In this document: one piece after another, positions 1 to 64,000 of the stretch | How the letters are laid out: each line of letters begins with the position of its first letter | How positions within the stretch are numbered: position 1 is the first letter of the stretch | Assembly (NCBI GenBank): GCA_016186175.1 | Contig: JACPMB010000015.1 | Location: 1,116-65,115, forward strand | Direction of reading: 5' to 3' | Length of the DNA: 64,000 bases | DNA from: Candidatus Peregrinibacteria bacterium | GTDB lineage: Bacteria; Patescibacteriota; Gracilibacteria; Peribacterales; Peribacteraceae | The notes under the pieces: model-generated | Seen by the model: only the letters and a program-made list of their open reading frames with translations | Told to the model about the DNA's origin: nothing | Database searches by the model: none | Translations under genes and position numbers: made by a program

Positions 1-1311
1 CGGTCCCTGGGATAAACGGCAACAGAAAAAGGGCGACATGACGAAGTGACTCCGCCAAGCGGCTGAGCGTGGCGAAGCGGAAACCAGTCCGAACGCCTGC
101 TGGATCCCGGCATTCAGATCAAACGCATCCATTTTTCCGGCAAAAGCCTTCCATTCTTCGGAAGTGCGCGAGACATCTTTGGAACCCTCCGGAATTTTGA
201 CATATCCTCCCTCCTTTTTCAGAAGCACCAGGACGCGATTGAGCAGGTTGCCCAGTTGATTTCGCATCTTGGCGTCGTATAGCTCGCCGAAACGTTTCCA
301 GGAAAAATCGCCGTCGTTTCCAACAGGAATCTCGTGCGCAAGAAAGAACCGCAGAGCATCCACGCCGTACTTTGAAATCACGTCGTCCGGCGCCACTACG
401 TTGCCGGTCGTTTTGCTCATCTTCTCTCCTTCGCTCGTCAGGAAACCATGAATCAGCAGTCTGTCCGGCGGACGGACATTCGCGTTCTTAAGCATCGCCG
501 GCCAGATTAGCGCGTGGAAACGCGCGATATCCTTACCGATCACATGCGTCACTTCTCCTTCGTTCCACCACTGCGCATTTTCATGATCCGTGAAGAATCC
601 CAGTCCCGATATGTAATTTGTCAGCGCGTCGCACCATACGTACATCGTTTGATCCTCGTCTCCGGGAACCGGAACGCCCCATGAAAGAGAGCTTTTCGGA
701 CGCGAAAAGGAGACGTCTGCCAGTCCGCTTTCAAGCAGCATCAGCGTCTCTTTCGCGCGGAATTCCGGAATTATTAGGTATTCATTTTGCAAAAGATGCG
801 CAAGCCATCTTTGTTCCGCGCTTAGAAGAAAAAACCAGTTCTCCTCTTTCACTTCCTGAGGCGGTATTTTGTGGTCCGGACAGAGCCCGTTTGCCAAATC
901 CTTGACGGTGACGAACCGCTCGCATCCGGAACAGTAAAGACCGGCATAAGTGCGTTTTTGCAGCGCGCCGGCGTCCCGCAGTTTTTTCCAGAGTTCGATC
1001 ACCGTAGGCCAGTGCGCTTTTTTATCACTTGTACGAACGAAAACGTCGGCGGAGATTTGCAGCCGCGTGTAAAGATCCTGGAACAACGGCACGTTGCGAT
1101 CCACAAGCTCTTTCGGAGTCAGCTTCTCGCGATCCGCCGTCTGCTGAATTTTAACGCCATGTTCGTCGGCGCCGGTCTGGAAACGCACTTCGTCGCCACG
1201 CAACCGCATCCACCTTGCGCACGCATCGGCGAGAACTTTCTCCAGCACGTGCCCCATGTGCGGCGGTGCATTCGGATAATCAATGGCGGTCGTGATGTAT
1301 TGTCGGGACAC
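1..1311 (-). CDS. metG: Methionyl-tRNA synthetase (N-terminal ~435 codons; gene runs off the left edge)
   Basis: Minus-strand translation from GTG at 1311 gives ..SRQYITTAIDYPNAPPHMGHVLEKVLADACARW.. (class I HxGH motif), ..YCSGCERF..CPDH.. (knuckle) and ..LTSEGEKMSKTTGNVV.. (KMSKS). It is not in the ORF track because no stop lies in the window. The frame stops looking like MetRS in the last ~100 nt (see findings). Confidence 0.85.
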   Translation of the reverse strand, partial: MSRQYITTAIDYPNAPPHMGHVLEKVLADACARWMRLRGDEVRFQTGADEHGVKIQQTADREKLTPKELVDRNVPLFQDLYTRLQISADVFVRTSDKKAHWPTVIELWKKLRDAGALQKRTYAGLYCSGCERFVTVKDLANGLCPDHKIPPQEVKEENWFFLLSAEQRWLAHLLQNEYLIIPEFRAKETLMLLESGLADVSFSRPKSSLSWGVPVPGDEDQTMYVWCDALTNYISGLGFFTDHENAQWWNEGEVTHVIGKDIARFHALIWPAMLKNANVRPPDRLLIHGFLTSEGEKMSKTTGNVVAPDDVISKYGVDALRFFLAHEIPVGNDGDFSWKRFGELYDAKMRNQLGNLLNRVLVLLKKEGGYVKIPEGSKDVSRTSEEWKAFAGKMDAFDLNAGIQQAFGLVSASPRSAAWRSHFVMSPFFCCRLSQGP

Positions 1312-1360
1312 GGCTGTAGGATAGCGCGGACATGAAAATTCAGAAGCCGAACTGCGTTTG

Positions 1361-1528
1361 GGAACCTCTGCAAAATGATACGCATCACCAAAACATCACG
1401 ATGGCAAGGAACCTCTCAAAAATCGCCTCATGCGAGGAAGCAAGCCAAAATTTTGCGAGGCGTATCGGCATACGTTGAGCGAAATTTTGGCGCAGCTGAC
1501 GAAGCAGGAGGCATTTTTCAGAGGTTCC
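1361..1528 (+). repeat. 168-bp MITE-like palindromic element, copy A
   Basis: 165/168 nt identical to the reverse complement of 24072..24239. Termini are ggaacctctgcaaaatg / catttttcagaggttcc (17-nt inverted repeat, 1 mismatch). The interior has hairpin arms gccaaaattttgc / gcgaaattttggc. It is intergenic, between a pilin gene and the metG start. Confidence 0.85.
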
Positions 1529-1554
1529 TTTGTGCCATTTGCGCCTTTCCCGCC

Positions 1555-1941
1555 TTATCCTCCGGCCGCAAGCTGCACCATGCGCATCACGTACATCACG
1601 ATGCCGTCCGCTCCTATCGCGAGAATAAGGCCAAGACAGGAATACATCACGACCTTTTTAGCCTCGCCATGCGCGTTCTCGTCGGCCACCGTCATGATCA
1701 TGCGAACGCCGCCATACATTATCATAATGACCGCCACGCCGCCGATGAATCGCAGGATTATGTTTGTGAACATCAGCACTATGAAGGTAAGTCCCTGCGA
1801 TCCCAGGTCCGTGTGCGGAAAGATGCTCTTGAGATCCATCCACATATCGGCGATTCCCGGCGCGCCGGATCCCAACTGCTCCAGCGCCGTGGCGCCAGCG
1901 CGCGGCAGCAGGATGCCGTATAGAAGACGAATAAAAGCCAT
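1555..1941 (-). CDS. CPR-type T4SS pilin-like small membrane protein (TrbC/VirB2-like)
   Basis: 128-aa ORF with two hydrophobic helices flanking a short polar loop (..GGVRMIMTVADENAHGEAKKVVMYSCLGLILAIG..). It is paralogous to 1943-2545, 2551-2928 and 25305-25733. Confidence 0.6.
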   Translation of the reverse strand: MAFIRLLYGILLPRAGATALEQLGSGAPGIADMWMDLKSIFPHTDLGSQGLTFIVLMFTNIILRFIGGVAVIMIMYGGVRMIMTVADENAHGEAKKVVMYSCLGLILAIGADGIVMYVMRMVQLAAGG

Positions 1942-1942
1942 G

Positions 1943-2545
1943 CTATAGATTTAGGAAGAGGAACGCCTGAATGGCCGCCTTAGCCGCGTTTACGACAACT
2001 CCTCCGATTATCGCCCATTTTATCATCGCTCCGCCCTTCTTGAATTCGTCGGCGTTGCCCTGCGCCGTCACCATGCGCAATCCGGCAAGAATGATCACTA
2101 TGGCGAAACCTACATTGAAGAGCGTAAGTATGATCCGGATCATCGCCGCCATGACGGTCACGACGTTGCCGCCCTCGAAGCCGTAATTCTCCGTGGTGAC
2201 GAAGGCAACTATGGAAGCCGACATCAGCGCAAGTCCGAAGCCTCCGAACGCGTAGAGGATCGCCTTGCGCGCGTTTGTGATTTTGCCTTCGTCGCCGTAA
2301 CTCGTGCACATTTGCACTCCGGCGACCACTACGGCGATCATCGCTCCGCCGGCCGCAAGCTGCATCAGCAGCGTCGCAACAACCGGAAGCGCGTTCGTCA
2401 GGAGCACGTTGCTCGGCGGCGCACCGCATCCTGCAAGACCGTTGCAGACAAGCGGCGGATACTGCTCGACGGCAAGCGCCATTTCTGGCGCTGCGAGAAG
2501 CGCCGCAAGCAGGAATGCCAGAAATGCATTTACATGGCGCGCCAC
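1943..2545 (-). CDS. T4SS pilin-like membrane protein with two tandem pilin modules
   Basis: The ORF track extends to 2752, but the extra codons are Arg/Gly-rich and overlap the upstream gene. GTG at 2545 gives a signal-like start, (M)ARHVNAFLAFLLAALLAAPEMALA, 5 nt after the upstream stop. There are two modules: ..AGVQMCTSYGDEGKITNARKAILYAFGG.. and ..AGLRMVTAQGNADEFKKGGAMIKWAIIGG.. Confidence 0.6.
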   Translation of the reverse strand: MARHVNAFLAFLLAALLAAPEMALAVEQYPPLVCNGLAGCGAPPSNVLLTNALPVVATLLMQLAAGGAMIAVVVAGVQMCTSYGDEGKITNARKAILYAFGGFGLALMSASIVAFVTTENYGFEGGNVVTVMAAMIRIILTLFNVGFAIVIILAGLRMVTAQGNADEFKKGGAMIKWAIIGGVVVNAAKAAIQAFLFLNL

Positions 2546-2550
2546 GGATG

Positions 2551-2928
2551 TCAGAGAAGCCGGTAAAAAGTCGGATTCAGCAAATTCAGGATGACCGCGG
2601 ACGCCAGAATGATTATCAGTCCGCCGAGCGAAATTAGCAGCCGGTTTTTGCCGGCGCCGACCTTGGACGGATCGCTCCCCGCCATTATTATTTCTATGCC
2701 TCCGACTACTGCCATGAGCACCGCGATCGCGGCCGCCATGCCAACCACCCACGGATAGACCAGGTTGAAGTAGAATCCGAACACGCCAAGTCCCGCGTTG
2801 CCGGCAGTCGGAATGGTCCTCACGCCGCCAACGGGCTCCAGAAGCGTGATGCCCTGGTTCTGCGCGCTTGCGCGCCCGGCGGTCGAGCCAAGGAGGAAAA
2901 AAATCTGCGTAAGCGCATGCACAGACAT
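2551..2928 (-). CDS. CPR-type T4SS pilin-like small membrane protein
   Basis: 125 aa. Signal-like start MSVHALTQIFFLLGSTAGRASAQ, then ..VVGGIEIIMAGSDPSKVGAGKNRLLISLGGLIIILASAV.. (helix-loop-helix typical of this pilin family). Confidence 0.6.
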   Translation of the reverse strand: MSVHALTQIFFLLGSTAGRASAQNQGITLLEPVGGVRTIPTAGNAGLGVFGFYFNLVYPWVVGMAAAIAVLMAVVGGIEIIMAGSDPSKVGAGKNRLLISLGGLIIILASAVILNLLNPTFYRLL

Positions 2929-3200
2929 ATCACGTAATTATAGCGGATTTTGGCTTGGACTGCGAGAGATATTCATGAGGTAATGGAGCTCTGAGCTACA
3001 GAAAGTTAGAACCTTCCTTGAAGAAGGAAGCCTCCTCCGGCTGGCCTGAATTGAGCAAGATTCAGAGTGGCATAAATATCGCCTCTATTGCCACAGTTCA
3101 TTTTCACGGCTTGCTCATGCAGAAAAAGACGGAGGCTATCTTTGTGGCGCTCGTGTGGCGGTATGGAAGCCCTTTCATTAGCTCATTTTTACTGATATTA

Positions 3201-3228
3201 TGAGTTATAGAATCTTCCCTATAACTCA
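3201..3228. promoter_or_regulatory. Perfect 10-bp inverted repeat directly upstream of the fic start codon
   Basis: tgagttatag (3201-3210) / ctataactca (3219-3228) with an 8-nt spacer. The repeat ends 2 nt before ATG 3231. Confidence 0.5.
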
Positions 3229-3230
3229 CC

Positions 3231-4349
3231 ATGTCTTGGAACTGGCAGAAAAAACACTGGCCGAACTTCACGTATGATCCAGGGAAATTGGAACCCTTGG
3301 AACGGGAGTTTGCCCGGCTCCTCGGGACGGTCACGGGAACGATGAAGCATCTCAATCAGGGAGAAAACGATCAGATCGTTGTGCAGCTGCTCAGCACGGA
3401 GGGAGTTAAAACAGCAGAGATCGAAGGTGAGCTGCTCGATCGGGATAGCGTGCAGGCATCTATACGGCGCAAGCTGGGGCTCTCGACTGTCAGAAGGAAT
3501 GTGCAGCCCGCCGAAGCGGGCATAGCGGAGTTGATGGTGACGGTGTATCGGGATTACGCTGCACCGCTTACGAAACGCGAGATCGATACTTGGAACGCGG
3601 CGCTTTTGCAGGGCAGGACTGATCTGGAACGCATTGGCGGGTACCGAACGCACGAAGATCCAATGCAGATTGTGTCCGGTGCCTTGGGGAATGAGACCGT
3701 ACACTTCGAGGCACCACCGTCGAAGGATGTGCCGGAACACATGGCAGCTTTCATCCGATGGTTCAATGATTCCCTCAAAATGCTGCCGCCTCTTACGAGA
3801 GCGGGCATCGCTCACCTGTACTCCGTGTCCGTCCATCCGTATGAGGATGGCAATGGACGCATGGCGAGAGCTCTTGCCGAAAAAGCACTCTCTCAATCTA
3901 TCGAAACACCCGCGCTCAGTGGATTGTCTCGCGAGATTGTCGTCAAAAAAACGGGGTACTATGACGCGCTTGCGAGAAATAGTGAGGATCTGGAGATCAC
4001 CGATTGGCTTCTCTATTTTGGCAGGACACTCATTGCGGCAAAAGAACACGTACTTGCCTCTGTAGAGCGTGTTCTCCAAAAAGCGACAATCTACAGCAAG
4101 TTCGCCAAAGAATTGAATGAGCGCCAAAAGAAAGCAATCAATCGTCTATATGAAGCAGAACCAGAGGGCTTTGTTGGCGGACTCAGTGCTGGGAATTACA
4201 TCACCATCACGAAAGCCCCACGCGCGACTGCCACGCGTGATCTGCAGAAGTTGGTAGATCTCGGGATTCTTCGCAAGACTGGCGAAAGACGACATGCACG
4301 CTACTGGATGCCTGACATTGTGGGCGCTGCTTCGGATCGCAGATTGTGA
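3231..4349 (+). CDS. fic: Fic family protein (AMPylase-type Fic domain with N-terminal extension and C-terminal wHTH-like region)
   Basis: ..VHPYEDGNGRMARALAEK.. matches the Fic core motif HxFx(D/E)GNGRxxR. The N-terminus, MSWNWQKKHWPNFTYD.., resembles the DUF4172-type Fic N-terminal domain. Confidence 0.85.
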   Translation: MSWNWQKKHWPNFTYDPGKLEPLEREFARLLGTVTGTMKHLNQGENDQIVVQLLSTEGVKTAEIEGELLDRDSVQASIRRKLGLSTVRRNVQPAEAGIAELMVTVYRDYAAPLTKREIDTWNAALLQGRTDLERIGGYRTHEDPMQIVSGALGNETVHFEAPPSKDVPEHMAAFIRWFNDSLKMLPPLTRAGIAHLYSVSVHPYEDGNGRMARALAEKALSQSIETPALSGLSREIVVKKTGYYDALARNSEDLEITDWLLYFGRTLIAAKEHVLASVERVLQKATIYSKFAKELNERQKKAINRLYEAEPEGFVGGLSAGNYITITKAPRATATRDLQKLVDLGILRKTGERRHARYWMPDIVGAASDRRL

Positions 4350-4786
4350 AAGCGTAGTACGGTCCATGTCTGTAGCGTCTTGAGTGCAGTTCCCGATGCA
4401 GAGCGAAAATGTGGCGTTCGACCTCCTGCTAGAAATCCAGCACGTCGGGGCGTTTGTTCTTCCCTTTCCTGAACTCCTCCCAGGCCCGGAATAGGGGTTC
4501 TGGTTGGATGCGTCAAGGATTCAAGGAGTCTTAAGAAACTTGGGTACACACATCGTTACCACCTCAGAGACCAGCTCAGAGTCATCCTAAAAGGGGTAGG
4601 GGTACCGTGGAGGAAATCTCTTTCTCCCTTTCCCCGCTACCCTCATGGGACTCTATCACGCCATGCGCAGAGAGCACGGTCCTGACGCTGCCCGGGGCCT
4701 TGCTCGCAAGATTCTGCAGCAGAACAGCGGCAATGTGAGCAGAGCCGCGAGCATTCTTGAAGCTCCGCTATGTTCGTCATCGAGAC

Positions 4787-5866
4787 TTACGCGGTTCTCT
4801 TTCGTGCGGCCCGAACAGCTTCAAGAAGTGTCTGAAATCGAACACGTGAAGTGTCGCTTTCCGTCGTAACGACGGATTGCAGCATTGTCAGAGCAGTCTC
4901 ACCTTGACGTGGATGAAGCGCGAATCCGTGTTCTGCATCGGCAAAGCGGAAGGGAGTTTGTGGGTTTGCTTTGCGAAGTCTGTCGCGCAATTCCACACTG
5001 ATAGTGAAAATCATGTCTCCTTGCTCATTGGTGGTCACCGTAAGATCTATTTCGACCATACGTCGCGCATCTGCTTCTGCTGTACCACTAGCGACAAGAT
5101 CTTGTACGGCCACTTGCCGTAGATCAGTCTGGTACGCCAGTCGAATATCCGCAGAGTACGGCGGGGAGCGTCGAGGGGCATTCGGCTGATTGAGAGTCGT
5201 TCCCGCGACAGGCACGGCACCCGGAAGTGTCTGTGTTTTGCGGATAACCTCAGCTTGCGCACGATAGAAATCTGCTTGAGCCTTCTCGTTCTCGCTTTTC
5301 GCAGCCGCGCTCGCTATGCGGGAATCGCGGTCTCGTCTCTCTAAACGGTGCATCAGAAGAATGAAGAAGACGCCAACGGCAACCAGTGCTGCAATCTTTG
5401 CCTGTTCATTATTTGGGAGATTGCTCAGCGCTTTGAGAGTCTGCTCGAACTGCTTTCCAGTCAGCACTTTGTTCAATTCTTCCAGTTCTTTGTGAGTTTG
5501 CTCTTCAATTGTCTTTTTCGGGTCCTCAGGGAGAGGACCAAATGCTTCTGCCAACGTTCGCCAACCTTTCAGTTGAGCTTCTGTCAGGGTGATGCCTCGC
5601 GTGCCACTTCGCAGGTCAGTCATATTCACTCCAAGTTTCTGCGCCCCCTGCTCAAATTGCTTCAGGGTGGCAGCAAGTCCGGTATCGGTCTCTCCTTGCC
5701 CAAGAGCTAATCGCAACGGCGCAAGTTGCTGAGGCGTTACAACAACAGTCGTTTGACCGGCAGCGATACTGATGGAACGCTGGAGCAACAAAAGTTCCTG
5801 TTGGATATTTCGCCCTCGACGTTCGGAATCGTTTGGACGTGTGAGGGGCTCTAAAACTTCAGACAT
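4787..5866 (-). CDS. Hypothetical single-pass membrane protein
   Basis: 359-aa ORF with one central hydrophobic helix (IAALVAVGVFFILLMH). No family recognised. Convergent with fic. Confidence 0.55.
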   Translation of the reverse strand: MSEVLEPLTRPNDSERRGRNIQQELLLLQRSISIAAGQTTVVVTPQQLAPLRLALGQGETDTGLAATLKQFEQGAQKLGVNMTDLRSGTRGITLTEAQLKGWRTLAEAFGPLPEDPKKTIEEQTHKELEELNKVLTGKQFEQTLKALSNLPNNEQAKIAALVAVGVFFILLMHRLERRDRDSRIASAAAKSENEKAQADFYRAQAEVIRKTQTLPGAVPVAGTTLNQPNAPRRSPPYSADIRLAYQTDLRQVAVQDLVASGTAEADARRMVEIDLTVTTNEQGDMIFTISVELRDRLRKANPQTPFRFADAEHGFALHPRQGETALTMLQSVVTTESDTSRVRFQTLLEAVRAARKRTA

Positions 5867-6137
5867 ATATTTGTTTTGGAAATCTGACCATTGTAGCTTT
5901 TTCTCGGTGGTAATTCAAGCTGCAGTCTTGTCGGGGCTAGACCACAAGTGTGTTGGTTTTACGGGTAATCAGGGCAGAAAATTCTCGTTGCAGACATAAC
6001 ATGGGGGAAAAAGGCTGATACAAGCCCTGTTCTACCCTTTTTACCAACTCATTTCTGGTCTACTACGCGCCGATTGTTCCTCGGGCACGCGAAACCTCGG
6101 CGTAGCCCGTCGCCGAAGGCGCCGAGGCGAAGCCAGG

Positions 6138-6211
6138 TGGAGCGGGATACGGGAATCGAACCCGCATCTCAAGCTTGGGAAGCTCGCGTACTGCCACTGT
6201 ACTAATCCCGC
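6138..6211 (-). tRNA. tRNA-Gly (anticodon CCC), CCA encoded
   Basis: Reverse complement GCGGGATTAGTACAGTGGCAGTACGCGAGCTTCCCAAGCTTGAGATGCGGGTTCGATTCCCGTATCCCGCTCCA folds as a cloverleaf with anticodon loop TTCCCAA. Confidence 0.9.
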
Positions 6212-6300
6212 CCAAAAAATTCGTCCGAAAGATCGGGGCTCAGAATACAGCCAAGGGAAAGTAGAGCACGAGAGGAAAACCTGACGGTTTTCCTCTCGTT

Positions 6301-6348
6301 AAAAACAGCCGCGCTTCGCTCCAGTTTCGGCGAAGCCGAAACTGGAGC
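6301..6348 (-). terminator. Hairpin terminator whose stem includes the 3' GCTCCA of tRNA-Gly(GCC)
   Basis: Perfect 14-bp stem, gctccagtttcggc (6318-6331) / gccgaaactggagc (6335-6348), with loop gaa. On the minus strand a ..ctgttttt run follows a few nt downstream. Confidence 0.5.
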
Positions 6349-6419
6349 GCATGACGGGGCTCGAACCCGCGACCTTCGCCTTGGCAAGGCGACGCTCTAG
6401 CCAACTGAGCTACATGCGC
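6343..6419 (-). tRNA. tRNA-Gly (anticodon GCC), CCA encoded
   Basis: Reverse complement GCGCATGTAGCTCAGTTGGCTAGAGCGTCGCCTTGCCAAGGCGAAGGTCGCGGGTTCGAGCCCCGTCATGCGCTCCA, with anticodon loop TTGCCAA. Confidence 0.9.
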
Positions 6420-6669
6420 GTATCAGATGAACGAGGGAAGGATCGGCGCTCATGCTGCGCGAAGTTGCCAACTGCCTGCCCGCCGTAGCTCTGAGCGTAG
6501 CGAAGAGCGTAGGCGGGAGCTACATGCGCGTATCAGATGAACGAGGGAAGGATCGGCGCTCATGCTGCGCGAAGTTGCCAACTGCCTGCCCGCCGTAGCT
6601 CTGAGCGTAGCGAAGGAAGAGCGTAGGCGGGAGCTACATGCGCGTATCAGATGAACGAGGGAAGGATCG
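6407..6669. repeat. Tandem repeat, 110/114-bp unit, ~2.35 copies, each unit containing the first 13 nt of tRNA-Gly(GCC)
   Basis: Units start at 6407, 6517 and 6631 with gagctacatgcgcgtatcagatgaacgagggaaggatcg. Unit 2 carries a 4-nt insertion. Each full unit holds one GAGCGTAGCGA-loop hairpin. Confidence 0.9.
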
Positions 6670-6782
6670 TGGCGCCGGATGCGCGCGCCAACCGTGCGCC
6701 GGCCAGGAAATCCTACAATGTCGGAGAGCCGATGCAAGCCGTCAATTCCGGTCTGATGCACATTGCGCTATCCTTCCGTTCC

Positions 6783-7955
6783 ATGAAGCGCCGCGCGATC
6801 GTTATGGCAGCCGCTCTCGTAATTCTGCCGAACGTCTGTTTTGCCTCGCAATCGAAAGAGCCCTGGTACGCCAAAACCGTGTCGGCATTTTCCGAAGCCG
6901 CGTATATTGACGAACGAGGATTTTCGGCCGCCACAAAGGCGACTCGTGCGGAATTCGTGGAGCTCGTCTTGCGCCTTCTCGGCGGCAAAATACATCTTCC
7001 TTTCGGAGAGCCGGTTTTTGACGACATTGGAATCGGCAGCCCGTTTTTTGCGACATTCCAGGAATCCGCAAGAGGAAAATGGGTCCGCGGCGTCGGAGAC
7101 TGCGTCGGCAGTCGGCCATGCGTGGCGGCGCCGTTTTCACCTGTTAACCGCGCGGAGGCGGCGTCCCTGATTATTCGCGCGTTCGGCGTCGCAGCCGGAG
7201 CGGAAGCTCCGGCTTTCGCGGACAATCCTCCCGACCTGTGGTACTACGACGTGATCCGCGCCGCATCCAGCCGATGCATTCTGCAAGGGGACGACGGCCC
7301 AGGAAATAGCCGCGGGGGAGACCGGCACGTGCGGCCCGGGGATTCCATGAATCGCGCGGAAATGCTGGCGATGCTCCACAGAGCCATGCAAATTCTGGAT
7401 TATCCGGAATGCACTCCAAAAACCGCCATCCCTCTGCCCCGGGCGCAGAAGGAGTTCTCTATTGTGCAAATTCCGGCTGCAAGCGTTGCACCATCCTCAT
7501 TTTCGTCGGCATCAAGCGTCGCAATCGCGACGGCATCGTCTGCTTCGTTCTCGATCTCATCCAACACGTACCTTTCTCCTTCCGCAACTTTGCAGGTTCA
7601 ATCGTCGTCTTCCTACAACACGGCCACGCAAGCAAGCCCGCCGCAAAGCAGCGCACGGTCCGCGACGATTGAATCGGCCGCGTCCTTCGTTCAGGACCCG
7701 AGATACGGCGAGCTGCTCGGCCGTTTCCAGCAGTACATCACCGAATACTCCAACATGATTACGCGCGCCCGGTCGGCTGAAGGCGAAACCGCCGTGCGCC
7801 TGCTAATCGTATTGCGCTCCCAGATTGATCTTCTCAATCAGCTGTATCCATACGTCGAGCTCGCCAGAAGCAGGCTGCTCTCCGCAAGTGATGCGTCCGT
7901 GATCATGTCTCTGCAAAACAGGATCGAAACAGATTTCGCGCAGGCGCAGAGATAG
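6783..7955 (+). CDS. Secreted protein with SLH-like repeats, a Ser-rich linker and a helical C-terminus
   Basis: ATG at 6783 gives the signal peptide MKRRAIVMAAALVILPNVCFA. The ORF track start at 6651 lies inside the tandem repeat. SLH-like segments include ..FADNPPDLWYYDVIRAASSRCILQGD..MNRAEMLAMLHRAM.. and ..ATRAEFVELVLRLLG.. Confidence 0.65.
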   Translation: MKRRAIVMAAALVILPNVCFASQSKEPWYAKTVSAFSEAAYIDERGFSAATKATRAEFVELVLRLLGGKIHLPFGEPVFDDIGIGSPFFATFQESARGKWVRGVGDCVGSRPCVAAPFSPVNRAEAASLIIRAFGVAAGAEAPAFADNPPDLWYYDVIRAASSRCILQGDDGPGNSRGGDRHVRPGDSMNRAEMLAMLHRAMQILDYPECTPKTAIPLPRAQKEFSIVQIPAASVAPSSFSSASSVAIATASSASFSISSNTYLSPSATLQVQSSSSYNTATQASPPQSSARSATIESAASFVQDPRYGELLGRFQQYITEYSNMITRARSAEGETAVRLLIVLRSQIDLLNQLYPYVELARSRLLSASDASVIMSLQNRIETDFAQAQR

Positions 7956-8115
7956 GGCAGTTCGCCTCGCTTGGAAAACAAGCTCGTGGTTTACCACCCT
8001 TCGACTCGCTTCGCTCGCCCAGGGTCATTCGCCTCGCGCCTCATAGAAAGTGGCCCGAGCCGCGAAGCGGCGAGGACCATGAGCGAGTACTGAGCGTAGC
8101 GAAGTGCGAGTCGAA

Positions 8116-8190
8116 TGGTGCTCCCGACAGGAATCGAACCTGTATCTCCGGCTTCGGAGGCCGGCGGTCTATCCGTTGACCTACGGGAGC
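8116..8190 (-). tRNA. tRNA-Arg (anticodon CCG), CCA encoded
   Basis: Reverse complement GCTCCCGTAGGTCAACGGATAGACCGCCGGCCTCCGAAGCCGGAGATACAGGTTCGATTCCTGTCGGGAGCACCA, with anticodon loop CTCCGAA. Confidence 0.9.
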
Positions 8191-8999
8191 GATGTTGCCA
8201 CGCCCTGTTCTGGCAATCCGAAGAACTTTACAGCATTTTTCGTGGTCTCATCTTCCACTTGCTTCAACGATATTTCTTTGATCTCCGCCACGCACTCTGC
8301 GACATCCACGACGAACGCCGGCTCGTTTCTTTGGCCGCGATGAGGCACGGGGGCCAAAAACGGCGCATCCGTTTCGATCATCAGCTGCGCCAGCGGACAT
8401 CGCCCGATGGTGTTTCGGATTTCTCCGGATTTGGGATATGTCGCGATGCCGGTGAATGACAGCATGTATCCCCTATCAACGAATTTCTCAACATCGCTCC
8501 ATTTTTCCGTGCAGCAGTGGATCACAAGATTCTGCGGCCTGATTTCATCAACCAGCTTCCAGACGTCCTCAACCGCCTTTCTGCAATGGACGACTGCCGG
8601 CATATGAAGCTCGCGCGCCAGAAGCAGCTGCTTCCTGAACGCTTCGCGCTGAACGCCGCGCGGCGAGAAATCGTAATGGTAATCGAGGCCGGTCTCCCCG
8701 ATTGCCCGGACTTTCCTGGAAGAACGAACCAGTTCTGCAACCCGTTTGAGCCAGTCGCCATTTTTCGCAGAAAACTGCGGATCAGTTTTCTCGATTAGGG
8801 ACGAATGATGGGGATGAACGCCTACAGTACAAAAAATATGTTCATTCTTTTCGGCAAGCTCCGCCGCTTTTCCGCTTTCCTCGATCGTGTCACCTATGCA
8901 GATCATGCGATTCACGCCCGCAGCGAGCGCCCTCGCGATGACAGCGTCCAGATCTGACGAGAACTGCGGATCGGCCAAGTGACAGTGACTGTCAATCAC
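8181..8999 (-). CDS. tatD: TatD-family metal-dependent hydrolase/DNase
   Basis: MIDSHCHLADPQF.. (HxH), ..TVGVHPHH.., ..IGETGLDYHY.., ..ETDAPFLAPVPHRG.. are all typical of TatD/YcfH. The last ~10 nt overlap the 5' end of tRNA-Arg. Confidence 0.85.
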   Translation of the reverse strand: MIDSHCHLADPQFSSDLDAVIARALAAGVNRMICIGDTIEESGKAAELAEKNEHIFCTVGVHPHHSSLIEKTDPQFSAKNGDWLKRVAELVRSSRKVRAIGETGLDYHYDFSPRGVQREAFRKQLLLARELHMPAVVHCRKAVEDVWKLVDEIRPQNLVIHCCTEKWSDVEKFVDRGYMLSFTGIATYPKSGEIRNTIGRCPLAQLMIETDAPFLAPVPHRGQRNEPAFVVDVAECVAEIKEISLKQVEDETTKNAVKFFGLPEQGVATSLP

Positions 9000-9021
9000 C
9001 GATATACCTTACAATGAGAAT

Positions 9022-10857
9022 ATGCGATTTTTAAGGCGTTTCGGCGATTCATTGTCAGCCGGACAATTGGCATTTGCCTCAGCGCTTCTGTTGCTTGCAT
9101 TAGGTTTTCTGATTTACGGACGGACATTGTTCTATGAATTCGTCGAGCTGGACGATCCTTTGCTGATCCTGGAAAATTCCTCCGTGCAATCAGTGTCGTT
9201 GGCGCATCTAAAAAAGATATTTACCACTTACGATCCCGAACTTTATATTCCGCTGACGTTCCTCAGCTATCAGCTGGACATCGCGATAGGCGGGCTGAAT
9301 CCGTTTTTGATCCATCTTCACAATCTCCTGCAGCACATCCTGAATGCAGGATTGTTCGGCCTTCTCTGTTCCATCATCTTGAGAAACCGGCGAGCGGCGC
9401 TCTTTGCCGCGCTACTCTTCCTCATTCATCCAATACAGGTTGAGGCAGTGGTTTGGGCGACCGGAAGAAAGGACCTCATGTCGTCGTCCTTTTTTCTGAT
9501 ATCCCTCATTTTGTACATGCGGAGAAAGAAGATTTTCTTGCCTGGGAAGCTGGGTGATGAAATCAAGCCGCTCGCGTACATAAGCAGTTTACTGAGCTTC
9601 CTGCTGGGACTCTTCTCGAAAATCACCGTGGTTTCGCTTCCTGTAGTTCTATTGCTGATTGATTGGCTGGAGGGAAGACGGCTAAGCCGCCGATCGCTTC
9701 TGGAAAAAATCCCGTACTTCACGCTCGCAATCGTTTTCGGAATCGTGGCGCTCTTCGGCAAGATAAACGCGCCGGACCTCTCTGTTCTGACACGCATTCT
9801 CGCAGCGGCTAAGTCGTTCACGTTCTCAATCACAAAACTTTTCGTTCCTGCCGGACTCAGCCCGATGTACGCATATTCCGGAACAATTTCGATGCGATCT
9901 TCTGATTTCGTCCTGTCGCTTACGATCGTGACGACGATCATCTGCGCCGCATACGCGCTGAGAAAACGATGGAAACCGTTCGCATTTTGCACGGCATTCA
10001 CGATGATCACCTTCCTCCCCTCATTCGGGAATTTGATAAAGAACGGCGACTATTACATCACTTCCGACCGTTACGCCTACATTCCCTCGATGGGACTTTT
10101 CATGCTGGCAGGATTCTTGCTGTCGCAGGCGGAAAAAAAGTCGCCAGCATTGATGCGCAAGATGTATGCGCCGGCCATTGCAGCATTTCTTCTGCTGCTC
10201 TCATTAATTTCATACAACCAATCTTCCGTCTGGAAAAATTCCGAAACACTGAGCCGCCATGTCACTCTGGTATCGCCGAAAGCGCGGCTGGGACATCTTT
10301 GGTATGGCAACGCGCTGCGCGACGCAGGCAGGATTGATCAAGCCATCGAAGAGTACGATGTCGCTCTCTCGTTCAAGGACGATGCGCAGATGCATTACGA
10401 CCGCGCGCTCGCGTACGAGGAAAAGGGAATGGATGATGAGGCGGCAGCGGACTACAAGCAGGCTCTCACTCTCTCGCCGCGATACGCGCTCGCGCACATC
10501 AATCTTGGGCGGCTGTTTTACCGGCGCGGAGAGAAAGAGGATGCGCAAAAACACTTCGAATCCGCCTCAGAGCTTGCGCCACATCTTGCGATGCCGCTCT
10601 ACAACCTCGGCGTGCTGGAGGGAGAACGCGGGCACTTCGATCGCGCCGCGGGACTCTACCGGCAGGCTCTGGAACGCGATCCGGAAATGCACGACGCGCG
10701 GGCCAACCTGGCAATCGCTCTCCTGCAACTGGGAAAGACAGCGGAAGCAGTCGTGCAACTTAAAGAAACGCTCGGCAGAAGTCCGGACAATGCGACTGCG
10801 CGGGCTCTGCTCCGGGAACTCGTCGAAAAAGGAATCATCATAATGACCGGGCGTTGA
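9022..10857 (+). CDS. Polytopic membrane protein with C-terminal TPR repeats (TMTC/PMT_2-like putative glycosyltransferase)
   Basis: The N-terminal ~400 aa carries many hydrophobic helices. C-terminal TPR units include ..AIEEYDVALSFKDDAQMHYDRALAYEEKGMDDEAAADYKQALTLSPRYALAHINLGRLFYRRGE.. Confidence 0.7.
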   Translation: MRFLRRFGDSLSAGQLAFASALLLLALGFLIYGRTLFYEFVELDDPLLILENSSVQSVSLAHLKKIFTTYDPELYIPLTFLSYQLDIAIGGLNPFLIHLHNLLQHILNAGLFGLLCSIILRNRRAALFAALLFLIHPIQVEAVVWATGRKDLMSSSFFLISLILYMRRKKIFLPGKLGDEIKPLAYISSLLSFLLGLFSKITVVSLPVVLLLIDWLEGRRLSRRSLLEKIPYFTLAIVFGIVALFGKINAPDLSVLTRILAAAKSFTFSITKLFVPAGLSPMYAYSGTISMRSSDFVLSLTIVTTIICAAYALRKRWKPFAFCTAFTMITFLPSFGNLIKNGDYYITSDRYAYIPSMGLFMLAGFLLSQAEKKSPALMRKMYAPAIAAFLLLLSLISYNQSSVWKNSETLSRHVTLVSPKARLGHLWYGNALRDAGRIDQAIEEYDVALSFKDDAQMHYDRALAYEEKGMDDEAAADYKQALTLSPRYALAHINLGRLFYRRGEKEDAQKHFESASELAPHLAMPLYNLGVLEGERGHFDRAAGLYRQALERDPEMHDARANLAIALLQLGKTAEAVVQLKETLGRSPDNATARALLRELVEKGIIIMTGR

Positions 10858-10950
10858 TCACACGATTGCCGATTGCAGTACTCCGCCAATTCGCCATGTT
10901 TTCGAATCCTGAACGTATCTTGTATTGCAAAATAAACTCAATTGGCCAGC

Positions 10951-11496
10951 TCACTGCCTCCGACTATAGAGCCCGATAAGTTCGGCTTTTGCCAGAATGT
11001 GACCCTCTGTTGCTTCCTCGAGCTTTGTCATATCCGCGCTGGATGGGAGATCAAGAATCGTATCGAGCGCGTAAAGCTTGAAGAGGTACCGGTGTGTCCC
11101 GGAAGGCGGGCACGGTCCGCCGTAGCCGGTGTTTCCCCAGCTTGTCATGCCTTCGGTCGCCCCCGGAGGTACGCCGTTTTCCTCTATCTCCTCCGTCAGC
11201 GGATTGATGTTCCATAGGAGCCAATGCACCCATGTCCCCATGGGAGCGTCGGGATCGTCGTGGATAAGGGCGAGACTTTTCGCTCCTCTGGGAACGCCGG
11301 ATATGCGCAGAGGCGGGCTTCTGTCATCTCCGTCACAAGTGTATTGCGACGGGATTGATCCGTTGTGCGTGAATGTCGGGCTGGAAATTTCCATATTCAT
11401 GCCAGGGGCAACAGGCGCCGCGCATGATGTAAGGAAGAGTAATGCAACGGTGAGGGCTCGTCGCCTGAAGAATGATGACGCAAGAACAGTTCCCAC
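10951..11496 (-). CDS. YbhB/YbcL-family PEBP (Raf kinase inhibitor-like) lipoprotein
   Basis: ..LIHDDPDAP..WVHWLLWNI..GYGGPCPPSGTHRYLFKLYALD.. is the PEBP signature. The N-terminal ..LLFLTSC is lipobox-like. Confidence 0.8.
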   Translation of the reverse strand: MGTVLASSFFRRRALTVALLFLTSCAAPVAPGMNMEISSPTFTHNGSIPSQYTCDGDDRSPPLRISGVPRGAKSLALIHDDPDAPMGTWVHWLLWNINPLTEEIEENGVPPGATEGMTSWGNTGYGGPCPPSGTHRYLFKLYALDTILDLPSSADMTKLEEATEGHILAKAELIGLYSRRQ

Positions 11497-11585
11497 GCCC
11501 GTATCTTACCTTATGTTCCAGCGCTGCGCTCTGCCCGGCAAGACAATCTGTTACAATTCCAGCGCGTTCTTTGCTTGTTACTCGC

Positions 11586-11660
11586 GGGTCGGTAGCTCAG
11601 TGGTAGAGCAGTGGCCTTTTAAGCCATTGGCCGAGGGTTCGATCCCCTCCCGACCCACCA
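11586..11660 (+). tRNA. tRNA-Lys (anticodon TTT), CCA encoded
   Basis: GGGTCGGTAGCTCAGTGGTAGAGCAGTGGCCTTTTAAGCCATTGGCCGAGGGTTCGATCCCCTCCCGACCCACCA, with anticodon loop CTTTTAA. Confidence 0.9.
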
Positions 11661-11693
11661 CACTTCGCTCGACTGCGGCCGAGCTTCGCGTGG
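11649..11693 (+). repeat. 45-nt direct repeat, copy 1 (last 12 nt of tRNA-Lys plus 33 nt downstream)
   Basis: cccgacccaccacacttcgctcgactgcggccgagcttcgcgtgg. 44/45 nt identical to 13883..13927. Confidence 0.9.
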
Positions 11694-11742
11694 CACGCCG
11701 CGATTCTTTTGGCAGGAGGCGAAGCGGCACTGGAACATCGAT

Positions 11743-12138
11743 GTGGAGTCGTCAAAACTGTCTCAACTGTGGTTCGATGAATACGTTCCGATTGAGGGCA
11801 CAGTTGATCTTGTGCGACGCCTTAAAGAAGCAGGCATTGAGGTATTGTTCCTTTCCGACAACGCACCCGATCGTGTCGCATATCTGGATTCCCGGTACAA
11901 ATTTTTGGGAAAATTCACAGGTGGCGTATTTTCGCACATCACCAAAGTACGCAAGCCCGATCAGAAAATGTACAAGGCGGTTCTGGACATTGCCTCTCAC
12001 CCAGCGGAAGAGTGTGTGTTCATCGACGACAAGCCTCATCTGCTGGAACCAGCAAAAGATCTGGGTATGCACGTTATTGCCTTCAAAAGTCCGGAGCAGG
12101 TTGAAAAGGAATTACAAGAGATAGGTTTGAACTTCTGA
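11743..12138 (+). pseudogene. HAD-family hydrolase lacking the N-terminal nucleophile motif (5'-truncated)
   Basis: ..GIEVLFLSDN.. (motif II), ..KVRKPD.. (motif III Lys) and ..CVFIDDKP.. (motif IV) are present, but there is no DxDGT motif. The same frame stays open upstream and reads cap-like ..FFWQEAKRHWNIDVES.. right up to the direct repeat and tRNA. Confidence 0.5.
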
Positions 12139-12196
12139 AATTCACGAGAACAACAGCAGTTGCTAACTAATCAATTTGATTCTAAAATCATATTCT

Positions 12197-12664
12197 ATGA
12201 AATTCTCCATCCCGGGCCGTGGAGACTTCGATATACAGAAGGTCATCTTCGACCTAAACGGCACCCTGACCATCGATGGCAAGGTCATAGAAGGCGTTCC
12301 AGAGCGCATACAGGCACTCCGCCAGAGGGTATTAGCACTGTTCCTCTTCACGGGAGATACACAGGGAAATGGAGCCACGATTGCGAAAGAACTCGGACTT
12401 GAATTGAAAGTGACAGGCCATGCACAGGACAAAGCGAATGAGGCACGGGAGCTTGAGTCGGAGCACTGTGCCGCAATCGGAAATGGCAGCATTGACATTG
12501 AGCTTTTCAAAACAGTGAAATTTCCCATGGCCGTCCGGCAAGCTGAAGGATCTTGTCCGAAAGCAGAAGAGGAAGCTCTGATTGTTTTCCCGAGCATCCT
12601 CGACGCACTCGATGCTCTTTTACAGGAGCCTCCGAAGAGGATCATCGCTACACTACGAAGGTAA
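12197..12664 (+). CDS. Small HAD-superfamily protein (soluble P-type-ATPase-like, COG4087-type)
   Basis: ..VIFDLNGTLTIDG.. (DxxGT), ..LFLFTGDTQG.., ..AAIGNGSIDIELF... Start taken at ATG 12197 (MKFSIPGRG). Confidence 0.65.
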   Translation: MKFSIPGRGDFDIQKVIFDLNGTLTIDGKVIEGVPERIQALRQRVLALFLFTGDTQGNGATIAKELGLELKVTGHAQDKANEARELESEHCAAIGNGSIDIELFKTVKFPMAVRQAEGSCPKAEEEALIVFPSILDALDALLQEPPKRIIATLRR

Positions 12665-12677
12665 TTCCCTCCCACAC

Positions 12678-13166
12678 ATGCTCCTCGGCATCATCTCTGA
12701 CACGCACGAACATATTGAGCACATCGAGAAAGCAAAACGTCTCTTTGCTACAAAAGGCGCGTCTCCCGTCGTTCATCTCGGAGATTTCTGTGCCGGACCC
12801 TCTGTCCGTGCATTCGCAGGTACGAAGATCATCGGCATTCTCGGGAACAATGATGGCGATCACCTGCGTCTTGAGCAGAACTTCAAACAAATAGGAGGCG
12901 ATTTCCGATGGGAATTCTGTATGCTGGAGTTCGATGGTCTCAAGATCGCTTGCTACCACGGCACTGTCCCGGAAATCACAGAGGCTCTCATCGGGTGCAA
13001 GAAATACGATGTCGTGCTCTCCGGGCACACACATGAATCTTCACTCGAGGCGAGAGATGGGGTACTCGCATTGAATCCGGGAAGTGCGCATGGTTTCGGG
13101 AAGACTGCGACAGTTGCGATACTCGATACGAAGACAAAACAGGCAGAGATCGTCGCGTTGTCATAG
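12678..13166 (+). CDS. YfcE/MJ0936-family metallophosphoesterase
   Basis: MLLGIISDTHEH.., ..VVHLGDF.., ..GNNDGD.., ..VLSGHTHES.. are the calcineurin-like phosphoesterase motifs. Start taken at ATG 12678. Confidence 0.8.
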   Translation: MLLGIISDTHEHIEHIEKAKRLFATKGASPVVHLGDFCAGPSVRAFAGTKIIGILGNNDGDHLRLEQNFKQIGGDFRWEFCMLEFDGLKIACYHGTVPEITEALIGCKKYDVVLSGHTHESSLEARDGVLALNPGSAHGFGKTATVAILDTKTKQAEIVALS

Positions 13167-13180
13167 TAGAATGGGATTCG

Positions 13181-13813
13181 ATGAGCACCGACCCCACACA
13201 GCAATTCTACGAATCTCATGTGCGTGAATACGAGGAACAGACGGACAATCTCCAGCCACAGAGCTTCCTTCAAAAGTTCATGGAGACCCTGCCGCGCAAT
13301 AGCAGACTTCTTGATGTGGGATGCGCCTACGGCCGGGATTCGGCATTCCTTGCCGAACATGGGTTCAAAGTCACCGGAGTTGATTACGCTGCTGGGCTGA
13401 TCGAACGAGCAAAGCAACGGGTCCCGAACGCCGAGTTCCTTGTTGCTGATATGCGTGAACTTCCATTCGATTCCGGGTCTTTCGATGGTATCTGGGCATA
13501 CATGAGCCTTCTCCATCTGCAAAAGAGTGAAGTCCCTGCGGCTCTGCAAGGATTTGCTCATGTTCTTGCGCCGCAGGGAGTGTTTGCTCTCGGTATGAAA
13601 GTCGGACAGGGTGAGGGGTATGTCACCGATCAGCGCTACGATGGTGCGAAGAAGTACTTTGCAAATTTCACGGAGAACGAAATGCACGGACTGCTGCAGC
13701 AGGCAGGGTTCCATGTCCTCGAGAGTTCTGTGCGAGAGCGACAACTCCCGTATCAGGATCTTCCAGTGATGGAAATCCTTGCTCGAAAGGACTCAACTGC
13801 CTCACGCTCGTGA
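13181..13813 (+). CDS. Class I SAM-dependent methyltransferase
   Basis: ..RLLDVGCAYGRDSAFLAEHGFKVTGVDYAAGLIERAK.. (motif I and post-I), ..FDGIWAYMSLLHL.. Confidence 0.8.
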   Translation: MSTDPTQQFYESHVREYEEQTDNLQPQSFLQKFMETLPRNSRLLDVGCAYGRDSAFLAEHGFKVTGVDYAAGLIERAKQRVPNAEFLVADMRELPFDSGSFDGIWAYMSLLHLQKSEVPAALQGFAHVLAPQGVFALGMKVGQGEGYVTDQRYDGAKKYFANFTENEMHGLLQQAGFHVLESSVRERQLPYQDLPVMEILARKDSTASRS

Positions 13814-13882
13814 ACCGCGGCATGTTATTCTGTCGCACGGCGAGGGGGGTGACGAACATCCAGAGAAAATGGACCTTTTCTC

Positions 13883-13927
13883 CCCGACCCACCACACTTC
13901 GCTCGACTGCAGCCGAGCTTCGCGTGG
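13883..13927 (+). repeat. 45-nt direct repeat, copy 2 (duplicate of the tRNA-Lys 3' end and flank)
   Basis: cccgacccaccacacttcgctcgactgcagccgagcttcgcgtgg. Short repeats follow (ggtttaccaggccgc x2). Confidence 0.9.
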
Positions 13928-14267
13928 TAAACCACGAAGCCCATAGGCGTAGTGGTTTACCAGGCCGCTAGCGTTCGGTTTACCAGGCCGCGTAGCCCGC
14001 AGGCGAAGTGGCCTGGCGTAACCCGAAGGGCGAAGTAGCGTGGCACATAGACGCTTCGCTACGGTTGGCTTTGAGTAGAGCGACGCATGATCCTTTGGCG
14101 AGGACGGCGCTTCTGAAAAAAGGATTGTTATTTGGGACGACTCACGCACGGAAAAAGCAAAACCCCTTTGGGTCCCATCGTAGAGGCTCAAACCAGACCT
14201 ACATGACACCGATAGGAGGACACGTTCCTATAAAAAATGTGTTTTCAAAAAAATCCGCCCCTATCCC

Positions 14268-14711
14268 TCACAATGCACCAACAGACGGGGATTCCATACC
14301 AAACAATTCCTTCCCAAGGACTCGGTTCAATCGTGTTCTCTGCGCATCTCTCACGATAGCATCAAGGTGGGGATGATACTCACCCACCTGCGGATGTGTG
14401 TGTTCCCACATGCCCATGTAGCCGCGAAGTGTTTCTACCAATGTACAAACCGTCTCGGAATCCTGATTGGGGTCTGCCGCTAGTTTTTCAAGAACCGACA
14501 TGGCCGTGCACCATATTCTCTCTCGTTCTCTCGGCGAGAGAGCTGTTGCAGCATTGCTATTTGCCTCCTGATACACCCTTCCCACTTCCTGAACGAGAGT
14601 TGTTGCGTGCTGCAAGAGCTTCGCACTTTCGTCGGATGAAGCTGCGTTCTCGTCTGGTCGTATGGCGCTTGGCTCTTTCATAAAGAAGGAAGAATGAGAA
14701 AAGGGAATCAC
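14268..14711 (-). CDS. Hypothetical helical protein (third gene of a 3-gene operon)
   Basis: 147-aa ORF overlapping the upstream gene by 4 nt (an alternative start at 14681 is possible). No family recognised. Confidence 0.55.
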   Translation of the reverse strand: MIPFSHSSFFMKEPSAIRPDENAASSDESAKLLQHATTLVQEVGRVYQEANSNAATALSPRERERIWCTAMSVLEKLAADPNQDSETVCTLVETLRGYMGMWEHTHPQVGEYHPHLDAIVRDAQRTRLNRVLGKELFGMESPSVGAL

Positions 14712-15817
14712 GCAGCAAAAGCGCTATCTGAACGGAAGCCGTCGATGCCGCCTAAGCGAGTTCTGAACGCCGATATGTTTCCGGCCACAGCGGGATCGTT
14801 TTTCTCTGTGCGTGATTCGCCAAACTCCACGCGCGGTCCATCCACGTTGACCCCCTGTTTGAAAGCCAACAAATCCTCTTGTGGTAATTCTGCGGAGAGA
14901 ACATGTTCTCGAAAATCCTCGATCGTCATGCTTTCCTCGCCAATGTCTCCCTGTTCAACACGTCGGGGAGGATTTTGCCGCTCCGTTGCACCGTCAACCA
15001 CGTCGGGTCCGAAATCGGGACCGTGAGGATTACGGAAATACACGCGGCTCGTCTTTTCATCATAGCGTGTGACAACAACCTGATGAGCACCTTCCCCTTC
15101 CCATTCGAGTGCGACGGGAAGGTAATGACCATAGCGTTTCACGAGTGCGATCAACGTGTTCTTGTCTTCGATGCCCGTATATGCCCTTCCCGTCAGTTGT
15201 TCAAAAACGTACTGACTTTGCTCGGTCGTGAGCCCGCCTTCAAAGCGCTGCTTTTGCAGTCCTTTATTTCTCGTGAAGCCGTCCCTCTTGTTCGAGTATT
15301 CTTCTCCTTCATACGCGGCGAGGTTCATGAGCGCAGCCTGCGCGACGGCATCCGTGTACTCTCTAGCGGCTGATCTATCTCTCTTTCCAAGATCGCGAGG
15401 TACACGTATCACCGCGCCGCCGGCGACAGTGGATTCGCCAAAGCAGATAAGTTCACGAAGAACTCGCGCCCATTCGCCGGGATTGTGGTAACTGAATAGG
15501 AACTTCGCCGATTCGGCTGCACACGTCCCGTGCTGATCTTGCGTGGCGGAGCCAGGCTCGAACTTCCTTTCCAGGAACTCTTCCACGATTGCGCTGATCG
15601 TCTCCGGCCGCTCTCCCTGTGCACGCAATTCCTCGATGAGAGCATGTACGTTGTCCAAGAGTGAGTTTCCGGTTACGTCCCTGTCGAAGAGCACTGGCGT
15701 TTCCACTTTCTCTTTTCGGAGAGAATCCAGATACTGTTTCCCCAGCGCAGAGGTCGATGCGCCAATCTCTTCCATTTTCTCTTCGAGAGACGCCGGATGA
15801 ACGTCTGGATGCTGCAT
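14708..15817 (-). CDS. Hypothetical protein with papain-like Cys/His/Asn signature (putative cysteine peptidase or effector)
   Basis: 369 aa. ..TQDQHGTCAAESAKFLFSY.. is a candidate nucleophile Cys. ..EGEGAHQVVVTRYDEKTSRVYFRNPHG.. carries a candidate His plus Asn, spaced as in C39/C70-type papain folds. The functional call is tentative. Confidence 0.55.
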   Translation of the reverse strand: MQHPDVHPASLEEKMEEIGASTSALGKQYLDSLRKEKVETPVLFDRDVTGNSLLDNVHALIEELRAQGERPETISAIVEEFLERKFEPGSATQDQHGTCAAESAKFLFSYHNPGEWARVLRELICFGESTVAGGAVIRVPRDLGKRDRSAAREYTDAVAQAALMNLAAYEGEEYSNKRDGFTRNKGLQKQRFEGGLTTEQSQYVFEQLTGRAYTGIEDKNTLIALVKRYGHYLPVALEWEGEGAHQVVVTRYDEKTSRVYFRNPHGPDFGPDVVDGATERQNPPRRVEQGDIGEESMTIEDFREHVLSAELPQEDLLAFKQGVNVDGPRVEFGESRTEKNDPAVAGNISAFRTRLGGIDGFRSDSAFAA

Positions 15818-15831
15818 AGATTCAAAGTAAT

Positions 15832-16626
15832 TCAGAGATCGTTCTGATCGTCGAAATCTGGCACGCCGTTTGCGCTATTGATCGTCAATCGGACTTCCTT
15901 CCCGAGCTGTTCAGACATTTGCCGTGCAAGCTGCACGGTCCAGCGTTCAAGCATTTCGATAGGCCTTTTCTCGTTTTGCAATTCACGCAATCCTTCGATG
16001 AGGGCACGTTCTCCCTGCGTAGTTTCCGCCACTCGCTCTAGCGGAAGATGCCCTGTGATTACCCCCGTAGCGCGACCGCGACTCTCTCTATTCAGCCTTT
16101 CAAGAAGAGGAAACAGGACGAGTCCCACATCAGCAGGAACATGAGCCTGTTTTGTAAGCCGCGTGATTCTTTGGTTTTCCTCGATCTGACGTATCCGATC
16201 ATTATGCCCACCTGCCCTCCTCATGATGGCCTGGTATTTTTCATCCGGGTCCAGTGGGGTTTGTGCGACAGCGGCAACGAGCATTTTGCGAAACTCAACG
16301 AGGCGGCGCTTGTATTCCTGTGCGTTATCAAGAGTCAAACGGTGGTCGCTCATCATGTCGCCCATACCTACTGCGGCCAGGGAGCGGCGCGCAAATCGTT
16401 GCGTCCAGGAAGCCAATGCTCGCTGCGCGTTCTTCTCGAAGGTGTCCTGCTGTGAAATCTCTGCATCGACACGATGCAAGAGCATCCTCAATTCGTCGTC
16501 ATTGTGCTCGATACGGAGATTTGCATGGGTAATACGCATTTCATCCATTATCTCCCAGTAGTAGTCATAAAAGAGCGAATCAGCTCTCTTATCCGGTTCA
16601 TGGCTTGGCATTTTGGTGGTTTCCAT
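15832..16626 (-). CDS. Hypothetical protein (first gene of the 3-gene operon)
   Basis: 264-aa ORF, charged and helical. No family recognised. Confidence 0.55.
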   Translation of the reverse strand: METTKMPSHEPDKRADSLFYDYYWEIMDEMRITHANLRIEHNDDELRMLLHRVDAEISQQDTFEKNAQRALASWTQRFARRSLAAVGMGDMMSDHRLTLDNAQEYKRRLVEFRKMLVAAVAQTPLDPDEKYQAIMRRAGGHNDRIRQIEENQRITRLTKQAHVPADVGLVLFPLLERLNRESRGRATGVITGHLPLERVAETTQGERALIEGLRELQNEKRPIEMLERWTVQLARQMSEQLGKEVRLTINSANGVPDFDDQNDL

Positions 16627-16710
16627 TGTGTAGAATTATATACTACTATTATATATAATGCAAGACCCGGCGACTTCCATCATGATCACCGAAGATGACA
16701 CTTGCGGGAC

Positions 16711-16781
16711 AATAAACAAAACCGCCTCTGGTATTGCTACCGGGACGGTGTTTGTTTTGGCCACCAGAGAGACGGAGGCGG
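16711..16781 (-). terminator. Rho-independent-like terminator downstream of 17029-17415
   Basis: On the minus strand: ccgcctccgtctctctggt..accagaggcgg followed by ttttgtttatt. Confidence 0.45.
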
Positions 16782-17028
16782 GCTCCGTTGCCCTTTGATG
16801 ACGCCAATATTATAGCAAAAACGACGCTGGAATGAAAGGCGTTTTTAACACCGAATACCGGCTTAAAAGCCTGTTTCCGGCATCAACGTAATTTGCATTT
16901 GCCGAAACACACGTCCTCGCACTGGCAGCTGCAGGGCCGGCAAGTCTGGCGGCACTTGCCGGTATCAACGGTGCAACATCCGAGAGGCGGATGTCATTCG
17001 TCGCCAAACACATAGCGCCCTCCTGCAC

Positions 17029-17415
17029 CTACTTGACGCGGTTCTTGAAGTCGTTCCGGCAGTTCTTCTCGTCAAAGCGGAAAACTTTCTCCAGATCTCG
17101 GAGGATCGCCTTGTAATTCTTGTCGTGGAATCGGAGGGTATCCCGGAAATCCTTGTCGGCTGAACGGATGGCGTTATTGCGATCTTTGTCATTCTCTATA
17201 TCCCATGCCATGAAAAGGCGCGAACGATGCTCGAAAAAAGCATCCAAACGATTCCGGTGGTGATTCACCGTATTCTCAATCGCGCTGTTCTCGCGCCTGT
17301 TCATCGCGTCCCTCACGCACATGCGATACTCAAAATCGAAATTGCGCGCCAGAACGGCGAGCGGAAACAGAATTGCTGATCCTATCACGACGGCGGAGAT
17401 GTAACGGCGCATCAT
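17029..17415 (-). CDS. Hypothetical secreted/anchored protein
   Basis: The start at 17415 gives the signal-like MMRRYISAVVIGSAILFPLAVLA. The rest is charged and helical. Confidence 0.5.
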   Translation of the reverse strand: MMRRYISAVVIGSAILFPLAVLARNFDFEYRMCVRDAMNRRENSAIENTVNHHRNRLDAFFEHRSRLFMAWDIENDKDRNNAIRSADKDFRDTLRFHDKNYKAILRDLEKVFRFDEKNCRNDFKNRVK

Positions 17416-17496
17416 AAAGGAAATCTGGTAAAGCGGAAGTACCATAATAAATGTTCCAATATCTGTCAATAGGCGTGCAGGCGCTATTATCCGTGC

Positions 17497-18621
17497 ATGA
17501 AAGTCGCTCTTGTTCACGAACTGCTTACGTTGCGCGGAGGCGCCGAGCGCGTGTTGCGCATATTCGCAGACATGTTCCCGGATGCCCCAATCTATACACT
17601 TTTATATGACGAGAAGAAGTTCGGGGGATGGTTTCCAAAAACTCGCGTGCGAACGAGCCGCCTGCAGAAAAAAGCCGAATTCCTGAATCGTTTTCCATTC
17701 TCTGTTTTTCATTCTTCATTCGATCATCATCTTTTTCTTTCGCGCTTCCCCTCTGCAGTGGAGGAATGGGATTTTTCCGGGTTCGATTTCGTGCTTAGCA
17801 GTTCTTCCGCGTTCGCACACGGCATCATCACGAATTCGGCTCCCCGGCACCTTTGTTATGTAAACTCCCCGGCGCGCTATCTTTGGGACCGCACTCACGA
17901 CGTGCTCGGGCGGGCGGGAAAAGGATTACTTGGACCTCTCAGGCACGCTTATCTGTCCGGACTTTTTCACAAGCTAAGAATATGGGACAGCGAGGCCGCC
18001 GACAGACCCGATGCGCTCATCGCCGCGTCAAAGGAAGTGCGGCGACGCATCGAGCTGTACTGGCGGCGTGATTCCGAGGTGATCCATCCGCCTATTGATG
18101 ATTTTTGGTTTGAGTCGAAACCAATACTAACACGGAATTATTACCTGATAGTGTCCCAGCTCGCGCCATACAAGCGCCTCGATCTTGCCATCCGCGCCTG
18201 CAATGAACGCAATGCCAGACTCGTAATAGCCGGAGAGGGCTCAGATCGGAGTTCGCTGGAAGCCATAGCCGGTCCCACGGTGACATTCGCCGGCTACCGC
18301 ACGGATGAGGAATTGCGCGATCTTTATTCCGGCGCGCGCGCGACCATTTTCCCCGGCAGGGAGGACTTCGGCCTCGTGCCGCTCGAATCGCTGGCCTGCG
18401 GGACGCCGGTGATAGCGTATCGCGCTGGAGGCGCGACCGAAACGCTGACTGACGGAGTCGCAGAATTTTTCGATGATCAGGATGAAGCGGGCATAGTCGT
18501 GGCCATGGACAAAGCGGAACGCAGGGAATGGAACGGCGAGGAATGCAGATCGCGCGCGCGGGAATTTTCCAGCAGGAACTTCGCCGACAAAATTCGCGAC
18601 GCCGTTGCGCGGCTCGTGTAG
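17497..18621 (+). CDS. GT-B glycosyltransferase (family 4 / Glycos_transf_1 type)
   Basis: ..ATIFPGREDFGLVPLESLACGTPVIAYRAGGATETL.. is the E-x7-E region. Confidence 0.8.
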   Translation: MKVALVHELLTLRGGAERVLRIFADMFPDAPIYTLLYDEKKFGGWFPKTRVRTSRLQKKAEFLNRFPFSVFHSSFDHHLFLSRFPSAVEEWDFSGFDFVLSSSSAFAHGIITNSAPRHLCYVNSPARYLWDRTHDVLGRAGKGLLGPLRHAYLSGLFHKLRIWDSEAADRPDALIAASKEVRRRIELYWRRDSEVIHPPIDDFWFESKPILTRNYYLIVSQLAPYKRLDLAIRACNERNARLVIAGEGSDRSSLEAIAGPTVTFAGYRTDEELRDLYSGARATIFPGREDFGLVPLESLACGTPVIAYRAGGATETLTDGVAEFFDDQDEAGIVVAMDKAERREWNGEECRSRAREFSSRNFADKIRDAVARLV

Positions 18622-18947
18622 CGGATTTTCTGAAAAATGACGCGGGCTGTCGCAACTATTTGCCATGTGCATCGCAATGCTCTAGATTGCGTTCATGAGA
18701 ATCATCACCATAATCGCAACTTGCGCGCTGGCGATCGCCGGCACTGTGTCTGCGGCTTCGGCCTGCGGATTTGCTGAGCGGGAAAACTCCGCCGAAAATG
18801 CCGCCCTTACGCGTGTGAGCGCAACGCCGCGTGTATCCATGCGCACCCTAAGATTGCAGGTGCGCTCGACGTGGAAGAGATGAATCGTTGCGGTAAACGG
18901 CGTCGGAAATGCTTTCCGGTCAAGTGACTGACGGCTATCATGCCTGA

Positions 18948-19592
18948 GTGAAGAACCCGCTGATGCTGTTACTGGTTTTCGTGCTTCTGCTATGCCCGCT
19001 TGGCGCCGCCGGCAGAACGTGGGGCAACGACGCCGTGCGCCCAAGCCGGCGCAGCATCCGGGCGGCGGCGCGCCAGCCAGTTGTGCGAAACCCCACAATG
19101 ATCTCTGTCCGCGATATCCGGCTTGACCGGACATTTTCAAGCGCAGAATTCGGCGCAAAGATGCAGTACCCCTCGTCGTGGGAACGCCTCGATTTGTTTC
19201 AGAGAACATTTCCGCTGACGCTCGTCACGATGTTTCTTTCGCAGGAACAGCAGCCGACAGGCATACGCCAGAACATAAATCTGGTCGTGGAAGACCTTCC
19301 GTCGGAAATGACGCTCGCAGAATACACCGATCTTGGAATACGCATGGAACGGGATTACTTCGAGCGATACGCCTTGCTCTTGTCCGAGGACATTTTGCTT
19401 GCGGGTGCATACCGCGCTCACCGCGTGCTTTTTACGGCGTCCCTGGACGGCGGAAACATGACATTTCAGCAAATATGGATGATCAGCGGAAGGCGGGCAT
19501 ACGTATGGACATTCGCGGACAGCGCCGAAGCGTTCGACGATCATGTCATGACATTTGAAAGGATGGTAGACACGATCACCGTGCAGCGATGA
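18948..19592 (+). CDS. Hypothetical secreted protein
   Basis: Signal peptide MKNPLMLLLVFVLLLCPLGAAG. The body vaguely resembles the PsbP/DcrB-like fold (not verified). Confidence 0.55.
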   Translation: MKNPLMLLLVFVLLLCPLGAAGRTWGNDAVRPSRRSIRAAARQPVVRNPTMISVRDIRLDRTFSSAEFGAKMQYPSSWERLDLFQRTFPLTLVTMFLSQEQQPTGIRQNINLVVEDLPSEMTLAEYTDLGIRMERDYFERYALLLSEDILLAGAYRAHRVLFTASLDGGNMTFQQIWMISGRRAYVWTFADSAEAFDDHVMTFERMVDTITVQR

Positions 19593-20651
19593 TCAGAACA
19601 GAGCGACCTGCGCTCTTTCCGGAACCGCCAGCCCAAGAGCTTCATAAGTCTTTTTTGTGGCCATCCTTCCCTTCGGCGTGCGCTGGATCAAGCCCTGCTG
19701 CAACAGATAAGGTTCGTAAACGTCCTCGACCGTGTCTTCTTCTTCGGCCAGTACTGCTGCGATTGTTCCAAGCCCGACCGGCCCGCCCTGGAACATCGTG
19801 ACTATCGTATCCAATATGGAACGGTCCGTGGCGTCGAGCCCCATTTCATCTATATCGAGTTCGCGCAGGGTCGTCTCGACGCATGCGCTATCAATCGTCC
19901 CGTTTCCCTGGACATGCGCAAAATCCCGCACGGCGCGCAGCAGCCTGTTGGCGATGCGAGGAGTGGCGCGACTGCTCCTTGCAATGCGGATGGCGGCGGC
20001 GTCCTGCACTGGGATGCGGAGCAGATGCGCTGATCGCTCGACAATCTGCTGCATTTCCGGCAATTCATAGAATGTGAGCTTGAAATGATGGATGAAGCGG
20101 TCGCGAAGCGGAGCGCTCATAGCTCCGGCTTTGGTCGTCGCGCCAAGCAGGGTAAACGGCTTTAGAGTCAGGCGCATCGAGCGCGCGGTTGGCCCCTTAC
20201 CGATGACCAGATCGAGCGCGCAATCTTCCATGGCCGCGTACAACATTTCCTCGACCACGGGACGCAAACGGTGTATTTCGTCTATAAATAGCGCGTCTCC
20301 ATGCTGCAGATTGCTCAAAATCGAGGCAAGATCGCCGGGTTTTTCCAGCGCAGGCCCCGATGTGATGCGGATCTGCGCGTGCATTTCACGCGCGAGTATG
20401 TGAGCAAGCGTCGTTTTGCCAAGCCCGGGAGGACCGTGGAGCAGCGTATGCCCCAGAGGCTCCTTTCTTTCCATCGCGGCGCGGATGTGCATCAGCAAAT
20501 GTCCTTTTATCTTCCTCTGACCGACATACTCGTCCAGAGCCTGAGGCCTGAGCGTCACTTCAAACGCCGGCCGCTCCGACGATATATCGGAGGCGCTTGC
20601 GACTGACGCGACGTGATTACCGGAACGCTTGAGAGCCATCGTTTGCATCAT
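19593..20651 (-). CDS. ruvB: Holliday junction branch-migration helicase RuvB
   Basis: ..LRPQALDEYVGQ.., Walker A ..LHGPPGLGKTTLAHILA.., Walker B ..DALFIDEIHRL... Start set at MMQTMAL (20651). The ORF track start at 20723 would overlap the divergent neighbour. Confidence 0.85.
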   Translation of the reverse strand: MMQTMALKRSGNHVASVASASDISSERPAFEVTLRPQALDEYVGQRKIKGHLLMHIRAAMERKEPLGHTLLHGPPGLGKTTLAHILAREMHAQIRITSGPALEKPGDLASILSNLQHGDALFIDEIHRLRPVVEEMLYAAMEDCALDLVIGKGPTARSMRLTLKPFTLLGATTKAGAMSAPLRDRFIHHFKLTFYELPEMQQIVERSAHLLRIPVQDAAAIRIARSSRATPRIANRLLRAVRDFAHVQGNGTIDSACVETTLRELDIDEMGLDATDRSILDTIVTMFQGGPVGLGTIAAVLAEEEDTVEDVYEPYLLQQGLIQRTPKGRMATKKTYEALGLAVPERAQVALF

Positions 20652-20708
20652 ACCACTTTCTTTTGATTGGTAACTTGGGTGTTTTATTGATCCTCTATAC
20701 TGCTCCCG

Positions 20709-21266
20709 ATGACGATTGCGCACAAAATTCTCTCCGCTTTGGGATTCATCCTGATCCTGCTGGCGCTGGGAACTGCCGATTATTTAATCACGCGCGACTC
20801 CATTAAATTTCTTCCGGCGCAGGAGGGAACTGCAAAACATATCGGACCGGACGTCGTCGCTGTTGCGGCGGCCCATGGATTTGCGGTCACGGACACTACG
20901 GAACGGAACATTCTCCCGGCAGTGCTTCCGGTTGCGTCGCGCGGGACGTTTTTTCCCCGGGTGCTGCTCAAAGATAACGACCGTGCCGCGACCATCGGCT
21001 GGATAGATTCGTCCGATGTGAAGATGATATTTACGATGCTCCGCAAACACCTGCGCCAGTCGTTTTCGCCGTCGCTCGCAGATTTGATTGATGAAACGCA
21101 GTCGCAGGCCGGCAAGCCGCCGCGCGATGTGCTCTCGTTTCGAGATTCAGGAATAATGGAAGAACGGGCGGTTTTCGTCCGGATAAAGGAGAGGATTTAC
21201 GAATTGCATGTAAAAGAAGGGTTCGAGCGAGACATGAATCGCCTGATTGATGCGCTGACGGAATAA
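20709..21266 (+). CDS. Hypothetical N-terminally anchored protein
   Basis: 185 aa with one N-terminal helix (ILSALGFILILLALGTA). Confidence 0.5.
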   Translation: MTIAHKILSALGFILILLALGTADYLITRDSIKFLPAQEGTAKHIGPDVVAVAAAHGFAVTDTTERNILPAVLPVASRGTFFPRVLLKDNDRAATIGWIDSSDVKMIFTMLRKHLRQSFSPSLADLIDETQSQAGKPPRDVLSFRDSGIMEERAVFVRIKERIYELHVKEGFERDMNRLIDALTE

Positions 21267-21385
21267 ACAAAAAGCTGAGTTCGAATGTCCTGTTCACGGA
21301 ACGGAACGCAATTTGCTCTCTCACGAGGAACTTGCAACCCATATAAGGATAATGTATATTGTGCAACTAAATTTACTTTATCGCA

Positions 21386-22036
21386 ATGTTAACTGTTGAG
21401 CAGAAATTCGACCGGAAAATAACCACTCCGTTTTACGGAGAGAGGATCGTAATTAAGGATAGTTCTTTTGCCAAACTACGATCAAAGATTGACGCCTGTG
21501 CCAATCGTTCAGATGATTCAGAAAAATTCAGAACGGCTATATTCACGCGACTGTTTCTCATTCTGCACTATGCAGAGGCGTCTTCCGCAATCACGTCAAT
21601 CATTTCTACCCAAAAGCATATCAGAGACCTTGCCAGTCGGTCTTTAGATTTTCTCGAATACTTCTATACCTTAGATTGCAGGCGTTCCATCACGGGCATG
21701 CAGAGCAGCAGGGGCATGCCGTCGGAACAGAACATCAAGGACCTGCGGCAGTGGTGCACGATAGACGGCAAATGCGACATGGAACTCCTGCGTTCCATCA
21801 CGGGCATGCAGCACAGCAGGGGCATGCCGTCGGAACAGAACATCAAGGACCTGCGGCAGTGGTGCACGATAGACGGGAAGTGCGACATGGAACTCCTGCG
21901 TTCCATCACGGGCATGCAGAACGGCAGGGGGGAACTCCTGCGTTCCATCACGGGCATGCAGAACGGCAGGGGCATGCCGTCGGATGAAATGGTGCAAATG
22001 TGTATTCAGAACCGCACTTCCAGTCTGTCTGAATAA
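21386..22036 (+). CDS. Hypothetical protein with 36-aa tandem repeats
   Basis: Repeat unit RSITGMQxxRGMPSEQNIKDLRQWCTIDGKCDMELL x2, then two shortened units. The 5' end and upstream region are AT-rich. Confidence 0.55.
   Translation: MLTVEQKFDRKITTPFYGERIVIKDSSFAKLRSKIDACANRSDDSEKFRTAIFTRLFLILHYAEASSAITSIISTQKHIRDLASRSLDFLEYFYTLDCRRSITGMQSSRGMPSEQNIKDLRQWCTIDGKCDMELLRSITGMQHSRGMPSEQNIKDLRQWCTIDGKCDMELLRSITGMQNGRGELLRSITGMQNGRGMPSDEMVQMCIQNRTSSLSE
21682..21985 (+). repeat. Coding tandem repeat: 108-nt unit x2, then a 42-nt and a ~46-nt partial unit
   Basis: Units start at 21682, 21790, 21898 and 21940, each opening with gcgttccatcacgggcatgcag. All six frames are open here because of the repeat. 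Confidence 0.9.
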
Positions 22037-22131
22037 GTTGCCGCGTGGGAACGCCTGCACGCCGCATCCGAAAGAAGAAGATATACATCGGCATTGACCC
22101 TATCATTATCTAAACCTACACTCCTCCGGCT

Positions 22132-22557
22132 ATGGCCAAGGCAGTCAAAAAAGTCATCAAAGTTCAGGTGCGCGGAGGACAGGCGAATCCCGCGCCTCCG
22201 CTCGGACCGGCGCTCGGCCAGGCCGGCGTGGATATAAACGGCTTCTGCACCAAGTTCAACGAGCAGACCAAAAAAGACAAAATGGGCCAGCTCCTGCCTG
22301 TCGAGATCACCGTCTACGAGGATCGCTCGTTTGCTTTCAAAGTAAAACAGCCGGCGGCGTCAACTCTCATCAAGCAGGAAGCGAAGATAGAATCCGGAAG
22401 CGGCGAGCCCAATAAAAACAAGGTCGGCAGGATCAGCAAGTCTCAGTTGCGCAAGATCGCGGAGACAAAGATGCCAGATTTGAATTGCGCCGATCTCGAA
22501 GCGGCGGAAGCCATTATCGCCGGAACGGCCAGGAGCATGGGGGTGACGGTTGAGTGA
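22132..22557 (+). CDS. rplK: 50S ribosomal protein L11
   Basis: [43 protein letters not shown].. is canonical bacterial L11. Confidence 0.95.
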
Positions 22558-22656
22558 GCAAGACGAAGACGGTTTCCATAACACTCTGGCGACTGCGCAA
22601 TTCCATTCATTCGCGCCGCAGGGTAGCATCTCCGCCGCTCGTTTCCCTTGCCATCC

Positions 22657-23262
22657 ATGGTTCCGACCACCGTGAGCATCTCGACGCTCTTGACTGTCAT
22701 TGCGTTTCTTCTGGGAGTGATGATTGCGTTCTCCGTCGCTCTGATACCGTGCATTCTTTCTCCGGCAGCGCGGACCAGCTCCGCAATCAAGGCTCTGTAC
22801 TGCTACGTCCTTCAGATAATAGGAATCGCGATGATGACGGTCGGAGCGCTGCCGGCGGTCTTAGGCGTGCTTGAGAGGTTTTCCACCGGTAACGAGATAT
22901 TCAGCGCGGAGATGTACCTGATTTTACTTATCTTATTCAGCATCGGCGGCGTCGTCTTTCTCTGGCACGAGCGGATGGCCGAGCGCGTGGATGACGCTTC
23001 CAGGCGCGTGCCGGCTCTTATTTTCTGGTACACGTTCAAGACCATCGGCAGCCTGCTTATTCTCGTCGGTTTTCTGTCTCTCATAATCACCATACTCATG
23101 ACGAAACCGCTGACAGGCGCGTGGTGGATCGTCCCGGTCGTCACAATGCTCTATGGACTTCTGCTCTCATGGTGCACCAGAACTCCCGCGTCTTCCAAGG
23201 CATTCAGGCTTATTCCTCTGCACGAGATGAAGGTCGCATCTGCGGCGAAAAAGAAAAGGTAA
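22657..23262 (+). CDS. Hypothetical polytopic membrane protein inserted between rplK and rplA
   Basis: ~200 aa with 5-6 hydrophobic helices. ATG at 22657 (the ORF track TTG is at 22648). Confidence 0.55.
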   Translation: MVPTTVSISTLLTVIAFLLGVMIAFSVALIPCILSPAARTSSAIKALYCYVLQIIGIAMMTVGALPAVLGVLERFSTGNEIFSAEMYLILLILFSIGGVVFLWHERMAERVDDASRRVPALIFWYTFKTIGSLLILVGFLSLIITILMTKPLTGAWWIVPVVTMLYGLLLSWCTRTPASSKAFRLIPLHEMKVASAAKKKR

Positions 23263-23361
23263 TGCATGGCGCGGGGGCATTGCGCCTCCGAAAATGTGCT
23301 GTAGACTCCATCAGCTCGCGATGGCCATTTTGAGCGCCATCGTCCCAGTTTCACAGTCTTT

Positions 23362-24063
23362 ATGATTTCAAAAAGAAGCCCTTTGGCCAGAAGTAAAGGC
23401 AGGAAATACGCGGAGCGCAAAGCGCTCGTAGCCAAGCCACTGTATTCCGTCGCGGAAGCAGTGGAACTTCTGCCTAAGCTTTCCACGACATCATTCGACG
23501 GTTCGGCGGAGGCGCACATCCGCATCAATGCCGATACCACGCAAGCCGACCAACTGGTGCGCACAATCGTCCCTCTGCCACATGGAACCGGCAGGGATAT
23601 CCGCATAGCTGCATTCGTTCCGGACGACATGATCGCCGACGCCAGGCAGGCCGGCGCAGCGCTGGCCGGGAACGAAGACCTGATAAAAGAGATTTCCGAT
23701 GGCAAGATATCCTTCGACATTGCTGTCGCGTCCCCGAAAATGATGAAAGATCTCGGCAAAGTCGCGAAGACTCTGGGGCAGAAAGGCCTGATGCCGTCAC
23801 CGAAATCAGGAACAGTCACCGAGAACGTCGCGAAAGTGATAGGAGAACTGAAGAAGGGACGCATAGAAGTGAAGATGGACAAGCAGGGCATAATCCACAC
23901 AGTGTTCGGAAAAATCTCATTCGGGCCAAAGAAGCTGCAGGAAAATCTGGAAACCTTAATCGCAGCGGTGAAGGAAGCTCAGCCTACCGGCATTAAAGGA
24001 GAATATATTCGTTCTGTATCCGTGAGTCCCACTATGGGGCCGGGGGTAAAGGTGCAGATTTGA
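23362..24063 (+). CDS. rplA: 50S ribosomal protein L1
   Basis: ..VPLPHGTGRDIRIAAF.., ..FDIAVASPKMMKDLGKVAKTLGQKGLMPSPKSGTVT.. is canonical L1. Confidence 0.95.
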   Translation: MISKRSPLARSKGRKYAERKALVAKPLYSVAEAVELLPKLSTTSFDGSAEAHIRINADTTQADQLVRTIVPLPHGTGRDIRIAAFVPDDMIADARQAGAALAGNEDLIKEISDGKISFDIAVASPKMMKDLGKVAKTLGQKGLMPSPKSGTVTENVAKVIGELKKGRIEVKMDKQGIIHTVFGKISFGPKKLQENLETLIAAVKEAQPTGIKGEYIRSVSVSPTMGPGVKVQI

Positions 24064-24071
24064 TTCCTTAA

Positions 24072-24239
24072 GGAACCTCTGAAAAATGCCTCCTGCTTCG
24101 TCAGCTGCGCCAAAATTTCGCTCAACGTATGCCGATACGCCTCGCGAAATTTTGGCTTGCTTCCTCGCATGAGGCGATTTTTGAGAGGTTCTTTCCCATC
24201 GTGATGTTTTGGTGATGCGTATCATTTTGCAGAGGTTCC
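24072..24239 (-). repeat. 168-bp MITE-like palindromic element, copy B (inverted relative to copy A)
   Basis: 3 mismatches to 1361..1528. It fills the gap between the convergent rplA and dus stops. Confidence 0.85.
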
Positions 24240-24255
24240 TTAGTGAATTATCAAA

Positions 24256-25224
24256 TTAACAACAGAGAATTGTTCTCACTTCGTCCAATCGTTCGACCCG
24301 CACCAGCCTTTCCCTCATCTCCCGCGCTCCATCGAATCCTTTGACGTAACTGCTTAGATGCCGCCGCATTTCGAGCATGCCTTTACGCTCGCCTTTGAAT
24401 TTCACGGCCAGTTCGCAATGATCGAGAATCCACGGAATTTTTTCCTCGAAGGCAACCGGACGCAGAATTGTCTCAGAATATTTTTCATTCGATGCACGCA
24501 GCGCATCGTATATTTCGCGCATCAGCCACGGATTCCCGAACGTTCCTCTTCCAACCATCACCCCGTCCAAATTCCGAAGACGAGCAGACGCATCTGCAGC
24601 AGTTTTGATGTCTCCGTTTCCGATTACCGGCACCGAGATGTTCCTTTTGAGCTCATAGACGGGGCCCCAATCTGCCTTGCCTGCGAATTTGTCACAAAAA
24701 CGCCGTCCATGCACGGCGAGCAGCTGCGCGCCTGCATCAACCAGACGCTTGCAGAACGGAATGAGTGTTTCTTTCTTTTCCCATCCGAGACGGGTTTTGA
24801 CGCTTACTGGTATTTTAACCGCCTTGGCCGCAGCCTCCACGAGACGCGCTGCAAGATCAGGATCGCGCATCAGAGCCGACCCATGACACGACGACACCAC
24901 TCTGGCAGCGGGGCAGCCCATATTAATGTCTATTCCGTCGGCTCCGAGTTCCTCTATCACACGCGCGGCGCGCAGAAAATTCTCCGGATCACGCCCAAAG
25001 AGCTGAACTATAAACGGCCGCTCGATAGCCGGATCAAAATGCAGCATATTAAGCGTTTTTTCGGCGCCGTGGCATATGGCGTCCGTACTAAGGAATTCCG
25101 TATATACGACCACATCGGGCGCGATGCGCTTTATCAGATGCCTGTAAGACGCATCGGTCACCCCGGCCATCGGGGCCAAAGCTACAATCGGACTGGCAGC
25201 AGCTGCCCACGAAAACGACATCAT
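24256..25224 (-). CDS. dus: tRNA-dihydrouridine synthase
   Basis: ..ALAPMAGVTDASYRHL.., ..GIDINMGCPA.., ..VSVKTRLGW.. are Dus family motifs. Confidence 0.9.
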   Translation of the reverse strand: MMSFSWAAAASPIVALAPMAGVTDASYRHLIKRIAPDVVVYTEFLSTDAICHGAEKTLNMLHFDPAIERPFIVQLFGRDPENFLRAARVIEELGADGIDINMGCPAARVVSSCHGSALMRDPDLAARLVEAAAKAVKIPVSVKTRLGWEKKETLIPFCKRLVDAGAQLLAVHGRRFCDKFAGKADWGPVYELKRNISVPVIGNGDIKTAADASARLRNLDGVMVGRGTFGNPWLMREIYDALRASNEKYSETILRPVAFEEKIPWILDHCELAVKFKGERKGMLEMRRHLSSYVKGFDGAREMRERLVRVERLDEVRTILCC

Positions 25225-25304
25225 TGCTACATTGCTTCATTGTCACATCATTGACAAGCGACCGTAGTCGCGAATTCAAGTAGAATTAGCAAAACATTGC
25301 GACA

Positions 25305-25733
25305 ATGGCACAATTCCAACCTTTACGGCGCATCATGCATAATGCGCATTCACCGATGCTCCCCGCACTGGCGATATTCGGCCTTCTCCTGTTTGGCATC
25401 CGCGCCGCACAGACATTCGCCCAGGGGCCCATGCTGATCCCGGAAGGAGGAACGATCGGCGGATGCAGCTTCATAACCGGAGACTTCGGCTTCGATTGCA
25501 TTCCGCTCTACCTCTCGTATCTCATTCGCCTTGCATTCGGTCTCGCCGGAGGTTTCGCGCTCTTCGGCGTCATTCAGGGAGGGTACGAGTACGGGCTGTC
25601 CGGGTTGCCTGCTGGAATTATTGACAAGGAGGCGGCAAAAAAACGCATCACCAACTCAATCGTCGGCATGGTGGTGGTAATCCTCGCATTCCTCATTATT
25701 GACACCATAATTTCCGCCATGTTCGCCGTATGA
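25305..25733 (+). CDS. CPR-type T4SS pilin-like small membrane protein
   Basis: ..LAGGFALFGVIQGGYEYGLSGLPAGIIDKEAAKKRITNSIVGMVVVILAFLI... The start may be ATG 25335. The stop overlaps the next start (ATGA). Confidence 0.6.
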   Translation: MAQFQPLRRIMHNAHSPMLPALAIFGLLLFGIRAAQTFAQGPMLIPEGGTIGGCSFITGDFGFDCIPLYLSYLIRLAFGLAGGFALFGVIQGGYEYGLSGLPAGIIDKEAAKKRITNSIVGMVVVILAFLIIDTIISAMFAV

Positions 25734-26992
25734 TCAACAGGAAGCACAATAACGGCACGTCCTTCACATCGCTGAGGATCATAGGCGAAAAAGCCCAGAA
25801 ATTATTTGCGAAAGCGCGTGAAATTCAGCAGCGTCAGTTCAATGGCAAAGAGACACCGCGTGCAGTGCGGGAGGAGCAGCTGCCGGAAATCATGATGCAC
25901 CTCTCGATTGGCAGCATCGTGCGCTCGGCTTTCGCCGTGCTCGCAATCGCCGTTGGCGCGACGCTCGTTTGGCTCCTGCAAGACAAGATCGTCTTGCTTC
26001 TGCTGTCTATTTTTGTCGCGATGATCATTGACCCGGGCGTGAAGTTTTTGCGGCGGCTTGGCGTTCCGAGAGGACTTGGCATTCTGCTGCAATATTTCGT
26101 TGCTCTTTTTCTCTTAGTTTTCCTGCTGGTCTCACTGGTGCCGCTCATCGCGTCGCAACTCGTTGATCTGGCCAGTCTGCTCCAGAGCGAGGTCAACATG
26201 TTCTTGCGCGATCCGCAGATTTCCATGCCTTTCCTCACGGAAGCCGCGAACAAAAATCTCACTGCACTGGTGGAATCCACGCTGAGCAATCTTTCCATCA
26301 ATCAGTTTGCCGACGCAATGCAGCAATTCGGCAGCCTTGCTTCGACCGCACAAAATTCGCTTGTGCTCGCCGCGCAGCTGGCCGGTTCCGTCGTGAACTT
26401 TTTTGCCAATCTCATCGTTATCCTGGTCATGGCGTTTTTCATACAAATCGAGAAGGAGAAAATAGTCGCGTGGGTGAAGGGCTTTCTTCCGCTGGGCATG
26501 CGGCCTTACCTGGAAGACAAATCCGAAGCGATCCAGACCAAGATGGCGCAGTGGGCGCGCGGACAGCTGGTGCTTTGCCTGTCAATCGGATTTATGGTGT
26601 TTCTGGCCCTGACAATCCTGCGAATGCCGTACGCTCTGACGCTCGGCATCCTGGCCGGTTTCACCGAATTCATCCCCGTCATCGGGCCACTGCTGGCGGC
26701 CGTCCCCTCCGTTCTGATCGCCGGCACGCAACAGGGATTCTTTCAGGCGCTGATCGTGGCGGCCATCTATTACGCCATTCAGTGGTGCGAGAACAATCTC
26801 CTTGTGCCTCTGATCATGAAACGGGCCGTGGGCCTTTCGCCGCTGGCAATCATGTTCGCGATGCTTGTGGGCGTCAGCTTCCCCTCGATTATCCATCCCG
26901 TTCTTGGCGTGATCTTGAGCATTCCGACAACCACGATATTAGCGCTGTTCCTGGAAGATTGGCGCAGGCATCATCCAAAAAGAGAAAAATGA
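25730..26992 (+). CDS. AI-2E family transporter (PerM/UPF0118)
   Basis: Multi-pass membrane protein with ..GILAGFTEFIPVIGPLLAAVPSVLIA.., typical of the family. Confidence 0.8.
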   Translation: MINRKHNNGTSFTSLRIIGEKAQKLFAKAREIQQRQFNGKETPRAVREEQLPEIMMHLSIGSIVRSAFAVLAIAVGATLVWLLQDKIVLLLLSIFVAMIIDPGVKFLRRLGVPRGLGILLQYFVALFLLVFLLVSLVPLIASQLVDLASLLQSEVNMFLRDPQISMPFLTEAANKNLTALVESTLSNLSINQFADAMQQFGSLASTAQNSLVLAAQLAGSVVNFFANLIVILVMAFFIQIEKEKIVAWVKGFLPLGMRPYLEDKSEAIQTKMAQWARGQLVLCLSIGFMVFLALTILRMPYALTLGILAGFTEFIPVIGPLLAAVPSVLIAGTQQGFFQALIVAAIYYAIQWCENNLLVPLIMKRAVGLSPLAIMFAMLVGVSFPSIIHPVLGVILSIPTTTILALFLEDWRRHHPKREK

Positions 26993-27117
26993 CGCATAAG
27001 AAATTCCCGGGTATTCCGCTGTGTTTATTTAAATTCACACTCTCCCACTCCGACACATTTTCAATATGCAAAACAATGCTTTTGTTCCGCATTTGCGGTA
27101 GACTTGCGCGAAGAGCC

Positions 27118-27146
27118 TGGACAATTGGCACTCCAGGCCTTAGACT
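27118..27146 (+). promoter_or_regulatory. Candidate sigma70-type promoter for the clpC-like gene
   Basis: TGGACA (27118-27123), 17-nt spacer, TAGACT (27141-27146), ~20 nt upstream of ATG 27167. Pattern match only. Confidence 0.3.
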
Positions 27147-27166
27147 GCCAATCCCTTTCCTGATTT

Positions 27167-29785
27167 ATGCATCCGTTTGACAGATTCACGCCGAACGCCA
27201 AGCTAGCGCTGCAGATCGCAGAGCAGGAAGCGAAGAACATGAAGAGCCAATACATCGGGACAGAACATCTGCTGCTCGGGCTGCTAAGCATTCCCAAATC
27301 CCTGGGCTTTTCCATATTTACAGGCGCCGGAGTCACGCAGGAGAACGTCAGGATCCTGTTCAAAGCGATGAAATCGGCGAATATCGAGGGTCAACACGTA
27401 AAGCACGGACTCTCGACGTTCCTCCACACCGTGATCGAACAGAGCGTGATCACCGCGCATAAATTCCGTCACGCGAACGTCGGCACGGAACATCTGCTGC
27501 ACTCTCTCGTATCCACCGGCAAGAACGCCGCCACGCTGCTGCTCGAAAATATGCAAGTGGATCCGGAGGACCTTAAAACCCGGGTGGAAGAGATGTTCGG
27601 ACAGATAAATACGTTCAAGCAGCAGAATCGAAACCTGGAGCAATCGCTGGAAGCTTTTTTTCACGGACTGCAGGGCGCCATAGTCGGCATGCATCCGGGG
27701 ATGGCGATGGCCGGCGAAAATGAAGGATTGAAGCGAAAGAAAACCGACGGCAAGAGCAAGACGCCGGTTCTCGATTATTTCACGGACGATCTGATCGCCA
27801 AAGTCAGAGAAAAGAAGGTAGACCCGATAATCGGGCGGGACGAGGAAATCGAGCGACTCATCCGCATTCTTAATCGCAAAACGAAAAACAATCCTGTCCT
27901 GATCGGCGAACCCGGCGTCGGAAAGACTGCAATCGTCGAGGGGCTGGCGCAGCGGATCTCCGCCGGCAACGTGCCGCATGCTCTTCAGAACCGGCGCCTG
28001 CTTACTCTGAACATGGGATCTCTCGTCGCCGGCACCAAATATCGCGGTGAATTCGAACAGCGCTTCGACGACATCATCAAAGAAGCCGCCAAAAGCGATA
28101 ATTCCATCATTCTGTTCATTGACGAGATGCACACCGTCGTCGGCGCCGGCGCCGCGGAAGGATCCCTGGACGCTGCGAACATCCTTAAACCCGCCCTGAG
28201 CCGCGGCGCTCTGCGGGTAATCGGCGCGACGACTCTGGACGAGTATCGCACGATCGAGAAGGACCGTGCACTGGAACGGCGCTTCCAATCCATCATCGTG
28301 CAGGAACCGACTGTGCCCGACGCCATCAGGATCCTCCAGGGGATCAAGGAGAGCTTCGAGCAGTTTCATCATCTCTCCATTACGGACGGCGCTCTCGAGG
28401 CGTCCGTGAACCTCAGCAAGCGCTACATCACCGAGCGTTATTTGCCGGACAAAGCCATTGACGTGCTGGATGAAGCCGCGGCCGGCAAGAGCCTGCAGCA
28501 TGTCGGCGCCGCGCAGCCCGAAATCCGCAAGCTCGAGGAGCGTCTCGAATCCCTCGTCGGCAAACAGCAGCAGGCGGTCAAGGAGCAGAAATATCACGTT
28601 GCGCTCAAGATGAAACAAGAACAGCAGGAACTTAAGGAAAAACTCGACAGGCTTCGCAGCAATCAGGACGGCGACCGGCGGACGCCGATTCAGATCACAG
28701 AGGACGACATAGCGGAGGTCGTTGGCCGCATGACGGGCATTCCCGTCACCAAACTTATGAAATCAGAAGCCAGGCGTCTTACGAATCTGGAACAGGTGCT
28801 GCGGAAGTCCATAGTCGGCCAGGACGATGCGATAAAGAATGTCGCGCGCGCGATCCGTCGCTCGCGTGTTGGCATCAGCGACGCCAAGCGGCCCATAGGC
28901 TCGTTTCTATTCCTTGGACCGACCGGCGTCGGAAAGACCGAGCTCGTCCGCACGATCGCGAGGGAAGTGTTCAACCGCGAGGACGCGCTGATAAAGATAG
29001 ACATGTCGGAATTCATGGAGCGTCATAATGTCTCGCGTTTGACAGGGACGACCGCCGGATACGTCGGATACGAAGAAGGTGGTCAGTTGACGGAATCTGT
29101 ACGACGCAAGCCATACTCGGTCGTTCTTTTCGACGAAATCGAAAAGGCGCATCCGGAATTCTTCAACATCCTGCTGCAGATTCTAGAAGACGGCTCGCTG
29201 ACGGACGGACAGGGCAAGCAGGTTGATTTCACCAATACGATCATCATCATGACGAGCAATATTGGCGCAGAGAAGCTGACAAAACAGGCGGCTCGCATAG
29301 GTTTCAAACTCGAGAATGAGGCCAAGGCGGATGAAATAGAGTACGAGGAAAAGTGCAAGGAAGTGATTGATGAACTCAAAGAAAACATGCGGCCGGAGTT
29401 TTTGAATCGAATTGACCACATTATAGTCTTCAATGCATTAAATCAGCAGCACATCCGCAAAATTGTGCGCATGCATGTCGAGCATCTGGGCAATCGCCTT
29501 AAGGAACAGGGATATGTTCTGGATGTTGACTCGAAAGCTATCGCGCTCCTTGGAGAAGAAGGCTTCGATCCGGAATATGGAGCAAGGCCTGTTCGGCGCA
29601 TAATTCAGGAACGCCTGGAATCCGAAATCGCAGAACACATTCTGAAAGAAATTTTTCGCAAGGGTGACGTCATTCGCGTTGTGCAAAAGGGCGAAAAGAA
29701 CCTGGAATTCCTGCACGGAGACGTTCTAAAGGCCGCTGAGAAGCAACTGGAAGCGGTGGAAGCCGAGGCTGAGATTGCTGCATGA
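27167..29785 (+). CDS. clpC: Clp/Hsp100 AAA+ chaperone, ClpC-like
   Basis: Clp_N repeats (..YIGTEHLLLGLL.., ..NVGTEHLLHSLV..), two Walker A sites (GEPGVGKTA, GPTGVGKTE) and a short UVR-like linker between the NBDs rather than a long ClpB M-domain. Confidence 0.85.
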   Translation: MHPFDRFTPNAKLALQIAEQEAKNMKSQYIGTEHLLLGLLSIPKSLGFSIFTGAGVTQENVRILFKAMKSANIEGQHVKHGLSTFLHTVIEQSVITAHKFRHANVGTEHLLHSLVSTGKNAATLLLENMQVDPEDLKTRVEEMFGQINTFKQQNRNLEQSLEAFFHGLQGAIVGMHPGMAMAGENEGLKRKKTDGKSKTPVLDYFTDDLIAKVREKKVDPIIGRDEEIERLIRILNRKTKNNPVLIGEPGVGKTAIVEGLAQRISAGNVPHALQNRRLLTLNMGSLVAGTKYRGEFEQRFDDIIKEAAKSDNSIILFIDEMHTVVGAGAAEGSLDAANILKPALSRGALRVIGATTLDEYRTIEKDRALERRFQSIIVQEPTVPDAIRILQGIKESFEQFHHLSITDGALEASVNLSKRYITERYLPDKAIDVLDEAAAGKSLQHVGAAQPEIRKLEERLESLVGKQQQAVKEQKYHVALKMKQEQQELKEKLDRLRSNQDGDRRTPIQITEDDIAEVVGRMTGIPVTKLMKSEARRLTNLEQVLRKSIVGQDDAIKNVARAIRRSRVGISDAKRPIGSFLFLGPTGVGKTELVRTIAREVFNREDALIKIDMSEFMERHNVSRLTGTTAGYVGYEEGGQLTESVRRKPYSVVLFDEIEKAHPEFFNILLQILEDGSLTDGQGKQVDFTNTIIIMTSNIGAEKLTKQAARIGFKLENEAKADEIEYEEKCKEVIDELKENMRPEFLNRIDHIIVFNALNQQHIRKIVRMHVEHLGNRLKEQGYVLDVDSKAIALLGEEGFDPEYGARPVRRIIQERLESEIAEHILKEIFRKGDVIRVVQKGEKNLEFLHGDVLKAAEKQLEAVEAEAEIAA

Positions 29786-29898
29786 AAAAAGCGGCACAGG
29801 CTTCAAATATGGAACTTTCGCCACTTTTGCGCCCTTTGTCGCCTTCTGTGAAAGAGTTTTTTTTGCTATAATTGGAGGATTCCCACAGGCCCACATAC

Positions 29899-30576
29899 AT
29901 GCCGATAGAAGCAGTCAAAATCCCGCAGAACGTCCAAATCGAGGATCGCGTCGTAGGTCCGTTGAGCCTTCGACAGATCATCATCATGGCAATCGGAGGA
30001 GGGCTAAGTTACGTGATGTATTCTGCGGTCCAGAGATCCATCGGGCATGTGAGCATTCCGTTGACGATAATTCTCTGGACTCCTGCGGCGATAGCTGCGG
30101 CTTTCGCGCTCATTAATATAAACGACATGAGTCTGTTGCGCATATGCCTGCTCCTTCTAGAAAGAATTCAGAAGCCGTCTTTGCGTACGTGGGCCCCGCG
30201 AACCGGCATCTCCATCACAATTCGCACATCTGCGACGGACAGTAAGGATGAAAACGCCGGGAAAAAACGCGCAGAGGTTCCCGGGCAAACGACTGAGCAG
30301 CAGATCGCTGACCTGACCCGCGTGGTTGACATGCCGGCAACGACGAACAAAGACGAAACAATGCAGGCTGCCGATGCTTTTGCGCTTGTCCCGGCCGCCT
30401 TGCCCGAGAGCGCCGAAAACCCGGAAAATGCAGCGGTGTCTGAGGCTTCCGTAAATCCAGATCGTATTCTTGCGGATTCTCCGGCAGAAAAATCCATTTC
30501 CGCGGCAAACCCGCTTCTGTCCGATTTATCCATCTTCCGGGACGTTCTTCCTCCAACCAGCTCATGGCCATCTTGA
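29899..30576 (+). CDS. PrgI-family protein (T4SS-associated membrane protein)
   Basis: MPIEAVKIPQNVQIEDRVVGPLSLRQIIIMAIGGGLSYVMY.. plus a second helix matches the PrgI N-terminal pattern. The C-terminal half looks low-complexity. Confidence 0.65.
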   Translation: MPIEAVKIPQNVQIEDRVVGPLSLRQIIIMAIGGGLSYVMYSAVQRSIGHVSIPLTIILWTPAAIAAAFALININDMSLLRICLLLLERIQKPSLRTWAPRTGISITIRTSATDSKDENAGKKRAEVPGQTTEQQIADLTRVVDMPATTNKDETMQAADAFALVPAALPESAENPENAAVSEASVNPDRILADSPAEKSISAANPLLSDLSIFRDVLPPTSSWPS

Positions 30577-31286
30577 ATGCCTCTGCCAAAAGCACGGTTC
30601 GTAGCCGCAAAAAGAGCGCGCTCACCTCGACGCAACGCTTCCTCCCGATCGCCGAAATAAAAAGCGATACGGCGCTCTTAAAGAACGGCGGCTTGCGGGC
30701 GGTGCTGCTTGTGGAAGCACTGAATTTCAATTTAAAAAGCGAAACAGAGCAGCGGGGCATTATTGCAGGCTACGAGGGGCTGGCCAACACTCTCAACTTT
30801 CCCCTTCAAATAGTGGTGCGATCTGCGAAAATCAACATAGATCCGTATATCGAACAGTTGCACGCGCTGGCGCAAAATCAGAATAACGCACTCCTTAAAA
30901 ACCAGACTCTCTCGTACGCCGATTTCGTCGAGCGCCTGGTGGACGTGGCAGACATCATGCAGAAACGATTCTACGTCGTCGTTCCATTTGACCAGAGCGC
31001 GCGTCACAAAGGCATTTTTGAACAGTTCCTGAACTGGATCAGCCCGGATGACTCCGTTGCAAAAGCCGCGCAACGTGCCCGCGATTTCGCCTCCGGCGCG
31101 CGAGGCCTTAAAGATCGTGTCAATCTGGTGCAAGCCGGTCTCGAAAACATCGGACTGATCAGCAGACGGCTGACGACGCGCGAGTTGATCGAATTATATT
31201 ACAAAATATACAACCCGCAGACTTCGCAGGAACAAAAATTGCCGATGGAAGGGGAGAAGCTGAAAATTGACAAGACGACGCTATAA
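30564..31286 (+). CDS. VirB4/TraC N-terminal-domain-like protein without an ATPase domain
   Basis: ..FLPIAEIKSDTALLKNGGLRAVLLVEALNFNLKSETEQRGIIAGYEGLANTLNFPLQIVVRS..FYVVVPFD.. resembles the N-terminus of CPR/Gram-positive VirB4-like proteins. The ORF ends after 240 aa with no Walker motifs. Confidence 0.45.
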   Translation: MAILNASAKSTVRSRKKSALTSTQRFLPIAEIKSDTALLKNGGLRAVLLVEALNFNLKSETEQRGIIAGYEGLANTLNFPLQIVVRSAKINIDPYIEQLHALAQNQNNALLKNQTLSYADFVERLVDVADIMQKRFYVVVPFDQSARHKGIFEQFLNWISPDDSVAKAAQRARDFASGARGLKDRVNLVQAGLENIGLISRRLTTRELIELYYKIYNPQTSQEQKLPMEGEKLKIDKTTL

Positions 31287-31495
31287 ACAAATGGAGCATT
31301 GAAAAATTGAACATTGAGAATAATGGCAGATACGCAAGATTCTGGGCTGCTGCCGCTTTGACTTCATTCTGCATGGGCGTACAATCCCCGAGCTCCCATG
31401 CCGCTCGTGCGAGGACGTGCAGGAGCCACCTGGCTCGTTCAATGCTTGTATCTGAGGGCCGATCTTATTTTCTCCCGCTCGCACCACTCATTTCC

Positions 31496-32881
31496 ATGTC
31501 CACGCATAAATTCCCGAAGACCGGCGGCAGCGCCGTCATGGATCAGCTGATGAGGGACGCTCCCATGCCGATGCGCGCGCAGCCCGGAGAGTTGATAGAA
31601 GGAACCGTCGTCTATCGCGGAAAGAACAAGCTTCTGCTGGATATCGACGGAGTGGCCACCGGCATTGTTTCCGGTCGTGAGCTGCGCGATTCATTCAACA
31701 CTTTCCGCGAACTCAAAATCGGCGATCCGATAGCAGCGCTGGTTCTGGAGGAAGAGAACGACGAGGGGATGATCGTATTGAGCTTGCGCATGGCAAGCCA
31801 GAAAAAAGCGTGGGATCGCTTCCATCGCCTGGTTGAAACAGATTCGACGATGGAGTTCGTGGCTCAGGAAGCGAACAAAGGCGGGCTCCTGGCCAACATT
31901 GACGGCATACGGACGTTCCTCCCTGTGAGCCAGCTGGCGCCTGTCAATTATCCGCGCGTGAACAATTCCGACGCCACTGAGATCATTTCGCGCCTGCAGA
32001 AATTCGTCGGGCACAGGTTCATCGTGAAAATCATCACGATAGACGAAGAAGCCGGCAAGATCGTTGTTTCCGAGCGCGAAGCCCTCAGCGAGCAGCGGGC
32101 GAAAGCCCTGGAACATCTGAAAATCGGCGATGTAAAAGAGGGCATGGTCAGCGGAATCGTTAAATTCGGGCTTTTCGTCGCATTCGACGGCCTCGAAGGA
32201 CTCGTGCATATTTCCGAGATTGCATGGGGGCATGTAAAAAATCCGTCGGAATGCGCGCGAATCGGAGACAGGGTTGCCGTCAAAGTCATCGGGGTGGACG
32301 GGGAAAAACTCAGCCTCAGCATCAAGCAGCTTACGAAAGACCCGTGGGAAGAGATCGCGGAGCGCTATCCCGTCGGCAAGCGTGTTACAGGCACAGTCGT
32401 GCGCTTCGCGGATTACGGTGCATTCCTCAAGATCGAAAAGGATATCAATGGCCTGGTGCACCTTAGTGAAATCGCGCATCACAAGGTGACCGATCCGGCA
32501 GAAGCGCTCACTATCGGGCAGAAAGTTGACGCGCAAGTCATCAATATTGACGTTGACGAACGCCGCATCGGCCTCTCGGTAAAGGCGCTTAAGCCGATTG
32601 ACAAGGAAACGATGGAACGGATCAGAAGGGAACGGGAGGAGGAGGAAGCCAAAGCAAAAACCCAGCGGCAGCCCGCTGAAGCCGACTTTAAAAAGGAATC
32701 CGGCGGACCGGACGCGGCTGCGGGATCGGAAACCGCAGAGAGTTTCATTGCTTCAAAAACCGGAAAGAAGTACTACTCCGCCGGTTCTCCACAGGCGGAG
32801 AAGATAAAGGAGGAGAACCAGGTGATATTCAAGACTAAGCAAGAGGCGGAGGCGGCGGGGTACAGTGGCGGAAGTGGATAG
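31496..32881 (+). CDS. rpsA: 30S ribosomal protein S1-like (multiple S1/OB repeats) with a charged C-terminal tail
   Basis: S1 repeats include ..GELIEGTVVYRGKNKLLLDIDG.., ..GDVKEGMVSGIVKFGLFVAFDGLEGLVHISE.. and ..GKRVTGTVVRFADYGAFLKIEKDINGLVHLSE... Start set at ATG 31496. Confidence 0.8.
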   Translation: MSTHKFPKTGGSAVMDQLMRDAPMPMRAQPGELIEGTVVYRGKNKLLLDIDGVATGIVSGRELRDSFNTFRELKIGDPIAALVLEEENDEGMIVLSLRMASQKKAWDRFHRLVETDSTMEFVAQEANKGGLLANIDGIRTFLPVSQLAPVNYPRVNNSDATEIISRLQKFVGHRFIVKIITIDEEAGKIVVSEREALSEQRAKALEHLKIGDVKEGMVSGIVKFGLFVAFDGLEGLVHISEIAWGHVKNPSECARIGDRVAVKVIGVDGEKLSLSIKQLTKDPWEEIAERYPVGKRVTGTVVRFADYGAFLKIEKDINGLVHLSEIAHHKVTDPAEALTIGQKVDAQVINIDVDERRIGLSVKALKPIDKETMERIRREREEEEAKAKTQRQPAEADFKKESGGPDAAAGSETAESFIASKTGKKYYSAGSPQAEKIKEENQVIFKTKQEAEAAGYSGGSG

Positions 32882-32915
32882 ATAAGGAGTTGTCAAAAGC
32901 TGAAAAGATACATGA

Positions 32916-33245
32916 TCACGCCAAACTCTGTTCACTAAGGAAATGCAGATGCAGGTACGGCACTTCCTGCCCCCCTTTCCTGCCGACGTGAAACGTAAGT
33001 TTGTACCCGTCAATCCCCTTCTCTTTCGCGAACCGCTGGGCCTTCAAGATCAGCATGCCGGGAATGTAGGCGGTCTCGGAGGTCACATCGGCAATCGAAG
33101 CAACAAAGTGCTTTGGTATGAACAGTAGATGCGTGACGGCCTTGGGATGAATGTCTTTGAATGCAAGCACTTCATCGTCTTCGTAAACGACGGTTGACGG
33201 AATTTCCTTATCTATGATTTTGTGGAAAATGGTTCGCTCTGCCAT
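32916..33245 (-). CDS. HIT-family (histidine triad) protein
   Basis: MAERTIFHKIIDKEIPSTVVYEDDEVLAFKDI.. and ..VPYLHLHFL.. (HxHxHxx motif). Confidence 0.85.
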   Translation of the reverse strand: MAERTIFHKIIDKEIPSTVVYEDDEVLAFKDIHPKAVTHLLFIPKHFVASIADVTSETAYIPGMLILKAQRFAKEKGIDGYKLTFHVGRKGGQEVPYLHLHFLSEQSLA

Positions 33246-33413
33246 AAGTGAAGAATAGCAGAAACTCTGATGCATACGATTCGCTGCGCTAATCCGCGCT
33301 CGATTTTGACATCGCGTTGCTGTGTCGAACGAGGACAAAGAGGCGCAGACTTCAATACTTTGCATTATCGACAAATTGACTTTTACGCTCAAAAAAGGGA
33401 CAATATACTCGTA

Positions 33414-33920
33414 ATGGGCAACTCGCTTCCATCCTCTACAGACCGGGTTTCCGCGTCGCAATCCGTCGAGACCGCGCGGTTGATCGTTCGGCAGCCGGGA
33501 AAGCTGCAGGAACTCACGAACCTGCTGGAAACATTCGAGAACTTGAATGCGCGCGTCAGCGAGCGGACCGGCGAAGACAGATCAGGGGACTTGGGAGGAG
33601 CCGGCGCCGGGTCCGCAGCAGGAAGCCAGCAGGGAACACACGGGTCATCTGCGCGCGATCTGGCAATGCAGAACATTCCGGCAGCGGAAGTGATGCACAA
33701 TAAACTAGAGCGCCATATCCGCCAGGAAACGCGGAGGCTGGAAAAACTGGCGCGCACGGCTTCCCGATTGTCTGCGCCAGGCTCGGCTCACAAACTGAAT
33801 GAACTCTACGCGAAGATCCGGCGTCTGCATGCTCTGATTCACGACATTCTGGATGCATCAATTGAGGTATTGAAGAAGCTATTCATACGCGTGTTCATTG
33901 ATCAGCAACCGATTCTTTGA
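33414..33920 (+). CDS. Hypothetical protein
   Basis: 168 aa from ATG 33414, with a Gly/Ser-rich centre and a helical C-terminus. Confidence 0.45.
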   Translation: MGNSLPSSTDRVSASQSVETARLIVRQPGKLQELTNLLETFENLNARVSERTGEDRSGDLGGAGAGSAAGSQQGTHGSSARDLAMQNIPAAEVMHNKLERHIRQETRRLEKLARTASRLSAPGSAHKLNELYAKIRRLHALIHDILDASIEVLKKLFIRVFIDQQPIL

Positions 33921-33939
33921 TGTTGCTGCGCTCAAAGGA

Positions 33940-34233
33940 TCATCTTGCCTCTTGCATCACGGCATTTACGAAATCTCCGGCAATGGGAGCCAATGGAAGA
34001 TGCTGCACCACCCACATCAGGAATGGAATCACGATGACTGCGGCCGTCAACGCGCCGAGGCCATAGACGATGCCGCGCAGGTACGTAAGGAAGAGATGCT
34101 TGCCAGGATGGATGACGTATTCAAATTCTCGCGGGATCTGCTCCACGTCATGCTCCAGGGAACTAAGGGCAAAGACGAGCGCGCGCTTTCCTGGATTATG
34201 CCTGGCCGATGATGTTAGTCGGGCTTTTACCAT
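33940..34233 (-). CDS. Small membrane protein (DUF5665-like)
   Basis: 97 aa. ..LFLTYLRGIVYGLGALTAAVIVIPFLMWVV.. is a single hydrophobic hairpin region. Confidence 0.5.
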   Translation of the reverse strand: MVKARLTSSARHNPGKRALVFALSSLEHDVEQIPREFEYVIHPGKHLFLTYLRGIVYGLGALTAAVIVIPFLMWVVQHLPLAPIAGDFVNAVMQEAR

Positions 34234-34242
34234 TGAGGATTA

Positions 34243-34536
34243 TCATATCTCCTCTACATCGAAGACTTTTTTTCCACTTGACGCTTTTTTCCTTTTCTTT
34301 GAACGATTCATGTGATCCATCACCCACTTGAATGCCTCGTCCAAGATCGCCAGCGGCTTCAAAATCAGAGCCTCCACTTGCGCCGTAGTATCTTCCATCC
34401 GACGCATGATTTTGCGCAGATCCACGACTATAAAGAGCAGGTGGTACAGCACAACCATGATCATCACCGCGACGGCGGCATATAGGACTGAGAGCAGTCC
34501 ACTCATTGTCACTGTGATACCGGAAAAGTTGAACAT
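34243..34536 (-). CDS. Small N-terminally anchored protein (DUF948-like)
   Basis: 97 aa with an N-terminal helix, LLSVLYAAVAVMIMVVLYHLLFIVV, then a helical charged tail. Confidence 0.5.
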   Translation of the reverse strand: MFNFSGITVTMSGLLSVLYAAVAVMIMVVLYHLLFIVVDLRKIMRRMEDTTAQVEALILKPLAILDEAFKWVMDHMNRSKKRKKASSGKKVFDVEEI

Positions 34537-34710
34537 ATTCTGGCGGCGAGACTAAAGAAAGCGCAAAAATGAAGCAATTCTCTTCGCGTGCTTTCCATGT
34601 TGCAGTACCAAGTGCCAGGAATGGAGCGGGTTACCCATTAGTCGCTGCGGCTCCTCAGGATTGCCGCCCAAGCCTTTCGCACTTCGCTCTTCGAGCTCGT
34701 GCTCAAGAGC

Positions 34711-34724
34711 TTGGAGCGGGTTAC
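34711..34724. repeat. tRNA-Gly(TCC) 3'-end-like 14-mer ttggagcgggttac (left of the NYN gene)
   Basis: Identical 14-mer at 35470..35483. A 13-mer copy lies at 34622..34634. The first 10-11 nt match the genuine tRNA 3' end at 35575. Confidence 0.7.
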
Positions 34725-34833
34725 TGGCTTGCCGGCCGTAGTCGCCTAGGCTGACGAAGGCTGGAATCTATTACAACCACTTGTCGGCCGTAGCTCGCAA
34801 GCGAAGGCTGATGATGCGCCCTGCTAGGAGCCT

Positions 34834-35376
34834 ATGTCCATGAGCCGAGATTTGATAGACTTACCCTCTATGGAGAACAAACCCAACCTCGCATTCATCG
34901 ACGGACAGAATCTTCACCTGGGTACGACGCAGAACGGCTGGAAGATCAATTACGGACGATTTCGCACGTACCTTCGGGATAAGTACCACGTTACAGAAGC
35001 TTCATACTTCCTCGGATTTACCGACGAAGTGCAACAGGACCTCTATAGCAATCTCCAGAGAGCTGGGTTCATCGTCTGTTTTCGGGAACACCACTCGGCG
35101 CTCAAGGCGACCAAGAAGGGGAATGTGGATACGGACATCGTGTTCGAAGTGATGAAGGTGCTCATCGAACGGGATGATTTCGGGAAAATCCTGCTCGTTT
35201 CAGGTGACGGTGACTACAAGAAGCTCGTCGATTACCTGATCCAAAAGGAACGCTTCAAGAAAATTCTCTTTCCGAACAGGCAATTCGCCTCGTCACTGTA
35301 TGGGCGTTTGGCTCCGCAGTACTACGACTATCTTGAGGCTCCGGCAATCAAATCGAAGATCGCTCATGGATACTAA
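34834..35376 (+). CDS. NYN-domain (LabA/DUF88-like) protein, putative RNase
   Basis: ..LAFIDGQNLHLG.., ..KGNVDTDIVFEVM.., ..ILLVSGDGDYKKLVDYL.. are the acidic NYN motifs. Confidence 0.8.
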   Translation: MSMSRDLIDLPSMENKPNLAFIDGQNLHLGTTQNGWKINYGRFRTYLRDKYHVTEASYFLGFTDEVQQDLYSNLQRAGFIVCFREHHSALKATKKGNVDTDIVFEVMKVLIERDDFGKILLVSGDGDYKKLVDYLIQKERFKKILFPNRQFASSLYGRLAPQYYDYLEAPAIKSKIAHGY

Positions 35377-35469
35377 AAGAAAGGTCTCCTTAGGCACGAG
35401 GCCGTTCGGATTCCTTTCGTCTTGATACGAATATATTGTAGAACAACTGTGTGGTGATCTGCAAGGGTT

Positions 35470-35483
35470 TTGGAGCGGGTTAC
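35470..35483. repeat. tRNA-Gly(TCC) 3'-end-like 14-mer ttggagcgggttac (right of the NYN gene)
   Basis: See 34711..34724. Confidence 0.7.
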
Positions 35484-35574
35484 GAAGGTGTTGGCGCCTA
35501 TACAAATGATCTCAGTGCTTGAAAAACCACTTGCCGCGGTGGATTCGGGCACTTTGGCAAAGGTGGAAGAAATT

Positions 35575-35649
35575 TGGAGCGGGTGAGCGGAATCGAACCG
35601 CCCTTCCCAGCTTGGAAGGCTGGTGTAATGGCCACTATACGACACCCGC
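35575..35649 (-). tRNA. tRNA-Gly (anticodon TCC), CCA encoded
   Basis: Reverse complement GCGGGTGTCGTATAGTGGCCATTACACCAGCCTTCCAAGCTGGGAAGGGCGGTTCGATTCCGCTCACCCGCTCCA, with anticodon loop CTTCCAA. Confidence 0.85.
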
Positions 35650-35677
35650 AAATAAGGAGGAGGCGCTTTGCCACCCG

Positions 35678-36868
35678 ATGACGATAGCAAAAGCCAGCAT
35701 TTTCTCAATCCTCGACGGTCTTGTTTCAAACTTGTTTCGAATAACAAATCTGACTGCTCCGGAAAAAACGAAAAACCGCTATCCTGCTGCGGTGAAGAGC
35801 CGATACCATCGCATCGTCGTGAAAGTCGGCACCAACGTGCTTACGAAACAGAGCGGCCTGCTCGACGAAGCCGTGATGGCCTCTCTCGTGCGACAGATAA
35901 TCAAAGCGCGCGAAAGCGGCGCGCAGGTGATTCTGGTTTCATCCGGCGCGATGGCGGCGGGCCGCGCGATCGTTCAGCCGGCCAGAAAGTTGAGCAACGT
36001 AGAGGCGCGGCAAGTGCTCGCAGCAGTCGGACAGGCCGAACTGATACACCTGTACGGGTCGCTCTTCCGTAAACAGAACGTCGCCTGCGCGCAGGTGCTC
36101 GCGACCAAGGAGGACTTCCGTGACAGGCGGCACTACCTGAACATGCGCGATTGCCTGTCGGCGCTGCTGCAAGAAGGCATTGTTCCGGTCGTTAATGAGA
36201 ACGACACTGTGTCCATCGGCGAATTGATGTTCACCGACAACGACGAGCTCGCCGCATTGATCGCCTCGATGGTTGGAGCGGACGCGCTGCTCCTGCTGAC
36301 GAGCGTGGACGGGATTCAGATTACTGGGAGCGATGGGATGACGACTGTGCTGAAGACTGTTGCGAGCGAGAGCGACTGGAAGGATCATATTCGCAATGAA
36401 AAATCCTCTTTCGGGCGCGGAGGCATGCAAACGAAGTGCCGCAATGCGCAGAAGCTGGCCGGTCTGGGCATCGCCACGCACATCGCGCGCGGGACGGAAC
36501 CGGATGTAATCATAAAGCTGCTCGCTGGAAAGGAGCTCGGGACGACATTCCCGGCAAAAAATACGACTTCGAGCGTCAAGCGCTGGGTCGCCGAAGGAGC
36601 GGGAAAGGAGAAGGGAGTCGTCACCATCAACCGCTGCGCGTGCGATGTTCTCACGGAAACCGGGAAAGCAGTCAGTTTGCTCCCCGTCGGAGTCGTGAAG
36701 ATCGAAGGATCATTCTCAAAAGGCGATCTCGTACGCATACGCGGCGAGGACGGCTGTGAAGTCGGGCTGGGAATCACACAATATTCTTCCAATGCCGCCA
36801 AAGTAGCGATCGGCAAAAAGGGACAGAAAGCCCTTATACACTGCGACTATCTCCATCTTTTTTCATGA
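35678..36868 (+). CDS. proB: Glutamate 5-kinase with C-terminal PUA domain
   Basis: ..RIVVKVGTNVLT.., ..VILVSSGAMAAG.., ..VPVVNENDTV.., PUA ..GDLVRIRGEDGCEVGLGITQYSS... The ORF track start (35519) runs through the tRNA, so the first ATG after it is used. The start is uncertain. Confidence 0.85.
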   Translation: MTIAKASIFSILDGLVSNLFRITNLTAPEKTKNRYPAAVKSRYHRIVVKVGTNVLTKQSGLLDEAVMASLVRQIIKARESGAQVILVSSGAMAAGRAIVQPARKLSNVEARQVLAAVGQAELIHLYGSLFRKQNVACAQVLATKEDFRDRRHYLNMRDCLSALLQEGIVPVVNENDTVSIGELMFTDNDELAALIASMVGADALLLLTSVDGIQITGSDGMTTVLKTVASESDWKDHIRNEKSSFGRGGMQTKCRNAQKLAGLGIATHIARGTEPDVIIKLLAGKELGTTFPAKNTTSSVKRWVAEGAGKEKGVVTINRCACDVLTETGKAVSLLPVGVVKIEGSFSKGDLVRIRGEDGCEVGLGITQYSSNAAKVAIGKKGQKALIHCDYLHLFS

Positions 36869-37653
36869 AAGACATCATCGCGATCATCGGGGCCGGGAAC
36901 ATGGGCGCCGCGTTCTACAGAGGAATGCGCGAGCACATGATGCGCGTCCGCCTCAACGTGTGTGACCGCAACCGCGAGAAACTCGAAGGGCTGGACGCGG
37001 ACCACGCGTACACGGATCCTGCGAAAGCGATCGCCAATACAGACGTCGTGCTGCTCGCTGTTAAGCCGCAATCCGCCACGGAGCTCCTCGCTTACCTCTC
37101 CGGCGGGCTGGCCGGCCGGCTCGTCATTTCCGTCATGGCCGGCGTCAGTCTGGATTCCATGAAAAGCATGACGCGCAGCGCTGCCGTTATACGCGCCATG
37201 CCGAATCTTCCGGCGCGCGAGGGCCGCGGGCTGACGGGGTGGATCGCATCCAGCGGCGTTACCGCGAAACAGCGGGCGCTCGCGCGCGAACTGTTTCTCG
37301 CAGTCGGACGCGAGATCGAAGTGGATGATGAGACCATGATGGATGCCATCACCGCTTTGAGCGGCTCCGGACCTGCTTATTTCTGCCTGATAGCGGAGCT
37401 TTTGGCGTCGAAAGCTATAAAGGAGGGATTCACGGAAGCGCAAGCCGCGTTAATCGCGCGCGAAACTCTGATCGGCAGCGCGATGCTTCTCGATTCCAAC
37501 TCCGAAACGCCTTCGCATCTGCGAGCGGCAGTCGCATCAAAAGGCGGGACGACCGAAGCCGCCTTGCGCGCCCTCGGCGAAAGCGGACTCGACGCGATAT
37601 TCTTCGATGCGATTGACCGGGCGATCGCGCGTTCACGGGAACTGAACATATGA
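36865..37653 (+). CDS. proC: Pyrroline-5-carboxylate reductase
   Basis: MKDIIAIIGAGNMGAA.. (Rossmann fold), ..SKGGTTEAAL... Start overlaps the proB stop (ATGA). Confidence 0.9.
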   Translation: MKDIIAIIGAGNMGAAFYRGMREHMMRVRLNVCDRNREKLEGLDADHAYTDPAKAIANTDVVLLAVKPQSATELLAYLSGGLAGRLVISVMAGVSLDSMKSMTRSAAVIRAMPNLPAREGRGLTGWIASSGVTAKQRALARELFLAVGREIEVDDETMMDAITALSGSGPAYFCLIAELLASKAIKEGFTEAQAALIARETLIGSAMLLDSNSETPSHLRAAVASKGGTTEAALRALGESGLDAIFFDAIDRAIARSRELNI

Positions 37654-38900
37654 AAGCCATCATGTCCGCACTGGCAAGAACCAAGACTGCGTGCAAAACA
37701 CTGGGAATGCTTCCAGAAAATAAAGTGAATGCCGTTCTTAAGGGCGTCGCGAGCGCTCTTATGAGAGAACAAAAGGAAATTCTTGCCGCGAACGCCAACG
37801 ATCTCAGTAGGATGAACGAAGATGATCCGCGGTTCGACCGCCTGGCTTTGAGTCCCGCGCGTCTTGCGGGAATCGCTGGTGACATGAAGCGCGTTGCCGC
37901 ACTCCCATCGCCGCTCGGGAGGATTCTGGAAGAACGTACTCGCCCGAACGGACTCCATCTGACCAAAGTGAGCGTGCCGCTCGGCGTGATCGGCGTCATC
38001 TACGAAGCGCGGCCGAACGTCACAGCGGACGTCTTCGCGCTCTGCTTCAAGTCCGGCAACTCGTGCGTGCTGAAGGGTGGACGCGACGCGCGACATTCAA
38101 ATCGGGCTCTCGCCGCCGTCATACGCGGAGCGCTGGAAAAACACGGCATTGATCCGGATGTTCTTCTGCTTCTACCGCCGGATCGCCGTTCCGCATCCGC
38201 TTTGATGACCGCACACGGGATGGTTGACGTGCTCATACCGCGCGGAGGCCGGTCGCTCATTGAGCATGTCAGGAGGAACGCCAGGATTCCAGTGATTGAA
38301 ACCGGCGCCGGGATAGTCCACACATACATTGACGCGAGTGCAGACGTGAAAAAAGCCGCAAAGATAGTCTTTAACGCCAAAACCCGCAGGCCCGGCGTAT
38401 GCAACGCCCTCGATACACTCCTGATCCACCGTTCGCTTGCTGGCAAGCTGCCAGAGATTGTCGCACCTCTGCTGCGAAAGCGCGTATTGATATTTGCGGA
38501 CGACGCCGCCTTCGGCGTCCTCAAAAAAGTGTGCGATCCGGCGCTTTTGAGGCGCGCGCAACGGCGTCACTTCGGCGTGGAATTTCTGTCGCTCAAAATG
38601 TCAATCAGAACAGTCAAGAATCTTGACGAAGCGCTTGCGCACATCGCCCGGTACGGATCGCGGCACAGCGAAGCTATCGTCGCGCGTGATAAAAAAATCA
38701 TCGGGCGATTCCTGTACGAAGTTGACGCCGCCGCGGTATATTCAAATGCCTCCACCACGTTCACGGACGGGGCTCAATTCGGCATGGGTACGGAGATCGG
38801 CATAAGCACGCAGAAAATCCACGCGCGCGGCCCGATGGCATTGCCTGAATTGACAAGTTATAAATGGATCGTGCGCGGGCGCGGGCAAGTGCGTCCGTAA
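37650..38900 (+). CDS. proA: Gamma-glutamyl phosphate reductase
   Basis: ..GVIGVIYEARPNVT.., ..SGNSCVLKGG.., ..GVCNALDTLLIH.. (catalytic Cys). Start overlaps the proC stop. Confidence 0.9.
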   Translation: MKAIMSALARTKTACKTLGMLPENKVNAVLKGVASALMREQKEILAANANDLSRMNEDDPRFDRLALSPARLAGIAGDMKRVAALPSPLGRILEERTRPNGLHLTKVSVPLGVIGVIYEARPNVTADVFALCFKSGNSCVLKGGRDARHSNRALAAVIRGALEKHGIDPDVLLLLPPDRRSASALMTAHGMVDVLIPRGGRSLIEHVRRNARIPVIETGAGIVHTYIDASADVKKAAKIVFNAKTRRPGVCNALDTLLIHRSLAGKLPEIVAPLLRKRVLIFADDAAFGVLKKVCDPALLRRAQRRHFGVEFLSLKMSIRTVKNLDEALAHIARYGSRHSEAIVARDKKIIGRFLYEVDAAAVYSNASTTFTDGAQFGMGTEIGISTQKIHARGPMALPELTSYKWIVRGRGQVRP

Positions 38901-38932
38901 ATTATGAGGTTGTCAAATATGACCGCTGAAAG

Positions 38933-39028
38933 GCTAGACACGGCGCTGTTTCTTCGTGGACATCACTCCAAGAAATATGGCTGTGCAAAGCCAATGAATG
39001 TTTGACGAGAAACGGCGCCGTGTCTAGC
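38933..39028 (+). promoter_or_regulatory. Long-range 14-bp perfect inverted repeat in the mgtE leader
   Basis: gctagacacggcgc (38933-38946) / gcgccgtgtctagc (39015-39028). The right arm ends immediately before ATG 39029. Confidence 0.4.
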
Positions 39029-40405
39029 ATGCTTATGCACTTCACCAACATGCAGCTCCCCGCCCTTCTACGCCAGGTTGATACTTTGCTCGGGCAAAAA
39101 GACGATATGCGGCTCAAAAGCCTGCTGCTCGGCAGGAGCCCCAAGGAACTGGCGCATGTCATTGACAATCTGACGAACGGAAAACGCAAAACATTCGCGA
39201 CTCTTCCGCCGGAATTGCAGGCGGAAGTCGTCCTGCGAATGAACGACGAGAGCAAAGAATACATACTGCCTAAGCTGTCGGACCACACTCTAGCGCGCTT
39301 TCTGCACTTTGCGGAGGAAGACAACGCCGCCGACGTGCTGCAAATAGTGCCCGACGGGCGCCGGCCCGGAGTGCTTCAATACATGAAACCTGACAAGCGG
39401 GTGAAAATCGAGAAACTGCTGCTGTTCGGGCCGGAAACAGCCGGTGGAATCATGGATTTGAATTTCATCGTCGTTCCTCCCGGAATCACGGTTCCGGAAG
39501 TGACTGCCACCGTGCGCGAACACGCCCGGGAGCACAAGCAGGTTCCGGTTGTGATGGTTGCCGGCTCCAAAGGAACAGGATGGGTGCCGGCGCGGGCTCT
39601 GGTTTCGGCGGCGCCGGGCGTCAACGCGGGCGATCTCGCGCGCCCGATGCCCGCCGTAAATCACACGGCGGATCGGGAAAAGGTTCTTGCATTGATGGGC
39701 AGGGAAAACGCCGACGTCGTCCGCGTCACAGACGAACATCACAAAACTCTGGGAGTGATCCATCTTCACGATCTTCTTTGGGTCGCTCAGGCCGAAGCGA
39801 GCGAAGACGTATATCGCATGGGCGCAGTCGGACTGCTTGATGCGGGCTATCTTGAAAGCAAATTCTCCACCATCTGGCGCAAGCGCGTCGGATGGCTCTC
39901 GATTCTGTTCATCGCCGAACTCTTCACGTTCACCGCCCTCGCTCACTTCGAGTCGTCCATAGCCGCCGTCACGGCCCTCGCGCTCTTCGTCCCGCTGTGC
40001 ATATCAACCGGCGGCAACAGCGGTTCCCAGGCGGCTACTCTCGTCACGCGCGCGATGGCGCTTGGGCACGTGACTACGCGAGACTGGTGGCGTGTGATGC
40101 GGCGCGAACTGCTTATGGGCGTCGCCCTTGGGGGTTCGCTCGGAATCGTGGGATTCGTACGGGCATTCCTTACTCCGCAGGAGGTTCTTGGAGGCATCGG
40201 CCACCGGATGATCGGCGTCGTGATCGGGCTCTCCGTCGCGATCATTTGTCTGTGGGGCACGCTTGTCGGTTCGATGCTGCCGGTCTTGTTCAAGAAGCTC
40301 GGCTTCGATCCCGGCTACGCATCCAGTCCTTTCGTCGCGACGTTCGTGGACGTCACCGGGATTATTATTTACTTCTCGATCGCCAGTGCGCTCATCCTTG
40401 CCTGA
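39002..40405 (+). CDS. mgtE: Magnesium transporter MgtE
   Basis: MgtE_N region, CBS pair, and TM domain ..LFVPLCISTGGNSGSQAATLVTRAMAL.. and ..DPGYASSPFVATFVDVTGIIIYF... The start is ambiguous (TTG 39002, ATG 39029 or ATG 39035). Confidence 0.85.
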   Translation: MTRNGAVSSMLMHFTNMQLPALLRQVDTLLGQKDDMRLKSLLLGRSPKELAHVIDNLTNGKRKTFATLPPELQAEVVLRMNDESKEYILPKLSDHTLARFLHFAEEDNAADVLQIVPDGRRPGVLQYMKPDKRVKIEKLLLFGPETAGGIMDLNFIVVPPGITVPEVTATVREHAREHKQVPVVMVAGSKGTGWVPARALVSAAPGVNAGDLARPMPAVNHTADREKVLALMGRENADVVRVTDEHHKTLGVIHLHDLLWVAQAEASEDVYRMGAVGLLDAGYLESKFSTIWRKRVGWLSILFIAELFTFTALAHFESSIAAVTALALFVPLCISTGGNSGSQAATLVTRAMALGHVTTRDWWRVMRRELLMGVALGGSLGIVGFVRAFLTPQEVLGGIGHRMIGVVIGLSVAIICLWGTLVGSMLPVLFKKLGFDPGYASSPFVATFVDVTGIIIYFSIASALILA

Positions 40406-40457
40406 ACGGAGCATATGTCTCCATCATGAGCGAAGAGTATGCTGGAATACGGCAACT

Positions 40458-40994
40458 ATGACAGCTCGGTTGATCCTCGTGGACGCAGCGAACGCCGCGG
40501 TTGGACTGGCTTCGTGGGAAGATGTTCATGCTTTCCCGGAAGGCAGGCTGCATCGCGCCTTTTCGGTCTACATTTTCCGGAACAACGGAGCGGAAATCCT
40601 CGTCCAGCGGCGCAGCCAGTCGAAACTGTTCGCCGGTCTCTGGGCTAATGCCTGCTGCAGCCACCCGCGTGAAGGCGAAAACGACATGATGAAAGTTGCC
40701 GAAAGGAGATTGAACGAGGAATTGGGATTCGCCTGCCATCTCAGTTCCCGCGGGAGCTTCGTCTACCGCGCGGAGGATCCTGCCGGCCGTGGCGCGGAAT
40801 ACGAACATGTGACGCTGTTTAGTGGAAACACTGATGACGTCAATGTTAAGGCTGATCCTCGTGAAGTGATGGAATGGAAATGGATGAACATGGAGAATCT
40901 CCAGAAAGACATGGCAAAGAATCCTCAACAGTTTGCGCCATGGTTCCATATCGGACTGGAACAACTGTTGGAAATGAGCGCGATGAATAAATAA
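40458..40994 (+). CDS. idi: Isopentenyl-diphosphate delta-isomerase, type 1 (Nudix)
   Basis: ..LHRAFSVYIF.., ..LWANACCSHPREGE.., ..EYEHVTLF... Start at ATG 40458 (MTARLILVD). Confidence 0.85.
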   Translation: MTARLILVDAANAAVGLASWEDVHAFPEGRLHRAFSVYIFRNNGAEILVQRRSQSKLFAGLWANACCSHPREGENDMMKVAERRLNEELGFACHLSSRGSFVYRAEDPAGRGAEYEHVTLFSGNTDDVNVKADPREVMEWKWMNMENLQKDMAKNPQQFAPWFHIGLEQLLEMSAMNK

Positions 40995-41017
40995 TTCTCA
41001 ATTCCCAATTCTGACAG

Positions 41018-41698
41018 ATGGTCGAATCCTCACTCCTCCACCTCGCCATAATCCCCGACGGCAACCGCCGGTGGGCGAAAAAACGCAGGCTCCAGCCATG
41101 GAAAGGCCACGAGACCGCCATCGAGAAATTCCGTTCGATCACCGAATGGTGCCGCAAGGATCCGCGAGTGGGAATCCTGACAGTCTGGTGCTTCTCGACT
41201 GAAAACTGGAAACGCGACAGCAAGGAAATCTCCATGCTGATGGAGATATACGAAAAGTATTTGCGACAAGAGCGCAACGGATTCATCGAGCATAAGACGC
41301 GCTTTATCCATTCCGGCCGCCGCGATCGCATCCCTAAGTCTCTTTCCGCACTCATAGAAGAGGTGGAGGATGCAACCAAGAATCAGACGGAGTTCATTCT
41401 CAACCTCGCGGTGGATTACGGCGGCAAAGATGAATTGATTCGCGCGATTAGGAAGCTAAGGCAGCCGGATAGCGTCACAGAGGAATCATTTCGGCGCCTC
41501 CTGGATCACCCGGAGCTGCCCGACGTGGACATGATCATCCGCACGAGCGGCGAGCAGCGTACGAGCAATTTCTTCATGTGGGAGACTGCGTACGCAGAAT
41601 GGGTGTTCCTCAAGAAACACTTCCCCGAGCTCACTGTGAATGACATAAAGAACGCTGTTGATGAGTTTGCCGGTAGAACGAGGAGATTCGGATCATGA
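41018..41698 (+). CDS. uppS: Undecaprenyl (cis-prenyl) diphosphate synthase
   Basis: ..LAIIPDGNRRWAKK.., ..IIRTSGEQRTSNFFMWETAYAEW.. Confidence 0.9.
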   Translation: MVESSLLHLAIIPDGNRRWAKKRRLQPWKGHETAIEKFRSITEWCRKDPRVGILTVWCFSTENWKRDSKEISMLMEIYEKYLRQERNGFIEHKTRFIHSGRRDRIPKSLSALIEEVEDATKNQTEFILNLAVDYGGKDELIRAIRKLRQPDSVTEESFRRLLDHPELPDVDMIIRTSGEQRTSNFFMWETAYAEWVFLKKHFPELTVNDIKNAVDEFAGRTRRFGS

Positions 41699-42486
41699 AG
41701 AGCACTTCCACCGCCCGCGGCAAGATCATACTCTCCGGCGAGTACGCCGTCGTCTTCGGCTATCCGGGGATCGCCGCGCCTGCGGAGCAATCTGTGACAG
41801 CGACATATGAGAATTCCGGCGCATCGCCGATGAAGATTATTCTGGAGGGAAACGCCGGAATGGAAGAATACGCACGGCGCATCGTCGGCCTCTGTGTGGC
41901 AAAGGGATATTCGAAGACCGGAACCATGGTGATCCAGAATGAGATCCCGCTTGGAAAGGGCATGGGTTCTTCAACCGCTCTAGTCATTGCGTTGAGTAAA
42001 TGCCTTCTTGGAGAAGAAAAAAGAGAGGACGCTCTCCAGATTGAGGACGCCGTGAACCCCGGACACAGCGGGCTCGACTTCGCCGTGATTTGGAGCGGAC
42101 TGCCGATGATCATTCAACGCGGGAAAACTCCGACAGAGGCTCGTGTCGATCTGAGCTTTATCAAGCAGAGCGAATTCATTGATACAGGGACGCCGAACGA
42201 AATCACCGCGGAGCTCGTTGCATGGATGCGTGCGCGCGTGGAGATTCCTGAGGTCTCTGCTGCGCTTAAGACGATCGGCAATTGCACGGAGAGATTGCTC
42301 AATGGCGAATCGCCGATCGCCGTCTTTCGCGACCACCACCGCGCACAGGTCGCGCTCGGCGTGGTGCCGAAATCCGTGCAGGAACTGATAGCCGGCATTG
42401 AGCAGAAGGGCGGCGCAGCGAAAGTGCTCGGGGCGGGGGCGAGAAGCGGAGGTGGCGGAATGGTTCTGTCGCTATTTCTGAGCTAA
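41695..42486 (+). CDS. mvk: GHMP kinase, mevalonate kinase-like (short, 263 aa)
   Basis: ..ARGKIILSGEYAVVFGYPGIAAP.. and ..IPLGKGMGSSTALVIAL.. (GHMP motif II). Start overlaps the uppS stop. Confidence 0.75.
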   Translation: MKSTSTARGKIILSGEYAVVFGYPGIAAPAEQSVTATYENSGASPMKIILEGNAGMEEYARRIVGLCVAKGYSKTGTMVIQNEIPLGKGMGSSTALVIALSKCLLGEEKREDALQIEDAVNPGHSGLDFAVIWSGLPMIIQRGKTPTEARVDLSFIKQSEFIDTGTPNEITAELVAWMRARVEIPEVSAALKTIGNCTERLLNGESPIAVFRDHHRAQVALGVVPKSVQELIAGIEQKGGAAKVLGAGARSGGGGMVLSLFLS

Positions 42487-42497
42487 AATCGTCGTCC

Positions 42498-43470
42498 ATG
42501 CCCACGGCACGATCAACGCCAAACATCGCCTTCGTCAAATACTGGGGCAACCGCAACAATACGCTGCGACTCCCTGCGGCGGATTCGATCTCGATGACGC
42601 TCGATTCCCCTGTGCTGGATGTCGCGATCTCTCATGCGGATCAGATCGTCGTGCGATCGTTCGATGAGCATGAGAATGAAAAGGCACTGACAGAGAAGAA
42701 CGTAACGCGTTTCGGAACCCATCTGGAACTCACAAAGGCATACTTGAAAACTCTCGACGTCCCAGACGCGATCCCCTCTTCTCTTTCCATTACCATCCAC
42801 TCCTCGATCCCGCCCGCGATCGGACTCGCATCCTCCGCCGCGGTTTTCAGCGCGCTTGCGAAAGCAATCGGCTGTCTCATTAGAGAACAGATACCACTGA
42901 GTGATGAACAGATGAGCGTAATCGCGAGGCTTGGCTCCGGCTCCGCGGGCAGGAGTATATACGGGGGCTACGCGGCGCTGATTGCCGGCAGCGGCGAAGA
43001 GATTGACGCCTCATCGGCGATTCAGAGACATCGTCCTTGTCCCGAGCAAGGAGGAGAAGAATGTCGGATCCACCGAAGGTCACGCGGCGGCGTGGACCAG
43101 TCCGCTCTTCGAGGAGCGCTTGAAGCAAATGCCGCGGAGGAATCGGGAGTGCCGCGATGCGATTCTGAAAAAAGATTTTGAGAAGCTGCAGAGGATTGCG
43201 GAGGAAGACGCGCTCGATATGCACCGTGTCATGAAATCGCAGACGCCGTCGCTGAAATATTTGAGCGGGGAAACGCACCGGATTATCCGGGAGATCTCCG
43301 CGCTGCGGGAATCGGAAAAGATTCCAGTCCTCTACACCATGGATGCGGGCCCAACGGTTCATCTGATCTGCACTGATGATTCAATTAGAACGGTGCGGGA
43401 GTTTGCGGAAAGACAAAAAAAGTGCCTGATTTTTGAGACAAAAATCGGCCAAGGGGCGCGGATTCTATAA
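42498..43470 (+). pseudogene. mvaD: Diphosphomevalonate (or phosphomevalonate) decarboxylase, interrupted by a +1 frame change near 43022-43028
   Basis: N-terminal part in frame 0: ..TPNIAFVKYWGNRNNTLRLPAADSISMTL.., ..LGSGSAGRSIYGG... C-terminal part in frame +1 (ORF 42982..43470): ..RDIVLVPSKEEKNVGSTEGH.., ..VLYTMDAGPTVHLI... The junction lies at cagagac. Confidence 0.8.
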
Positions 43471-43490
43471 TTATCAGGTATATTTGAAAT

Positions 43491-44735
43491 ATGGAACGCA
43501 AACACATTTCCTTGGCTCACATAATCAAGGCACCGGAAAAAGAAGGGCCATTGTCAAAAGGAAAAATGAATTTACGAGACATTCCTTCCGGACTTAGTGT
43601 CGAACAGCGTTGTAACGAGCGGCGCTCTCGACTTGAGAAAGAACTCGATGTGAATCTCTCGCGCTTGCAGCCTGCCGAAGGCGCCATCGGCCACGCCGAC
43701 GAGCGCAATTGTGAGCAGATGATCGGACACGTCCCTCTGCCAGTTGGATACGCAGGCCCCTTGAAAGTACGTTTCAGTTCATCGGAGACGACGTATATTC
43801 ATCTTCCGCTTGCGACGACCGAAGGCGCCCTGATCGCCAGCGTTAACAGAGGATGCAAAGCTCTCAATGCTTCCGGCGGCGTGAAAGCCTCATCCGTTCA
43901 TCATGGAATGTCTCGCTCGCTGGCATTTCGCATCATGAATCATGAATCAAGAATCATGGACAACCTCAAGACAACAGAAAAGCAATGGCGCACGATTGCA
44001 GAATCCACGAGCGCTCATCTCAACGTTCTGCGTTATGAGGTGGATATCGCGGGCCGCCACCTTTTCCTCACGCTGTTCTGCGATACAGATAAGGCCATGG
44101 GGATGAACATGGTGACATTCGCGGCCCAAGCGGTCGGAGAATGGGTCGAGGAGAACATCACCGGACTGGAATTCATCACTGTCGCCGGAAACGTGGACAG
44201 CGACAAGAAGCCCAGCGCGCGCGCGCATGCGAGAGGACGAGGATATGAGGTCGCCGCGGAGGCGACCCTGAGCGCAGAAGTCATTCGCTCTGTTCTAAAG
44301 ACGACGCCAGAAGCTCTCTTGCGCGTTGCGCATGCAAAATTGGAACTCGGTTCAATCATCGCGGGAGCCATAGGGAAGAACCTCCACGCCGCGAATGTCA
44401 TCGCCGCACTTTACCTTGCCACCGGGCAGGATGCCGCACATGTCGTGGAAGGTTCTCTGGCAGATACCCGAATCAGCGCATTATCGAATCATCGGATTTA
44501 CGCTGGCGTCCGCGTTCCGGCGCTATTAGTTGGAATTCGCGGCGGAGGAACCACCCTGCCGGCGCAAGAGCAGTGCCTGAATATGCTCATGCACTCGAAA
44601 ACTTCACTCCATTCCAACGCGCAGTTGTCGGAGTCAATTGGAGCAGCTGTTCTGGCGGGCGAAATCTCGCTGCTTTCTGCGCAGGCCGCACATCATCTCG
44701 CCGGAGCACATCGAAAACACGGACGCGAACGCTGA
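43491..44735 (+). CDS. HMG-CoA reductase, class I-like
   Basis: ..EQMIGHVPLPVGYAGPL.., ..ATTEGALIASVNRGCKA.., ..DKAMGMNMV.., ..IRGGGTTLP.. Confidence 0.85.
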   Translation: MERKHISLAHIIKAPEKEGPLSKGKMNLRDIPSGLSVEQRCNERRSRLEKELDVNLSRLQPAEGAIGHADERNCEQMIGHVPLPVGYAGPLKVRFSSSETTYIHLPLATTEGALIASVNRGCKALNASGGVKASSVHHGMSRSLAFRIMNHESRIMDNLKTTEKQWRTIAESTSAHLNVLRYEVDIAGRHLFLTLFCDTDKAMGMNMVTFAAQAVGEWVEENITGLEFITVAGNVDSDKKPSARAHARGRGYEVAAEATLSAEVIRSVLKTTPEALLRVAHAKLELGSIIAGAIGKNLHAANVIAALYLATGQDAAHVVEGSLADTRISALSNHRIYAGVRVPALLVGIRGGGTTLPAQEQCLNMLMHSKTSLHSNAQLSESIGAAVLAGEISLLSAQAAHHLAGAHRKHGRER

Positions 44736-44786
44736 TTGACAAAATTATTGCGAACGGCCCTCATGACATGATTCTCTGCTAGACTG

Positions 44787-45818
44787 ATGCAGATGTCCCG
44801 TTCAGCCATCATCGGTTTTGGCAGATACCTGCCGAAATACAGGGTGAAAACCTCCGCAATCGCCGAACATCACGGACAGGATCCGGAAAGTATCGCAAGC
44901 GGGCTGGGAATCAGCGAAAAAACAGTTCCCGGACTTGGAGAAGACAGCTGCACAATGGCATTTGAGGCCGCGCGGCAGGCGATCGCCGTCGCCGAAATCC
45001 AATCGTCGCAAATTGGGGCCGTGTTTGTCGGCTCGGAGAGTCATCCGTACGCGGTCAAGCCGACGAGTTCCATGCTGTCCGCCGCTCTCGATCTGCATCC
45101 TTTCTGCCACTGCGCCGATCTGGAATTCGCCTGCAAAGCCGGCACGGCCGCGATGCAGATCGTTGACAGCATGGTGCGGTCGGAACAAGTGAATTTCGGC
45201 ATGGCCATAGGGACGGACACCGCGCAGGGACGCCCCGGGGACGCACTGGAATACACAGCGGCAGCCGGCGCCGCAGCCGTGATCGTCGGGCCGGACAGAG
45301 CGCCTAACGCGTTTTGCCGGATCGAGCACACTATTTCGTTCACGACTGATACTCCGGATTTCTGGAGGCCGGCGGGGGAACGGTACCCGCGGCACGCCGG
45401 ACGCTTTACCGGGGAGCCGTCATATTTCCGGCACGTGCAGGAAGTGACGATGGGCATCCTCGCAATCGCGAAGAGGAAGCCGACTGAGATTGATCACGTG
45501 ATCTTCCACATGCCGAACGCAAAATTCCCGAGGGCCGCGGCCAGGAAGCTCGGATTTTCGGCAGAACAGATGAATCTCGGATTCATCGTCCCCGCCGTCG
45601 GCAACACATACGCCGCCTGCTCCCCCATCGGGCTGACACACGTGCTTGAACGAGCGATGAAAGACGAGATCATTCTACTGGTTTCCTACGGTTCCGGTTC
45701 CGGCTCTGACGCGTTTTTGATGACGATGCTGCGCGACGGCGCGGAGCTTCCTTTGGATGACCGGAAAACCGAATATCTCTCCTACGATCAATATCTGGAA
45801 CACGCTCATGCGATATAG
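44787..45818 (+). CDS. HMG-CoA synthase, short archaeal-type
   Basis: 343 aa. ..AIIGFGRYLPKYRV.., ..VGSESHPYAVKP.., ..DLEFACKAGTAAM.. (Cys nucleophile), ..FHMPNAKF.. Confidence 0.8.
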   Translation: MQMSRSAIIGFGRYLPKYRVKTSAIAEHHGQDPESIASGLGISEKTVPGLGEDSCTMAFEAARQAIAVAEIQSSQIGAVFVGSESHPYAVKPTSSMLSAALDLHPFCHCADLEFACKAGTAAMQIVDSMVRSEQVNFGMAIGTDTAQGRPGDALEYTAAAGAAAVIVGPDRAPNAFCRIEHTISFTTDTPDFWRPAGERYPRHAGRFTGEPSYFRHVQEVTMGILAIAKRKPTEIDHVIFHMPNAKFPRAAARKLGFSAEQMNLGFIVPAVGNTYAACSPIGLTHVLERAMKDEIILLVSYGSGSGSDAFLMTMLRDGAELPLDDRKTEYLSYDQYLEHAHAI

Positions 45819-45848
45819 ATATCCCGACATTTTTCATTTTCACTCTCC

Positions 45849-47003
45849 ATGAATTCCGACATACGCCTCATTGGCTACGGCCAAACCCGGTTCGGTGAGC
45901 TTTGGGACATGGGCATCCGTGATCTGATGGAGGAAGCGGCGGATGCGGCGATCTCGTCGGCGCCAATCACAGCCCTCGACATTGACATGATTATCGTGAG
46001 CAACATGCTGGCCGAAATCACGAATGGCCAAGCGCACCTGAGCGCGATCGCCTCAAGCCTGCTTCCCCACCATCCTCCGGCGTTGAGGGTGGAATCCGCT
46101 TGCGGATCTGGCGCATTCGCGCTGCACACTGCCTGCGCGATGCTCGAGAGCGGCCGTGCCCGCAACGTGCTTGTCATCGGCGCGGAGAAGATGACTGACG
46201 TCTCGAACGACATCGTTTCCTCCGCTCTTATGGGAGCCGCAGACGCTGAGCAGGAACGACCTGCAGGACTCACTTTTCCGGGAATCTTCGGCATGATCGC
46301 GCAGAGGTACATGCATGAATACGGGCTTTCGCGAGCGGCATTAAGCCTGGTGAGCGCTGTGCACCACAGGAACGCCTGCGGCAACTCTTTCGCGCAATTC
46401 CGCACCGAGGTGACGCCGGACGATGTTAGCGGGAGTGCGCCGGTGGCGGACCCGTTACGGCTCCTCGATTGCTCTCCAATCAGCGACGGCGCCGCGGCGT
46501 GCGTGCTTTCGACGGATAAAGAAAGTCCGGTGCGGATTGCGGCTTCGCAGATCGCCAGCGATAGTCTGAGCATCGTAGATCGTCCGGTCCTGACGTCATT
46601 TTCGGCGACGAAGGACGCCGCGGAGCGCTCGCTCGCGGAAGCAGAGGTGAAGCTGAAGGACATTAGGATAGTGGAGACTCACGATTGTTTCTCCATCGCA
46701 GCGCTCATCAATCTGGAAGACCTGGGCTTCGCAGATCCCGGCGGGGGCATCCGCTTTTACCGAAACGCATACGAGGGACAGACGGCCGCGCACCGAAGCC
46801 CCGGTGAAGGCGGGGCTCTTGGCGTTAACATGAGCGGCGGATTGAAGGGTTGCGGCCACCCCGTCGGAGCCACCGGCATCAAGCAAATCATTGATGTCGC
46901 CAAACGCTTGCGGGAGACAGGGGAACGATACGGTCTGGCGCATAACTTCGGCGGCGCATGCGCAACGTGCGGCGTACATGTTCTCGAGCATTCTCCATCG
47001 TAA
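45849..47003 (+). CDS. Acetyl-CoA acetyltransferase (thiolase), archaeal/SCP-x type
   Basis: ..RVESACGSGAFALH.., ..MSGGLKGCGHPVGATGI.., ..HNFGGACATCGVHVLE.. Confidence 0.85.
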   Translation: MNSDIRLIGYGQTRFGELWDMGIRDLMEEAADAAISSAPITALDIDMIIVSNMLAEITNGQAHLSAIASSLLPHHPPALRVESACGSGAFALHTACAMLESGRARNVLVIGAEKMTDVSNDIVSSALMGAADAEQERPAGLTFPGIFGMIAQRYMHEYGLSRAALSLVSAVHHRNACGNSFAQFRTEVTPDDVSGSAPVADPLRLLDCSPISDGAAACVLSTDKESPVRIAASQIASDSLSIVDRPVLTSFSATKDAAERSLAEAEVKLKDIRIVETHDCFSIAALINLEDLGFADPGGGIRFYRNAYEGQTAAHRSPGEGGALGVNMSGGLKGCGHPVGATGIKQIIDVAKRLRETGERYGLAHNFGGACATCGVHVLEHSPS

Positions 47004-47027
47004 TTCTTAATTCTTGCTTCTTCGTTC

Positions 47028-47951
47028 GTGACCACCCCTCCGATCCTCCACCGCCGGAATGCCAAACGCCGCAGAAAGATGCAGAACGGCGCAGTGCTCT
47101 CGTGGACGACGATGAGCCATCCTCTTGATGGATTCGGCATTAGGCCGCGGACGGTGGGGCTCATAGAACTTGAAGATGGCACGCGCTCGCTCGGCCAGCT
47201 GCTTGGCGAGCCGCGCATCGGGCAGAAAGTGCGGCCGCGAATGGCCCTCTCGACCGTGAATGCGGACGGGCTGCGCGAGTACGACGTCGCGTACGAGCCG
47301 CTCGTGACCATTGCGTGGAGTCATATCGCGCAGAAGGCGTTCCCCGGCTACATCCTCGCGCTCACAGGGCCCTCCGGCGTCGGCAAGACGACGGTGAGCC
47401 GGATCATCGTGAACATGTTCGGCGAATACGCCGAGGCAGTGCCGATCCTGACGACGCGCTGCGAAAAGGACGGCGACGACGGGGAGTACGCGTACGTGAC
47501 GAAGAAGGAGTTCACGGAAGCAATGAAGATCGGCGACATCGCCTCTTACGCTCGCATCCCCTCCTCCACCGAGGAACGCTGGTACGGCTACCGGCACGCC
47601 GACATCGAGGATATCTGGAAGAAAGGCAAGCTGCCGCTCGTGATCACGGAGATGCACCTGCTGCGCGGGCTCAGCGAGCACTACGGACGCCGATCCATCC
47701 TGAGTTTCGGGCTGCTGCCGCCCGGCAAGAGCCGCCGCGCGATGCTGAGCGCGCTCCTCCACCGCCTGCGCTCCCGCGGCCGCGACGCCGAGGAGCACAT
47801 CAAGGAACGCCTCCAAAACGCCGTGTCGGACCTCGACTTCTTCCGCACAAATGCAGGGTTGTTCAACAAGATTCTGGTGAACGAGGACGTGGACGCAGTG
47901 ATCGCCATGCTCAAAAAGCACGTTCCTGCCTTCGCGGAAGCAAAAAATTGA
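47028..47951 (+). CDS. Fusion protein: DUF35-type OB-fold domain (no zinc ribbon) plus divergent guanylate-kinase-like P-loop kinase domain
   Basis: aa ~18-95, ..GAVLSWTTMSHPLDGFGIRPRTVGLIELEDGTRSLGQLLGEPRIGQKVRPRM.., match the DUF35 C-terminal OB fold. aa ~105-307, ..ILALTGPSGVGKTTVSRII..VPILTTRCEKDGDDGEYAYVTKKEF..WYGY.., match the guanylate kinase pattern GPSGxGK / TTR..G..G..Y.F. It is a single uninterrupted frame. Confidence 0.7.
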   Translation: MTTPPILHRRNAKRRRKMQNGAVLSWTTMSHPLDGFGIRPRTVGLIELEDGTRSLGQLLGEPRIGQKVRPRMALSTVNADGLREYDVAYEPLVTIAWSHIAQKAFPGYILALTGPSGVGKTTVSRIIVNMFGEYAEAVPILTTRCEKDGDDGEYAYVTKKEFTEAMKIGDIASYARIPSSTEERWYGYRHADIEDIWKKGKLPLVITEMHLLRGLSEHYGRRSILSFGLLPPGKSRRAMLSALLHRLRSRGRDAEEHIKERLQNAVSDLDFFRTNAGLFNKILVNEDVDAVIAMLKKHVPAFAEAKN

Positions 47952-48049
47952 ATGAAAACAAATCCTTGTTTTTTTCCAGACAGAAATCATGCGCGAAAAA
48001 AGCAGCGCGAACTCTCAGAGAAAAATTCACCTCGTGGTACAGTGACCGC

Positions 48050-48565
48050 ATGAGTCCCAATGTGAGAATTGAGCGCACGCATAATCGTCACTCGCGCGCC
48101 GTTCTTCAAAATGACACCATTGTGATCCGTCTCGCGCGTCGCCTGGGCATGCGCGACGAACAGCGGCATATCGAGAACCTTGTGCGCCGCATGACTAAAA
48201 TTCTGCATAGGGACAGCCGCCGCACCCGTATTGATCCGTTCTTCCCGATTTTCGACGGACAGACGAGGGAAGTCGCGGCGCTGGTGCATCAAATCAACTC
48301 AGCGACTCTATGCGTATCAATCAAATGCATCCGCCTGCGGCCGATGACAAGCCAGTGGGGCAGTTGTTCCAGTTGCGGCAACATCACGCTCAACACTGCG
48401 CTTTTGAAGCTTCCCCGCCATCTATTGGAATATGTCGTCATTCATGAACTGGCGCACCGGTTGGTGAAAAATCACTCACGGACATTCTGGAATCTTGTGG
48501 AGAGCTTTTATCCGGATGCCAAAGCCGCAAGACGCGAACTTCTGAGCTACCGTTTATCCGGATAA
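48050..48565 (+). CDS. YgjP/DUF45-family (M48-like) metal-dependent hydrolase
   Basis: ..TSQWGSCSS.GNITLNTALLKLPRHLLEYVVIHELAHRLVKNHS.. contains HExxH. Start set at ATG 48050. The long ORF-track extension upstream (47315) is an out-of-frame overlap of the previous gene. Confidence 0.7.
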   Translation: MSPNVRIERTHNRHSRAVLQNDTIVIRLARRLGMRDEQRHIENLVRRMTKILHRDSRRTRIDPFFPIFDGQTREVAALVHQINSATLCVSIKCIRLRPMTSQWGSCSSCGNITLNTALLKLPRHLLEYVVIHELAHRLVKNHSRTFWNLVESFYPDAKAARRELLSYRLSG

Positions 48566-48606
48566 ACATGCTCGGCAAACACGTGCAGGACGTACTTAAC
48601 GAATGG

Positions 48607-49302
48607 TCACCTCGCGCTGCTCACACCCGCATTTGACGCGCGTCCTCCTCTCTTTCCGTACGGGGCGCGCGGGCCGGAACGATTGTCTATCAGGCCGTCG
48701 AAAAGATTGGCCTTGGAGGAAACTGAACCGCGCAGCACGGCCTGCTGTTTGATGCGCGCATTGGATATATCGTTGCCGAGGCCGGTCGTACTGGCCGGCG
48801 TCTTTCCTTCGATGAACTTCTTGCAAAGCGTCATGTACCCCGCCGAGAAGCCCGGGAAATCCCAGCAGCGGCCGACCTTCGCGGCGCGGGCGAGCTCTGC
48901 CCGTTCCCTGACGGATAGAGCGTCGTCGGCAACCTTGTCCTCGGGCGGTTTCACGTAGTCGCTCGTCGAGACCGGATTGGAGCGCACCGGTTCCACTATC
49001 ACGCGATCCTCGACGGGATGATCGAGATAAAAATCAATGCTTTTGCGATTATTGATGTCCGGTTTGGCGAGGCCGGTTTCTCCGTTCTGCAATCGCGTGT
49101 TGTACATCTGCAGCGCGCGGCCGTAATACTGTCGGTCTTTTGGCGTCACGGCGCGGTGAAGCCGAACTATCGTGCCGTCCTTCGTTTGGAACGCGACATT
49201 TTGCGTCGCCGCGCGCAGCGACTGCGATACAGAAAGCGGAAGCGAAATCCCAACGAACAACGAAACTGCGAAAATTGCGACGTAGCGGACTTTGAAGGTC
49301 AT
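48607..49302 (-). CDS. Hypothetical secreted protein
   Basis: 231 aa with the signal-like start MTFKVRYVAIFAVSLFVGISLPLSVSQSLRA. Confidence 0.55.
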   Translation of the reverse strand: MTFKVRYVAIFAVSLFVGISLPLSVSQSLRAATQNVAFQTKDGTIVRLHRAVTPKDRQYYGRALQMYNTRLQNGETGLAKPDINNRKSIDFYLDHPVEDRVIVEPVRSNPVSTSDYVKPPEDKVADDALSVRERAELARAAKVGRCWDFPGFSAGYMTLCKKFIEGKTPASTTGLGNDISNARIKQQAVLRGSVSSKANLFDGLIDNRSGPRAPYGKRGGRASNAGVSSAR

Positions 49303-49348
49303 GATAATTCTGTTTAGTATGTAGAAGCATTATACTATATTTTTGTAA

Positions 49349-50317
49349 TTATCGCAACCCCGTCGCCTGCCGCACCCGTTCCATGGTTTCCAAAGCAATG
49401 ATTCCGGCCTTTTTGGCACCTTCGGACATTATCTGCTCGACATAACGCATGTTCTTCTTCAAATCATCTCTTCGTTTGCGCATCGGCGCAAAGTGATCAA
49501 AAACGGTCTGAAGGAGGCGCTTCTTCGCTTCGCCGTACGCCAATCCCCCGCGGTACTCCGCGGCGAGCGTCTTTCGCCCGCCATCGTCGAGGAAAAGCTT
49601 GTGAATCTGGAAAATGACGCACGTATCCGGATCCTTCGGATCGTTGACACCCTTGGAATCCGTTACGATCCCCATGACCGCTTTTTTAACTGCTTCCTCG
49701 GATCCGAAGAGAGGGATGATATTGCCGTAACTCTTGCTCATTTTCTGTCCGTCGGCGCCGGGCACCACCGCGACCTCTGCGCGGATCAAAGGCTCGGGCA
49801 CGACGAGCGTCTCGCCGTACGCGCGATTGAACTTGACTGCTATATCACGCGCCATTTCAAGGTGCTGCTTCTGATCCTTGCCGACCGGCACCAGATCGGC
49901 CGCATAGAGGAGGATATCCGCTGCCATGAGGACCGGATACGCGAAAAGTCCGACCGAAGCCGCTATGCCTTTCTCCACTTTCTCTTTGTAGCTGACTGCG
50001 CGCTCCAGCAGCCCCATCGGCGTGACTGTGGAAAGTATCCACGCGAGTTCTGCGTGGAACGGGACGTCGGACTGGAAATAGAGCACGGACTTCTCTGGAT
50101 CAAAGCCGCACGCCAGATAATCCAGCACCGTATCCAGCCGCAGCCGACGCAGCTCCTCCGGATCATGTATCGTAGTGAGGGCATGCAAGTCAGCGACGAA
50201 GTAAAAGCTCGACCCGGCTTTTTGCGCATATTCAAGATTCGGTCTGATCGAACCGAAATAATTTCCGAGATGCAATTGGCCGGAGGGCTGGATGCCGGAG
50301 AGAACTCTCATGGCCAT
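49349..50317 (-). CDS. trpS: Tryptophanyl-tRNA synthetase
   Basis: ..LSGIQPSGQLHLGNYFG.., ..AYPVLMAADILLY.., ..DGQKMSKSYGN.. Confidence 0.9.
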   Translation of the reverse strand: MAMRVLSGIQPSGQLHLGNYFGSIRPNLEYAQKAGSSFYFVADLHALTTIHDPEELRRLRLDTVLDYLACGFDPEKSVLYFQSDVPFHAELAWILSTVTPMGLLERAVSYKEKVEKGIAASVGLFAYPVLMAADILLYAADLVPVGKDQKQHLEMARDIAVKFNRAYGETLVVPEPLIRAEVAVVPGADGQKMSKSYGNIIPLFGSEEAVKKAVMGIVTDSKGVNDPKDPDTCVIFQIHKLFLDDGGRKTLAAEYRGGLAYGEAKKRLLQTVFDHFAPMRKRRDDLKKNMRYVEQIMSEGAKKAGIIALETMERVRQATGLR

Positions 50318-50323
50318 AGAATA

Positions 50324-50995
50324 TCAGAGTTTTTTCAGCGCCTCCTCAAACACTTTCGGCATCTCTGCCTCGATCGTGATTTCCTTCCCGGTAATAGGAT
50401 GCGGCAGCGATACCCTGAGAGCGTGCAGAAAGAATCGCCGGTATCCGGTATATTTGCTGAATTTCCGGTTAAATTTCTCGTCTCCGTAGAGCGCATCGAG
50501 AACCAGGGGATGATGAATCATCTGGAAATGACGTCGGATTTGATGGTGGCGGCCGGTCTCAATCTCCACTTCCACATATGTTGAACCTTCAAAACGAGCA
50601 AGAACGGCAAAGCGGGTCAGAGCATACACTTGTCCTGAGCGGAGCGAAGGATTGCCATCCCCCTTCGCCCGCGCGGGCAGCGGCATGTTTATTTCGCCGT
50701 GATTATCTTCAATCCTGCCGGCGACTATCGTCCTGTAGACCTTTTTCCAGCCACTGAATTTAGATTTAATCGCGCAGGCTAGGACTGTTTTGTTACGCGC
50801 GAACACTACCACTCCAGAAGTTTCGAAATCCAGGCGATTTAGCGGATGAATGCCAGGATATTCTTTTTTAAGGAAATCCAGCATCGGCAGCCTCTGTACG
50901 TTCCCCGCTCCCTTCACAACCAATTCGCCCGCCAGTTTGTTCACCGCAAGAATCGCGTCGTCGCAATGGAGAACGCGGTCGCGTGAGATCGGCAT
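50324..50995 (-). CDS. RluA-family pseudouridine synthase (no S4 domain)
   Basis: ..HPLNRLDFETSGVVVFARN.. (catalytic Asp motif), ..GRHHQIRRHF.. Confidence 0.85.
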   Translation of the reverse strand: MPISRDRVLHCDDAILAVNKLAGELVVKGAGNVQRLPMLDFLKKEYPGIHPLNRLDFETSGVVVFARNKTVLACAIKSKFSGWKKVYRTIVAGRIEDNHGEINMPLPARAKGDGNPSLRSGQVYALTRFAVLARFEGSTYVEVEIETGRHHQIRRHFQMIHHPLVLDALYGDEKFNRKFSKYTGYRRFFLHALRVSLPHPITGKEITIEAEMPKVFEEALKKL

Positions 50996-51037
50996 GAATG
51001 CAGTGTAGCGAACAATCTGGCAGACTGGACGACGCTG

Positions 51038-51289
51038 CTACTTGTCTTGCAAATCCTCCGAAGGACCGGAATCCGCAGACCAACCCGTCGCCGTGGGATC
51101 CAAATCAAAAAGCTCATCATCTTCGTCATCCGCAACTGGCGGCGAAGCAGGCACGCCGGAGTTAAGAGCGCCATCAAACGCATGCCGACACCAGTCGTTC
51201 AGAATGCCAGGTGCGACAAGTTCTCCGGAAGATGCTCCAGACGCATCAAGCTCGCGCGGCTCATCCGGTGGATTATTTGGAACGTTCAT
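51038..51289 (-). CDS. Possible small acidic Pro-rich protein
   Basis: 83-aa ORF 42 nt upstream of the pseudouridine synthase gene. The sequence is low-complexity and other frames are also open, so support is weak. Confidence 0.25.
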   Translation of the reverse strand: MNVPNNPPDEPRELDASGASSGELVAPGILNDWCRHAFDGALNSGVPASPPVADDEDDELFDLDPTATGWSADSGPSEDLQDK

Positions 51290-51456
51290 AGTAGTCGGAA
51301 CTCTGATTCTAATGTTTTATATGCTGATGTCAACTCCCCTGCCAATGGTGCAGTTCTCCGCGACTTGTATGCCTGCGCGATGTACTTGAATTTGATGACG
51401 ACCAATTTCCGTCAGAGTTATTGACGTAATGCGGAACACAAGGAGAATGGCGGCGC

Positions 51457-53139
51457 ATGAATAAGACATGCAGGCAGTGTGCCGCGCCATTCACCGTCGG
51501 CCAGGATGACCTCGCGATGCTGAGCAAGCTCTCGCCCCAGATCGGCGGCAATGTGTACCAGCTGCCGGCGCCGGCCCTGTGCCCCGACTGCCGACTGCAG
51601 CGGCGTCTGGCATGGCGCAACGAACGCGCATTGTACTTCCGCAATTGCGACTCCACCGGCAACCGCATACTTTCGATATTCGCGCCCGACGGCCCATACA
51701 AGGTTTTCCACCATGAAGCGTGGTACGGCGACGGCTGGAACGCTCTGGACTGCGGGCGGCCGTTTGATTTTTCGCGGCCGTTCTTCGATCAATTCATGGA
51801 TCTGATGGAGGCTGTCCCGCTGCTCGCGCTCAATATCATCAGCGTGCAGAATTGCGAGTACGTGAACGAATGTGGATGGTCGAAGAACTGCTACCTCACA
51901 ATCGAGGCAGATCAGAACGAGGATTCGATGTACGGCTACCGCGTGTTTTTCGTCAAAAACTGCGTTGATTGCACCGAAGTCGTCCGATCGCAGCAATGCT
52001 ACGAGTGCATGGATTGCGAGAATTGCTTCAATCTCCGCTGGAGCCAGCTGTGCAAACAGTGCTCGGACTCGAGCTTCCTCTTCGACTGCCGCGGGTGCGC
52101 AAATTGCTTCGGTTGCGCCGGGCTGCGGCAGAAAAAGCACTGCCTCTTTAACGCTCAACTGACGGAAGAAAAGTTCAAATTTCATATGAAAACCTTCGAT
52201 CCATGCAATCCAAGCCATCTGAAGGCCGCACTGGAGCAATTCGAGAAAATAAAATTCTCCGTTCCGCGCAAAGCATTCGTCGGGGAACAGAACGACAATG
52301 TTTCGGGCGGCTACATTTTCCAGAGCAAGAACGCGCACGACTGTTTCAACATCCGCGGCTGCCGTGACTGCAGATACGTGGACTACATCCGCGATAGCAG
52401 GGACTGCATGGATTATTTCGTCTGGGGCGACAAAGCCGAGCAGGTGTACGAAGCCGAGTCCTGCGGGCACAATGTGCAGAACATCCGATTCTGCTGCACG
52501 TGCCTGGAAAACGTTCACGATCTCCTCTACTGCTATCTTTGCGCGCTCGGCACCAACAACTGCTTAGGATGCGTCGGCCTGAAGCGCCAGAAGCACTGCA
52601 TTCTCAACAGGCAATACGCGAAGGAGGAATACGAAGCGCTCGTGCCGAAGATCATCAAACACATGCAGAACTCCGGAGAGTGGGGCGAGTTCTACCCTGT
52701 AAACAACAGTCCTTTCGCGTACAACGAAACGACGGCGCAGGATTACTTCCCGATGACGCAGGAGCAGGCGACCGCGCTCCAGTGGCGCTGGAAGGAAAAA
52801 CTCCCTTCCCATGCCGGAACAGGCAAAGTTGAGCCGGTTCCACATGGTGACATCGCCAACATATCTGATGACGTCACCAAGAAGATATTCGCCTGCGAGG
52901 CGACGGGCAAATCTTTCCGCGTCACCGTCCAAGAACTGCGGTTCTACCGCGACAACCGCCTTCCCCTCCCCCGCTTCCATCCCGATGAACGCCATAAGCG
53001 GCGTATGACCATGAGGAATCCGAGGAAACTATGGGATCGGACGTGCGCGACGTGCAGAACGAAGATACGGACGTCCTACGCTCCCGAGCGGCCGGAGAAA
53101 ATTTTGTGCGAGGAGTGCTATTTGAAGGAGGTCTATTGA
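51457..53139 (+). CDS. Cys-rich repeat protein, paralog 1 (zinc-ribbon termini, two CxxC-repeat modules)
   Basis: 560 aa. N-terminus MNKTCRQCAAPFTV..CPDCRLQRRLAWRNERALYFRNC.., module ends ..CRGCANCFGCAGLRQKKHCLFNAQLTEE.. and ..CLGCVGLKRQKHCILNRQYAKEEYE.., C-terminus ..LPLPRFHPDERHKRRMTMRNPRKLWDRTCATC..YAPERPEKILCEECY.. Confidence 0.8.
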   Translation: MNKTCRQCAAPFTVGQDDLAMLSKLSPQIGGNVYQLPAPALCPDCRLQRRLAWRNERALYFRNCDSTGNRILSIFAPDGPYKVFHHEAWYGDGWNALDCGRPFDFSRPFFDQFMDLMEAVPLLALNIISVQNCEYVNECGWSKNCYLTIEADQNEDSMYGYRVFFVKNCVDCTEVVRSQQCYECMDCENCFNLRWSQLCKQCSDSSFLFDCRGCANCFGCAGLRQKKHCLFNAQLTEEKFKFHMKTFDPCNPSHLKAALEQFEKIKFSVPRKAFVGEQNDNVSGGYIFQSKNAHDCFNIRGCRDCRYVDYIRDSRDCMDYFVWGDKAEQVYEAESCGHNVQNIRFCCTCLENVHDLLYCYLCALGTNNCLGCVGLKRQKHCILNRQYAKEEYEALVPKIIKHMQNSGEWGEFYPVNNSPFAYNETTAQDYFPMTQEQATALQWRWKEKLPSHAGTGKVEPVPHGDIANISDDVTKKIFACEATGKSFRVTVQELRFYRDNRLPLPRFHPDERHKRRMTMRNPRKLWDRTCATCRTKIRTSYAPERPEKILCEECYLKEVY

Positions 53140-53164
53140 GGAATGCACTTGTCATCCTTCGCTT
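53071..53164 (+). repeat. 94-nt near-identical segment shared by the 3' ends of paralogs 1 and 2 (copy 1)
   Basis: 1 mismatch to 54782..54875. Spans the last ~23 codons, the stop and ~25 nt of flank (..ggaatgcacttgtcatccttcgctt). Confidence 0.9.
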
Positions 53165-53173
53165 GTTCTTCCC

Positions 53174-54850
53174 ATGGAACGATCCTGCACCAAGTGCGGC
53201 CAGACCTTCACCATCCACCCCGATGAACAGGAGTTCGTGAAGAAGATGGTCTTCACGTTCGGGGAGAAAACGATCGCTCTCCCGCTCCCTAAAGAGTGTC
53301 CTGACTGCCGGTTGAAAAACCGCACTTGCTACCGCAACGAGCAGTACCTCTACAAAGTCCGCTCGGCGTTCTCCGGCAAGGACATCGTTTCGATCATGAG
53401 CGAGAAGCCTGTGTGGGGGGAGCCGTATAAGATCTATGATCAGGATGAATGGCGCAGTAACGCGTGGGATCCATTGAGTTACGGGCGGGAGTTTGATGCT
53501 CAGCGTCCGTTCTTTGAGCAGTTCGCGCAACTGCAGAAGAGCGTGCCGCGCATGGCGCTGATCACGTTGGGAAATGAGAATTCCGGCTTCACGACGGGGA
53601 CGGGGTATTGCAAGAATTGCTACCTGATCAACTCCTCGGAGAATTGCGAGGATTGCTACTACGGCAAACTCCTGCAGAAGTGCAGCGACTCGATGGATTG
53701 CAGTTATCTCTATAATTCGCAGCTCTGCTACGAATGTTTCTCCGTTTACGATTCATATAACTGCCAGTGGCTCTCATTCAGCGCCAATTGCCGTGATTGC
53801 TTCTTTGCGAGCAATCTGACGGCCTGCAGCAACTGCTGCCTCTGCACCAATCTTAATCACAGAGAGTACTGTTTCATGAACAAGCCGATGAAGAAGGAGG
53901 AATACGACAAGCGTCTGAAGGAATTTCGCGGATATTTCGAGAGAACGGAACAAATGAAGGAGATTCGACGCAGAATGATGCAAACTATGCTGCGCAAGTA
54001 CGCCAACATCGTGAACTGTCAGGACTGCACCGGCGATTACCTGGAGAATTCGAAGCACTGCCTTGATTGCTACGACGTGAACGAGAGTCAGGACAGTCGC
54101 TATGTCACCGTCGGCGTGAATGTGAAGGACAATTACGACTGCAGCAACATGTATCTGAAGTCTGAACTCTGTTACATGACGCTCGGGACGATTGAAGTCT
54201 ACGGATCCGCCTACTGTTTGTTCGTGTTTCATTCGCAGCGGCTGCTCTTTTGCGACCATTGCTTCAACTGCAGTGATTGCTTCGGATGCGTGGGGCTCAC
54301 GCGAAAGAAGTTCTGCATCTTGAACAAGCAGTATTCAAAGGAAGAATACGAGGAGCTCGTTCCAAAAATCATCACGAATATGGAGAAGTTGGGTGAGTGG
54401 GGGCAGTATTTTCCTACAAAGTATTCTCCTTTCGGTTACAACGAATCCCTCGCTTCGGAGTACTTTCCGCTCTCGGAGAAAGAAGCGAAGGCGCAGGGTT
54501 TCCATTGGCGAGAGAAGGACGCGCGTGACTACAAGCCACAGACGACCGCACTCGCTGACCGGATTGATCAGACGACTGATTCAGTGACGAAGGAAATCCT
54601 CGCCTGTAAGCAATGCACCAAGAACTATCGTGTGATCCCGCAGGAACTCTCGTATTACCAGAAGCAGGTTCTGCCGGTTCCTCATAGATGCCCGGAATGC
54701 CGGCACGCAGATAGGCTGAAGCTGCGCAATCCGCGGAAACTCTGGCGGTGCAAGTGCGCGAATTGCGGGAAAGACATCAACACGACCTACGCTCCCGAGC
54801 GGCCGGAGAAAATTTTGTGCGAGGAGTGCTATTTGAAGGAGGTCTATTGA
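53174..54850 (+). CDS. Cys-rich repeat protein, paralog 2
   Basis: 558 aa. MERSCTKCGQTFTI..CPDCRLKNRTCYRNEQYLY.., ..CFNCSDCFGCVGLTRKKFCILNKQYSKEEYE.., ..LPVPHRCPECRHADRLKLRNPRKLWRCKCANCGK..YAPERPEKILCEECY.. Confidence 0.8.
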   Translation: MERSCTKCGQTFTIHPDEQEFVKKMVFTFGEKTIALPLPKECPDCRLKNRTCYRNEQYLYKVRSAFSGKDIVSIMSEKPVWGEPYKIYDQDEWRSNAWDPLSYGREFDAQRPFFEQFAQLQKSVPRMALITLGNENSGFTTGTGYCKNCYLINSSENCEDCYYGKLLQKCSDSMDCSYLYNSQLCYECFSVYDSYNCQWLSFSANCRDCFFASNLTACSNCCLCTNLNHREYCFMNKPMKKEEYDKRLKEFRGYFERTEQMKEIRRRMMQTMLRKYANIVNCQDCTGDYLENSKHCLDCYDVNESQDSRYVTVGVNVKDNYDCSNMYLKSELCYMTLGTIEVYGSAYCLFVFHSQRLLFCDHCFNCSDCFGCVGLTRKKFCILNKQYSKEEYEELVPKIITNMEKLGEWGQYFPTKYSPFGYNESLASEYFPLSEKEAKAQGFHWREKDARDYKPQTTALADRIDQTTDSVTKEILACKQCTKNYRVIPQELSYYQKQVLPVPHRCPECRHADRLKLRNPRKLWRCKCANCGKDINTTYAPERPEKILCEECYLKEVY

Positions 54851-54875
54851 GGAATGCACTTGTCATCCTTCGCTT
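54782..54875 (+). repeat. 94-nt near-identical segment shared by the 3' ends of paralogs 1 and 2 (copy 2)
   Basis: See 53071..53164. The first 28 nt (acgacctacgctcccgagcggccggaga) also recur at 57180..57207 in paralog 3. Confidence 0.9.
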
Positions 54876-54889
54876 CGCTCAGGATGACA
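54861..54889. repeat. Hairpin with conserved 11-nt loop (family member H1)
   Basis: Stem tgtcatcct / aggatgaca (9 bp). Loop tcgcttcgctc, the complement of GAGCGAAGCGA. Confidence 0.8.
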
Positions 54890-54905
54890 ACGCAAGTGTA
54901 TGTAT

Positions 54906-54928
54906 GGCCCTTCGCTCCGCTCAGGGCC
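54906..54928. repeat. Hairpin with conserved 11-nt loop (H2)
   Basis: Stem ggccct / agggcc (6 bp). Loop tcgctccgctc, the complement of GAGCGGAGCGA. Confidence 0.75.
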
Positions 54929-55349
54929 CCGGAGCCCATTCGGAAGCCTGGGCGGAGCGAAGGCTTTCCATATCCAAATCGCTTGTCATGCTGAGCCCTT
55001 CGCTCCAGCTCTGAACAAGCTCCGTCGAACCACAACCCCGAAAGAACTTACAATGTGTTTGATTCTGACATTCTGACAATTTCGGAATTTTTTCGTACTC
55101 CCCGTTAATCAATGCCTCTTTCTTTTCTCTTCTCCAACCTTTGAGAATTTTTTCCCATCGAATTGCTGCACGGACATCTCTGAACGATTCTGAATGGACA
55201 AGACTCACTGGACGACGCTTTAACGTATAGCAGTGTTCGTTTATTCCTCGTTGATGCTCTTCTACGCGTGCGATCACGTTATTGGTGATACCGGTGTAAT
55301 AGCTGCCATCAGCACATTGAAGAATGTATACGGTGTAGTCACGTCTCAT
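54921..55349 (-). CDS. GIY-YIG nuclease-family protein (UPF0213-like)
   Basis: MRRDYTVYILQCADGSYYTGITNNVIARVEEHQRG.. is the GIY..YxG..R..H core. The last ~50 codons read through hairpin repeats, so the C-terminal tail is probably repeat-derived. Confidence 0.75.
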   Translation of the reverse strand: MRRDYTVYILQCADGSYYTGITNNVIARVEEHQRGINEHCYTLKRRPVSLVHSESFRDVRAAIRWEKILKGWRREKKEALINGEYEKIPKLSECQNQTHCKFFRGCGSTELVQSWSEGLSMTSDLDMESLRSAQASEWAPGP

Positions 55350-55469
55350 GTATGCACCGTAAAACAACAGACTTTCCTTTGGGAACGTACATTTGGCATT
55401 TCATCTTTTTCAATTACAAGATTTACTCTAATACAAGCCAATTTTTGGCGTTCTATAGGTGCGTAGAAC

Positions 55470-55496
55470 GGGACCCTGAGCGGAGCGAAGGGTCCC
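55470..55496. repeat. Hairpin with conserved 11-nt loop (H5)
   Basis: Stem gggaccct / agggtccc (8 bp). Loop GAGCGGAGCGA. Confidence 0.8.
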
Positions 55497-55515
55497 CTAA
55501 AAAGAGGTTCTTTGT

Positions 55516-55538
55516 CATGCTGAGCGTAGCGAAGCATG
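55516..55538. repeat. Hairpin with conserved 11-nt loop (H6)
   Basis: Stem catgct / agcatg (6 bp). Loop GAGCGTAGCGA. A partial duplicate, gcgtagcgaagcat, follows. Confidence 0.75.
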
Positions 55539-55586
55539 GGCGTAGCGAAGCATCTCTCATATTCAGAATAACGTATACTGGCACGC

Positions 55587-57248
55587 ATGCCGACCTGCGC
55601 AGAGTGCATTCAATCGTTCGCGATCACCGATCGCGACCGCGCGTTCTACCGAAAAATGGACGTTCCTCCCCCGAAATCCTGTCCCGACTGCCGATTCATG
55701 CGCAGACTCGCGGAGCGCAACGCGAGAACGCTTTACAAAAGGAAGTGCGACCTTACCGGCAGGGAATTCATTTCGCCGTACCACCCGGATCGGCCGTTCC
55801 CTGTCTACCACCCCGACACATGGTGGGGCGACGGATGGGACGAGACGGCATACGGACGCAGCGCCGACTTCTCGCGTCCGTTCTTCGACCAACTCGGCGA
55901 ACTCCTGAATGAAGTTCCGCACCAGGGGCAGTTCGTCGTGCCGGGAACCATGCAGAACAGCGACTACGTGAACTGCGCTGGGTATCTGAAGGATTGCTAC
56001 CTGATCGCGGAAACCGACTACAACGAAAACTGTTACTACGGTAATCGTATCTTCTACAACAAGGCAATGGTTGACTGCAGCAACGTCTACGAGAACGAAC
56101 TCTGCTACGAGTGCATTGATTGCCGCAAGTCGTACGGGCTCAAGTTCTGTGAGGAGTGCGAAAACTGCAGCGGGAGCTTCTTCCTCAGTAACTGCATCGC
56201 CTGCCGCGACTGCATCAGCTGCATCAACCAGCGGCAGAAGCATCACATGATCATGAACCAGCAGCTGACTGAGGAGGAATACGAGAAACGGAAGGCCGCG
56301 CTGGAGCTGAACACATATGACGGCCTCCAGAAGATGCGGCGGGATGCCGACGAGTTCTTCCTAACCCAGCCGCACAAAGCCGTCCAGAATGAGCACAACG
56401 AGCGTTCGACGGGCAATCATCTCTATAATTCCAAGGATTGCGAAGACTGCTACGACTGCAAGGATGTGGAAGACTGCGTCCACTGCGCTCGAGTGTTCTC
56501 GGTGAAATCGTCCATGGATTACACGTCGTGGGGCGACCGGTCGGAGTTGATGTACCAGTGCGCGTCGAGCGGCGACCGGGCGTACAATCTCAAATTCTGC
56601 ACGACGTGCACCACCGGGAATAGCAACCTCGAGTACTGCGCTCGCTGCTCGGAATGTTCAGACTGTTTCGGCTGCGTAGGCATGCGGAAAAAGAAGCACT
56701 GCATCTTCAACAAGCAATATTCCAAAGAAGAGTACGCGAAACTCCGGGACCAATTGATTACGCGCATGAAACAATCAGGTGAATGGGGAGAATTTTTCCC
56801 AAAATCCCTCTGTCCGTTCGCGTACAACGAAACGATCGCCATGGAATATTTTCCGCTTGCGAAGGAAGAGGCTCTCAAACGCGGATACGCGTGGAGGGAT
56901 CCGGTGGATGATCCGCCGAATGTCCCCCGCACGATTTCCGCGGAGCAATTGCCGCAGACGATCGTCGAAGTTTCCGATGACGTCCTGAACTGGGCCGTGA
57001 CGTGCCCGGTCACCGGACGTCCATTCCGCATCATCAGACAGGAACTCGCTTTCTACCTGCAAATGGACCTGCCGCTCCCGCGCAAGCACCCCGATCAACG
57101 CCATGCCGAACGGATAGCGCGGCGCTCCGGCGTCCGGATGTACTCCCATGCATACGCGAAGTGTTCACGGGATATTCAAACGACCTACGCTCCCGAGCGG
57201 CCGGAGATCGTGTATTGCGAACCTTGTTATCTTAAAACAGTCTACTGA
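55587..57248 (+). CDS. Cys-rich repeat protein, paralog 3
   Basis: 553 aa, 38 Cys by my count. MPTCAECIQSFAIT..CPDCRFMRRLAERNARTLYKRKC.., ..CSECSDCFGCVGMRKKKHCIFNKQYSKEEYA.., ..GEWGEFFPKSLCPFAYNETIAMEYFPL.., ..LPLPRKHPDQRHAERIARR..YAPERPEIVYCEPCY.. Confidence 0.8.
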   Translation: MPTCAECIQSFAITDRDRAFYRKMDVPPPKSCPDCRFMRRLAERNARTLYKRKCDLTGREFISPYHPDRPFPVYHPDTWWGDGWDETAYGRSADFSRPFFDQLGELLNEVPHQGQFVVPGTMQNSDYVNCAGYLKDCYLIAETDYNENCYYGNRIFYNKAMVDCSNVYENELCYECIDCRKSYGLKFCEECENCSGSFFLSNCIACRDCISCINQRQKHHMIMNQQLTEEEYEKRKAALELNTYDGLQKMRRDADEFFLTQPHKAVQNEHNERSTGNHLYNSKDCEDCYDCKDVEDCVHCARVFSVKSSMDYTSWGDRSELMYQCASSGDRAYNLKFCTTCTTGNSNLEYCARCSECSDCFGCVGMRKKKHCIFNKQYSKEEYAKLRDQLITRMKQSGEWGEFFPKSLCPFAYNETIAMEYFPLAKEEALKRGYAWRDPVDDPPNVPRTISAEQLPQTIVEVSDDVLNWAVTCPVTGRPFRIIRQELAFYLQMDLPLPRKHPDQRHAERIARRSGVRMYSHAYAKCSRDIQTTYAPERPEIVYCEPCYLKTVY

Positions 57249-57518
57249 TTAAAATCTCCGATACGCATCTTTCCTGTGTCCGACTTTAACGACGGTGATG
57301 ATGAGAACGCCTTTATTGACGGAATAGACGACGCGATACCGTCCTATGCGGATGCGGTAGAAATCTTCATACCCATGCATTTTTTTCACTCCTTGCGGGA
57401 ACGGATCTTCAGCAAGGTTGCGAATCGCGGCGTTGATATGCTCACGGATGGGATCACGCAAATTCCGCAGATCACGCTCGGCGCTTTGTCTTATGACAAT
57501 GCGGTATCGGTTGTTCAT
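57249..57518 (-). CDS. RelE/ParE-family type II toxin
   Basis: 89 aa. ..YRIVIRQSAERDL..FYRIRIGRYRVVYSVNKGVLIITVVKVGHRKDAY... Overlaps the antitoxin by 4 nt. Confidence 0.8.
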   Translation of the reverse strand: MNNRYRIVIRQSAERDLRNLRDPIREHINAAIRNLAEDPFPQGVKKMHGYEDFYRIRIGRYRVVYSVNKGVLIITVVKVGHRKDAYRRF

Positions 57519-57760
57519 TTCTTCTTCTTCGAAGGGAAAGCTTTTTCAAAAGGTATCAACGGTTCATTCTTCCGCTCCTCGATCGCCTGCATATCCTCAA
57601 AATCTTCGATCATTTCCATCAACATTTCGTAATCATCGAAGGGAACGACCACCGAATGCATCTTGGAATTCACAATGAGATATGCGGCCTGCCTCTTCGG
57701 CAGGGCCTTCGTGCCATGCCTCTTAAGATCCTGAAGAGTGATGGTAGGAAAGGTACTCAT
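57515..57760 (-). CDS. Phd/YefM-like type II antitoxin
   Basis: 81 aa from ATG 57760. ..ITLQDLKRHGTKAL..AAYLIVNSKMHSVVVPFDDYEMLMEMIEDFEDMQAIEE... Confidence 0.7.
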   Translation of the reverse strand: MSTFPTITLQDLKRHGTKALPKRQAAYLIVNSKMHSVVVPFDDYEMLMEMIEDFEDMQAIEERKNEPLIPFEKAFPSKKKK

Positions 57761-57853
57761 ATCGGTATTGATAATAGTACCTTTATTGTACCTAAGCACG
57801 CGTTGTCAGTCAAGTGTTATCCTGCTTCCAGGCAATCAAATTGGAAATTTCGC

Positions 57854-58222
57854 TTACTGATGATTGAGAGTGGGATGCTTATAACCGAATTGTTCCATTA
57901 CCCGGACACGCGCGCGCCTGAGCGCAATGTTTATGCCCCTCATCATGTCCGGCGAAATCATTTCGTCTCTCGCCCTGATGATCCCGTCCAGGTCACCGCA
58001 AAGCGACTCCCACTGTTCTTTTTCAATTTCAGTTCCGCCTGGAAACCCACGCAGCCGCTGCCGGATGCTTTCGTACAGCGACTGCAACGCCGTGCCATTG
58101 CATTTTATGCACCGGTGATGCCGCGCTGACCCTCTCTCCCACTGCGTGCCGGTGATGTTTGCGCTCAATGCCTTGTATTTTTCATCGAGCATGTCGAGCA
58201 TTGCCTGGCGCGGAGATTGCAT
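57854..58222 (-). CDS. Hypothetical protein
   Basis: 122-aa ORF. No family recognised. Confidence 0.4.
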   Translation of the reverse strand: MQSPRQAMLDMLDEKYKALSANITGTQWERGSARHHRCIKCNGTALQSLYESIRQRLRGFPGGTEIEKEQWESLCGDLDGIIRARDEMISPDMMRGINIALRRARVRVMEQFGYKHPTLNHQ

Positions 58223-58308
58223 ATTGTGATCGCTAAAGAAGAAAACGGGTTGCGCATTATGCCTCCGATATATATTTACAGCAAGCCAATTTCCGGCACA
58301 ATGGCGTC

Positions 58309-60546
58309 ATGGCTCTGAGATACATGCACATAGTCATCCCGCAGGGCGTTGAGGGGAACAAGAAGCTTGAGTCCAGATTCCAGGAACTTCTGGTGAATCT
58401 TTGGAACACGTTCACCGGAAAGCGCGTTTCGCTAGAATTCTACGGCTACGCGCAGTACACCTATTTCTTCATCGTGCTTGAAGACAATCTTTTTGAAACG
58501 GTGGAGGGTCTCGTCTACGCCACATTTCCGGACGCTGAAATCAAGGAAATGAAGGACTACACGCTTAATCTCGATGCAAAGAGCCAGACGATCGCAGGGG
58601 CCGAGGTGACGCTGAATCACTCGGACATTTATCCCATCAAGACATACGACGGTTTTGAAGAGGACAGTTGCTCGCGTTTGTTTTCGGTCATCTCGAAAAT
58701 CGGGCGCGACGACCAAGTGTGGGTGCAGATCATAGCGGAACCTCAGAACGACACCGGGGTGTTCCATTATCTCCGTAACTGGAGAAGAAGGCGCGCGGAT
58801 GCGGGGCACTTTTTCTCAATCAGGGATCGCCTTCGCGAAGGCGGCCGCAAGGGCGTCGGCCGGCGGCGGCACGACAAGGCTCTGGAAAAAGCCGGAATCA
58901 AGCCTTTCCGCGTTAGCATCCGCTGCGCATATATTTCCGACGCGCAGTCTGCCGGACGACACCTGGAAGCCGTGGCTTCGAGTTTTTCGCAATTCAACGA
59001 GAAGGACATCAATGAAATGCGCTGGCATCGCGCGAAAAACGCCGGAAAATTCGTCGCTCAATTCCGGGCGCGCAGCCACGCCGTTCCTTACATCCTGAGC
59101 GCGAAGGAGATTGCGACGCTCTATCACTTCCCCAACGCAGATGCTGTGCCGCACATAGTGCACGTGCTTGCGCGCAAGTCCGACCCGCCGCAGGACCTGC
59201 CGAAGATGGGCGAAAAAGACGTCAGCGCGTTCGGGCTGACAAATTACCACAACAATTTCGTGCCGTTCGGCATCCGCCGCAGCGACAGGCGCCGCCACCT
59301 GTACACCGTCGGAAAATCCGGCGCCGGGAAGAGCAAACTGCTGGAGCTGCTGATCAACGAGGACATTAAGAACGGCGAGGGCATCGCGGTGCTCGATCCG
59401 CACGGAGACCTGATAGACGCGATAATGCGGTACATTCCAAAAAGCAGAATAGAGGACGTCGTTCTGCTAGATCCGGGCGATACTGAATTCCCGATCGCGT
59501 TCAATCCGCTCGAAAAAGTGGACGAAGCCTTCAAAATGCAGGTGACGCTTGGCTTCCTGCAGATTTTCAAGAAGCTCTTCGGTAACAACTGGTCCGATCG
59601 TCTCGAGCACGTGCTGCGCTACACGACTCTGGCTCTTCTGGACAGTCCGAATACGACCGTGCTTTCGATACTCAAGATGCTTACGGACAAGAATTACCGC
59701 CAGAAGATCGTCGCGCGCATCCAGGATTCCGTCGTCAAGAACTTCTGGGTCGCGGAGTTCGCGGCGTGGAGCGAGAAATTCGACGCCGAGGCGATTACTC
59801 CGCTTCTCAACAAAGTGGGTCAGTTCGTCGCCACCAACATGATCCGCAACATCATCGGGCAGTCCAAAACGAAGTTCGATATCCGCGAGATCATGGACAA
59901 GAAGAAGATCCTGCTGATGAAAGTCAGCAAGGGTTTGCTCGGCGAAGAGAACTCGTCGCTCATCGGCTCCATGTTCATTACAAAGCTGTACCAGGCGGCC
60001 ATGAGCCGGGCGGACACGCCCGAGGAAAAGCGCACTGACTTCTACTTCTACGTTGACGAGTTCCAGATTTTCGCGACCGACACGTTCGCGGAAATTCTCT
60101 CGGAAGCACGCAAATACAAACTGAACATGACTCTCGCGCATCAGTACATGGGGCAGCTAAGCGCCGTCGTGCGCAAAACCGTGTTCGGCAACGTGGGCTC
60201 CATTATCAATTTCCGCGTCGGAGCCGAGGATGCGGTGATACTAGCGGAAGAATACACGCCGACATTCAAAGAGCGCGACATCATCAACCTTGGCGTCCGC
60301 GAATTCTACATCAAGATGTCGGTGAACGGAGAGCTGCGCGAGGCTTTCTCCGGCCGGACGCTGGACGCCCCCAAGGTAGAGAAGGATTTTACCCGGGAAA
60401 TAATCTCCGCATCGCGCAAAAAATACTGCCTGCCGAAAGCTGAAGTGGAAGAAACGCTGAAAAAATGGGACGAGGCGGCTGCAGCGCCGCCGTCGGAGGA
60501 AGAGCGGGCGGCAGTTGAAGAAAAATTCGAGGAACCGCTGATCTGA
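58309..60546 (+). CDS. TraD/VirD4-like T4SS-type ATPase (soluble, CPR 'T4SS DNA-binding domain' type)
   Basis: Walker A ..YTVGKSGAGKSKLLELL.., ..GIAVLDPHGDL.., Walker B ..FYFYVDEFQIFATD.., ..ARKYKLNMTLAHQYMGQL... No TM helices. Confidence 0.7.
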   Translation: MALRYMHIVIPQGVEGNKKLESRFQELLVNLWNTFTGKRVSLEFYGYAQYTYFFIVLEDNLFETVEGLVYATFPDAEIKEMKDYTLNLDAKSQTIAGAEVTLNHSDIYPIKTYDGFEEDSCSRLFSVISKIGRDDQVWVQIIAEPQNDTGVFHYLRNWRRRRADAGHFFSIRDRLREGGRKGVGRRRHDKALEKAGIKPFRVSIRCAYISDAQSAGRHLEAVASSFSQFNEKDINEMRWHRAKNAGKFVAQFRARSHAVPYILSAKEIATLYHFPNADAVPHIVHVLARKSDPPQDLPKMGEKDVSAFGLTNYHNNFVPFGIRRSDRRRHLYTVGKSGAGKSKLLELLINEDIKNGEGIAVLDPHGDLIDAIMRYIPKSRIEDVVLLDPGDTEFPIAFNPLEKVDEAFKMQVTLGFLQIFKKLFGNNWSDRLEHVLRYTTLALLDSPNTTVLSILKMLTDKNYRQKIVARIQDSVVKNFWVAEFAAWSEKFDAEAITPLLNKVGQFVATNMIRNIIGQSKTKFDIREIMDKKKILLMKVSKGLLGEENSSLIGSMFITKLYQAAMSRADTPEEKRTDFYFYVDEFQIFATDTFAEILSEARKYKLNMTLAHQYMGQLSAVVRKTVFGNVGSIINFRVGAEDAVILAEEYTPTFKERDIINLGVREFYIKMSVNGELREAFSGRTLDAPKVEKDFTREIISASRKKYCLPKAEVEETLKKWDEAAAAPPSEEERAAVEEKFEEPLI

Positions 60547-60624
60547 CTGGACAGCCCACACCCGCCCGCGCCCCGATGCAGGAAAGCGTCTGTGGAAAAT
60601 CCATTGATCCGCGAAGCGGGCGTA

Positions 60625-60945
60625 TTATCGGTCGTTGCCCCACATCATTCCGCCCTGCTGCATCATCCTGCTTCTCATCATCCCCTGCTTCATCAGGCCC
60701 AGTTCCACGCCGTTGTCGCCGAATTCCATCCGCGCGGAAATCGTAAGAGCAGTAAGCAGCAGCGCCCCAACAACGCCTACAGCGAAGAGCCACAATCCCA
60801 CTTCTTTCAATTTTTGCGCCGGCAGGTGCTTTATCGCCCAAGCCACCAGCAACAGCACGCCTATGACGGCAAAAAAATGGAACAGCCCGTGCAACAGCGG
60901 AAAAATGCCGTGACCGCCCTTGAGAATGAAAGGAGAGTACATCAT
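60625..60945 (-). CDS. Small membrane protein with Met/Gln/Gly-rich tail
   Basis: 106 aa with three hydrophobic helices. C-terminus ..MKQGMMRSRMMQQGGMMWGNDR. Confidence 0.45.
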   Translation of the reverse strand: MMYSPFILKGGHGIFPLLHGLFHFFAVIGVLLLVAWAIKHLPAQKLKEVGLWLFAVGVVGALLLTALTISARMEFGDNGVELGLMKQGMMRSRMMQQGGMMWGNDR

Positions 60946-61136
60946 GTAAAACTGGGAAGTGGACGGCGTTCATGCTAGATCATGCTGCGACTGTTTTCCA
61001 TGGCAAATTATCAGCGATTAGTATGCCGTGCGAATTGAAGCTCGTGCTTGATCTGTCCGAATCGTTCTGGAATGTGGCCTTTATGAATGTGGAATATTTG
61101 CATTTCACCTACATTCTGTATTCCATATACCTCGTC

Positions 61137-61640
61137 ATGGATATCTACGCCTTTCTCGAATCCCACGGCATCACCTACCAGCGCTTCAATCACCCTGCGG
61201 TCTTCACCTGCGAGCAGGCCAATGAGCTCAGAATGCCAATGCCCGGGAAGGATACAAAGAACCTCTTCCTCCGCGATGAGAAGGGGAAACGGCACTTTCT
61301 CGTGAGTGTGGGACATGAGAAACAAGTGGATATCAAGGCTCTGAAGACGATTCTCGATACACAGAAACTCTCATTTGCCTCGCCTGAGCGGCTCAAGACA
61401 TATCTCGGCGTCGAACCCGGCGCAGTCACGCTACTCGGCTTGATCAATGACTCCGGTCACGCGGTGGAGATCTTCATCGACGAAGCAGTCTGGAATGCCG
61501 AGGCAATCTGCTGCCATCCGCTCGTGAATACCGCAACCCTGTGTATTCCTCACTCCGGCATGGAGCTCTTCTTGAGCGCAACTGGCCATACGGCTCACGT
61601 AGTGGACATCCCGAAACGGTCTCCGTCATCAGGTGCCTAG
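61137..61640 (+). CDS. YbaK/ProX-type aminoacyl-tRNA editing domain protein
   Basis: MDIYAFLESHGITYQRFNHPAVFTCEQA..KNLFLRDEKGKRHFLV..LGVEPGAVTLLGLIND... Start at ATG 61137. Confidence 0.75.
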   Translation: MDIYAFLESHGITYQRFNHPAVFTCEQANELRMPMPGKDTKNLFLRDEKGKRHFLVSVGHEKQVDIKALKTILDTQKLSFASPERLKTYLGVEPGAVTLLGLINDSGHAVEIFIDEAVWNAEAICCHPLVNTATLCIPHSGMELFLSATGHTAHVVDIPKRSPSSGA

Positions 61641-61690
61641 GGTGCATGTTTCTGTCGCTTGCAGACCACTCTTCGTTTTCTGCATCGAGA

Positions 61691-62080
61691 TCACAGTGTA
61701 CGCCTTGGCAGACACTTTTTTTTGGCGATTTGCAGGAGATACGGTTGCGGCGGTAACCACTGCCCGCTGACGGGAATAATGTCGATGTCCTTGTGTGGCA
61801 CGTTCGTCGCTGTACTCATTGGCCCACTGATGTCGCGAAAAATTGCATGGAGGTACATTCCTCCTGGACGGACAAATTGGAAAAGTTGTCGCGAGAATTC
61901 CACTTGCTGTTCTAGAGGCAACTTTGGCACCGTCGCGATCACAATATCCGCGCATTCCGGCTCAAGAATATCGGGCAAGCTTGATGCGTACGCCTGGTGG
62001 AACTGCACGCGCGGGTCATTGACGAAAGGCTGCTGATTTTCTCTCATGACAGAGACATTTTTTGGATCCTGTGCTACCAC
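61691..62080 (-). pseudogene. Class I methyltransferase-like ORF lacking the SAM-binding motif I (apparently 5'-truncated by the adjacent AT-rich island)
   Basis: ..DPRVQFHQAYASSLPDILEPECADIVIATVPKLPLEQQVEFSRQLFQFVRPGGMY.. corresponds to post-I to motif VI of a Rossmann methyltransferase. The frame is closed by TGA ~45 nt upstream, inside AT-rich DNA. Confidence 0.45.
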
Positions 62081-63090
62081 AAAAAGCTCAATGCACTTTT
62101 TGTCTTTGGTGATGAATATATGCTCTCATCACCGTCCCAAACCAACATAATCTCTCTATCCGACTCCAGATAATCATGCATCCACTCAATCTTGACCGGC
62201 AATTGAACCTCTATTGCAAGAACTAATTTAGCATTTGGAACATTCTGTAAATATCGGTACTCATATAATTGACTCACTCCTTTCCTGATTTGTGACCTTG
62301 CATTCTCTTCTGTGATTGATTTCATTTCGAATATATAATCATTCTGTTCCACTCTAGCAGCCAAATCGATCAATTGATTTGATTTCGGAAGATGCCCTTT
62401 GTTACTTATCCTATTGGCAACCAAGTTGACTAAATGTATATGTGCATTATCAGAGCGATCCAATTTTGCCTGGTCTTTGTATATCAAAATTGAATCTCTA
62501 GCTTTATTGCTTCTCTCTTCCACAATTTGATACTCGCTCAAGCTTCCGCTACGCGGCAATATTGGCTCATCAACATTATTGAAGTCTAAAATGGGAACTT
62601 GCTCATTGATATTCGAAGAGACAAAAACCTTCTGGTCACTTTCACTAACTATCCCCAGAAATTTCAGCCATGCAACAAGTGTACTAGTTCTTCGTGGTAA
62701 CATTGATTCTCCGATTTCTTCAGTAACACTACCCAAATATTCAACAAGGTTATCCTTCGTAACGCCTTCTTCACTTGTTTCAAGAAAAGCAATAAGTCGC
62801 TGAAAAATCCTCACATTTAAAATTGAACGTGCCAATATTGAGCTGCGTAAATTCTCACTCGACTGAAGTAGTTTCTTGCCTGATTCGGTCAACACAGATT
62901 GATTGCCTTCATTCCTTATGAAACCCAATATTTCAGCGGCCCTCCTATAGTATCTGCCCTGCCTATCCACTTTACCAATGCGTTGTGATATTTCTTGAAA
63001 TGTTTTTGCCCCCTCTGATACTGCCATCACTGTCTTCACTACATCCTCCAATACATCTGCCTGTGGTATATCATTGCTGTGGATCTTCAT
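62074..63090 (-). CDS. Type II restriction endonuclease-like protein (N-terminal wHTH-like region plus C-terminal PD-(D/E)xK)
   Basis: 338 aa. ..LIDLAARVEQNDYIFEMKSITEENARSQIRKGVSQLYEYRY.. fits a D..ExK nuclease core. It is adjacent to the DPPY methyltransferase and lies in AT-rich DNA. Confidence 0.6.
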   Translation of the reverse strand: MKIHSNDIPQADVLEDVVKTVMAVSEGAKTFQEISQRIGKVDRQGRYYRRAAEILGFIRNEGNQSVLTESGKKLLQSSENLRSSILARSILNVRIFQRLIAFLETSEEGVTKDNLVEYLGSVTEEIGESMLPRRTSTLVAWLKFLGIVSESDQKVFVSSNINEQVPILDFNNVDEPILPRSGSLSEYQIVEERSNKARDSILIYKDQAKLDRSDNAHIHLVNLVANRISNKGHLPKSNQLIDLAARVEQNDYIFEMKSITEENARSQIRKGVSQLYEYRYLQNVPNAKLVLAIEVQLPVKIEWMHDYLESDREIMLVWDGDESIYSSPKTKSALSFLW

Positions 63091-63099
63091 AGTAAGAGA

Positions 63100-64000
63100 T
63101 TACTGAGCAATAAATAGATACTCTTTCACAGAATTGGCATTATTACCGATCTTATGATTTTGATTGCCAAATGAATACTTGTGATCAAATTCTTCCACTT
63201 TAACACACCTTTTATGCCTCTTTAACAATTCAATCATTTCCTCTTTGGTGGGTATGGAATTTGAGGAGTATGAAACTGCTAAAATACTATCATGAAACTT
63301 GGCAAACAGATCATCGAATGCCTTATAAACTGTCTGCCTCGAGTCAAATCGGGTCACTTGTTTCTTTATCTTCTTCGTCTTTGTAGAAAAATCTATTTCA
63401 GCAGAACGCCAATAGGAACATAGGCCTTCTACAAAATGATAGCGCCGCAAATAATCATTATCAGATCTTAATGAAAAATATGGCGGGTCTATATAAACAA
63501 GATCGCAATCATTTTTTTGCAAATCAAAGATATCACCAAAAAACGTTTGGTGTTTCTGGCCGTTGTCAAACACAGCCTCATTAAACTCACTAACGGCATT
63601 CATAAAATGCTCCTCAATGGATAGACGAAGATCCTTCCTGCCATCGTCATATCTGCTCCCCGTATAGGTAAAAATTCCCCTAGGTCGTTTTTTTATACAT
63701 GCCTTACATAAAGCCGCAATAGCAATGGACTTTTTATATTTGCTGTCCAGTAATGAGATTTTATGCATGATCTTTTCCAAAAAATGGTATTCCTCTTCTT
63801 CAAAATATAATCCCTCAAATGTTGTTCTTATGAAACCGTCTGTTTTCGCCGGAGTGGAAAGAAGCAGCTCTAGTTCCTCATCTCCAATAATTTCATGACT
63901 GTTTTCTACGGTGGCAGAAGCAATGCAAGCTGAATATCTGAGTACATCATTAGTAGATACGCTCTTGCCTTTAGTTTTGAACATGTAACCAACACAACCA
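63100..64000 (-). CDS. N6-adenine DNA methyltransferase (Dam-like, D12 class); ORF open to the window edge
   Basis: ..CDLVYIDPPYFSLRSDNDYLRRYHF.. (motif IV DPPY). No stop lies between ATG 63984 and position 64000, so the FxGxG motif I probably sits beyond the window. Confidence 0.75.
   Translation of the reverse strand, partial: GCVGYMFKTKGKSVSTNDVLRYSACIASATVENSHEIIGDEELELLLSTPAKTDGFIRTTFEGLYFEEEEYHFLEKIMHKISLLDSKYKKSIAIAALCKACIKKRPRGIFTYTGSRYDDGRKDLRLSIEEHFMNAVSEFNEAVFDNGQKHQTFFGDIFDLQKNDCDLVYIDPPYFSLRSDNDYLRRYHFVEGLCSYWRSAEIDFSTKTKKIKKQVTRFDSRQTVYKAFDDLFAKFHDSILAVSYSSNSIPTKEEMIELLKRHKRCVKVEEFDHKYSFGNQNHKIGNNANSVKEYLFIAQ

Follow-up and report, generated by a model that had tools for sequence, protein, structure and literature searches.

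Results

A mevalonate gene block ends in a DUF35-kinase fusion gene

The window analysed here is a 64,000-nt stretch of Candidatus Peregrinibacteria DNA (contig JACPMB010000015.1, assembly GCA_016186175.1, positions 1,116-65,115). It contains a block of isoprenoid genes, all on the forward strand, which are listed below with positions counted from the first nucleotide of the window.

40458-40994, + strand: type 1 isopentenyl-diphosphate isomerase (IDI; Nudix), with an internal-Met start inferred from orthologue lengths
41018-41698, + strand: undecaprenyl-diphosphate synthase (UppS; cis-prenyltransferase), from profile matches
41695-42486, + strand: mevalonate-kinase-like (MVK-like) GHMP kinase, the only GHMP kinase of the block
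42498-43470, + strand: phosphomevalonate-decarboxylase-like (PMD-like) GHMP decarboxylase, with the PMD signature YWGN(21)RNNTLR(27)LP and GSTEGH
43491-44735, + strand: class I HMG-CoA reductase, from profile matches
44787-45818, + strand: archaeal-type HMG-CoA synthase (HMGS; NF003274, 417.7 bits)
45849-47003, + strand: archaeal-type acetoacetyl-CoA thiolase, from profile matches
47028-47951, + strand: OB(DUF35)::guanylate-kinase-like fusion ORF, 307 aa, GTG start

The last gene of the block is an uninterrupted frame of 307 aa with a GTG at 47028 as its start and a TGA at 47949-47951 as its stop. The GTG start is supported by the length of its homologues (302-310 aa). The initial annotation had described a single ORF of this size joining a DUF35-type OB fold to a P-loop domain, and both the ORF and the Pfam matches agree with that description. 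The protein is 100% identical to a protein of Candidatus Peregrinibacteria (P0001). The thiolase stop codon and the fusion start lie only 24 nt apart, and in the window the two genes share a frame (TAA plus 8 codons). Readthrough from the thiolase into the fusion was considered and rejected, as both spacing and frame vary among relatives.

A survey of phyletic distribution, which the initial annotation had proposed, showed that over 140 protein clusters from Candidatus Peregrinibacteria keep the fused architecture, with at least 120 clusters at 55-100% identity. The fused form was likewise found in 58 of 73 metagenome loci, a survey that used close alignment and covers mainly CPR. The recurrence in at least 120 clusters and in these 58 loci confirms that the fusion ORF is real and that its match lies far above chance. 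Wherever a locus has sufficient flank, the thiolase gene immediately precedes the fusion (58/58 fused metagenome loci, and also L001-L019), and in one fused-locus layout IDI follows immediately downstream. All annotation pipelines label the fusion a guanylate kinase, and no published description of the protein was found in the searchable literature.

The N-terminal module resembles the DUF35 subunit of the thiolase/HMG-CoA synthase complex

The first 100 residues of the fusion form a DUF35-type OB module (47028-47300, + strand; no zinc ribbon), which consists of an N-terminal helix (aa 5-17) and a five-stranded OB fold (aa 21-91). Pfam OB_ChsH2_C (PF01796) matches aa 21-71 with 33.9 bits against a cut-off of 27.1, and a profile search matched the N-terminus to 6esq_E (E = 9.5e-4). 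When the model of this domain was compared with known structures using Foldseek, the best matches were chains F, G and E of 6esq, the DUF35 subunit of the Methanothermococcus thermolithotrophicus thiolase/HMG-CoA synthase complex (rmsd 1.8 Å over 81 columns), followed by the DUF35 subunits of 9vbt, 7pxp, 5m3k and 6ok1.

The DUF35 subunit of the archaeal acetoacetyl-CoA thiolase/HMG-CoA synthase complex (6ESQ/6ET9) is thus the closest structure to the module, and like the gene for that subunit, the fusion gene comes straight after the thiolase and HMGS genes. In contrast to the archaeal subunit, the fusion bears a C-terminal kinase and lacks the Cys4 zinc ribbon, so that only ~80 of ~128 residues align. 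The missing ribbon, already pointed out in the initial annotation, is a family trait: there is no Cys within aa 1-100 of the window protein, two CxxC motifs occur in none of the 143 fused homologues, and 96 of the 143 have no Cys at all in the N-terminal part. Homology and gene order together suggest that the module corresponds to the small subunit by which archaeal-type thiolase and HMG-CoA synthase are joined.

The kinase domain keeps a guanylate kinase core with a remodelled acceptor site

The C-terminal part of the fusion carries the following features.

47349-47948, + strand: guanylate-kinase-fold kinase domain (aa 108-307), from PF00625, a sub-cut-off TIGR03263 match and Foldseek matches to 1gky/1lvg
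47367-47390, + strand: P-loop GPSGVGKT (aa 114-121), invariant across the family
47445-47489, + strand: acceptor-site segment I140-L141-T-T-R144-x-x-K147...D150...Y154, which retains the Arg and Tyr that bind phosphate and has Ile for Ser34 and Lys for Arg41
47568-47591, + strand: family-specific 4-aa insertion T181-R184, then W-Y186-G-Y188, with R184 invariant, Tyr78 kept and Ser/Thr80 replaced by Tyr
47763-47810, + strand: LID segment R246-L-R-S-R250-G-R...R261, with invariant catalytic arginines

The guanylate kinase pattern recognised in the initial annotation was borne out by a Pfam Guanylate_kin match (PF00625) to aa 111-298 with 43.7 bits against a cut-off of 25.2. In the AF2 model of the fusion (pLDDT 88), the kinase domain superposed on GMP-bound/closed guanylate kinases (1gky, 1lvg) with target-normalised TM-scores of 0.86-0.90, and its best 50 Foldseek matches were guanylate kinases throughout. 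The domain nevertheless scores only 74.1 bits with the gmk equivalog TIGR03263, under the cut-off of 160.45, and also stays under the cut-offs of two other gmk equivalogs (42 against 318 and 34 against 263). It belongs to a distinct subfamily: 16 representatives match at 1e-30 or better, compared to ~1e-13 (24-37% identity) for ordinary single-domain guanylate kinases. A few multi-domain GK proteins score between these two groups.

The catalytic residues are conserved almost without exception. The P-loop, R144 (R38), Y154 (Y50), Y186 (Y78) and the LID arginines R246, R250 and R261 are kept in 111-112 of 112 family sequences, and the fold, the P-loop, the LID arginines and the Arg38/Tyr50/Tyr78 phosphate ligands are common to the fusion kinase and guanylate kinase (1GKY, 1LVG). 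The chemistry, transfer of the ATP gamma-phosphate to a phosphate monoester, is presumably common as well. Sequence and model support an intact catalytic fold and core with a remodelled acceptor site, and with its ATP site, LID arginines and acceptor-phosphate residues kept, the domain is predicted to be an active P-loop kinase of the guanylate kinase fold.

In yeast guanylate kinase, Ser34, Glu69 and Ser/Thr80 are the residues that we take, from the 1GKY complex, to recognise the guanine base. Unlike in guanylate kinase, the Ser34 position is Ile in 111 of 112 family sequences, the Glu69 position is Ala, Ser or Thr in all 112, and the Ser80 position is Tyr (Tyr188) in all 112, whereas 78 diverse canonical-like guanylate kinases have S/T, E and T/S at these sites in 74, 72 and 68 cases, respectively. 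The family also differs by the 4-aa insertion with its invariant Arg and by the Arg41 position, which is mostly Lys (92/112; Arg in 17/112). These analyses reproduce the three deviations listed in the initial annotation, namely a TTR motif whose second Arg is replaced (here Lys147), an insertion before WYGY (4 aa at 181-184) and the change of YGT to YGY with an invariant Tyr188. At the sequence level, hydrophobic residues have taken the place of the guanine-reading ones, so that GMP would no longer be selected. The remodelled site also contains the invariant charged residues D150, E182 and R184, for which a purely hydrophobic acceptor would have no obvious use.

A change of acceptor within the GK superfamily has a parallel in PhnN ribose 1,5-bisphosphate phosphokinase (TIGR02322), which converts a non-nucleotide phosphate ester to a diphosphate and shows that such a change is possible. 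The fusion kinase matches this profile only weakly (22.8 bits, cut-off 156) and lacks a phosphonate gene context.

The neighbouring decarboxylase resembles phosphomevalonate decarboxylase

The GHMP decarboxylase of the block determines which phosphorylation step would be missing. In the window its gene is split by a ~29-nt deletion and a frameshift near 43012-43025, and its signature reads YWGNRNNTLRLP. The best PDB match was 6n0x, the Anaerolinea thermophila PMD bound to MVA5P, with 182.7 bits, whereas classical DMD structures reached at most 124 bits, 58 bits below the Anaerolinea enzyme. We then compared the signature residues (S. epidermidis numbering) of the 30 unique decarboxylase ORFs that adjoin fusions. 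Position 21 is Asn in 25/30 and Arg in 3/30, never Lys (0/30); position 27 is Arg, giving Asn/Arg in 25 and Arg/Arg in 3 of the 30 ORFs for positions 21/27; the Met position is occupied by His (26/30) or Gln (4/30). These residue states agree with the MPD signature of a non-Lys residue at position 21 and Arg or Thr at position 27 (Dellas 2013, Table 4). In a comparison of PDB sequences, the variant 6n0z differs from 6n0x at two positions, N to K and H to M, and these are position 21 and the Met position of the decarboxylase signature. Similarity and signature residues thus indicate that the cluster decarboxylase is phosphomevalonate-decarboxylase-like. With a PMD-like enzyme, the step left unfilled would be the conversion of isopentenyl phosphate (IP) to IPP.

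In a complete Peribacter genome, canonical gmk is separate and a pathway kinase is missing

Profile searches found no canonical gmk, PMK or IPK within the 64-kb window. The single GHMP kinase counted in the initial annotation is the MVK-like enzyme, the other GHMP-fold protein of the block being the decarboxylase. The only amino-acid-kinase (AAK) protein in the window is ProB, which lies inside a proB-proC-proA cluster, and a screen of limited sensitivity detected no further AAK-type ORFs in ~95 loci or the window. A genome-wide check for gmk, PMK and IPK was made in the complete genome of Ca. Peribacter riflensis, where gene _213 is a separate gmk of 200 aa and gene _643 is the fusion. This rules out the fusion as the sole gmk of the genome. 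In the KEGG-HMM annotation of this one genome, PMK (K00938) and IPK (K06981) are both absent, which leaves the pathway short of a kinase. Among the annotation terms searched in the Peribacter gene table, pyrH was the only amino-acid-kinase match; the table holds 7 'Terpenoid backbone' entries, none of them an annotated trans-prenyl synthase. The source paper of this genome calls the mevalonate pathway 'near-complete'. Within the conserved cluster, the fusion kinase is the only unassigned kinase.

The fusion showed no PMK homology, either to the GHMP type or to animal PF04275, among its Pfam, NCBIfam and PDB matches, and no AAK-fold or NF040647 homology in Pfam and NCBIfam searches. Since an AAK match is missing, the fusion could only be a functional analogue of IPK.

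Unfused homologues lie beside late isoprenoid genes

A scan of genome contigs with an alignment of the standalone form, run on the generic P-loop as its pattern, yielded at least 10 loci, and flanks of unfused loci were surveyed up to 10 kb on each side. Unfused homologues (GKL) were found in UppS(-)|GKL-IDI-[trans-prenyl synthase] or His_Phos-UppS-His_Phos-GKL clusters, and no MVA genes were detected within 5-10 kb of the homologues in these UppS/IDI clusters. Such a neighbourhood of UppS, IDI and prenyl synthase genes, lacking MVA genes, fits a step after decarboxylation. The gene found most constantly next to the unfused forms is UppS, often accompanied by phosphatase-family (His_Phos_1, PAP2) and envelope glycan genes. 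A translationally coupled His_Phos_1 partner recurs among the unfused forms. An unrelated bacterium of high GC content carries a standalone homologue with a PMD-like decarboxylase (Cys21, Thr27, His) and an FMN_dh (IDI-2-like) gene at a distance of 8 kb. Isoprenoid neighbours are missing at the standalone homologues of Ca. Kentron MAGs (L009) and in a Peregrinibacteria bin (L015), where the homologue lies beside secY-adk-map.

Discussion

The pathway gap and the gene context make a candidate non-homologous P-loop isopentenyl phosphate kinase the best reading of the fusion, one that we regard as evenly poised between right and wrong. Mevalonate would most likely be converted by MVK to mevalonate-5-phosphate and by PMD to isopentenyl phosphate, which would in turn be phosphorylated to IPP. 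For this last reaction (IP + ATP to IPP + ADP), the fusion kinase domain would most likely replace the AAK-family IPK non-homologously. Against this reading stand the standalone homologues that lack isoprenoid neighbours, the invariant charged residues of the remodelled site and the recurrent His_Phos_1 partner of the unfused forms, for which it offers no explanation. Somewhat more tentatively, a GK-fold subfamily unrelated to the AAK-family IPK may have been recruited as a candidate IPK, closing the 'near-complete' mevalonate pathway of Peregrinibacteria. The AAK-family IPK (NF040647) of archaea, Chloroflexi and plants shares with the fusion kinase the proposed reaction and the pathway position after phosphomevalonate decarboxylase; the two are not homologous, the former having an amino-acid-kinase fold and the latter a P-loop NMP-kinase fold and a predicted activity. 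IPK genes adjacent to IDI have been reported as common in CPR (PMC6107057), and the fusion-kinase family likewise shows adjacency to IDI genes.

The initial annotation had proposed that one phosphorylation step of the block has no visible gene, favouring PMK and mentioning IPK only in parentheses. The gap stands; PMK is probably the wrong step, and IPK fits better with the PMD-like decarboxylase. Animal PMK is an NMP-kinase-fold enzyme. It thus sets a precedent for a P-loop NMP-kinase-like enzyme (PF04275) that acts on a phosphate ester of the mevalonate pathway, although the fusion kinase has no PF04275 match in Pfam and PDB searches and its substrate is likely to differ, because the local decarboxylase is PMD-like. 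A non-orthologous PMK, which would convert mevalonate-5-phosphate to mevalonate-5-diphosphate and leave the decarboxylase to act on the diphosphate, would account for the lack of an annotated GHMP-type or animal-type PMK in the complete Peribacter genome, its acceptor would still be a phosphate monoester, consistent with the retained R144, Y154 and Y186, and the invariant R184 together with K147 could bind a carboxylate. We consider this quite unlikely, given a decarboxylase with the PMD and not the DMD signature (no Lys21, Arg27, His for Met) that scores 58 bits nearer to the Anaerolinea PMD than to any DMD, and given unfused homologues beside IDI, UppS and prenyl synthase genes with MVK and decarboxylase genes not nearby, where the PMK substrate would be absent unless MVA genes lie elsewhere in the genome. 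The constant UppS neighbourhood of the unfused forms, often with His_Phos_1, PAP2 and envelope glycan genes, could instead point to another isoprenoid phosphate (dimethylallyl phosphate, geranyl or farnesyl phosphate, or a polyprenyl phosphate) as acceptor, the kinase feeding or recycling UppS substrates. The base pocket, with its hydrophobic replacements, would be suited to a prenyl chain, and no trans-prenyl synthase is annotated among the 7 Peribacter entries. Such a role nevertheless seems unlikely: it would leave the IP-to-IPP step of a PMD-type pathway with no candidate enzyme, the pocket of a soluble GK fold is small for long prenyl chains, and adjacency to IDI indicates the C5 level.

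That the domain has remained a guanylate kinase, as a second copy of gmk that perhaps links GTP supply or regulation to the pathway, is what every annotation pipeline implies, and both the fold and the catalytic residues are as in gmk; E208, which is invariant, occupies the Asp100 position in the alignment, and E182 of the insertion could in principle substitute for Glu69. This appears very unlikely in view of the family-wide loss of Ser34, Glu69 and Ser/Thr80, which are nearly invariant in canonical guanylate kinases, together with the score under the equivalog cut-off, the coexistence with a separate canonical gmk in a complete genome and a consistent location in isoprenoid gene clusters with no link to purine metabolism. 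Least probable, and highly unlikely, is that the domain has become an ATP-binding regulatory or scaffolding module that controls the thiolase/HMGS complex, much as the GK domains of MAGUK proteins turned into protein binders. GK domains have indeed been converted to protein binding by alterations close to the GMP site (title of PDB 4f4j), and the fusion partner here is a known scaffold protein; unlike MAGUK domains, however, the kinase domain retains an invariant P-loop together with all LID arginines, and standalone forms occur with no DUF35, thiolase or HMGS nearby.

Tethering of the kinase to the thiolase/HMGS complex via the fusion, along the lines proposed in the initial annotation, is plausible as a hypothesis. 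More speculatively, the last pathway kinase would thereby sit on the very complex with which the pathway begins.

The fusion offers a concrete candidate, cheap to test, for an enzyme that complete Peribacteria genomes have been missing since 2016. If correct, the isopentenyl phosphate kinase assignment would provide a P-loop answer to the IP-to-IPP step, a new IPK that is not homologous to the known one, and would correct a systematic annotation as 'guanylate kinase' or 'OB-fold protein' across hundreds of metagenome-derived genomes. To our knowledge, the route via MVK, PMD and IPK has so far been demonstrated only in haloarchaea and Chloroflexi; this phosphomevalonate-decarboxylase route would then extend to CPR bacteria, which bears on reconstructions of early mevalonate pathway evolution in which CPR are scored as users of PMK+DPMD. 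Engineered pathways for the utilisation of isopentenol or IP could also profit from a compact soluble P-loop IPK. The unfused forms beside UppS and IDI hint at how CPR cells that lack a precursor pathway obtain IPP for their cell-wall carrier lipid, and in other CPR lineages the standalone form would possibly permit salvage of isopentenyl phosphate without a mevalonate pathway.

Architecture and conservation of the fusion

As the initial annotation had proposed, a DUF35-type OB module (aa 1-100) and a guanylate kinase-fold domain (aa 108-307) are joined in one ORF, and all sequence details quoted there for the protein were correct.

47028-47951, + strand: fusion ORF, 307 aa, uninterrupted, GTG start

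Both domains matched above their Pfam gathering scores (OB_ChsH2_C, the DUF35 C-terminal OB fold, aa 21-71; Guanylate_kin, aa 111-298), while at 74 bits the NCBIfam guanylate kinase equivalog stayed below its cut-off of 160. In an AlphaFold2 model with 87 homologues as input (mean pLDDT 88), the kinase domain superposed on guanylate kinases with bound GMP or ADP at target-normalised TM-scores of 0.86-0.90. When aa 1-102 were modelled separately (pLDDT 87), the top match was the DUF35 subunit of the Methanothermococcus thermolithotrophicus acetoacetyl-CoA thiolase/HMG-CoA synthase complex (6esq; rmsd 1.8 Å), with DUF35 subunits from other thiolase-type complexes as runners-up. The N-terminal Cys4 zinc ribbon, already reported missing, is indeed absent, since aa 1-100 contain no Cys, none of 143 fused homologues has a pair of CxxC motifs, and only 24 nt separate the thiolase stop codon from the fusion start. 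Thiolase and fusion share a reading frame in the window (47001-47030), with only TAA plus 8 codons between them. A readthrough signal was rejected because the spacing differs or the genes overlap in relatives, so that the common frame looks coincidental.

The fusion matches an NCBI protein from Candidatus Peregrinibacteria at 100% identity, and a protein homologue search found the fused architecture (302-310 aa) in all top 120 clusters at 55-100% identity. Databases label the protein 'guanylate kinase' or 'OB-fold domain-containing protein', and a search of 8 million full texts yielded no description of it. Two ~1-Mb contigs, like many others, share the gene order isopentenyl-diphosphate isomerase (IDI), undecaprenyl-diphosphate synthase (UppS), mevalonate kinase (MVK)-like, decarboxylase, HMGR, HMGS, thiolase, fusion. 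Scanning metagenomes for a peptide specific to the subfamily gave 73 loci; 58 have the fused form, preceded by thiolase wherever upstream sequence is available. Two layouts occur, one with IDI-UppS at the head and one with UppS divergent upstream and IDI immediately downstream of the fusion (layout B).

Elsewhere in the window, three paralogous ORFs of ~555 aa (51457-53139, 53174-54850 and 55587-57248; mutual identity 36-40%) contain 7-8% cysteine with CxxC pairs at both ends, and may be related to the cysteine-rich proteins described from Peribacteria. Two inverted copies of a 170-bp repeat, 98% identical (1361-1530 and 24070-24239), overlap the starts of two ORFs that resemble each other (1375-1923, 23956-24225), and short tandem duplications lie at 6407-6669 and 21682-21984.

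The kinase domain departs from canonical guanylate kinases

Of 112 family sequences, 111-112 keep the P-loop, Arg38, Tyr50, Tyr78 and three LID arginines (yeast numbering), whereas the Ser34 position was Ile in 111, and Glu69 and Ser/Thr80 were replaced in all 112 by Ala/Ser/Thr and Tyr, respectively. The Arg41 position was mostly Lys, and a 4-aa insertion of the family carries an invariant Arg. In contrast, 78 diverse canonical-like guanylate kinases had Ser/Thr (74), Glu (72) and Thr/Ser (68) at positions 34, 69 and 80. The conservation contrast was computed here; the guanine and phosphate roles of these positions we take to be those of the yeast GK-GMP structure (1GKY). When 1.84 billion representatives were searched exhaustively with HMMER, the scores showed a sharp break: 16 representatives reached 1e-30 or lower, while ordinary single-domain guanylate kinases came at ~1e-13 (24-37% identity) and a few multi-domain GK proteins lay in between. 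With P-loop, phosphate and LID residues kept, guanine residues lost and this break in the search, the domain looks like an active phosphotransferase in which a phosphate-bearing acceptor would still dock and guanine would no longer be read.

A canonical gmk, which the initial annotation had suggested looking for, is present in the complete Ca. Peribacter riflensis genome (gene _213, 200 aa, K00942, 157.7 bits), separate from gene _643, a 312-aa fusion directly after thiolase (K00942, 103.7 bits; PMC4736985, supplementary gene table). Given this gene and the replaced guanine-position residues, we rejected the fusion as the cell's own guanylate kinase.

The decarboxylase points to a missing isopentenyl phosphate kinase

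The source paper of the Ca. Peribacter genome called the mevalonate pathway 'near-complete', with genes identified that make mevalonate-5-P and that follow mevalonate-5-PP. In the Ca. Peribacter riflensis gene table (PMC4736985), the seven 'Terpenoid backbone' entries are all cluster genes, neither K00938 (phosphomevalonate kinase, PMK) nor K06981 (isopentenyl phosphate kinase, IPK) occurs, and pyrH was the only amino-acid-kinase hit among the annotation terms searched. The claim that one phosphorylation step has no visible gene thus holds for the gene table of this complete genome, but PMK is probably the wrong assignment for it, since the decarboxylase resembles phosphomevalonate decarboxylase (PMD, also MPD).

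42498-43470: cluster decarboxylase, split into two overlapping ORFs, break near 43012-43025

An intact orthologue scored 182.7 bits against PDB 6n0x/6n0y, compared with at most 124 bits for every classical diphosphomevalonate decarboxylase (DMD, also MDD); 6n0x is the Anaerolinea thermophila PMD with mevalonate 5-phosphate bound. The MDD signature is Tyr18-Lys21-Ile27 (S. epidermidis numbering), and that of MPD is non-Lys at position 21 and Arg/Thr at 27 (Dellas et al. 2013). The window decarboxylase reads KYWG-N-RNNTL-R-LP in this segment. Among 30 unique decarboxylases adjoining fusions, positions 21/27 were Asn/Arg in 25 and Arg/Arg in three, never with Lys21, and the DMD Met position was His (26/30) or Gln (4/30). 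The structure 6n0z differs from wild-type 6n0x at these same two positions (N to K, H to M) and would be the specificity-switched variant of the work that is cited for turning PMD into DMD. On the signature and the nearest PDB match, the initial annotation's assumption of a classical DMD, and from it of a missing PMK, fails. Because the decarboxylase is PMD-like, the pathway most likely runs from MVK to PMD to isopentenyl phosphate (IP) to IPP, which would leave the IPK reaction unfilled.

The window copy is ~29 nt shorter than intact orthologues (333-337 aa), with a frame shift near 43012-43025 and loss of roughly 'IAPEDHWVL'. Either the MAG was misassembled here or the deletion is genuine and inactivates the gene (pseudogene) in this population; in the latter case this genome has a broken pathway.

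In some relatives (L038, L057, L062, L088) a trans-prenyl synthase lies between UppS and MVK on the opposite strand. UppS requires an allylic primer. The seven Peribacter 'Terpenoid backbone' genes include no trans-prenyl diphosphate synthase (PMC4736985, supplementary file 2).

Unfused homologues lie beside UppS and IDI

GK-like genes were also found unfused, in the following arrangements among the retrieved loci:

L007, 7870-10651 (also L008, L010, L022, L024, L037, L084, L086): His_Phos_1 and unfused GK-like module
L011, 1966-8155 (also L056, L069; MAGs labelled Paceibacterota): UppS (-), GK-like, IDI, ORF, trans-prenyl synthase (-)
L023, 1-2001 and 10001-10648: FMN_dh, MPD-like decarboxylase and divergent standalone GK-like gene within 10 kb

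One group of small-genome (CPR-like) contigs has, in this order, His_Phos_1, UppS, sometimes trans-prenyl synthase, His_Phos_1 and GK-like, followed by envelope glycan genes. The His_Phos_1 gene (histidine phosphatase/mutase superfamily) before the kinase overlaps its start with its 3' end, and UppS is often flanked on its far side by a second copy, giving a conserved phosphatase-UppS-phosphatase-kinase module. The Paceibacterota-labelled arrangement, with a PAP2 phosphatase and a lycopene-cyclase-domain gene nearby, equals layout B minus the MVK-to-thiolase block and the OB module, and the L011 IDI is closely related to that following the fusion in L018. UppS and/or IDI adjoins eight of nine clearly unfused metagenome loci, the ninth being a 1-kb contig, and no MVK or decarboxylase was found within 5-10 kb of the unfused genes. 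In an unrelated high-GC bacterium (L023), which has type IX secretion signals, 8 kb separate the standalone gene from an FMN_dh (IDI-2-like) gene and a decarboxylase that shows the MPD-like Cys21/Thr27/His pattern (YWGCRDEKLTLP, SSRDGH). Retention beside IPP-consuming enzymes fits a post-decarboxylation kinase better than PMK, although mevalonate genes could lie elsewhere in these genomes. The Paceibacterota-labelled layout, with no mevalonate genes in reach, raises the question of the IP source in those cells.

Amino-acid-kinase-type IPK genes of CPR bacteria are reported as commonly syntenic with IDI-1 and not always present (PMC6107057); the GK-like gene takes the same kind of position beside IDI. 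A low-sensitivity screen of ~95 loci found no amino-acid-kinase protein other than ProB, which is also the identity of the window's own (35519-36868). MgtE and the isoprenoid block closely follow the window's proB-proC-proA proline biosynthesis cluster (35519-38900), and in locus L016 a ProB gene lies within the mevalonate cluster, between decarboxylase and HMGR.

A candidate acceptor for the kinase domain

The most likely acceptor is isopentenyl phosphate, to which we give about an even chance. Architecture, residue pattern, separate gmk, PMD-like decarboxylase and gene associations come directly from the data here; substrate, activity and complex formation are inferred from them. By homology and gene order, the OB module would bind the thiolase/HMGS pair like archaeal DUF35, and the kinase would close over ATP and a small phosphate monoester. 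The acceptor phosphate would be held by Arg144, Tyr154, Tyr186 and Lys147, the former guanine pocket being lined by Ile140, Leu141, Ala/Ser173, Tyr188 and Ile206, and the LID arginines would stabilise transfer to yield a diphosphate product.

Another prenyl-phosphate kinase, serving UppS, is an unlikely though the least improbable alternative; it would suit the neighbouring UppS and phosphatase genes and the Peribacter annotation, which names no trans-prenyl synthase, but it would leave the step from IP to IPP without an enzyme. PMK activity, disfavoured by both the decarboxylase type and the contexts of unfused homologues, is slightly less probable still. We consider a true second gmk improbable, and a non-catalytic module very improbable.

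Several observations do not fit an IPK. Ca. Kentron (gammaproteobacterial symbiont) MAGs carry standalone members (L009, 5804-6439; P0123, P0275, P0320) that adjoin toxin-antitoxin and sulfotransferase genes without isoprenoid context, and one Peregrinibacteria bin likewise has a standalone gene without isoprenoid neighbours. The remodelled site holds invariant charged residues, and His_Phos_1 is a recurrent partner of the unfused forms.

What is new is a subfamily of the GK fold whose acceptor is predicted to have changed, together with a new fusion, and the subfamily is probably a case of non-orthologous displacement.

What the first reader, a model, noticed from the sequence alone, without database searches (positions are those of the whole stretch)
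51457..57248. Tandem triplication of an unassigned ~555-aa cysteine-rich protein family with mirrored zinc-ribbon ends
Three same-strand paralogs (560, 558 and 553 aa) share one architecture.
1. The N-terminus is C-x2-C..F-x-[IV]-x3-[DE]-x2-[FY]..P-x-P-x2-CP-x-CR-x2-R-x3-RN-x3-LY-x3-C, then ..W..D.W..YG..FDF.RPFF.Q...
2. Two internal modules consist of closely spaced C-x2-C / C-x3-C repeats. Each module ends in a conserved block, best seen in the second one: C-[FL]-G-C-V-G-[LM]-x-[RK]-[KQ]-K-[HF]-C-I-[LF]-N-[KR]-Q-Y-[SA]-K-E-E-Y.
3. Next comes a conserved ..GEWG[EQ][FY][FY]P..[SC]PF[AG]YNE[ST]..[DEM][EY]YFP[LM].. segment.
4. The C-terminus repeats the N-terminal theme: ..F-R-[VI]-x3-E-L-x-[FY]-Y..LP[LV]P..[HC]P[DE]..R..[RNPRKLW]..C..C..YAPERPE..CE.CY.

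Paralog 3 has 38 Cys (6.9%). None of the three has a signal peptide or TM helix. I cannot name a family for them. The paralogs are strongly diverged except at their 3' ends. They are separated by hairpin repeats and a GIY-YIG gene, and are followed by a toxin-antitoxin pair and a T4SS-type ATPase. Plausible roles are multi-zinc or Fe-S scaffolds, or nucleic-acid-binding proteins. Nothing here establishes a function.
Basis: partly seen in the sequence, partly recalled or inferred. Interest (0 to 1): 0.75.

Follow-up and report, generated by a model that had tools for sequence, protein, structure and literature searches.

The report
Uncharacterised cysteine-rich zinc protein array
Three neighbouring genes in a Candidatus Peregrinibacteria genome belong to a large, conserved, never-studied family of cytoplasmic cysteine-rich proteins that sits in old tandem arrays next to a dedicated regulator and a DNA-transfer-type ATPase; what the proteins do is unknown.

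Summary
Three same-strand ORFs (560, 558 and 553 aa; 41, 43 and 38 Cys) are 37-41% identical and share the described architecture. Profile comparison shows the N- and C-terminal fingers are homologous (E 7e-17), and so are the two internal Cys modules (E 1.6e-21).

These are real genes under purifying selection (dN/dS 0.07-0.15). NCBI calls them hypothetical proteins of a Candidatus Peregrinibacteria MAG.

This is not a local triplication. The family has about 2,200 50%-identity clusters at E<1e-30 and is almost confined to Peribacteria, Gracilibacteria and Abawacabacteria. It normally forms arrays of 2-9 old paralogues (24-57% identical), each with its own orthologues.

Two neighbours recur: a divergent TrmB-type regulator with a conserved 18-bp palindrome (missing from this window), and a soluble VirD4/TraD-like ATPase (present here).

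No Pfam, NCBIfam, PADLOC, PDB or BFVD match covers the core. Only the terminal treble-clef fingers are recognisable. A confident AlphaFold model (pLDDT 91), a strict period-3 Cys pattern and 12-residue strand spacing suggest two narrow Cys-lined beta-solenoids. These modules are specific to each paralogue, whereas the finger ends are constant.

My working model, which is inference, is a set of zinc-stabilised nucleic-acid-binding adaptors with paralogue-specific recognition modules.

The parts
51457..53139 (+). Paralogue P1 (560 aa, 41 Cys; NCBI MBI2636266, hypothetical protein HYW84_02990)
   Evidence: ORF. Family HMM score 718 bits. Best orthologue is 64% identical in L001. dN/dS 0.15. Name.
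53174..54850 (+). Paralogue P2 (558 aa, 43 Cys; MBI2636267, HYW84_02995). It belongs to the most widely conserved orthologous group and keeps all four terminal zinc sites.
   Evidence: 120 listed homologues at >=52% identity; dN/dS 0.07. CxxC positions.
55587..57248 (+). Paralogue P3 (553 aa, 38 Cys; MBI2636269, HYW84_03005). The first finger of its C-terminal pair and the first CxxC of its last finger are degenerate.
   Evidence: Orthologue 78% identical in L072. AlphaFold model pLDDT 91.2, pTM 0.90.
53174..53359 (+). P2 N-terminal treble-clef finger (C5, C8, C42, C45) followed by a basic helix (R46, R50, R54, N55)
   Evidence: The Cys are 87-97% conserved and the Arg/Asn 93-97% conserved across 216 family members. 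Homologous to the C-terminal finger. Helix 43-51 in the model. Net charge +4.
53558..53887 (+). P2 Cys module 1 (residues 129-238). Cys fall every third residue in about 12-residue units, and the module ends ...C-x2-C-x2-C-x8-C-x-x-N.
   Evidence: Homologous to module 2. Cys autocorrelation is 0.68 at lag 3 and 0.62 at lag 12, and negative at every lag that is not a multiple of 3. Conservation is 0.76-0.82 within the orthologous group but 0.48-0.49 family-wide.
53999..54331 (+). P2 Cys module 2 (residues 276-386), ending CFGCVGLxRKKxCIxNKQY
   Evidence: (C372 99%, C381 96%, N384 100%). phrog_15341 matches both modules.
54392..54511 (+). P2 GEWG..PFxYNE..YFP segment, part of the family-constant non-Cys domain
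   Evidence: G410 99%, Y422 98%, N423 96%. pLDDT 90-98. No match in any library.
54596..54847 (+). P2 C-terminal finger pair: a zf_Tbcl-like finger (C478, C481, C506, C509) plus CxxC-x17-CxxC (C528, C531, C549, C552)
   Evidence: PF13451 16.8 bits and PF23477 20.2 bits, both below their cut-offs. TIGR04272 E 9e-4. 18 of 40 homologues match PF23477. A PDB profile search hits only the second LIM finger. BFVD zinc-ribbon proteins superpose at rmsd 0.7 A.
53012..53164 (+). P1 copy of the gene-conversion tract shared with P2 (the P2 copy is 54723-54875)
   Evidence: 85% identity over 153 nt and 91% over the last 78 nt. Third-position identity is 74% here against 39% elsewhere. The tract runs past the stop into a truncated hairpin arm.
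54723..54875 (+). P2 copy of the gene-conversion tract
54860..55551 (.). Insertion between P2 and P3: the GIY-YIG gene (54921-55367, -) flanked by six palindromic repeats with core TGAGCG[AGT]AGCGAAG. This is incidental and not part of the family.
   Evidence: PF01541 E 5.5e-14. 24-nt inverted repeat 54908-54931 / 55469-55492. Repeat count 13 against 3.5 expected. Sequence.
57249..57799 (-). ParE toxin and RelB/Phd-like antitoxin pair inserted between P3 and the ATPase. This is incidental.
   Evidence: PF05016 E 1.6e-14; PF18506 E 4.7e-6. Not a recurrent neighbour in other loci.
58309..60546 (+). Conserved downstream neighbour: a soluble VirD4/TraD-like P-loop ATPase (745 aa; Walker A at 335, Walker B at 579, no TM helix)
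   Evidence: PF02534 E 8.5e-10 and PF10412. NF045973 and TIGR03743 hits. phrog_5156 E 3.5e-68. Hydropathy and Walker motifs. Adjacent to arrays in 23 loci. 11 of 12 orthologues have an array next door.

Best explanation
SHOWN
- P1, P2 and P3 belong to a large, uncharacterised protein family. It is almost confined to the Peribacteria / Gracilibacteria / Abawacabacteria branch of the Candidate Phyla Radiation.
- The proteins are cytoplasmic and under strong purifying selection.
- One architecture is shared by all: an N-terminal treble-clef finger (plus a degenerate second finger), a conserved alpha linker, Cys module 1, two helices, Cys module 2, a conserved GEWG/PFxYNE segment, a treble-clef finger, and a CxxC-x17-CxxC finger.
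- Genomes carry several old paralogues in same-strand arrays. Cassettes usually start with a divergently transcribed TrmB-type regulator that has an 18-bp palindrome (TGTA[GA]AA-N4-TTCTACA). Arrays usually end next to a soluble VirD4/TraD-like ATPase.
- The window holds a reduced three-gene array. It has lost, or never had, the regulator and the palindrome. It has picked up a GIY-YIG/hairpin element and a toxin-antitoxin pair.

INFERRED
1. The Cys residues mainly bind zinc. There would be four Cys4 sites in the terminal fingers, plus stacked CxxC knuckles inside the modules.
2. Each module folds as a narrow solenoid of about 12 residues per turn, with Cys pointing into the core.
3. The two basic finger ends, each with a conserved Arg ladder on a helix, form a constant chassis that holds nucleic acid.
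4. The solenoid surfaces are conserved within each orthologous group but differ between paralogues. They would give each paralogue a different target.
5. The family therefore acts as a set of regulated, target-specific adaptors, possibly handing cargo to the neighbouring ATPase.
For: Reality and conservation: 2,200 clusters at E<1e-30; at least 590 genomic copies; dN/dS 0.07-0.15.

Architecture and internal duplications.

Arrays of old paralogues.

TrmB link: PF01978 E 1e-12. 47 of 56 TrmB(-) genes are followed within 700 nt by a family gene. The palindrome has 27 matches in 974 kb, and 18 of them lie in TrmB|family intergenic regions.

ATPase link: present in 23 loci. 11 of 12 close ATPase orthologues sit beside an array. 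No other gene family recurs in more than 5 loci.

Zinc fingers and basic ends.

Solenoid: the model has pLDDT 91.2 and pTM 0.90 with 12-residue strand spacing. Cys show strict period 3. All top Foldseek hits are beta-helix proteins.

Constant ends and paralogue-specific modules: the ratio of within-group to family-wide conservation is 1.5-2.0 for the modules and 1.1-1.2 for the ends.

The same gene order appears in the complete Ca. Peribacter riflensis genome, where the genes are left as hypothetical: PMC4736985, Table S2, genes 657-666.
Against: - No biochemical or expression data exist.
- Nucleic-acid binding rests only on the finger type, the net charge and the Arg ladder.
- Metal identity is untested.
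- Many module Cys positions are only 30-80% occupied, so they cannot all be obligatory ligands.
- The Foldseek beta-helix hits are weak (E >= 0.0097, TM 0.07-0.10). I could not inspect coordinates.
- The ATPase family extends to contigs that carry no array, so the ATPase does not need these proteins.
- In the window an opposite-strand toxin-antitoxin pair separates P3 from the ATPase, so adjacency here does not mean co-transcription.
- Adjacency could be inherited synteny.
- This window has neither the TrmB gene nor the palindrome.
Confidence: 0.4

Rival explanations
1. The proteins are substrates or effectors of a type IV-like export route. The neighbouring VirD4-like coupling ATPase would recruit them and pass them to a host or partner cell. 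The paralogue array would then be an effector repertoire of an episymbiont.
For: - The arrays are consistently adjacent to a VirD4/TraD-like ATPase, and no other flanking gene is conserved.
- Multi-paralogue arrays are typical of effector families (established knowledge).
- The PeerJ 2016 table lists a VirB4-like gene elsewhere in Ca. Peribacter riflensis.
Against: - The ATPase has no transmembrane domain. Its more distant homologues occur without arrays and with housekeeping-type neighbours.
- The paralogues are old and under strong purifying selection, with no recent duplicates. This is unlike arms-race effectors.
- Tightly zinc-cross-linked folds are poor secretion substrates (inference).
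- The C-terminus is a conserved folded finger, not a disordered signal.
Confidence: 0.15
2. The proteins are enzymes. The family-constant non-Cys domain (W..D.W..FDF.RPFF.Q together with GEWG..PFxYNE..YFP) would be a catalytic centre acting on nucleic acid or another polymer. The fingers and solenoids would position different substrates.
For: - Invariant or near-invariant polar residues lie outside the Cys sites: Q116 100%, D108 91%, E408 91%, N423 96%, E424 90%, E491 98%.
- This domain has very high model confidence.
- One homologue, P0256, carries an N-terminal GNAT acetyltransferase domain.
Against: - No match to any catalytic family in Pfam, NCBIfam, PDB or BFVD.
- The GNAT fusion is a single case among 150 representatives and could be a gene-calling artefact.
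- The invariant Asn residues (N136, N236, N384) sit at module boundaries and look structural.
Confidence: 0.15
3. The proteins are iron-sulfur (multi-cluster) redox or electron-transfer proteins that use the CxxCxxCxxC runs.
For: - CxxCxxCxxC runs close each module, for example P1 C181-C190 and C211-C220, and P3 C203-C212.
- Cys content is 6.9-7.7%.
Against: - No Fer4-type or other Fe-S Pfam hit, even at E<=1.
- The spacing is CxxCxxCxxC, not the ferredoxin CxxCxxCxxxCP (established knowledge).
- Occupancy of most module Cys positions varies between 30% and 80% across the family.
- The best-conserved Cys quartets match zinc treble-clef and LIM-type fingers.
Confidence: 0.08
4. The genes are cargo of a mobile or defence island and act as an anti-phage or addiction-related system.
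For: The window region also holds a toxin-antitoxin pair, a GIY-YIG element and a low-GC restriction-modification-like block. The ATPase has weak PADLOC hits to mad8 and HerA.
Against: - No PADLOC hit for the three proteins.
- Absent from 50,697 phage records, with only one partial hit in IMG/VR.
- The arrays are vertically conserved, with orthologous members across orders.
- The toxin-antitoxin pair and the GIY-YIG gene are not recurrent neighbours.
Confidence: 0.05

Closest known systems
Small 'zinc-ribbon / probable treble clef' proteins: Pfam PF13451 (zf_Tbcl), and PF23477 (zf_Tbcl_2) = NCBIfam TIGR04272 (CxxC-x17-CxxC domain)
   Same: - The C-terminal 85 residues have a CxxC...CPxCR finger followed by an exact CxxC-x17-CxxC finger. 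The N-terminus is a diverged copy.
- 18 of 40 homologues match PF23477 at E<1e-3.
- Phage 'putative zinc-ribbon domain' models superpose on the finger at rmsd 0.7 A.
   Different: - Those families are single small domains of unknown function.
- Here they cap a 555-aa protein, and about 400 residues of its core match nothing.
- The window proteins score below the Pfam and NCBIfam cut-offs: 15.7-20.2 bits against 27, 16.8 against 24, and 18.9 against 36.
LIM / cysteine-rich protein (CRP) second zinc finger
   Same: C-x2-C-x17-C-x2-C spacing and local sequence (KCxKCxKxIxTTxxxxxxxxxYCxxCY). Profile search against PDB gives E 2.7e-4 to CRP1.
   Different: Only 30 residues match. There is no first LIM finger with His and no LIM architecture. 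Pfam LIM scores 15.8 bits against a cut-off of 22.9.
Beta-solenoid proteins: left-handed beta-helix acyltransferases and gamma-carbonic anhydrases. From memory, also the 12-residue Cys-braced beta-helix of the Tenebrio antifreeze protein and pentapeptide-repeat proteins.
   Same: Short strands recur regularly, and there is a 12-residue unit with an inward-facing repeated residue. All of the top 50 Foldseek PDB hits are beta-helix proteins.
   Different: - The hits are weak (E 0.01-0.3, TM 0.07-0.10, 5-13% identity).
- There is no hexapeptide [LIV]-G-x4 motif and no Pfam Hexapep hit.
- The repeated residue is Cys at period 3, in a cytoplasmic protein.
- The resemblance to the antifreeze protein comes from memory and was not tested.
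DnaJ cysteine-rich domain (CxxCxGxG zinc knuckles)
   Same: The modules end in CFGCVG, a CxxCxG knuckle. There is a weak NCBIfam DnaJ hit at P2 residues 266-321 (E 0.005).
   Different: The score is 16 bits against a 619-bit cut-off. There is no J domain and no four-knuckle, two-zinc unit. Here about 8 knuckle-like units occur per module with variable Cys occupancy.
Large extracellular cysteine-rich proteins of Ca. Peribacter riflensis (Anantharaman et al. 2016, PMC4736985)
   Same: Same lineage, and a similar Cys content of about 7%.
   Different: Those proteins average 1,655 aa, mostly carry signal peptides and are predicted to be extracellular. None of the 20 listed is 550-570 aa with about 40 Cys. 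The present family is 545-600 aa with no signal peptide. In that paper's Table S2 it appears only as hypothetical genes 658-666.

Membership tests
PF23477 zf_Tbcl_2 / TIGR04272 CxxC-x17-CxxC domain | Two CxxC pairs separated by exactly 17 residues, and a score above the curated cut-off (27 bits Pfam, 36 bits NCBIfam) | tested here: inconclusive
   - The spacing is exact in P1 (C530/533...C551/554) and P2 (C528/531...C549/552). P3 lacks the first CxxC.
- Scores are 15.7 and 20.2 bits against 27, and 18.9 against 36.
- Some homologues pass: PF23477 is precomputed for P0085, P0089, P0103 and P0109, and 18 of 40 match at E<1e-3.
- This concerns one domain only, not the whole protein.
PF13451 zf_Tbcl (probable treble clef domain) | CxxC ... 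CPxCR finger scoring above 24 bits | tested here: inconclusive
   P2 residues 476-514 score 16.8 bits (E 0.0065), below the cut-off. The N-terminal finger is homologous to it by hhalign (E 7e-17). In P1 and P3 the C-terminal copy has lost its Cys.
LIM domain (PF00412) | Two contiguous zinc fingers, C-x2-C-x16-23-H-x2-C then C-x2-C-x16-21-C-x2-(C/H/D) | tested here: not met
   Only the second-finger half aligns: 30 residues, 15.8 bits against 22.9.
4Fe-4S ferredoxin-type cluster-binding proteins | CxxCxxCxxxC(P) motifs recognised by the Fer4 family models | tested here: not met
   No Fer4-type hit at E<=1. The spacing is CxxCxxCxxC, and Cys occupancy is variable.
Left-handed beta-helix (hexapeptide-repeat) proteins | Hexapeptide [LIV]-G-x4 repeats with 18 residues per turn, and a significant structural superposition | tested here: not met
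   No Hexapep Pfam hit. Foldseek gives E 0.0097-0.3, TM 0.07-0.10 and rmsd above 12 A. The repeat here has period 3/12.
DnaJ-type cysteine-rich domain | Four CxxCxGxG knuckles binding two zinc ions, next to a J domain and Gly/Phe region | tested here: not met
   16 bits against a 619-bit cut-off, and no J domain.
Type IV secretion substrates / relaxosome accessory proteins | Recruitment by a membrane-anchored coupling protein of a T4SS; a translocation signal; a T4SS channel encoded in the genome | not testable with these tools
   Only adjacency to a VirD4-like ATPase is shown. That ATPase has no TM segment. No T4SS channel genes recur in the loci.
Known anti-phage defence systems (PADLOC-DB 2.0) | A match to a defence-system protein model | tested here: not met
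   0 families for P1, P2 and P3 at E<=0.1.
TrmB-regulated cassette (the family's own genomic syntax as defined here) | A divergent TrmB-type gene and a TGTA[GA]AA-N4-TTCTACA palindrome upstream of the first family gene | tested here: not met
   No TrmB-like ORF anywhere in the 64-kb window. No palindrome upstream of P1 or P3 at <=3 mismatches. The feature is present in most other loci.

The most novel reading that the evidence does not exclude
The two internal modules would be a previously undescribed fold: a very narrow beta-solenoid of about 12 residues per turn and four 3-residue sides. Its core would be a column of cysteine thiolates holding a stack of metal ions.

This lineage of the Candidate Phyla Radiation would have diversified that fold into 5-11 paralogue-specific recognition modules per genome, all mounted on a constant nucleic-acid-binding zinc-finger chassis. 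The whole set would form a regulated adaptor system, with TrmB-type regulators and a shared operator, that feeds a soluble VirD4-like translocase. That would amount to a lineage-specific route for handling or transferring nucleic acid or protein in these host-dependent bacteria.
Probability: 0.15. Interest if true: 0.8.

Novelty: new variant of a known kind. Interest (0 to 1): 0.55.

Why it matters
Peregrinibacteria and Gracilibacteria have genomes of about 1.0-1.3 Mb. Even so, they keep several copies of this 1.7-kb gene, up to 9 in one 17.6-kb stretch and 7 in the complete Ca. Peribacter riflensis genome. All copies are under purifying selection, and the arrays have their own regulator and operator. 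That is a large investment for a reduced genome and points to a lineage-defining function.

The family has no curated model, no solved relative and no published analysis. Its core appears to be a new cysteine-lined repeat fold. Even a simple result, such as metal content or nucleic-acid binding, would annotate thousands of 'hypothetical proteins'. It could also shed light on the widespread but unstudied soluble VirD4-like ATPase of these bacteria.

Tried and rejected
Family and structure searches
- Pfam, NCBIfam, PADLOC and PHROGs scans gave nothing above threshold for the core. phrog_15341, of unknown function, matches the modules at E 1e-9 but carries no annotation.
- PDB sequence searches with a single sequence and with a profile matched only the last finger, which resembles the second LIM finger.
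- Foldseek of the first, weaker model (pLDDT 78.7) found nothing in PDB. In BFVD only zinc-ribbon ends matched.
- Foldseek of the second model (pLDDT 91.2) gave only weak beta-helix hits.

Phage and viral origin
- tblastn against phage records found no match for P3. For the modules alone the best hit was E 0.06, to a Campylobacter phage CP220 hypothetical protein.
- IMG/VR gave one partial hit. I therefore rejected a viral origin.

RNA elements
- An Rfam scan of 50.9-58.4 kb found only chance miRNA-like hits on the hairpins.

Literature
- Searches on CPR zinc-finger paralogues, VirD4+TrmB, PF13451, zf-trcl and COG0433 found nothing on this family.
- The Cys-rich proteins discussed in PMC4736985 are a different, extracellular set.

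Neighbourhood analysis
- I looked for a TrmB gene or the palindrome in the window and found neither.
- I checked what flanks the more distant ATPase homologues and found no analogous array.
- A script bug inflated two locus counts ('any VirD4-like 43, any TrmB-like 62'). The correct numbers are 23 and 46 loci.

Domain fusions
- One homologue carries an N-terminal GNAT domain (P0256). Another has a C-terminal 250-aa extension with no Pfam hit (P0214). This is too anecdotal to build on.

Full report
**1. What is in the sequence**

Three same-strand ORFs lie at 51457-53139 (P1, 560 aa), 53174-54850 (P2, 558 aa) and 55587-57248 (P3, 553 aa). They are 37-41% identical, with 161 invariant columns.

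They hold 41, 43 and 38 Cys (7.3, 7.7 and 6.9%). The highest 19-residue hydropathy mean is 1.0-1.4, so none has a transmembrane helix or a signal-like N-terminus.

One spacing needs correcting: the conserved pattern is CR-x3-R-x3-RN.

Profile-profile comparison supports the 'mirrored' architecture:
- The N-terminal 70 residues are homologous to the C-terminal finger region (probability 98.8%, E 7e-17).
- The two internal Cys modules are homologous to each other (probability 99.4%, E 1.6e-21).

NCBI lists the three proteins as hypothetical proteins HYW84_02990, HYW84_02995 and HYW84_03005 of a Candidatus Peregrinibacteria MAG.

**2. Real genes in a large family**

- P2 alone finds more than 7,000 proteins at E<=1e-3 among the 8,000 candidates scored. 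Nearly all are 545-600 aa. Those that carry a name are 'hypothetical protein' from Peregrinibacteria, Peribacteraceae or Gracilibacteria.
- A profile search of 1.84 billion 50%-identity representatives gives 2,200 clusters at E<1e-30 and 4,922 at E<1e-3.
The titles of the 77 loci kept name Peribacteria/Peregrinibacteria, Gracilibacteria, Abawacabacteria or 'Patescibacteria group', plus one Nomurabacteria record.
- Against their best orthologues the window genes show dN/dS of 0.07 (P2) to 0.15 (P1), with synonymous sites near saturation.

**3. Not a local triplication**

In the 78 loci examined, 51 carry two or more full-length copies on one strand. Some carry 8-9 copies within 17.6 kb, for example L028, L034 and L024.

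The 346 within-locus pairs are 24-57% identical (median 42%), and none exceeds 60%. Each window paralogue has its own orthologue elsewhere: P2 81% in L002, P3 78% in L072, P1 64% in L001. The array is therefore an old, stable set of sub-families. The window holds a small version of it.

The only recent event is a gene conversion between the 3' ends of P1 and P2:
- The last 43 codons are 80% identical, and 74% at third positions, against 49% and 39% elsewhere.
- The tract runs 25 nt past the stop codon into a hairpin-repeat arm.
- The 3' end of P3 is similar only at the protein level.

**4. Conserved genomic syntax**

Clustering all flanking ORFs gave only two recurrent neighbours. The next most common family occurs in 5 loci.

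(a) A protein of about 252 aa with a TrmB-type winged helix (PF01978, E 1e-12) occurs in 46 loci.
- It is nearly always divergently transcribed just upstream of a family gene. 47 of 56 TrmB(-) genes are followed within 700 nt by a family gene, with a median gap of 176 nt.
- These intergenic regions share an 18-bp palindrome, TGTA[GA]AA-N4-TTCTACA.
- The palindrome has 27 matches (<=2 substitutions) in 974 kb. Of these, 18 lie between a TrmB gene and a family gene, and about 4 more probably do.
- The palindrome appears in loci titled Peribacteria, Abawacabacteria and Gracilibacteria. It is a strong candidate operator.

(b) A P-loop ATPase of about 746 aa with VirD4/TraD/TrwB-type domains lies directly downstream in 23 loci, including the window at 58309-60546.
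- It has Walker A and B motifs and no transmembrane segment.
- In the reverse test, 11 of 12 metagenomic ATPase orthologues at >=60% identity with enough flanking DNA sit beside an array.
- Homologues at <=52% identity almost never do, and they have other neighbours.
- The ATPase family is therefore broader than the Cys-rich family. Within this lineage the adjacency is kept even though everything else around it changes.

The same order appears in the published gene table of the complete Ca. Peribacter riflensis genome. Gene 657 is a 748-aa COG0433 ATPase. Genes 658, 659, 661, 662, 664, 665 and 666 encode proteins of 550-570 aa. Gene 660 is a TrmB regulator on the opposite strand. The genes are left as hypothetical. 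One carries a curator's note: 'C-rich ... [quoted passage not shown])' (PMC4736985 Table S2). This identification rests on lengths and order, not on sequence.

The window departs from the usual syntax in three ways:
- It has no TrmB-like ORF and no palindrome upstream of P1 or P3.
- A GIY-YIG gene with six palindromic repeats sits between P2 and P3.
- A ParE/RelB-like pair on the opposite strand separates P3 from the ATPase.

**5. What the protein looks like**

Only the ends are recognisable.
- The C-terminus combines a CxxC...CPxCR finger with an exact CxxC-x17-CxxC finger. Hits to PF13451, PF23477 and TIGR04272 fall below threshold for the window proteins, but 18 of 40 homologues match PF23477.
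- The last finger resembles the second LIM finger.
- Phage 'zinc-ribbon domain' models superpose on the finger.
- Both finger regions are net basic (+4 to +9), whereas the core is acidic.
- Each finger is followed by a helix carrying a conserved Arg ladder: R46, R50, R54/N55 at the N-terminus and R510, R514 at the C-terminus, 93-99% conserved.

The core matches nothing in Pfam, NCBIfam, PADLOC, PDB or BFVD.

The modules have a regular repeat.
- Cys occupancy follows a strict period of 3 over about 100 residues in each module. Autocorrelation at lag 3 is 0.68 and 0.45, at lag 12 it is 0.62 and 0.40, and it is negative at every other lag.
- Occupancy of individual positions ranges from 30% to 99%.
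- With 143 diverse sequences AlphaFold gives a confident model of P3 (pLDDT 91.2, pTM 0.90). Its module ends show a 12-residue pattern of one four-residue strand followed by two single bridges.
- Foldseek with this model returns no significant hit. All of the top 50 are beta-helix proteins (LpxD, LpxA, GlmU, gamma-carbonic anhydrase) at E 0.01-0.3 and TM 0.07-0.10.

I read this as solenoid-like local geometry, not as homology. I could not inspect the coordinates.

**6. Constant and variable parts**

Within the P2 orthologous group the modules are the best-conserved regions (0.75-0.82). Across the whole family they are among the least conserved (0.41-0.50). The ratio of the two is 1.5-2.0. For the fingers, the N-linker and the GEWG segment the ratio is 1.1-1.2.

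Each paralogue therefore keeps its own module surface, and all share the same ends. That pattern fits a common mechanism joined to paralogue-specific recognition.

**7. Most likely mechanism (inference)**

The proteins are probably zinc-stabilised cytoplasmic adaptors.
- The two basic finger ends would hold nucleic acid.
- The two Cys-lined solenoids would present paralogue-specific surfaces.
- Expression of the cassettes would be set by TrmB-type regulators.
- The products may work with the neighbouring soluble VirD4-like ATPase.

I put this at about 0.4. The descriptive part of the account is far more secure than the mechanism.

The rivals are:

| Rival | Confidence | Main point for or against |
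|---|---|---|
| Substrates or effectors of the ATPase | 0.15 | Weakened by old, conserved paralogues and a membrane-less ATPase that exists without them |
| Enzymes using the invariant polar residues of the constant domain | 0.15 | One GNAT fusion, P0256 |
| Fe-S proteins | 0.08 | No Fer4 hit, wrong spacing, variable occupancy |
| Defence or mobile cargo | 0.05 | No PADLOC hit, absent from phages |

**8. Novelty and score**

The terminal fingers are known domain types. The 555-aa architecture, its repeat modules, the array organisation and the TrmB-operator/ATPase syntax are not described in any library or paper I could search. The family is visible only as 'hypothetical protein' entries and one curator's note.

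I class it as a new variant of a known kind, namely zinc-finger proteins. There is a modest chance (about 0.15) that the core is a new metal-thiolate solenoid fold within a lineage-specific system.

Interest is 0.55. This is a solid, conserved piece of dark matter with a clear experimental entry point, but it has no demonstrated function and no direct bearing on a long-standing question.

Noticed in passing
window 54860-55551; also 64, 6492, 6602, 8091, 50636: A dispersed palindromic repeat with core TGAGCG[AGT]AGCGAAG has 13 matches against 3.5 expected. Six copies crowd around the small GIY-YIG gene, for example TTGTCATCCTTCGCTTCGCTCAGGATGACAA. It looks like the GIY-YIG-associated hairpin element seen in many bacterial genomes; that comparison is from my memory and was not tested.
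   Followed up: partly
window 50636-50649, inside ORF 50324-50995 (-): One copy of the hairpin-repeat core lies inside the RluA-type pseudouridine synthase ORF, in frame (peptide ...GNPSLRSGQ...). This suggests a repeat insertion tolerated within a coding sequence.
   Followed up: no
L001-L077, TrmB|family-gene intergenic regions (e.g. L025 4488, L033 7831, L048 7775, L024 4503, L067 5087): An 18-bp palindrome, TGTA[GA]AA-N4-TTCTACA, is conserved across loci titled Peribacteria, Abawacabacteria and Gracilibacteria. It usually lies 3-25 nt from the TrmB ORF start. It is a candidate TrmB operator and is absent from this window.
   Followed up: partly
window 58309-60546 (+): The VirD4/TraD-like ATPase has no TM segment and an unassigned 320-aa N-terminal region. 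It matches phrog_5156 (unknown function) at E 3.5e-68 and Bacillus phage proteins (SPO1 gp27.4, phage G gp156) at 20-25% identity. Homologues at 33-52% identity occur in many other metagenomic contigs with different neighbours.
   Followed up: partly
window 62001-64000: A low-GC block (38% against about 54%) holds a D12-class N6-adenine methyltransferase (63100-63984, -) and a DUF7226/PD-(D/E)XK-like protein (62074-63090, -). This is probably a horizontally acquired restriction-modification module.
   Followed up: no
P0256 (731 aa) and P0214 (808 aa), homologues from the representative search: Rare fusions. P0256 has an N-terminal GNAT acetyltransferase domain (PF00583, E 6e-9) in front of a full family member. 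P0214 has a 250-aa C-terminal extension with no Pfam hit, and by eye it contains a winged-helix-like stretch. These could be gene-calling artefacts.
   Followed up: partly
window 57854-58222 (-) and 48607-49302 (-): Two ORFs have no Pfam match. One is a 122-aa ORF between the antitoxin and the ATPase. The other is a 231-aa ORF with a hydrophobic N-terminus upstream of the TrpRS gene.
   Followed up: no
L059, L019, L020, L014, L062 (Gracilibacteria-type loci): Family genes appear here as many short fragments when translated with table 11. This fits the alternative genetic code (UGA read as Gly) reported for Gracilibacteria. I did not re-translate them with code 25.
   Followed up: no

Follow-up and report, generated by a model that had tools for sequence, protein, structure and literature searches.

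A small gene for a GIY-YIG nuclease, surrounded by hairpins that share one loop, raises the question whether the enzyme and the hairpins belong together and, if so, as what kind of system. The gene lies in the window (the whole stretch of DNA that was analysed, 64,000 nucleotides). The initial annotation had reported four hairpins around it, with unrelated stems and an invariant 11-nt loop, and had proposed the GIY-YIG protein as the enzyme that recognises them, by analogy with REP elements and their RAYT transposases. With a probability of roughly 70% we read the locus as a divergent Ssn/SRM-type module: a small GIY-YIG nuclease gene that has its own hairpin repeat in inverted copies on either side, with gene-less copies scattered through the genome and the genus.

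The four hairpins (H1, H2, H5 and H6) are found in the sequence exactly as claimed, and their loop motif is commoner than composition predicts, as had been expected: GAGCGNAGCGA occurs nine times in the window against 0.45 expected (20-fold enriched), a count reached by 0 of 100 shuffles. When one mismatch is allowed, the window holds 20 cores (9 of them exact) against 11 expected; taken together, the one-mismatch cores are about as frequent as chance predicts. Across the 904-kb genome the motif is present 36 times, and a count of generic-form hairpins gives 22, where dinucleotide shuffles give 2.95. The T-A pair closing the core is invariant, and most copies have C-G as the pair beyond it, which makes TGAGCGNAGCGAA the constant core. 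The 13-nt core occurs 15 times in this genome and 4-59 times per genome in ten genomes of the genus (this one included); a control pattern gives 0-1 per genome in the same ten.

The hairpin structure is supported by DNA folds and by covariation counts. The 35 distinct copies from the genus yield the consensus nnTGTCATCC-TGAGCGnAGCGAA-GGAT, in which the three core-adjacent pairs are paired in 91-100% of the copies and show 5-13 double changes apiece. The covariation suggested earlier as a check is thereby borne out (score 0.39 against 0.145 in shuffles, with 0 of 500 reaching 0.39, and 0.05-0.16 in slid controls). Part of what had been counted as 5' stem is TGTCAT, a conserved and mostly unpaired flank that gives the repeat an orientation. 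Nor is the 11-nt 'loop' a plain loop: the DNA fold gives it a structure of its own (two G·A mismatches and two G-C pairs below a GNA triloop), and this mini-hairpin is predicted in 6 of the 6 hairpins folded. Summarizing, the repeat consists of an oriented TGTCAT flank, a covarying stem of 3-4 bp and a constant top T-GAGCGNAGCGA-A, which as single-stranded DNA is predicted to form, above two G·A mismatches of the sheared type, one G-C and one C-G pair that close the GNA triloop. The centre of the top is exactly GCGNAGC in every copy, with N free. The oligonucleotide d(GCGNAGC) is an extraordinarily stable DNA mini-hairpin in which two G-C pairs close a GNA triloop (Hirao and co-workers; review PMC13037366); here a genomic stem carries it, framed by tandem G·A mismatches. 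The earlier description of an invariant loop on freely varying stems was too strong: the stems do covary, but the loop centre differs between genomes. It is constant within this genus, and in other CPR genomes GAG…CGA hairpins with other, genome-specific centres (GAGCCTGTCGA, GAGCTTGTCGA, GAGCAAAGCGA and others) stand beside homologous genes.

Features of the module and further copies of the repeat are provided in Table 1. The module occupies the spacer between two paralogous Cys-rich genes, and its four stems turn out to be related: H1 is homologous to H6 and H2 to H5, forming inverted copies of one two-hairpin unit of ~70 bp that differ by compensatory pair changes (C-G to G-C in H6 versus H1). 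H2 and H5 are joined by a 24-nt inverted repeat (96% complementary), and H1 folds as DNA with a dG of -9.6 kcal/mol (z -5.1). The terminal inverted repeats around the gene are the hairpins themselves. One of the two weaker relatives noticed before is a real hairpin, but the other is a degenerate fragment that matches the 5' half of H6 at 100% identity. The statement that the ORF reads through several hairpins holds for the degenerate ones alone, which lie in its C-terminal extension; H2 overlaps the stop codon.

Table 1. Positions in the window of the GIY-YIG module and of other copies of the hairpin repeat.
Feature	Position	Strand	Description
Whole module	54858..55553	.	two-hairpin unit, GIY-YIG gene, inverted two-hairpin unit
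H1, outer hairpin of left unit	54860..54890	-	10-bp stem; minus strand: TTGTCATCCT-GAGCGAAGCGA-AGGATGACAA
H2, inner hairpin of left unit	54906..54928	-	6-bp stem; GGCCCT-GAGCGGAGCGA-AGGGCC
GIY-YIG nuclease gene	54921..55349	-	142 aa from ATG; 148 aa from upstream TTG at 55367
Extra hairpin with one-mismatch core	54945..54965	+	5-bp stem; AGCCT-GGGCGGAGCGA-AGGCT; within C-terminal extension of ORF
Degenerate hairpin remnant	54983..55010	+	TTGTCATGCTGAGC fused to CCTTCGCTCC; within extension of ORF
H5, inner hairpin of right unit	55470..55496	+	8-bp stem; GGGACCCT-GAGCGGAGCGA-AGGGTCCC
H6, outer hairpin of right unit	55512..55538	+	6-bp stem; TTGT CATGCT-GAGCGTAGCGA-AGCATG
Partial tandem duplication of 3' half of H6	55538..55553	+	GGGCGTAGCGAAGCAT
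Solo gene-less copy	50630..50651	+	TTGTCCT-GAGCGGAGCGA-AGGA
Extended-stem copy	6477..6519	+	CCCGCC..GCTCT-core-AGAGC..GGCGGG; within 110-bp tandem repeat upstream of tRNA-Gly
Second tandem-repeat copy	about 6587-6631		same 110-bp tandem repeat upstream of tRNA-Gly
Core copy	8092..8102	+	fills hairpin slot of conserved 3' trailer of tRNA-Arg(CCG)
Further core near tRNA-Arg(CCG)	8006-8016	-

The pairing of such a protein with hairpins had been thought uncharacterised, but its principle is already known. Chenal et al. (Nat Commun 2025; PMC11893778) describe the single-domain GIY-YIG Ssn proteins as ssDNA nucleases that bind and cut single-stranded DNA beside the NTS/SRM hairpin repeats flanking their own genes, do not act on RNA, and were already compared by these authors with REP/RAYT and insertion sequences. 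The present locus is probably a divergent CPR example of this Ssn system. Membership of the family has been defined by cd10448 and by a blastp E-value < 1e-10 with at least 75% of N. meningitidis SsnA covered (PMC11893778). When the genomes of N. lactamica and N. mucosa were searched for SsnA, we retrieved just uvrC and a YhbQ-like gene that has no NTS beside it; for this reason NTS-flanked homologues from Proteobacteria other than Neisseria served as Ssn reference sequences. The window protein is 38% identical to such a beta-proteobacterial homologue (E 9e-12) and 45% identical to a CPR Ssn-type protein (E 1e-21).

The sole domain found in the ORF is GIY-YIG (PF01541, E 5.5e-14, residues 11-83 of the 148-aa ORF), and a search of NCBIfam with the window protein gave no match. 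Conservation covers about residues 1-97; positions 54924-55058 of the window encode a non-conserved tail, and an extension of ~40 aa at the C-terminus is absent from homologues. In an alignment with Ssn-type and UPF0213 proteins Y8, Y18, G20, R28, H32 and E66 are invariant, and these columns show the catalytic Tyr, Tyr, Arg, His and Glu to be intact in the window protein. Among solved structures the best sequence matches are the UPF0213 proteins BH0048 (PDB 1zg2) and EF2693 (PDB 1ywl) with an E-value of 1.7e-14, which have the same size and fold. Despite these matches, membership of UPF0213 (YhbQ-like) is not supported by the tree, in which a split with support 96/91 separates the UPF0213 proteins from the half that holds the Ssn proteins and the window protein. 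Within that half the window protein falls beside, not inside, the tight clade (98/92) of NTS-flanked Ssn proteins.

Homologous genes in other CPR genomes offer an independent view on the association. Beside the 29 top-ranking homologues from other CPR families the exact GAGCGNAGCGA is absent, except for two stem-less, chance-like cores (L176), and therefore the broader class of GAG…CGA hairpins was considered. In other CPR genomes, 9 of 13 GIY-YIG genes of the window or Ssn type have a hairpin of the form GAG-N4-7-CGA within 300 bp, against 0 of 16 genes of the UPF0213 type (Fisher p = 7e-5). The enrichment near GIY-YIG genes that the initial annotation had envisaged is supported by these counts and, together with the terminal inverted repeats, it argues in part for its idea of a hairpin-recognising, REP/RAYT-like enzyme. 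Hairpins are also present at the closest congeneric homologues of the gene, and beside some homologues a detectable hairpin of this form is missing. Four further small GIY-YIG genes in this genome are equally possible partners of the hairpins.

The likeness to the Ssn/NTS system extends beyond the protein. Both encode a GIY-YIG protein of one domain and about 95 aa between hairpin repeats that flank the gene on both sides and are also dispersed without it, in the IS-like order repeat, gene, repeat. Both repeats carry an oriented 5' GTCAT flank (CGTCAT in NTS, TGTCAT here) and a GCGN(N)AGC mini-hairpin in their tops; the consensus of the genus is TGTCATCC-TGAGCGNAGCGAA-GGAT, and NTS reads CGTCATTCCCGCGMAVGCGGGAATC. 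There are also differences: tandem G·A mismatches mark the top here, T-GAGCGNAGCGA-A, whereas that of NTS is CCGCGMAVGCGG, the stem here is both short and variable, there are two hairpins per flank, and the host is an ultra-small CPR bacterium with a genome of roughly 1 Mb. The repeats also fail the published SRM search pattern, HGTCWYN(0-2)YYVSBRHN(0-5)WNVSBRGN(0-2)RNCYNB (PMC11893778), which matches the canonical NTS sequence (our positive control) and gives 0 matches in 54800-55620; its 6 matches across the genome compare with 4-15 in block-shuffled sequence. REP/RAYT and IS200/IS605 elements are similar in that short extragenic palindromes, which would likewise be recognised as ssDNA hairpins by a small nuclease, are involved; as in REP/RAYT, the palindromes flank the nuclease gene and copies cluster in pairs. 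GIY-YIG enzymes however act hydrolytically, unlike the HUH enzymes with their covalent tyrosine intermediate.

If the protein behaves like the characterised Ssn nucleases, it would bind the folded repeat only in single-stranded DNA, which might become available during, for example, replication, repair or uptake of transforming DNA. It would then read the TGTCAT flank and the structured top and nick the repeat strand a few nucleotides 5' of the repeat, a candidate ssDNA target being TGTCATCCTGAGCGAAGCGAAGGATGACA or its complement. Incoming ssDNA could thereby be restricted or processed, as happens in Neisseria, or else the repeats and the gene could spread as a selfish element. On this reading of the locus as an Ssn/SRM-type module, the principle of nuclease and hairpin repeat now extends to CPR bacteria, and surveys with the published SRM pattern would undercount such systems because the pattern misses this repeat. 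It also provides a candidate recognition element that is short and defined (TGTCAT, a 4-bp stem and the G·A-flanked GCGNAGC mini-hairpin) and, should the enzyme cut like its relatives, a new specificity for the ssDNA-cutting toolbox.

Comparison of filled and empty sites shows insertion polymorphism between congeners for both the module and the solo hairpins. The orthologous spacer of a congener measures 178 nt and has neither the GIY-YIG gene nor the rest of the module, and a congener possesses a gene-less copy of the two-hairpin unit (85% identical). In lepA an in-frame hairpin is found where relatives show an empty site, and at the same site another congener carries a second loop variant. 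With such clean filled and empty sites, one of them inside an essential gene, the genus is well suited for testing whether modules of this type are mobile. Insertion aimed at a start codon is not observed at this locus: homology to the congener's downstream gene starts 14 nt upstream of its ATG. An origin of the stems as inverted duplications of the target is unsupported by the comparison of filled and empty lepA sites.

It might even be argued that the module is an autonomous transposon, with the ~95-aa GIY-YIG ssDNA nuclease as its sole protein, which also mobilises the gene-less hairpins. This would account for the congener's empty site, for the in-frame insertion and second loop variant in lepA, and for the 4-59 copies per genome; if true, GIY-YIG chemistry would be at work outside the recognised transposase classes. 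We consider this unlikely.

Alternatively, the hairpins could be independent REP/MITE-like repeats in spacers, mobilised otherwise or by host processes, with the GIY-YIG gene as an unconnected selfish gene that happened to insert into the same permissive spacer. In the genus the majority of copies indeed lack the gene, they occur in tRNA trailers, rRNA flanks and even lepA, and their number per genome does not track that of window-type genes in the ten genomes. Nonetheless, inverted copies of one two-hairpin unit frame the gene, and chance co-location does not predict that the same kind of hairpin, with genome-specific loop centres, flanks homologous genes in distant CPR genomes. The published biochemistry of the related Ssn proteins (PMC11893778) speaks against it as well, and we regard this explanation as rather unlikely.

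A role chiefly at the RNA level, as signals for processing, stability or termination to which the proximity of the GIY-YIG gene is secondary, would be compatible with the reading as an Ssn/SRM-type module; as the principal explanation it appears improbable. The 16S rRNA gene has a repeat copy directly at each end, and the two could pair in the precursor because of their opposite orientation; the hairpin slot of a conserved tRNA trailer is taken by another copy. Against this, a search for intrinsic terminators (a G+C-rich stem with a T-run behind it) picks out a single terminator-like site in 54700-55700, at 55437-55449, and it coincides with none of the four hairpins. Moreover, both orientations relative to neighbouring genes occur, the hairpins match no Rfam family, the constant top is the DNA mini-hairpin GCGNAGC, and characterised Ssn proteins are inactive on RNA (PMC11893778).

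Copies elsewhere in the window deserve separate mention. The two tandem-repeat copies noticed earlier upstream of tRNA-Gly are real, and the extended-stem one folds as DNA with a dG of -12 kcal/mol (z -3.2). Of the other cores that had been listed, the one at 8092 is a real core with a weak stem of its own, as is the case for the one near 8006 in the same tRNA 3' trailer, but the near-match in metG (65-75) is at chance level.

Mobilisation of the hairpins as REPs by a Y1 (HUH) transposase of the RAYT or IS200-IS605 kind is very improbable: the genome does hold one Y1_Tnp match (PF01797, E 1.8e-17, at C26:26881-27213), but this gene is unlinked to the hairpins (contig C26 has none of this family), the consensus 5' flank is TGTCAT and not the GTAG-type head typical of RAYT-linked REPs, and the association across genomes is with GIY-YIG genes. 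Outside the window, a core in the gene for ribosomal protein L4 (C19:15902) is a coding coincidence that encodes the conserved GSLRSP motif.

The hairpins around the GIY-YIG gene form a real and well-structured feature, a divergent form of a system that was published in 2025. The 11-mer GAGCGNAGCGA occurs nine times in the 64-kb window against a mean of 0.45 in dinucleotide-preserving shuffles (0 of 100 shuffles reach nine), and four of these copies sit as loops on perfect hairpins, all inside 700 bp. This bears out the hairpin family proposed in the initial annotation, as well as a loop motif that is commoner than composition predicts. With up to one mismatch allowed, the window holds 20 matches where 11 are expected; isolated near-matches, such as the one reported at 65-75 in metG, were therefore given no weight. 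An Rfam search of the window returned tRNAs only, none of the hairpins at the GIY-YIG locus carries a terminator-like T-run and no promoter-like site was called there.

Positions of the GIY-YIG gene and the surrounding hairpins in the window
Feature	Position	Strand	Stem	Remarks
GIY-YIG ORF	54921-55367	minus		ATG at 55349; PF01541, E 5.5e-14
H1 (left)	54860-54890		10 bp	perfect hairpin
H2 (left)	54906-54928		6 bp	perfect hairpin
Fifth hairpin	54945-54965			core with one mismatch
Hairpin remnant	54983-55010			degenerate
H5 (right)	55470-55496		8 bp	perfect hairpin
H6 (right)	55512-55538		6 bp	perfect hairpin
H6 partial duplication	55538-55553

Read on the minus strand, the left-hand H2 and H1 can be aligned in register with the right-hand H5 and H6 along some 70 nt, so that terminal inverted repeats of two hairpins each frame the gene. 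From the inside outwards, each repeat comprises a hairpin on a CCCT stem with loop GAGCGGAGCGA, roughly 20 nt of spacer and a hairpin on a TTGTCATSCT stem. Between H1 and H6 there is a compensatory C-G to G-C change, and H2 and H5 differ by G-C to A-T; the four stems, initially taken as unrelated, are thus related. Folding with DNA parameters gives one common structure in all six hairpins tested. Above the stem, its predicted top consists of a 2x2 internal loop (G·A, A·G), two pairs (G-C, C-G) and a three-base G-N-A loop. The paired centre, GCGNAGC, is known from Hirao and colleagues as "extraordinarily stable mini-hairpin DNA", whose N can vary freely (PMC13037366), and this explains why N is the sole variable position of the loop.

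An alignment of 35 distinct repeat copies from the source genome and five congeners yields the consensus nnTGTCATCC-TGAGCGnAGCGAA-GGAT. Here the T-A pair is invariant and the next three pairs are formed in 100%, 91% and 100% of the copies (double changes: 5, 13 and 10), whereas the outer pairs, further from the core, form in only about 40-65%; in most copies TGTCAT is therefore an unpaired 5' flank rather than stem. The covariation claimed for the stems is confirmed, with a score of 0.39 against 0.145 for column shuffles (none of 500 scores as high) and 0.05-0.16 for slid partners. As for the constant 11-nt loop, the constant top stands, but it folds internally, the constant part is longer (including the invariant T-A) and the flank is oriented.

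The pairing of hairpins with a GIY-YIG protein had been thought uncharacterised, which does not hold, since Chenal et al. (Nat Commun 2025, PMC11893778) describe Ssn proteins with hairpin repeats: in many phyla, NTS (CGTCATTCCCGCGMAVGCGGGAATCYRG) and its relatives (SRM) flank single-domain GIY-YIG genes whose products measure some 94 aa (SsnA, CDD cd10448). Purified SsnA proteins bind the repeat as ssDNA only, on one strand, and cut a few nucleotides upstream of it without acting on dsDNA or RNA; in Neisseria this activity modulates natural transformation (PMC11893778). The IS-like NTS-ssnA-NTS layout and the analogy to REP/RAYT were also pointed out there (PMC11893778). In the later literature we found no paper extending Ssn/SRM to CPR bacteria. 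The window repeat resembles NTS in its GTCAT flank, pyrimidine-rich 5' arm, purine-rich 3' arm and GCGN(N)AGC centre, but does not match the published SRM pattern, for which the whole source genome shows no excess of matches.

The window protein, the product of the GIY-YIG ORF, retains the catalytic Tyr, Tyr, Arg, His and Glu. Proteobacterial homologues with exact NTS or SRM matches on their flanks served as references. Identity is 38% to an NTS-flanked reference (E 9e-12) and 45% to a CPR protein of Ssn type (E 1e-21). The closest solved structures by match are the UPF0213 proteins BH0048 and EF2693. A tree of 48 sequences contains a split (support 96/91) that sets all UPF0213-type proteins apart from the half with the window protein; this half also contains the protein's CPR siblings as well as a tight clade of Ssn type (98/92), outside which the window protein falls. 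A search for Ssn-type genes in the N. lactamica and N. mucosa genomes examined found only a YhbQ-like gene and uvrC. On the strength of the protein and repeat comparisons (NTS likenesses together with the failure of the SRM pattern) the locus is filed as Ssn/SRM-like: it probably works like an Ssn/SRM pair and is probably related, a candidate member of the clade.

Homologues stop at about 100-109 aa, and the last ~40 aa of the window ORF are read-through into degenerate hairpins, as had been noticed from the sequence. Similar read-through of repeats into a nuclease ORF is seen at a locus of another CPR genome (L178 in G263), where an Ssn-type open frame starts with about ten tandem CHPEQL repeats, the translated halves of hairpin repeats.

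Across the phylum, 218 of the 401 genomes sampled contain a homologue (E up to 1e-8). For the best 29 loci we scored hairpins with loop GAG-N4-7-CGA within 300 bp of the gene, and found the suggested enrichment near 7/10 window-type and 2/3 Ssn-type genes against 0/16 of UPF0213 type (Fisher p = 7e-5). At these loci the loop is not invariant: its centre varies between genomes (GAGCCTGCCGA, GAGCCTGTCGA, GAGCTTGTCGA, GAGTTTGTCGA, GAGCGTAGCCGA, GAGCAAAGCGA), and the exact core of the window is absent from the flanks of the 29 best genes, with only two stem-less occurrences at one locus (L176). Conserved across genomes are GAG…CGA (two G·A mismatches and one G-C pair) and the (GTCAT)YCT…AGR frame; hairpins of the GAG…CGA kind also flank the nearest congeneric homologues (66% and 60% identical). 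In one genome labelled Candidatus Peribacteria (G002) each GIY-YIG match (L129, L131, L134, L136, L137) contains 2-4 in-frame TGA codons, which suggests that TGA is read as a sense codon.

The source genome (904 kb in 48 contigs, a CPR size) contains 36 exact cores and 22 hairpins of generic form, with loop GAG-N4-7-CGA on a stem of 5 bp or more, where shuffles give 2.95. Homologues of the window protein are encoded in every one of the ten genomes of the genus, and each genome carries the 13-nt core TGAGCGNAGCGAA in 4 to 59 often closely paired copies, where a control pattern gives 0-1. Together, the window cores, the genomic hairpin excess and these copy counts exclude a chance origin. The source genome encodes five small GIY-YIG proteins and UvrC; the four other small genes (two UPF0213-like, two SLX1-like) adjoin tRNA genes (C45:56786-58543 and C43:5284-5493, contigs of this genome) among a different, G+C-rich hairpin family (…CGTAAA…GCTGCGC…).

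Some copies possibly have roles at the RNA level: hairpins at C14:14732-14746 and 16548-16568 (L246) directly adjoin the 16S rRNA gene at its two ends in opposite orientation, and one copy takes the place of the hairpin in a conserved tRNA trailer. The DNA-type top argues against RNA as the primary level, as do the mixed orientations and the absence of terminator features. The cores of the 16S-flanking hairpins are complementary at 10 of 11 positions, and the two could pair within the precursor. The 16S gene itself (Rfam match C14:14744-16541) spans 1798 nt for a model of 1533 positions and hence carries insertions. The trailer, CCA-TTCGACTCG-(variable hairpin)-CTCGCTCATGGTCCTCG, is common to about 12 of the 36 tRNA genes (in the window at 8092-8118). 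Tandem trailer copies occur in places, among them downstream of C46:45917, with ends CGCTCACCA that mimic a tRNA 3' end, and a 23-bp array lies at C10:104-260. Upstream of tRNA-Gly(GCC), about 2.2 units of a 110-bp tandem repeat (6407-6640) re-copy the first 13 nt of this tRNA and a long hairpin of the family.

Comparisons at two sites show that the hairpins and the module come and go between genomes. A congener (G413) has orthologues of both Cys-rich genes flanking the module (75-76% DNA identity), separated by a spacer of 178 nt without GIY-YIG gene against 722 nt in the window, and another congener (G416) has a solitary copy of the H5-H6 unit, 85% identical, again without the gene. In the source genome's lepA gene (C1:42049-44292, L191, outside the window), a surface-loop region of LepA is interrupted in frame by a 48-nt insert that includes a family hairpin with loop TCGCTCCGCTC. 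The site is uninterrupted in eight relatives (RMEWKG directly followed by VELNLIDTPGH), and a congener (G409, L192) carries a 24-nt insert at the identical site with the same CCCT stem and another loop, TCGGCAGGCTC. In a more distant relative (L201), the site is occupied by low-complexity sequence of an unrelated kind. The genes flanking the module (53174-54850 and 55587-57248) are members of a large family whose ~560-aa cysteine-rich products contain numerous CxxC pairs and give a weak C-terminal zf_Tbcl_2 match; the family forms tandem arrays, with as many as 20 matches per genome in the genus. A Y1 transposase, a rival candidate for the partner of the hairpins, is encoded in the source genome (contig C26), but no hairpins lie near its gene. 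The single Y1_Tnp match (PF01797, C26:26881-27213) lies inside an open frame of 767 aa, unusually long for an IS200-type/RAYT transposase.
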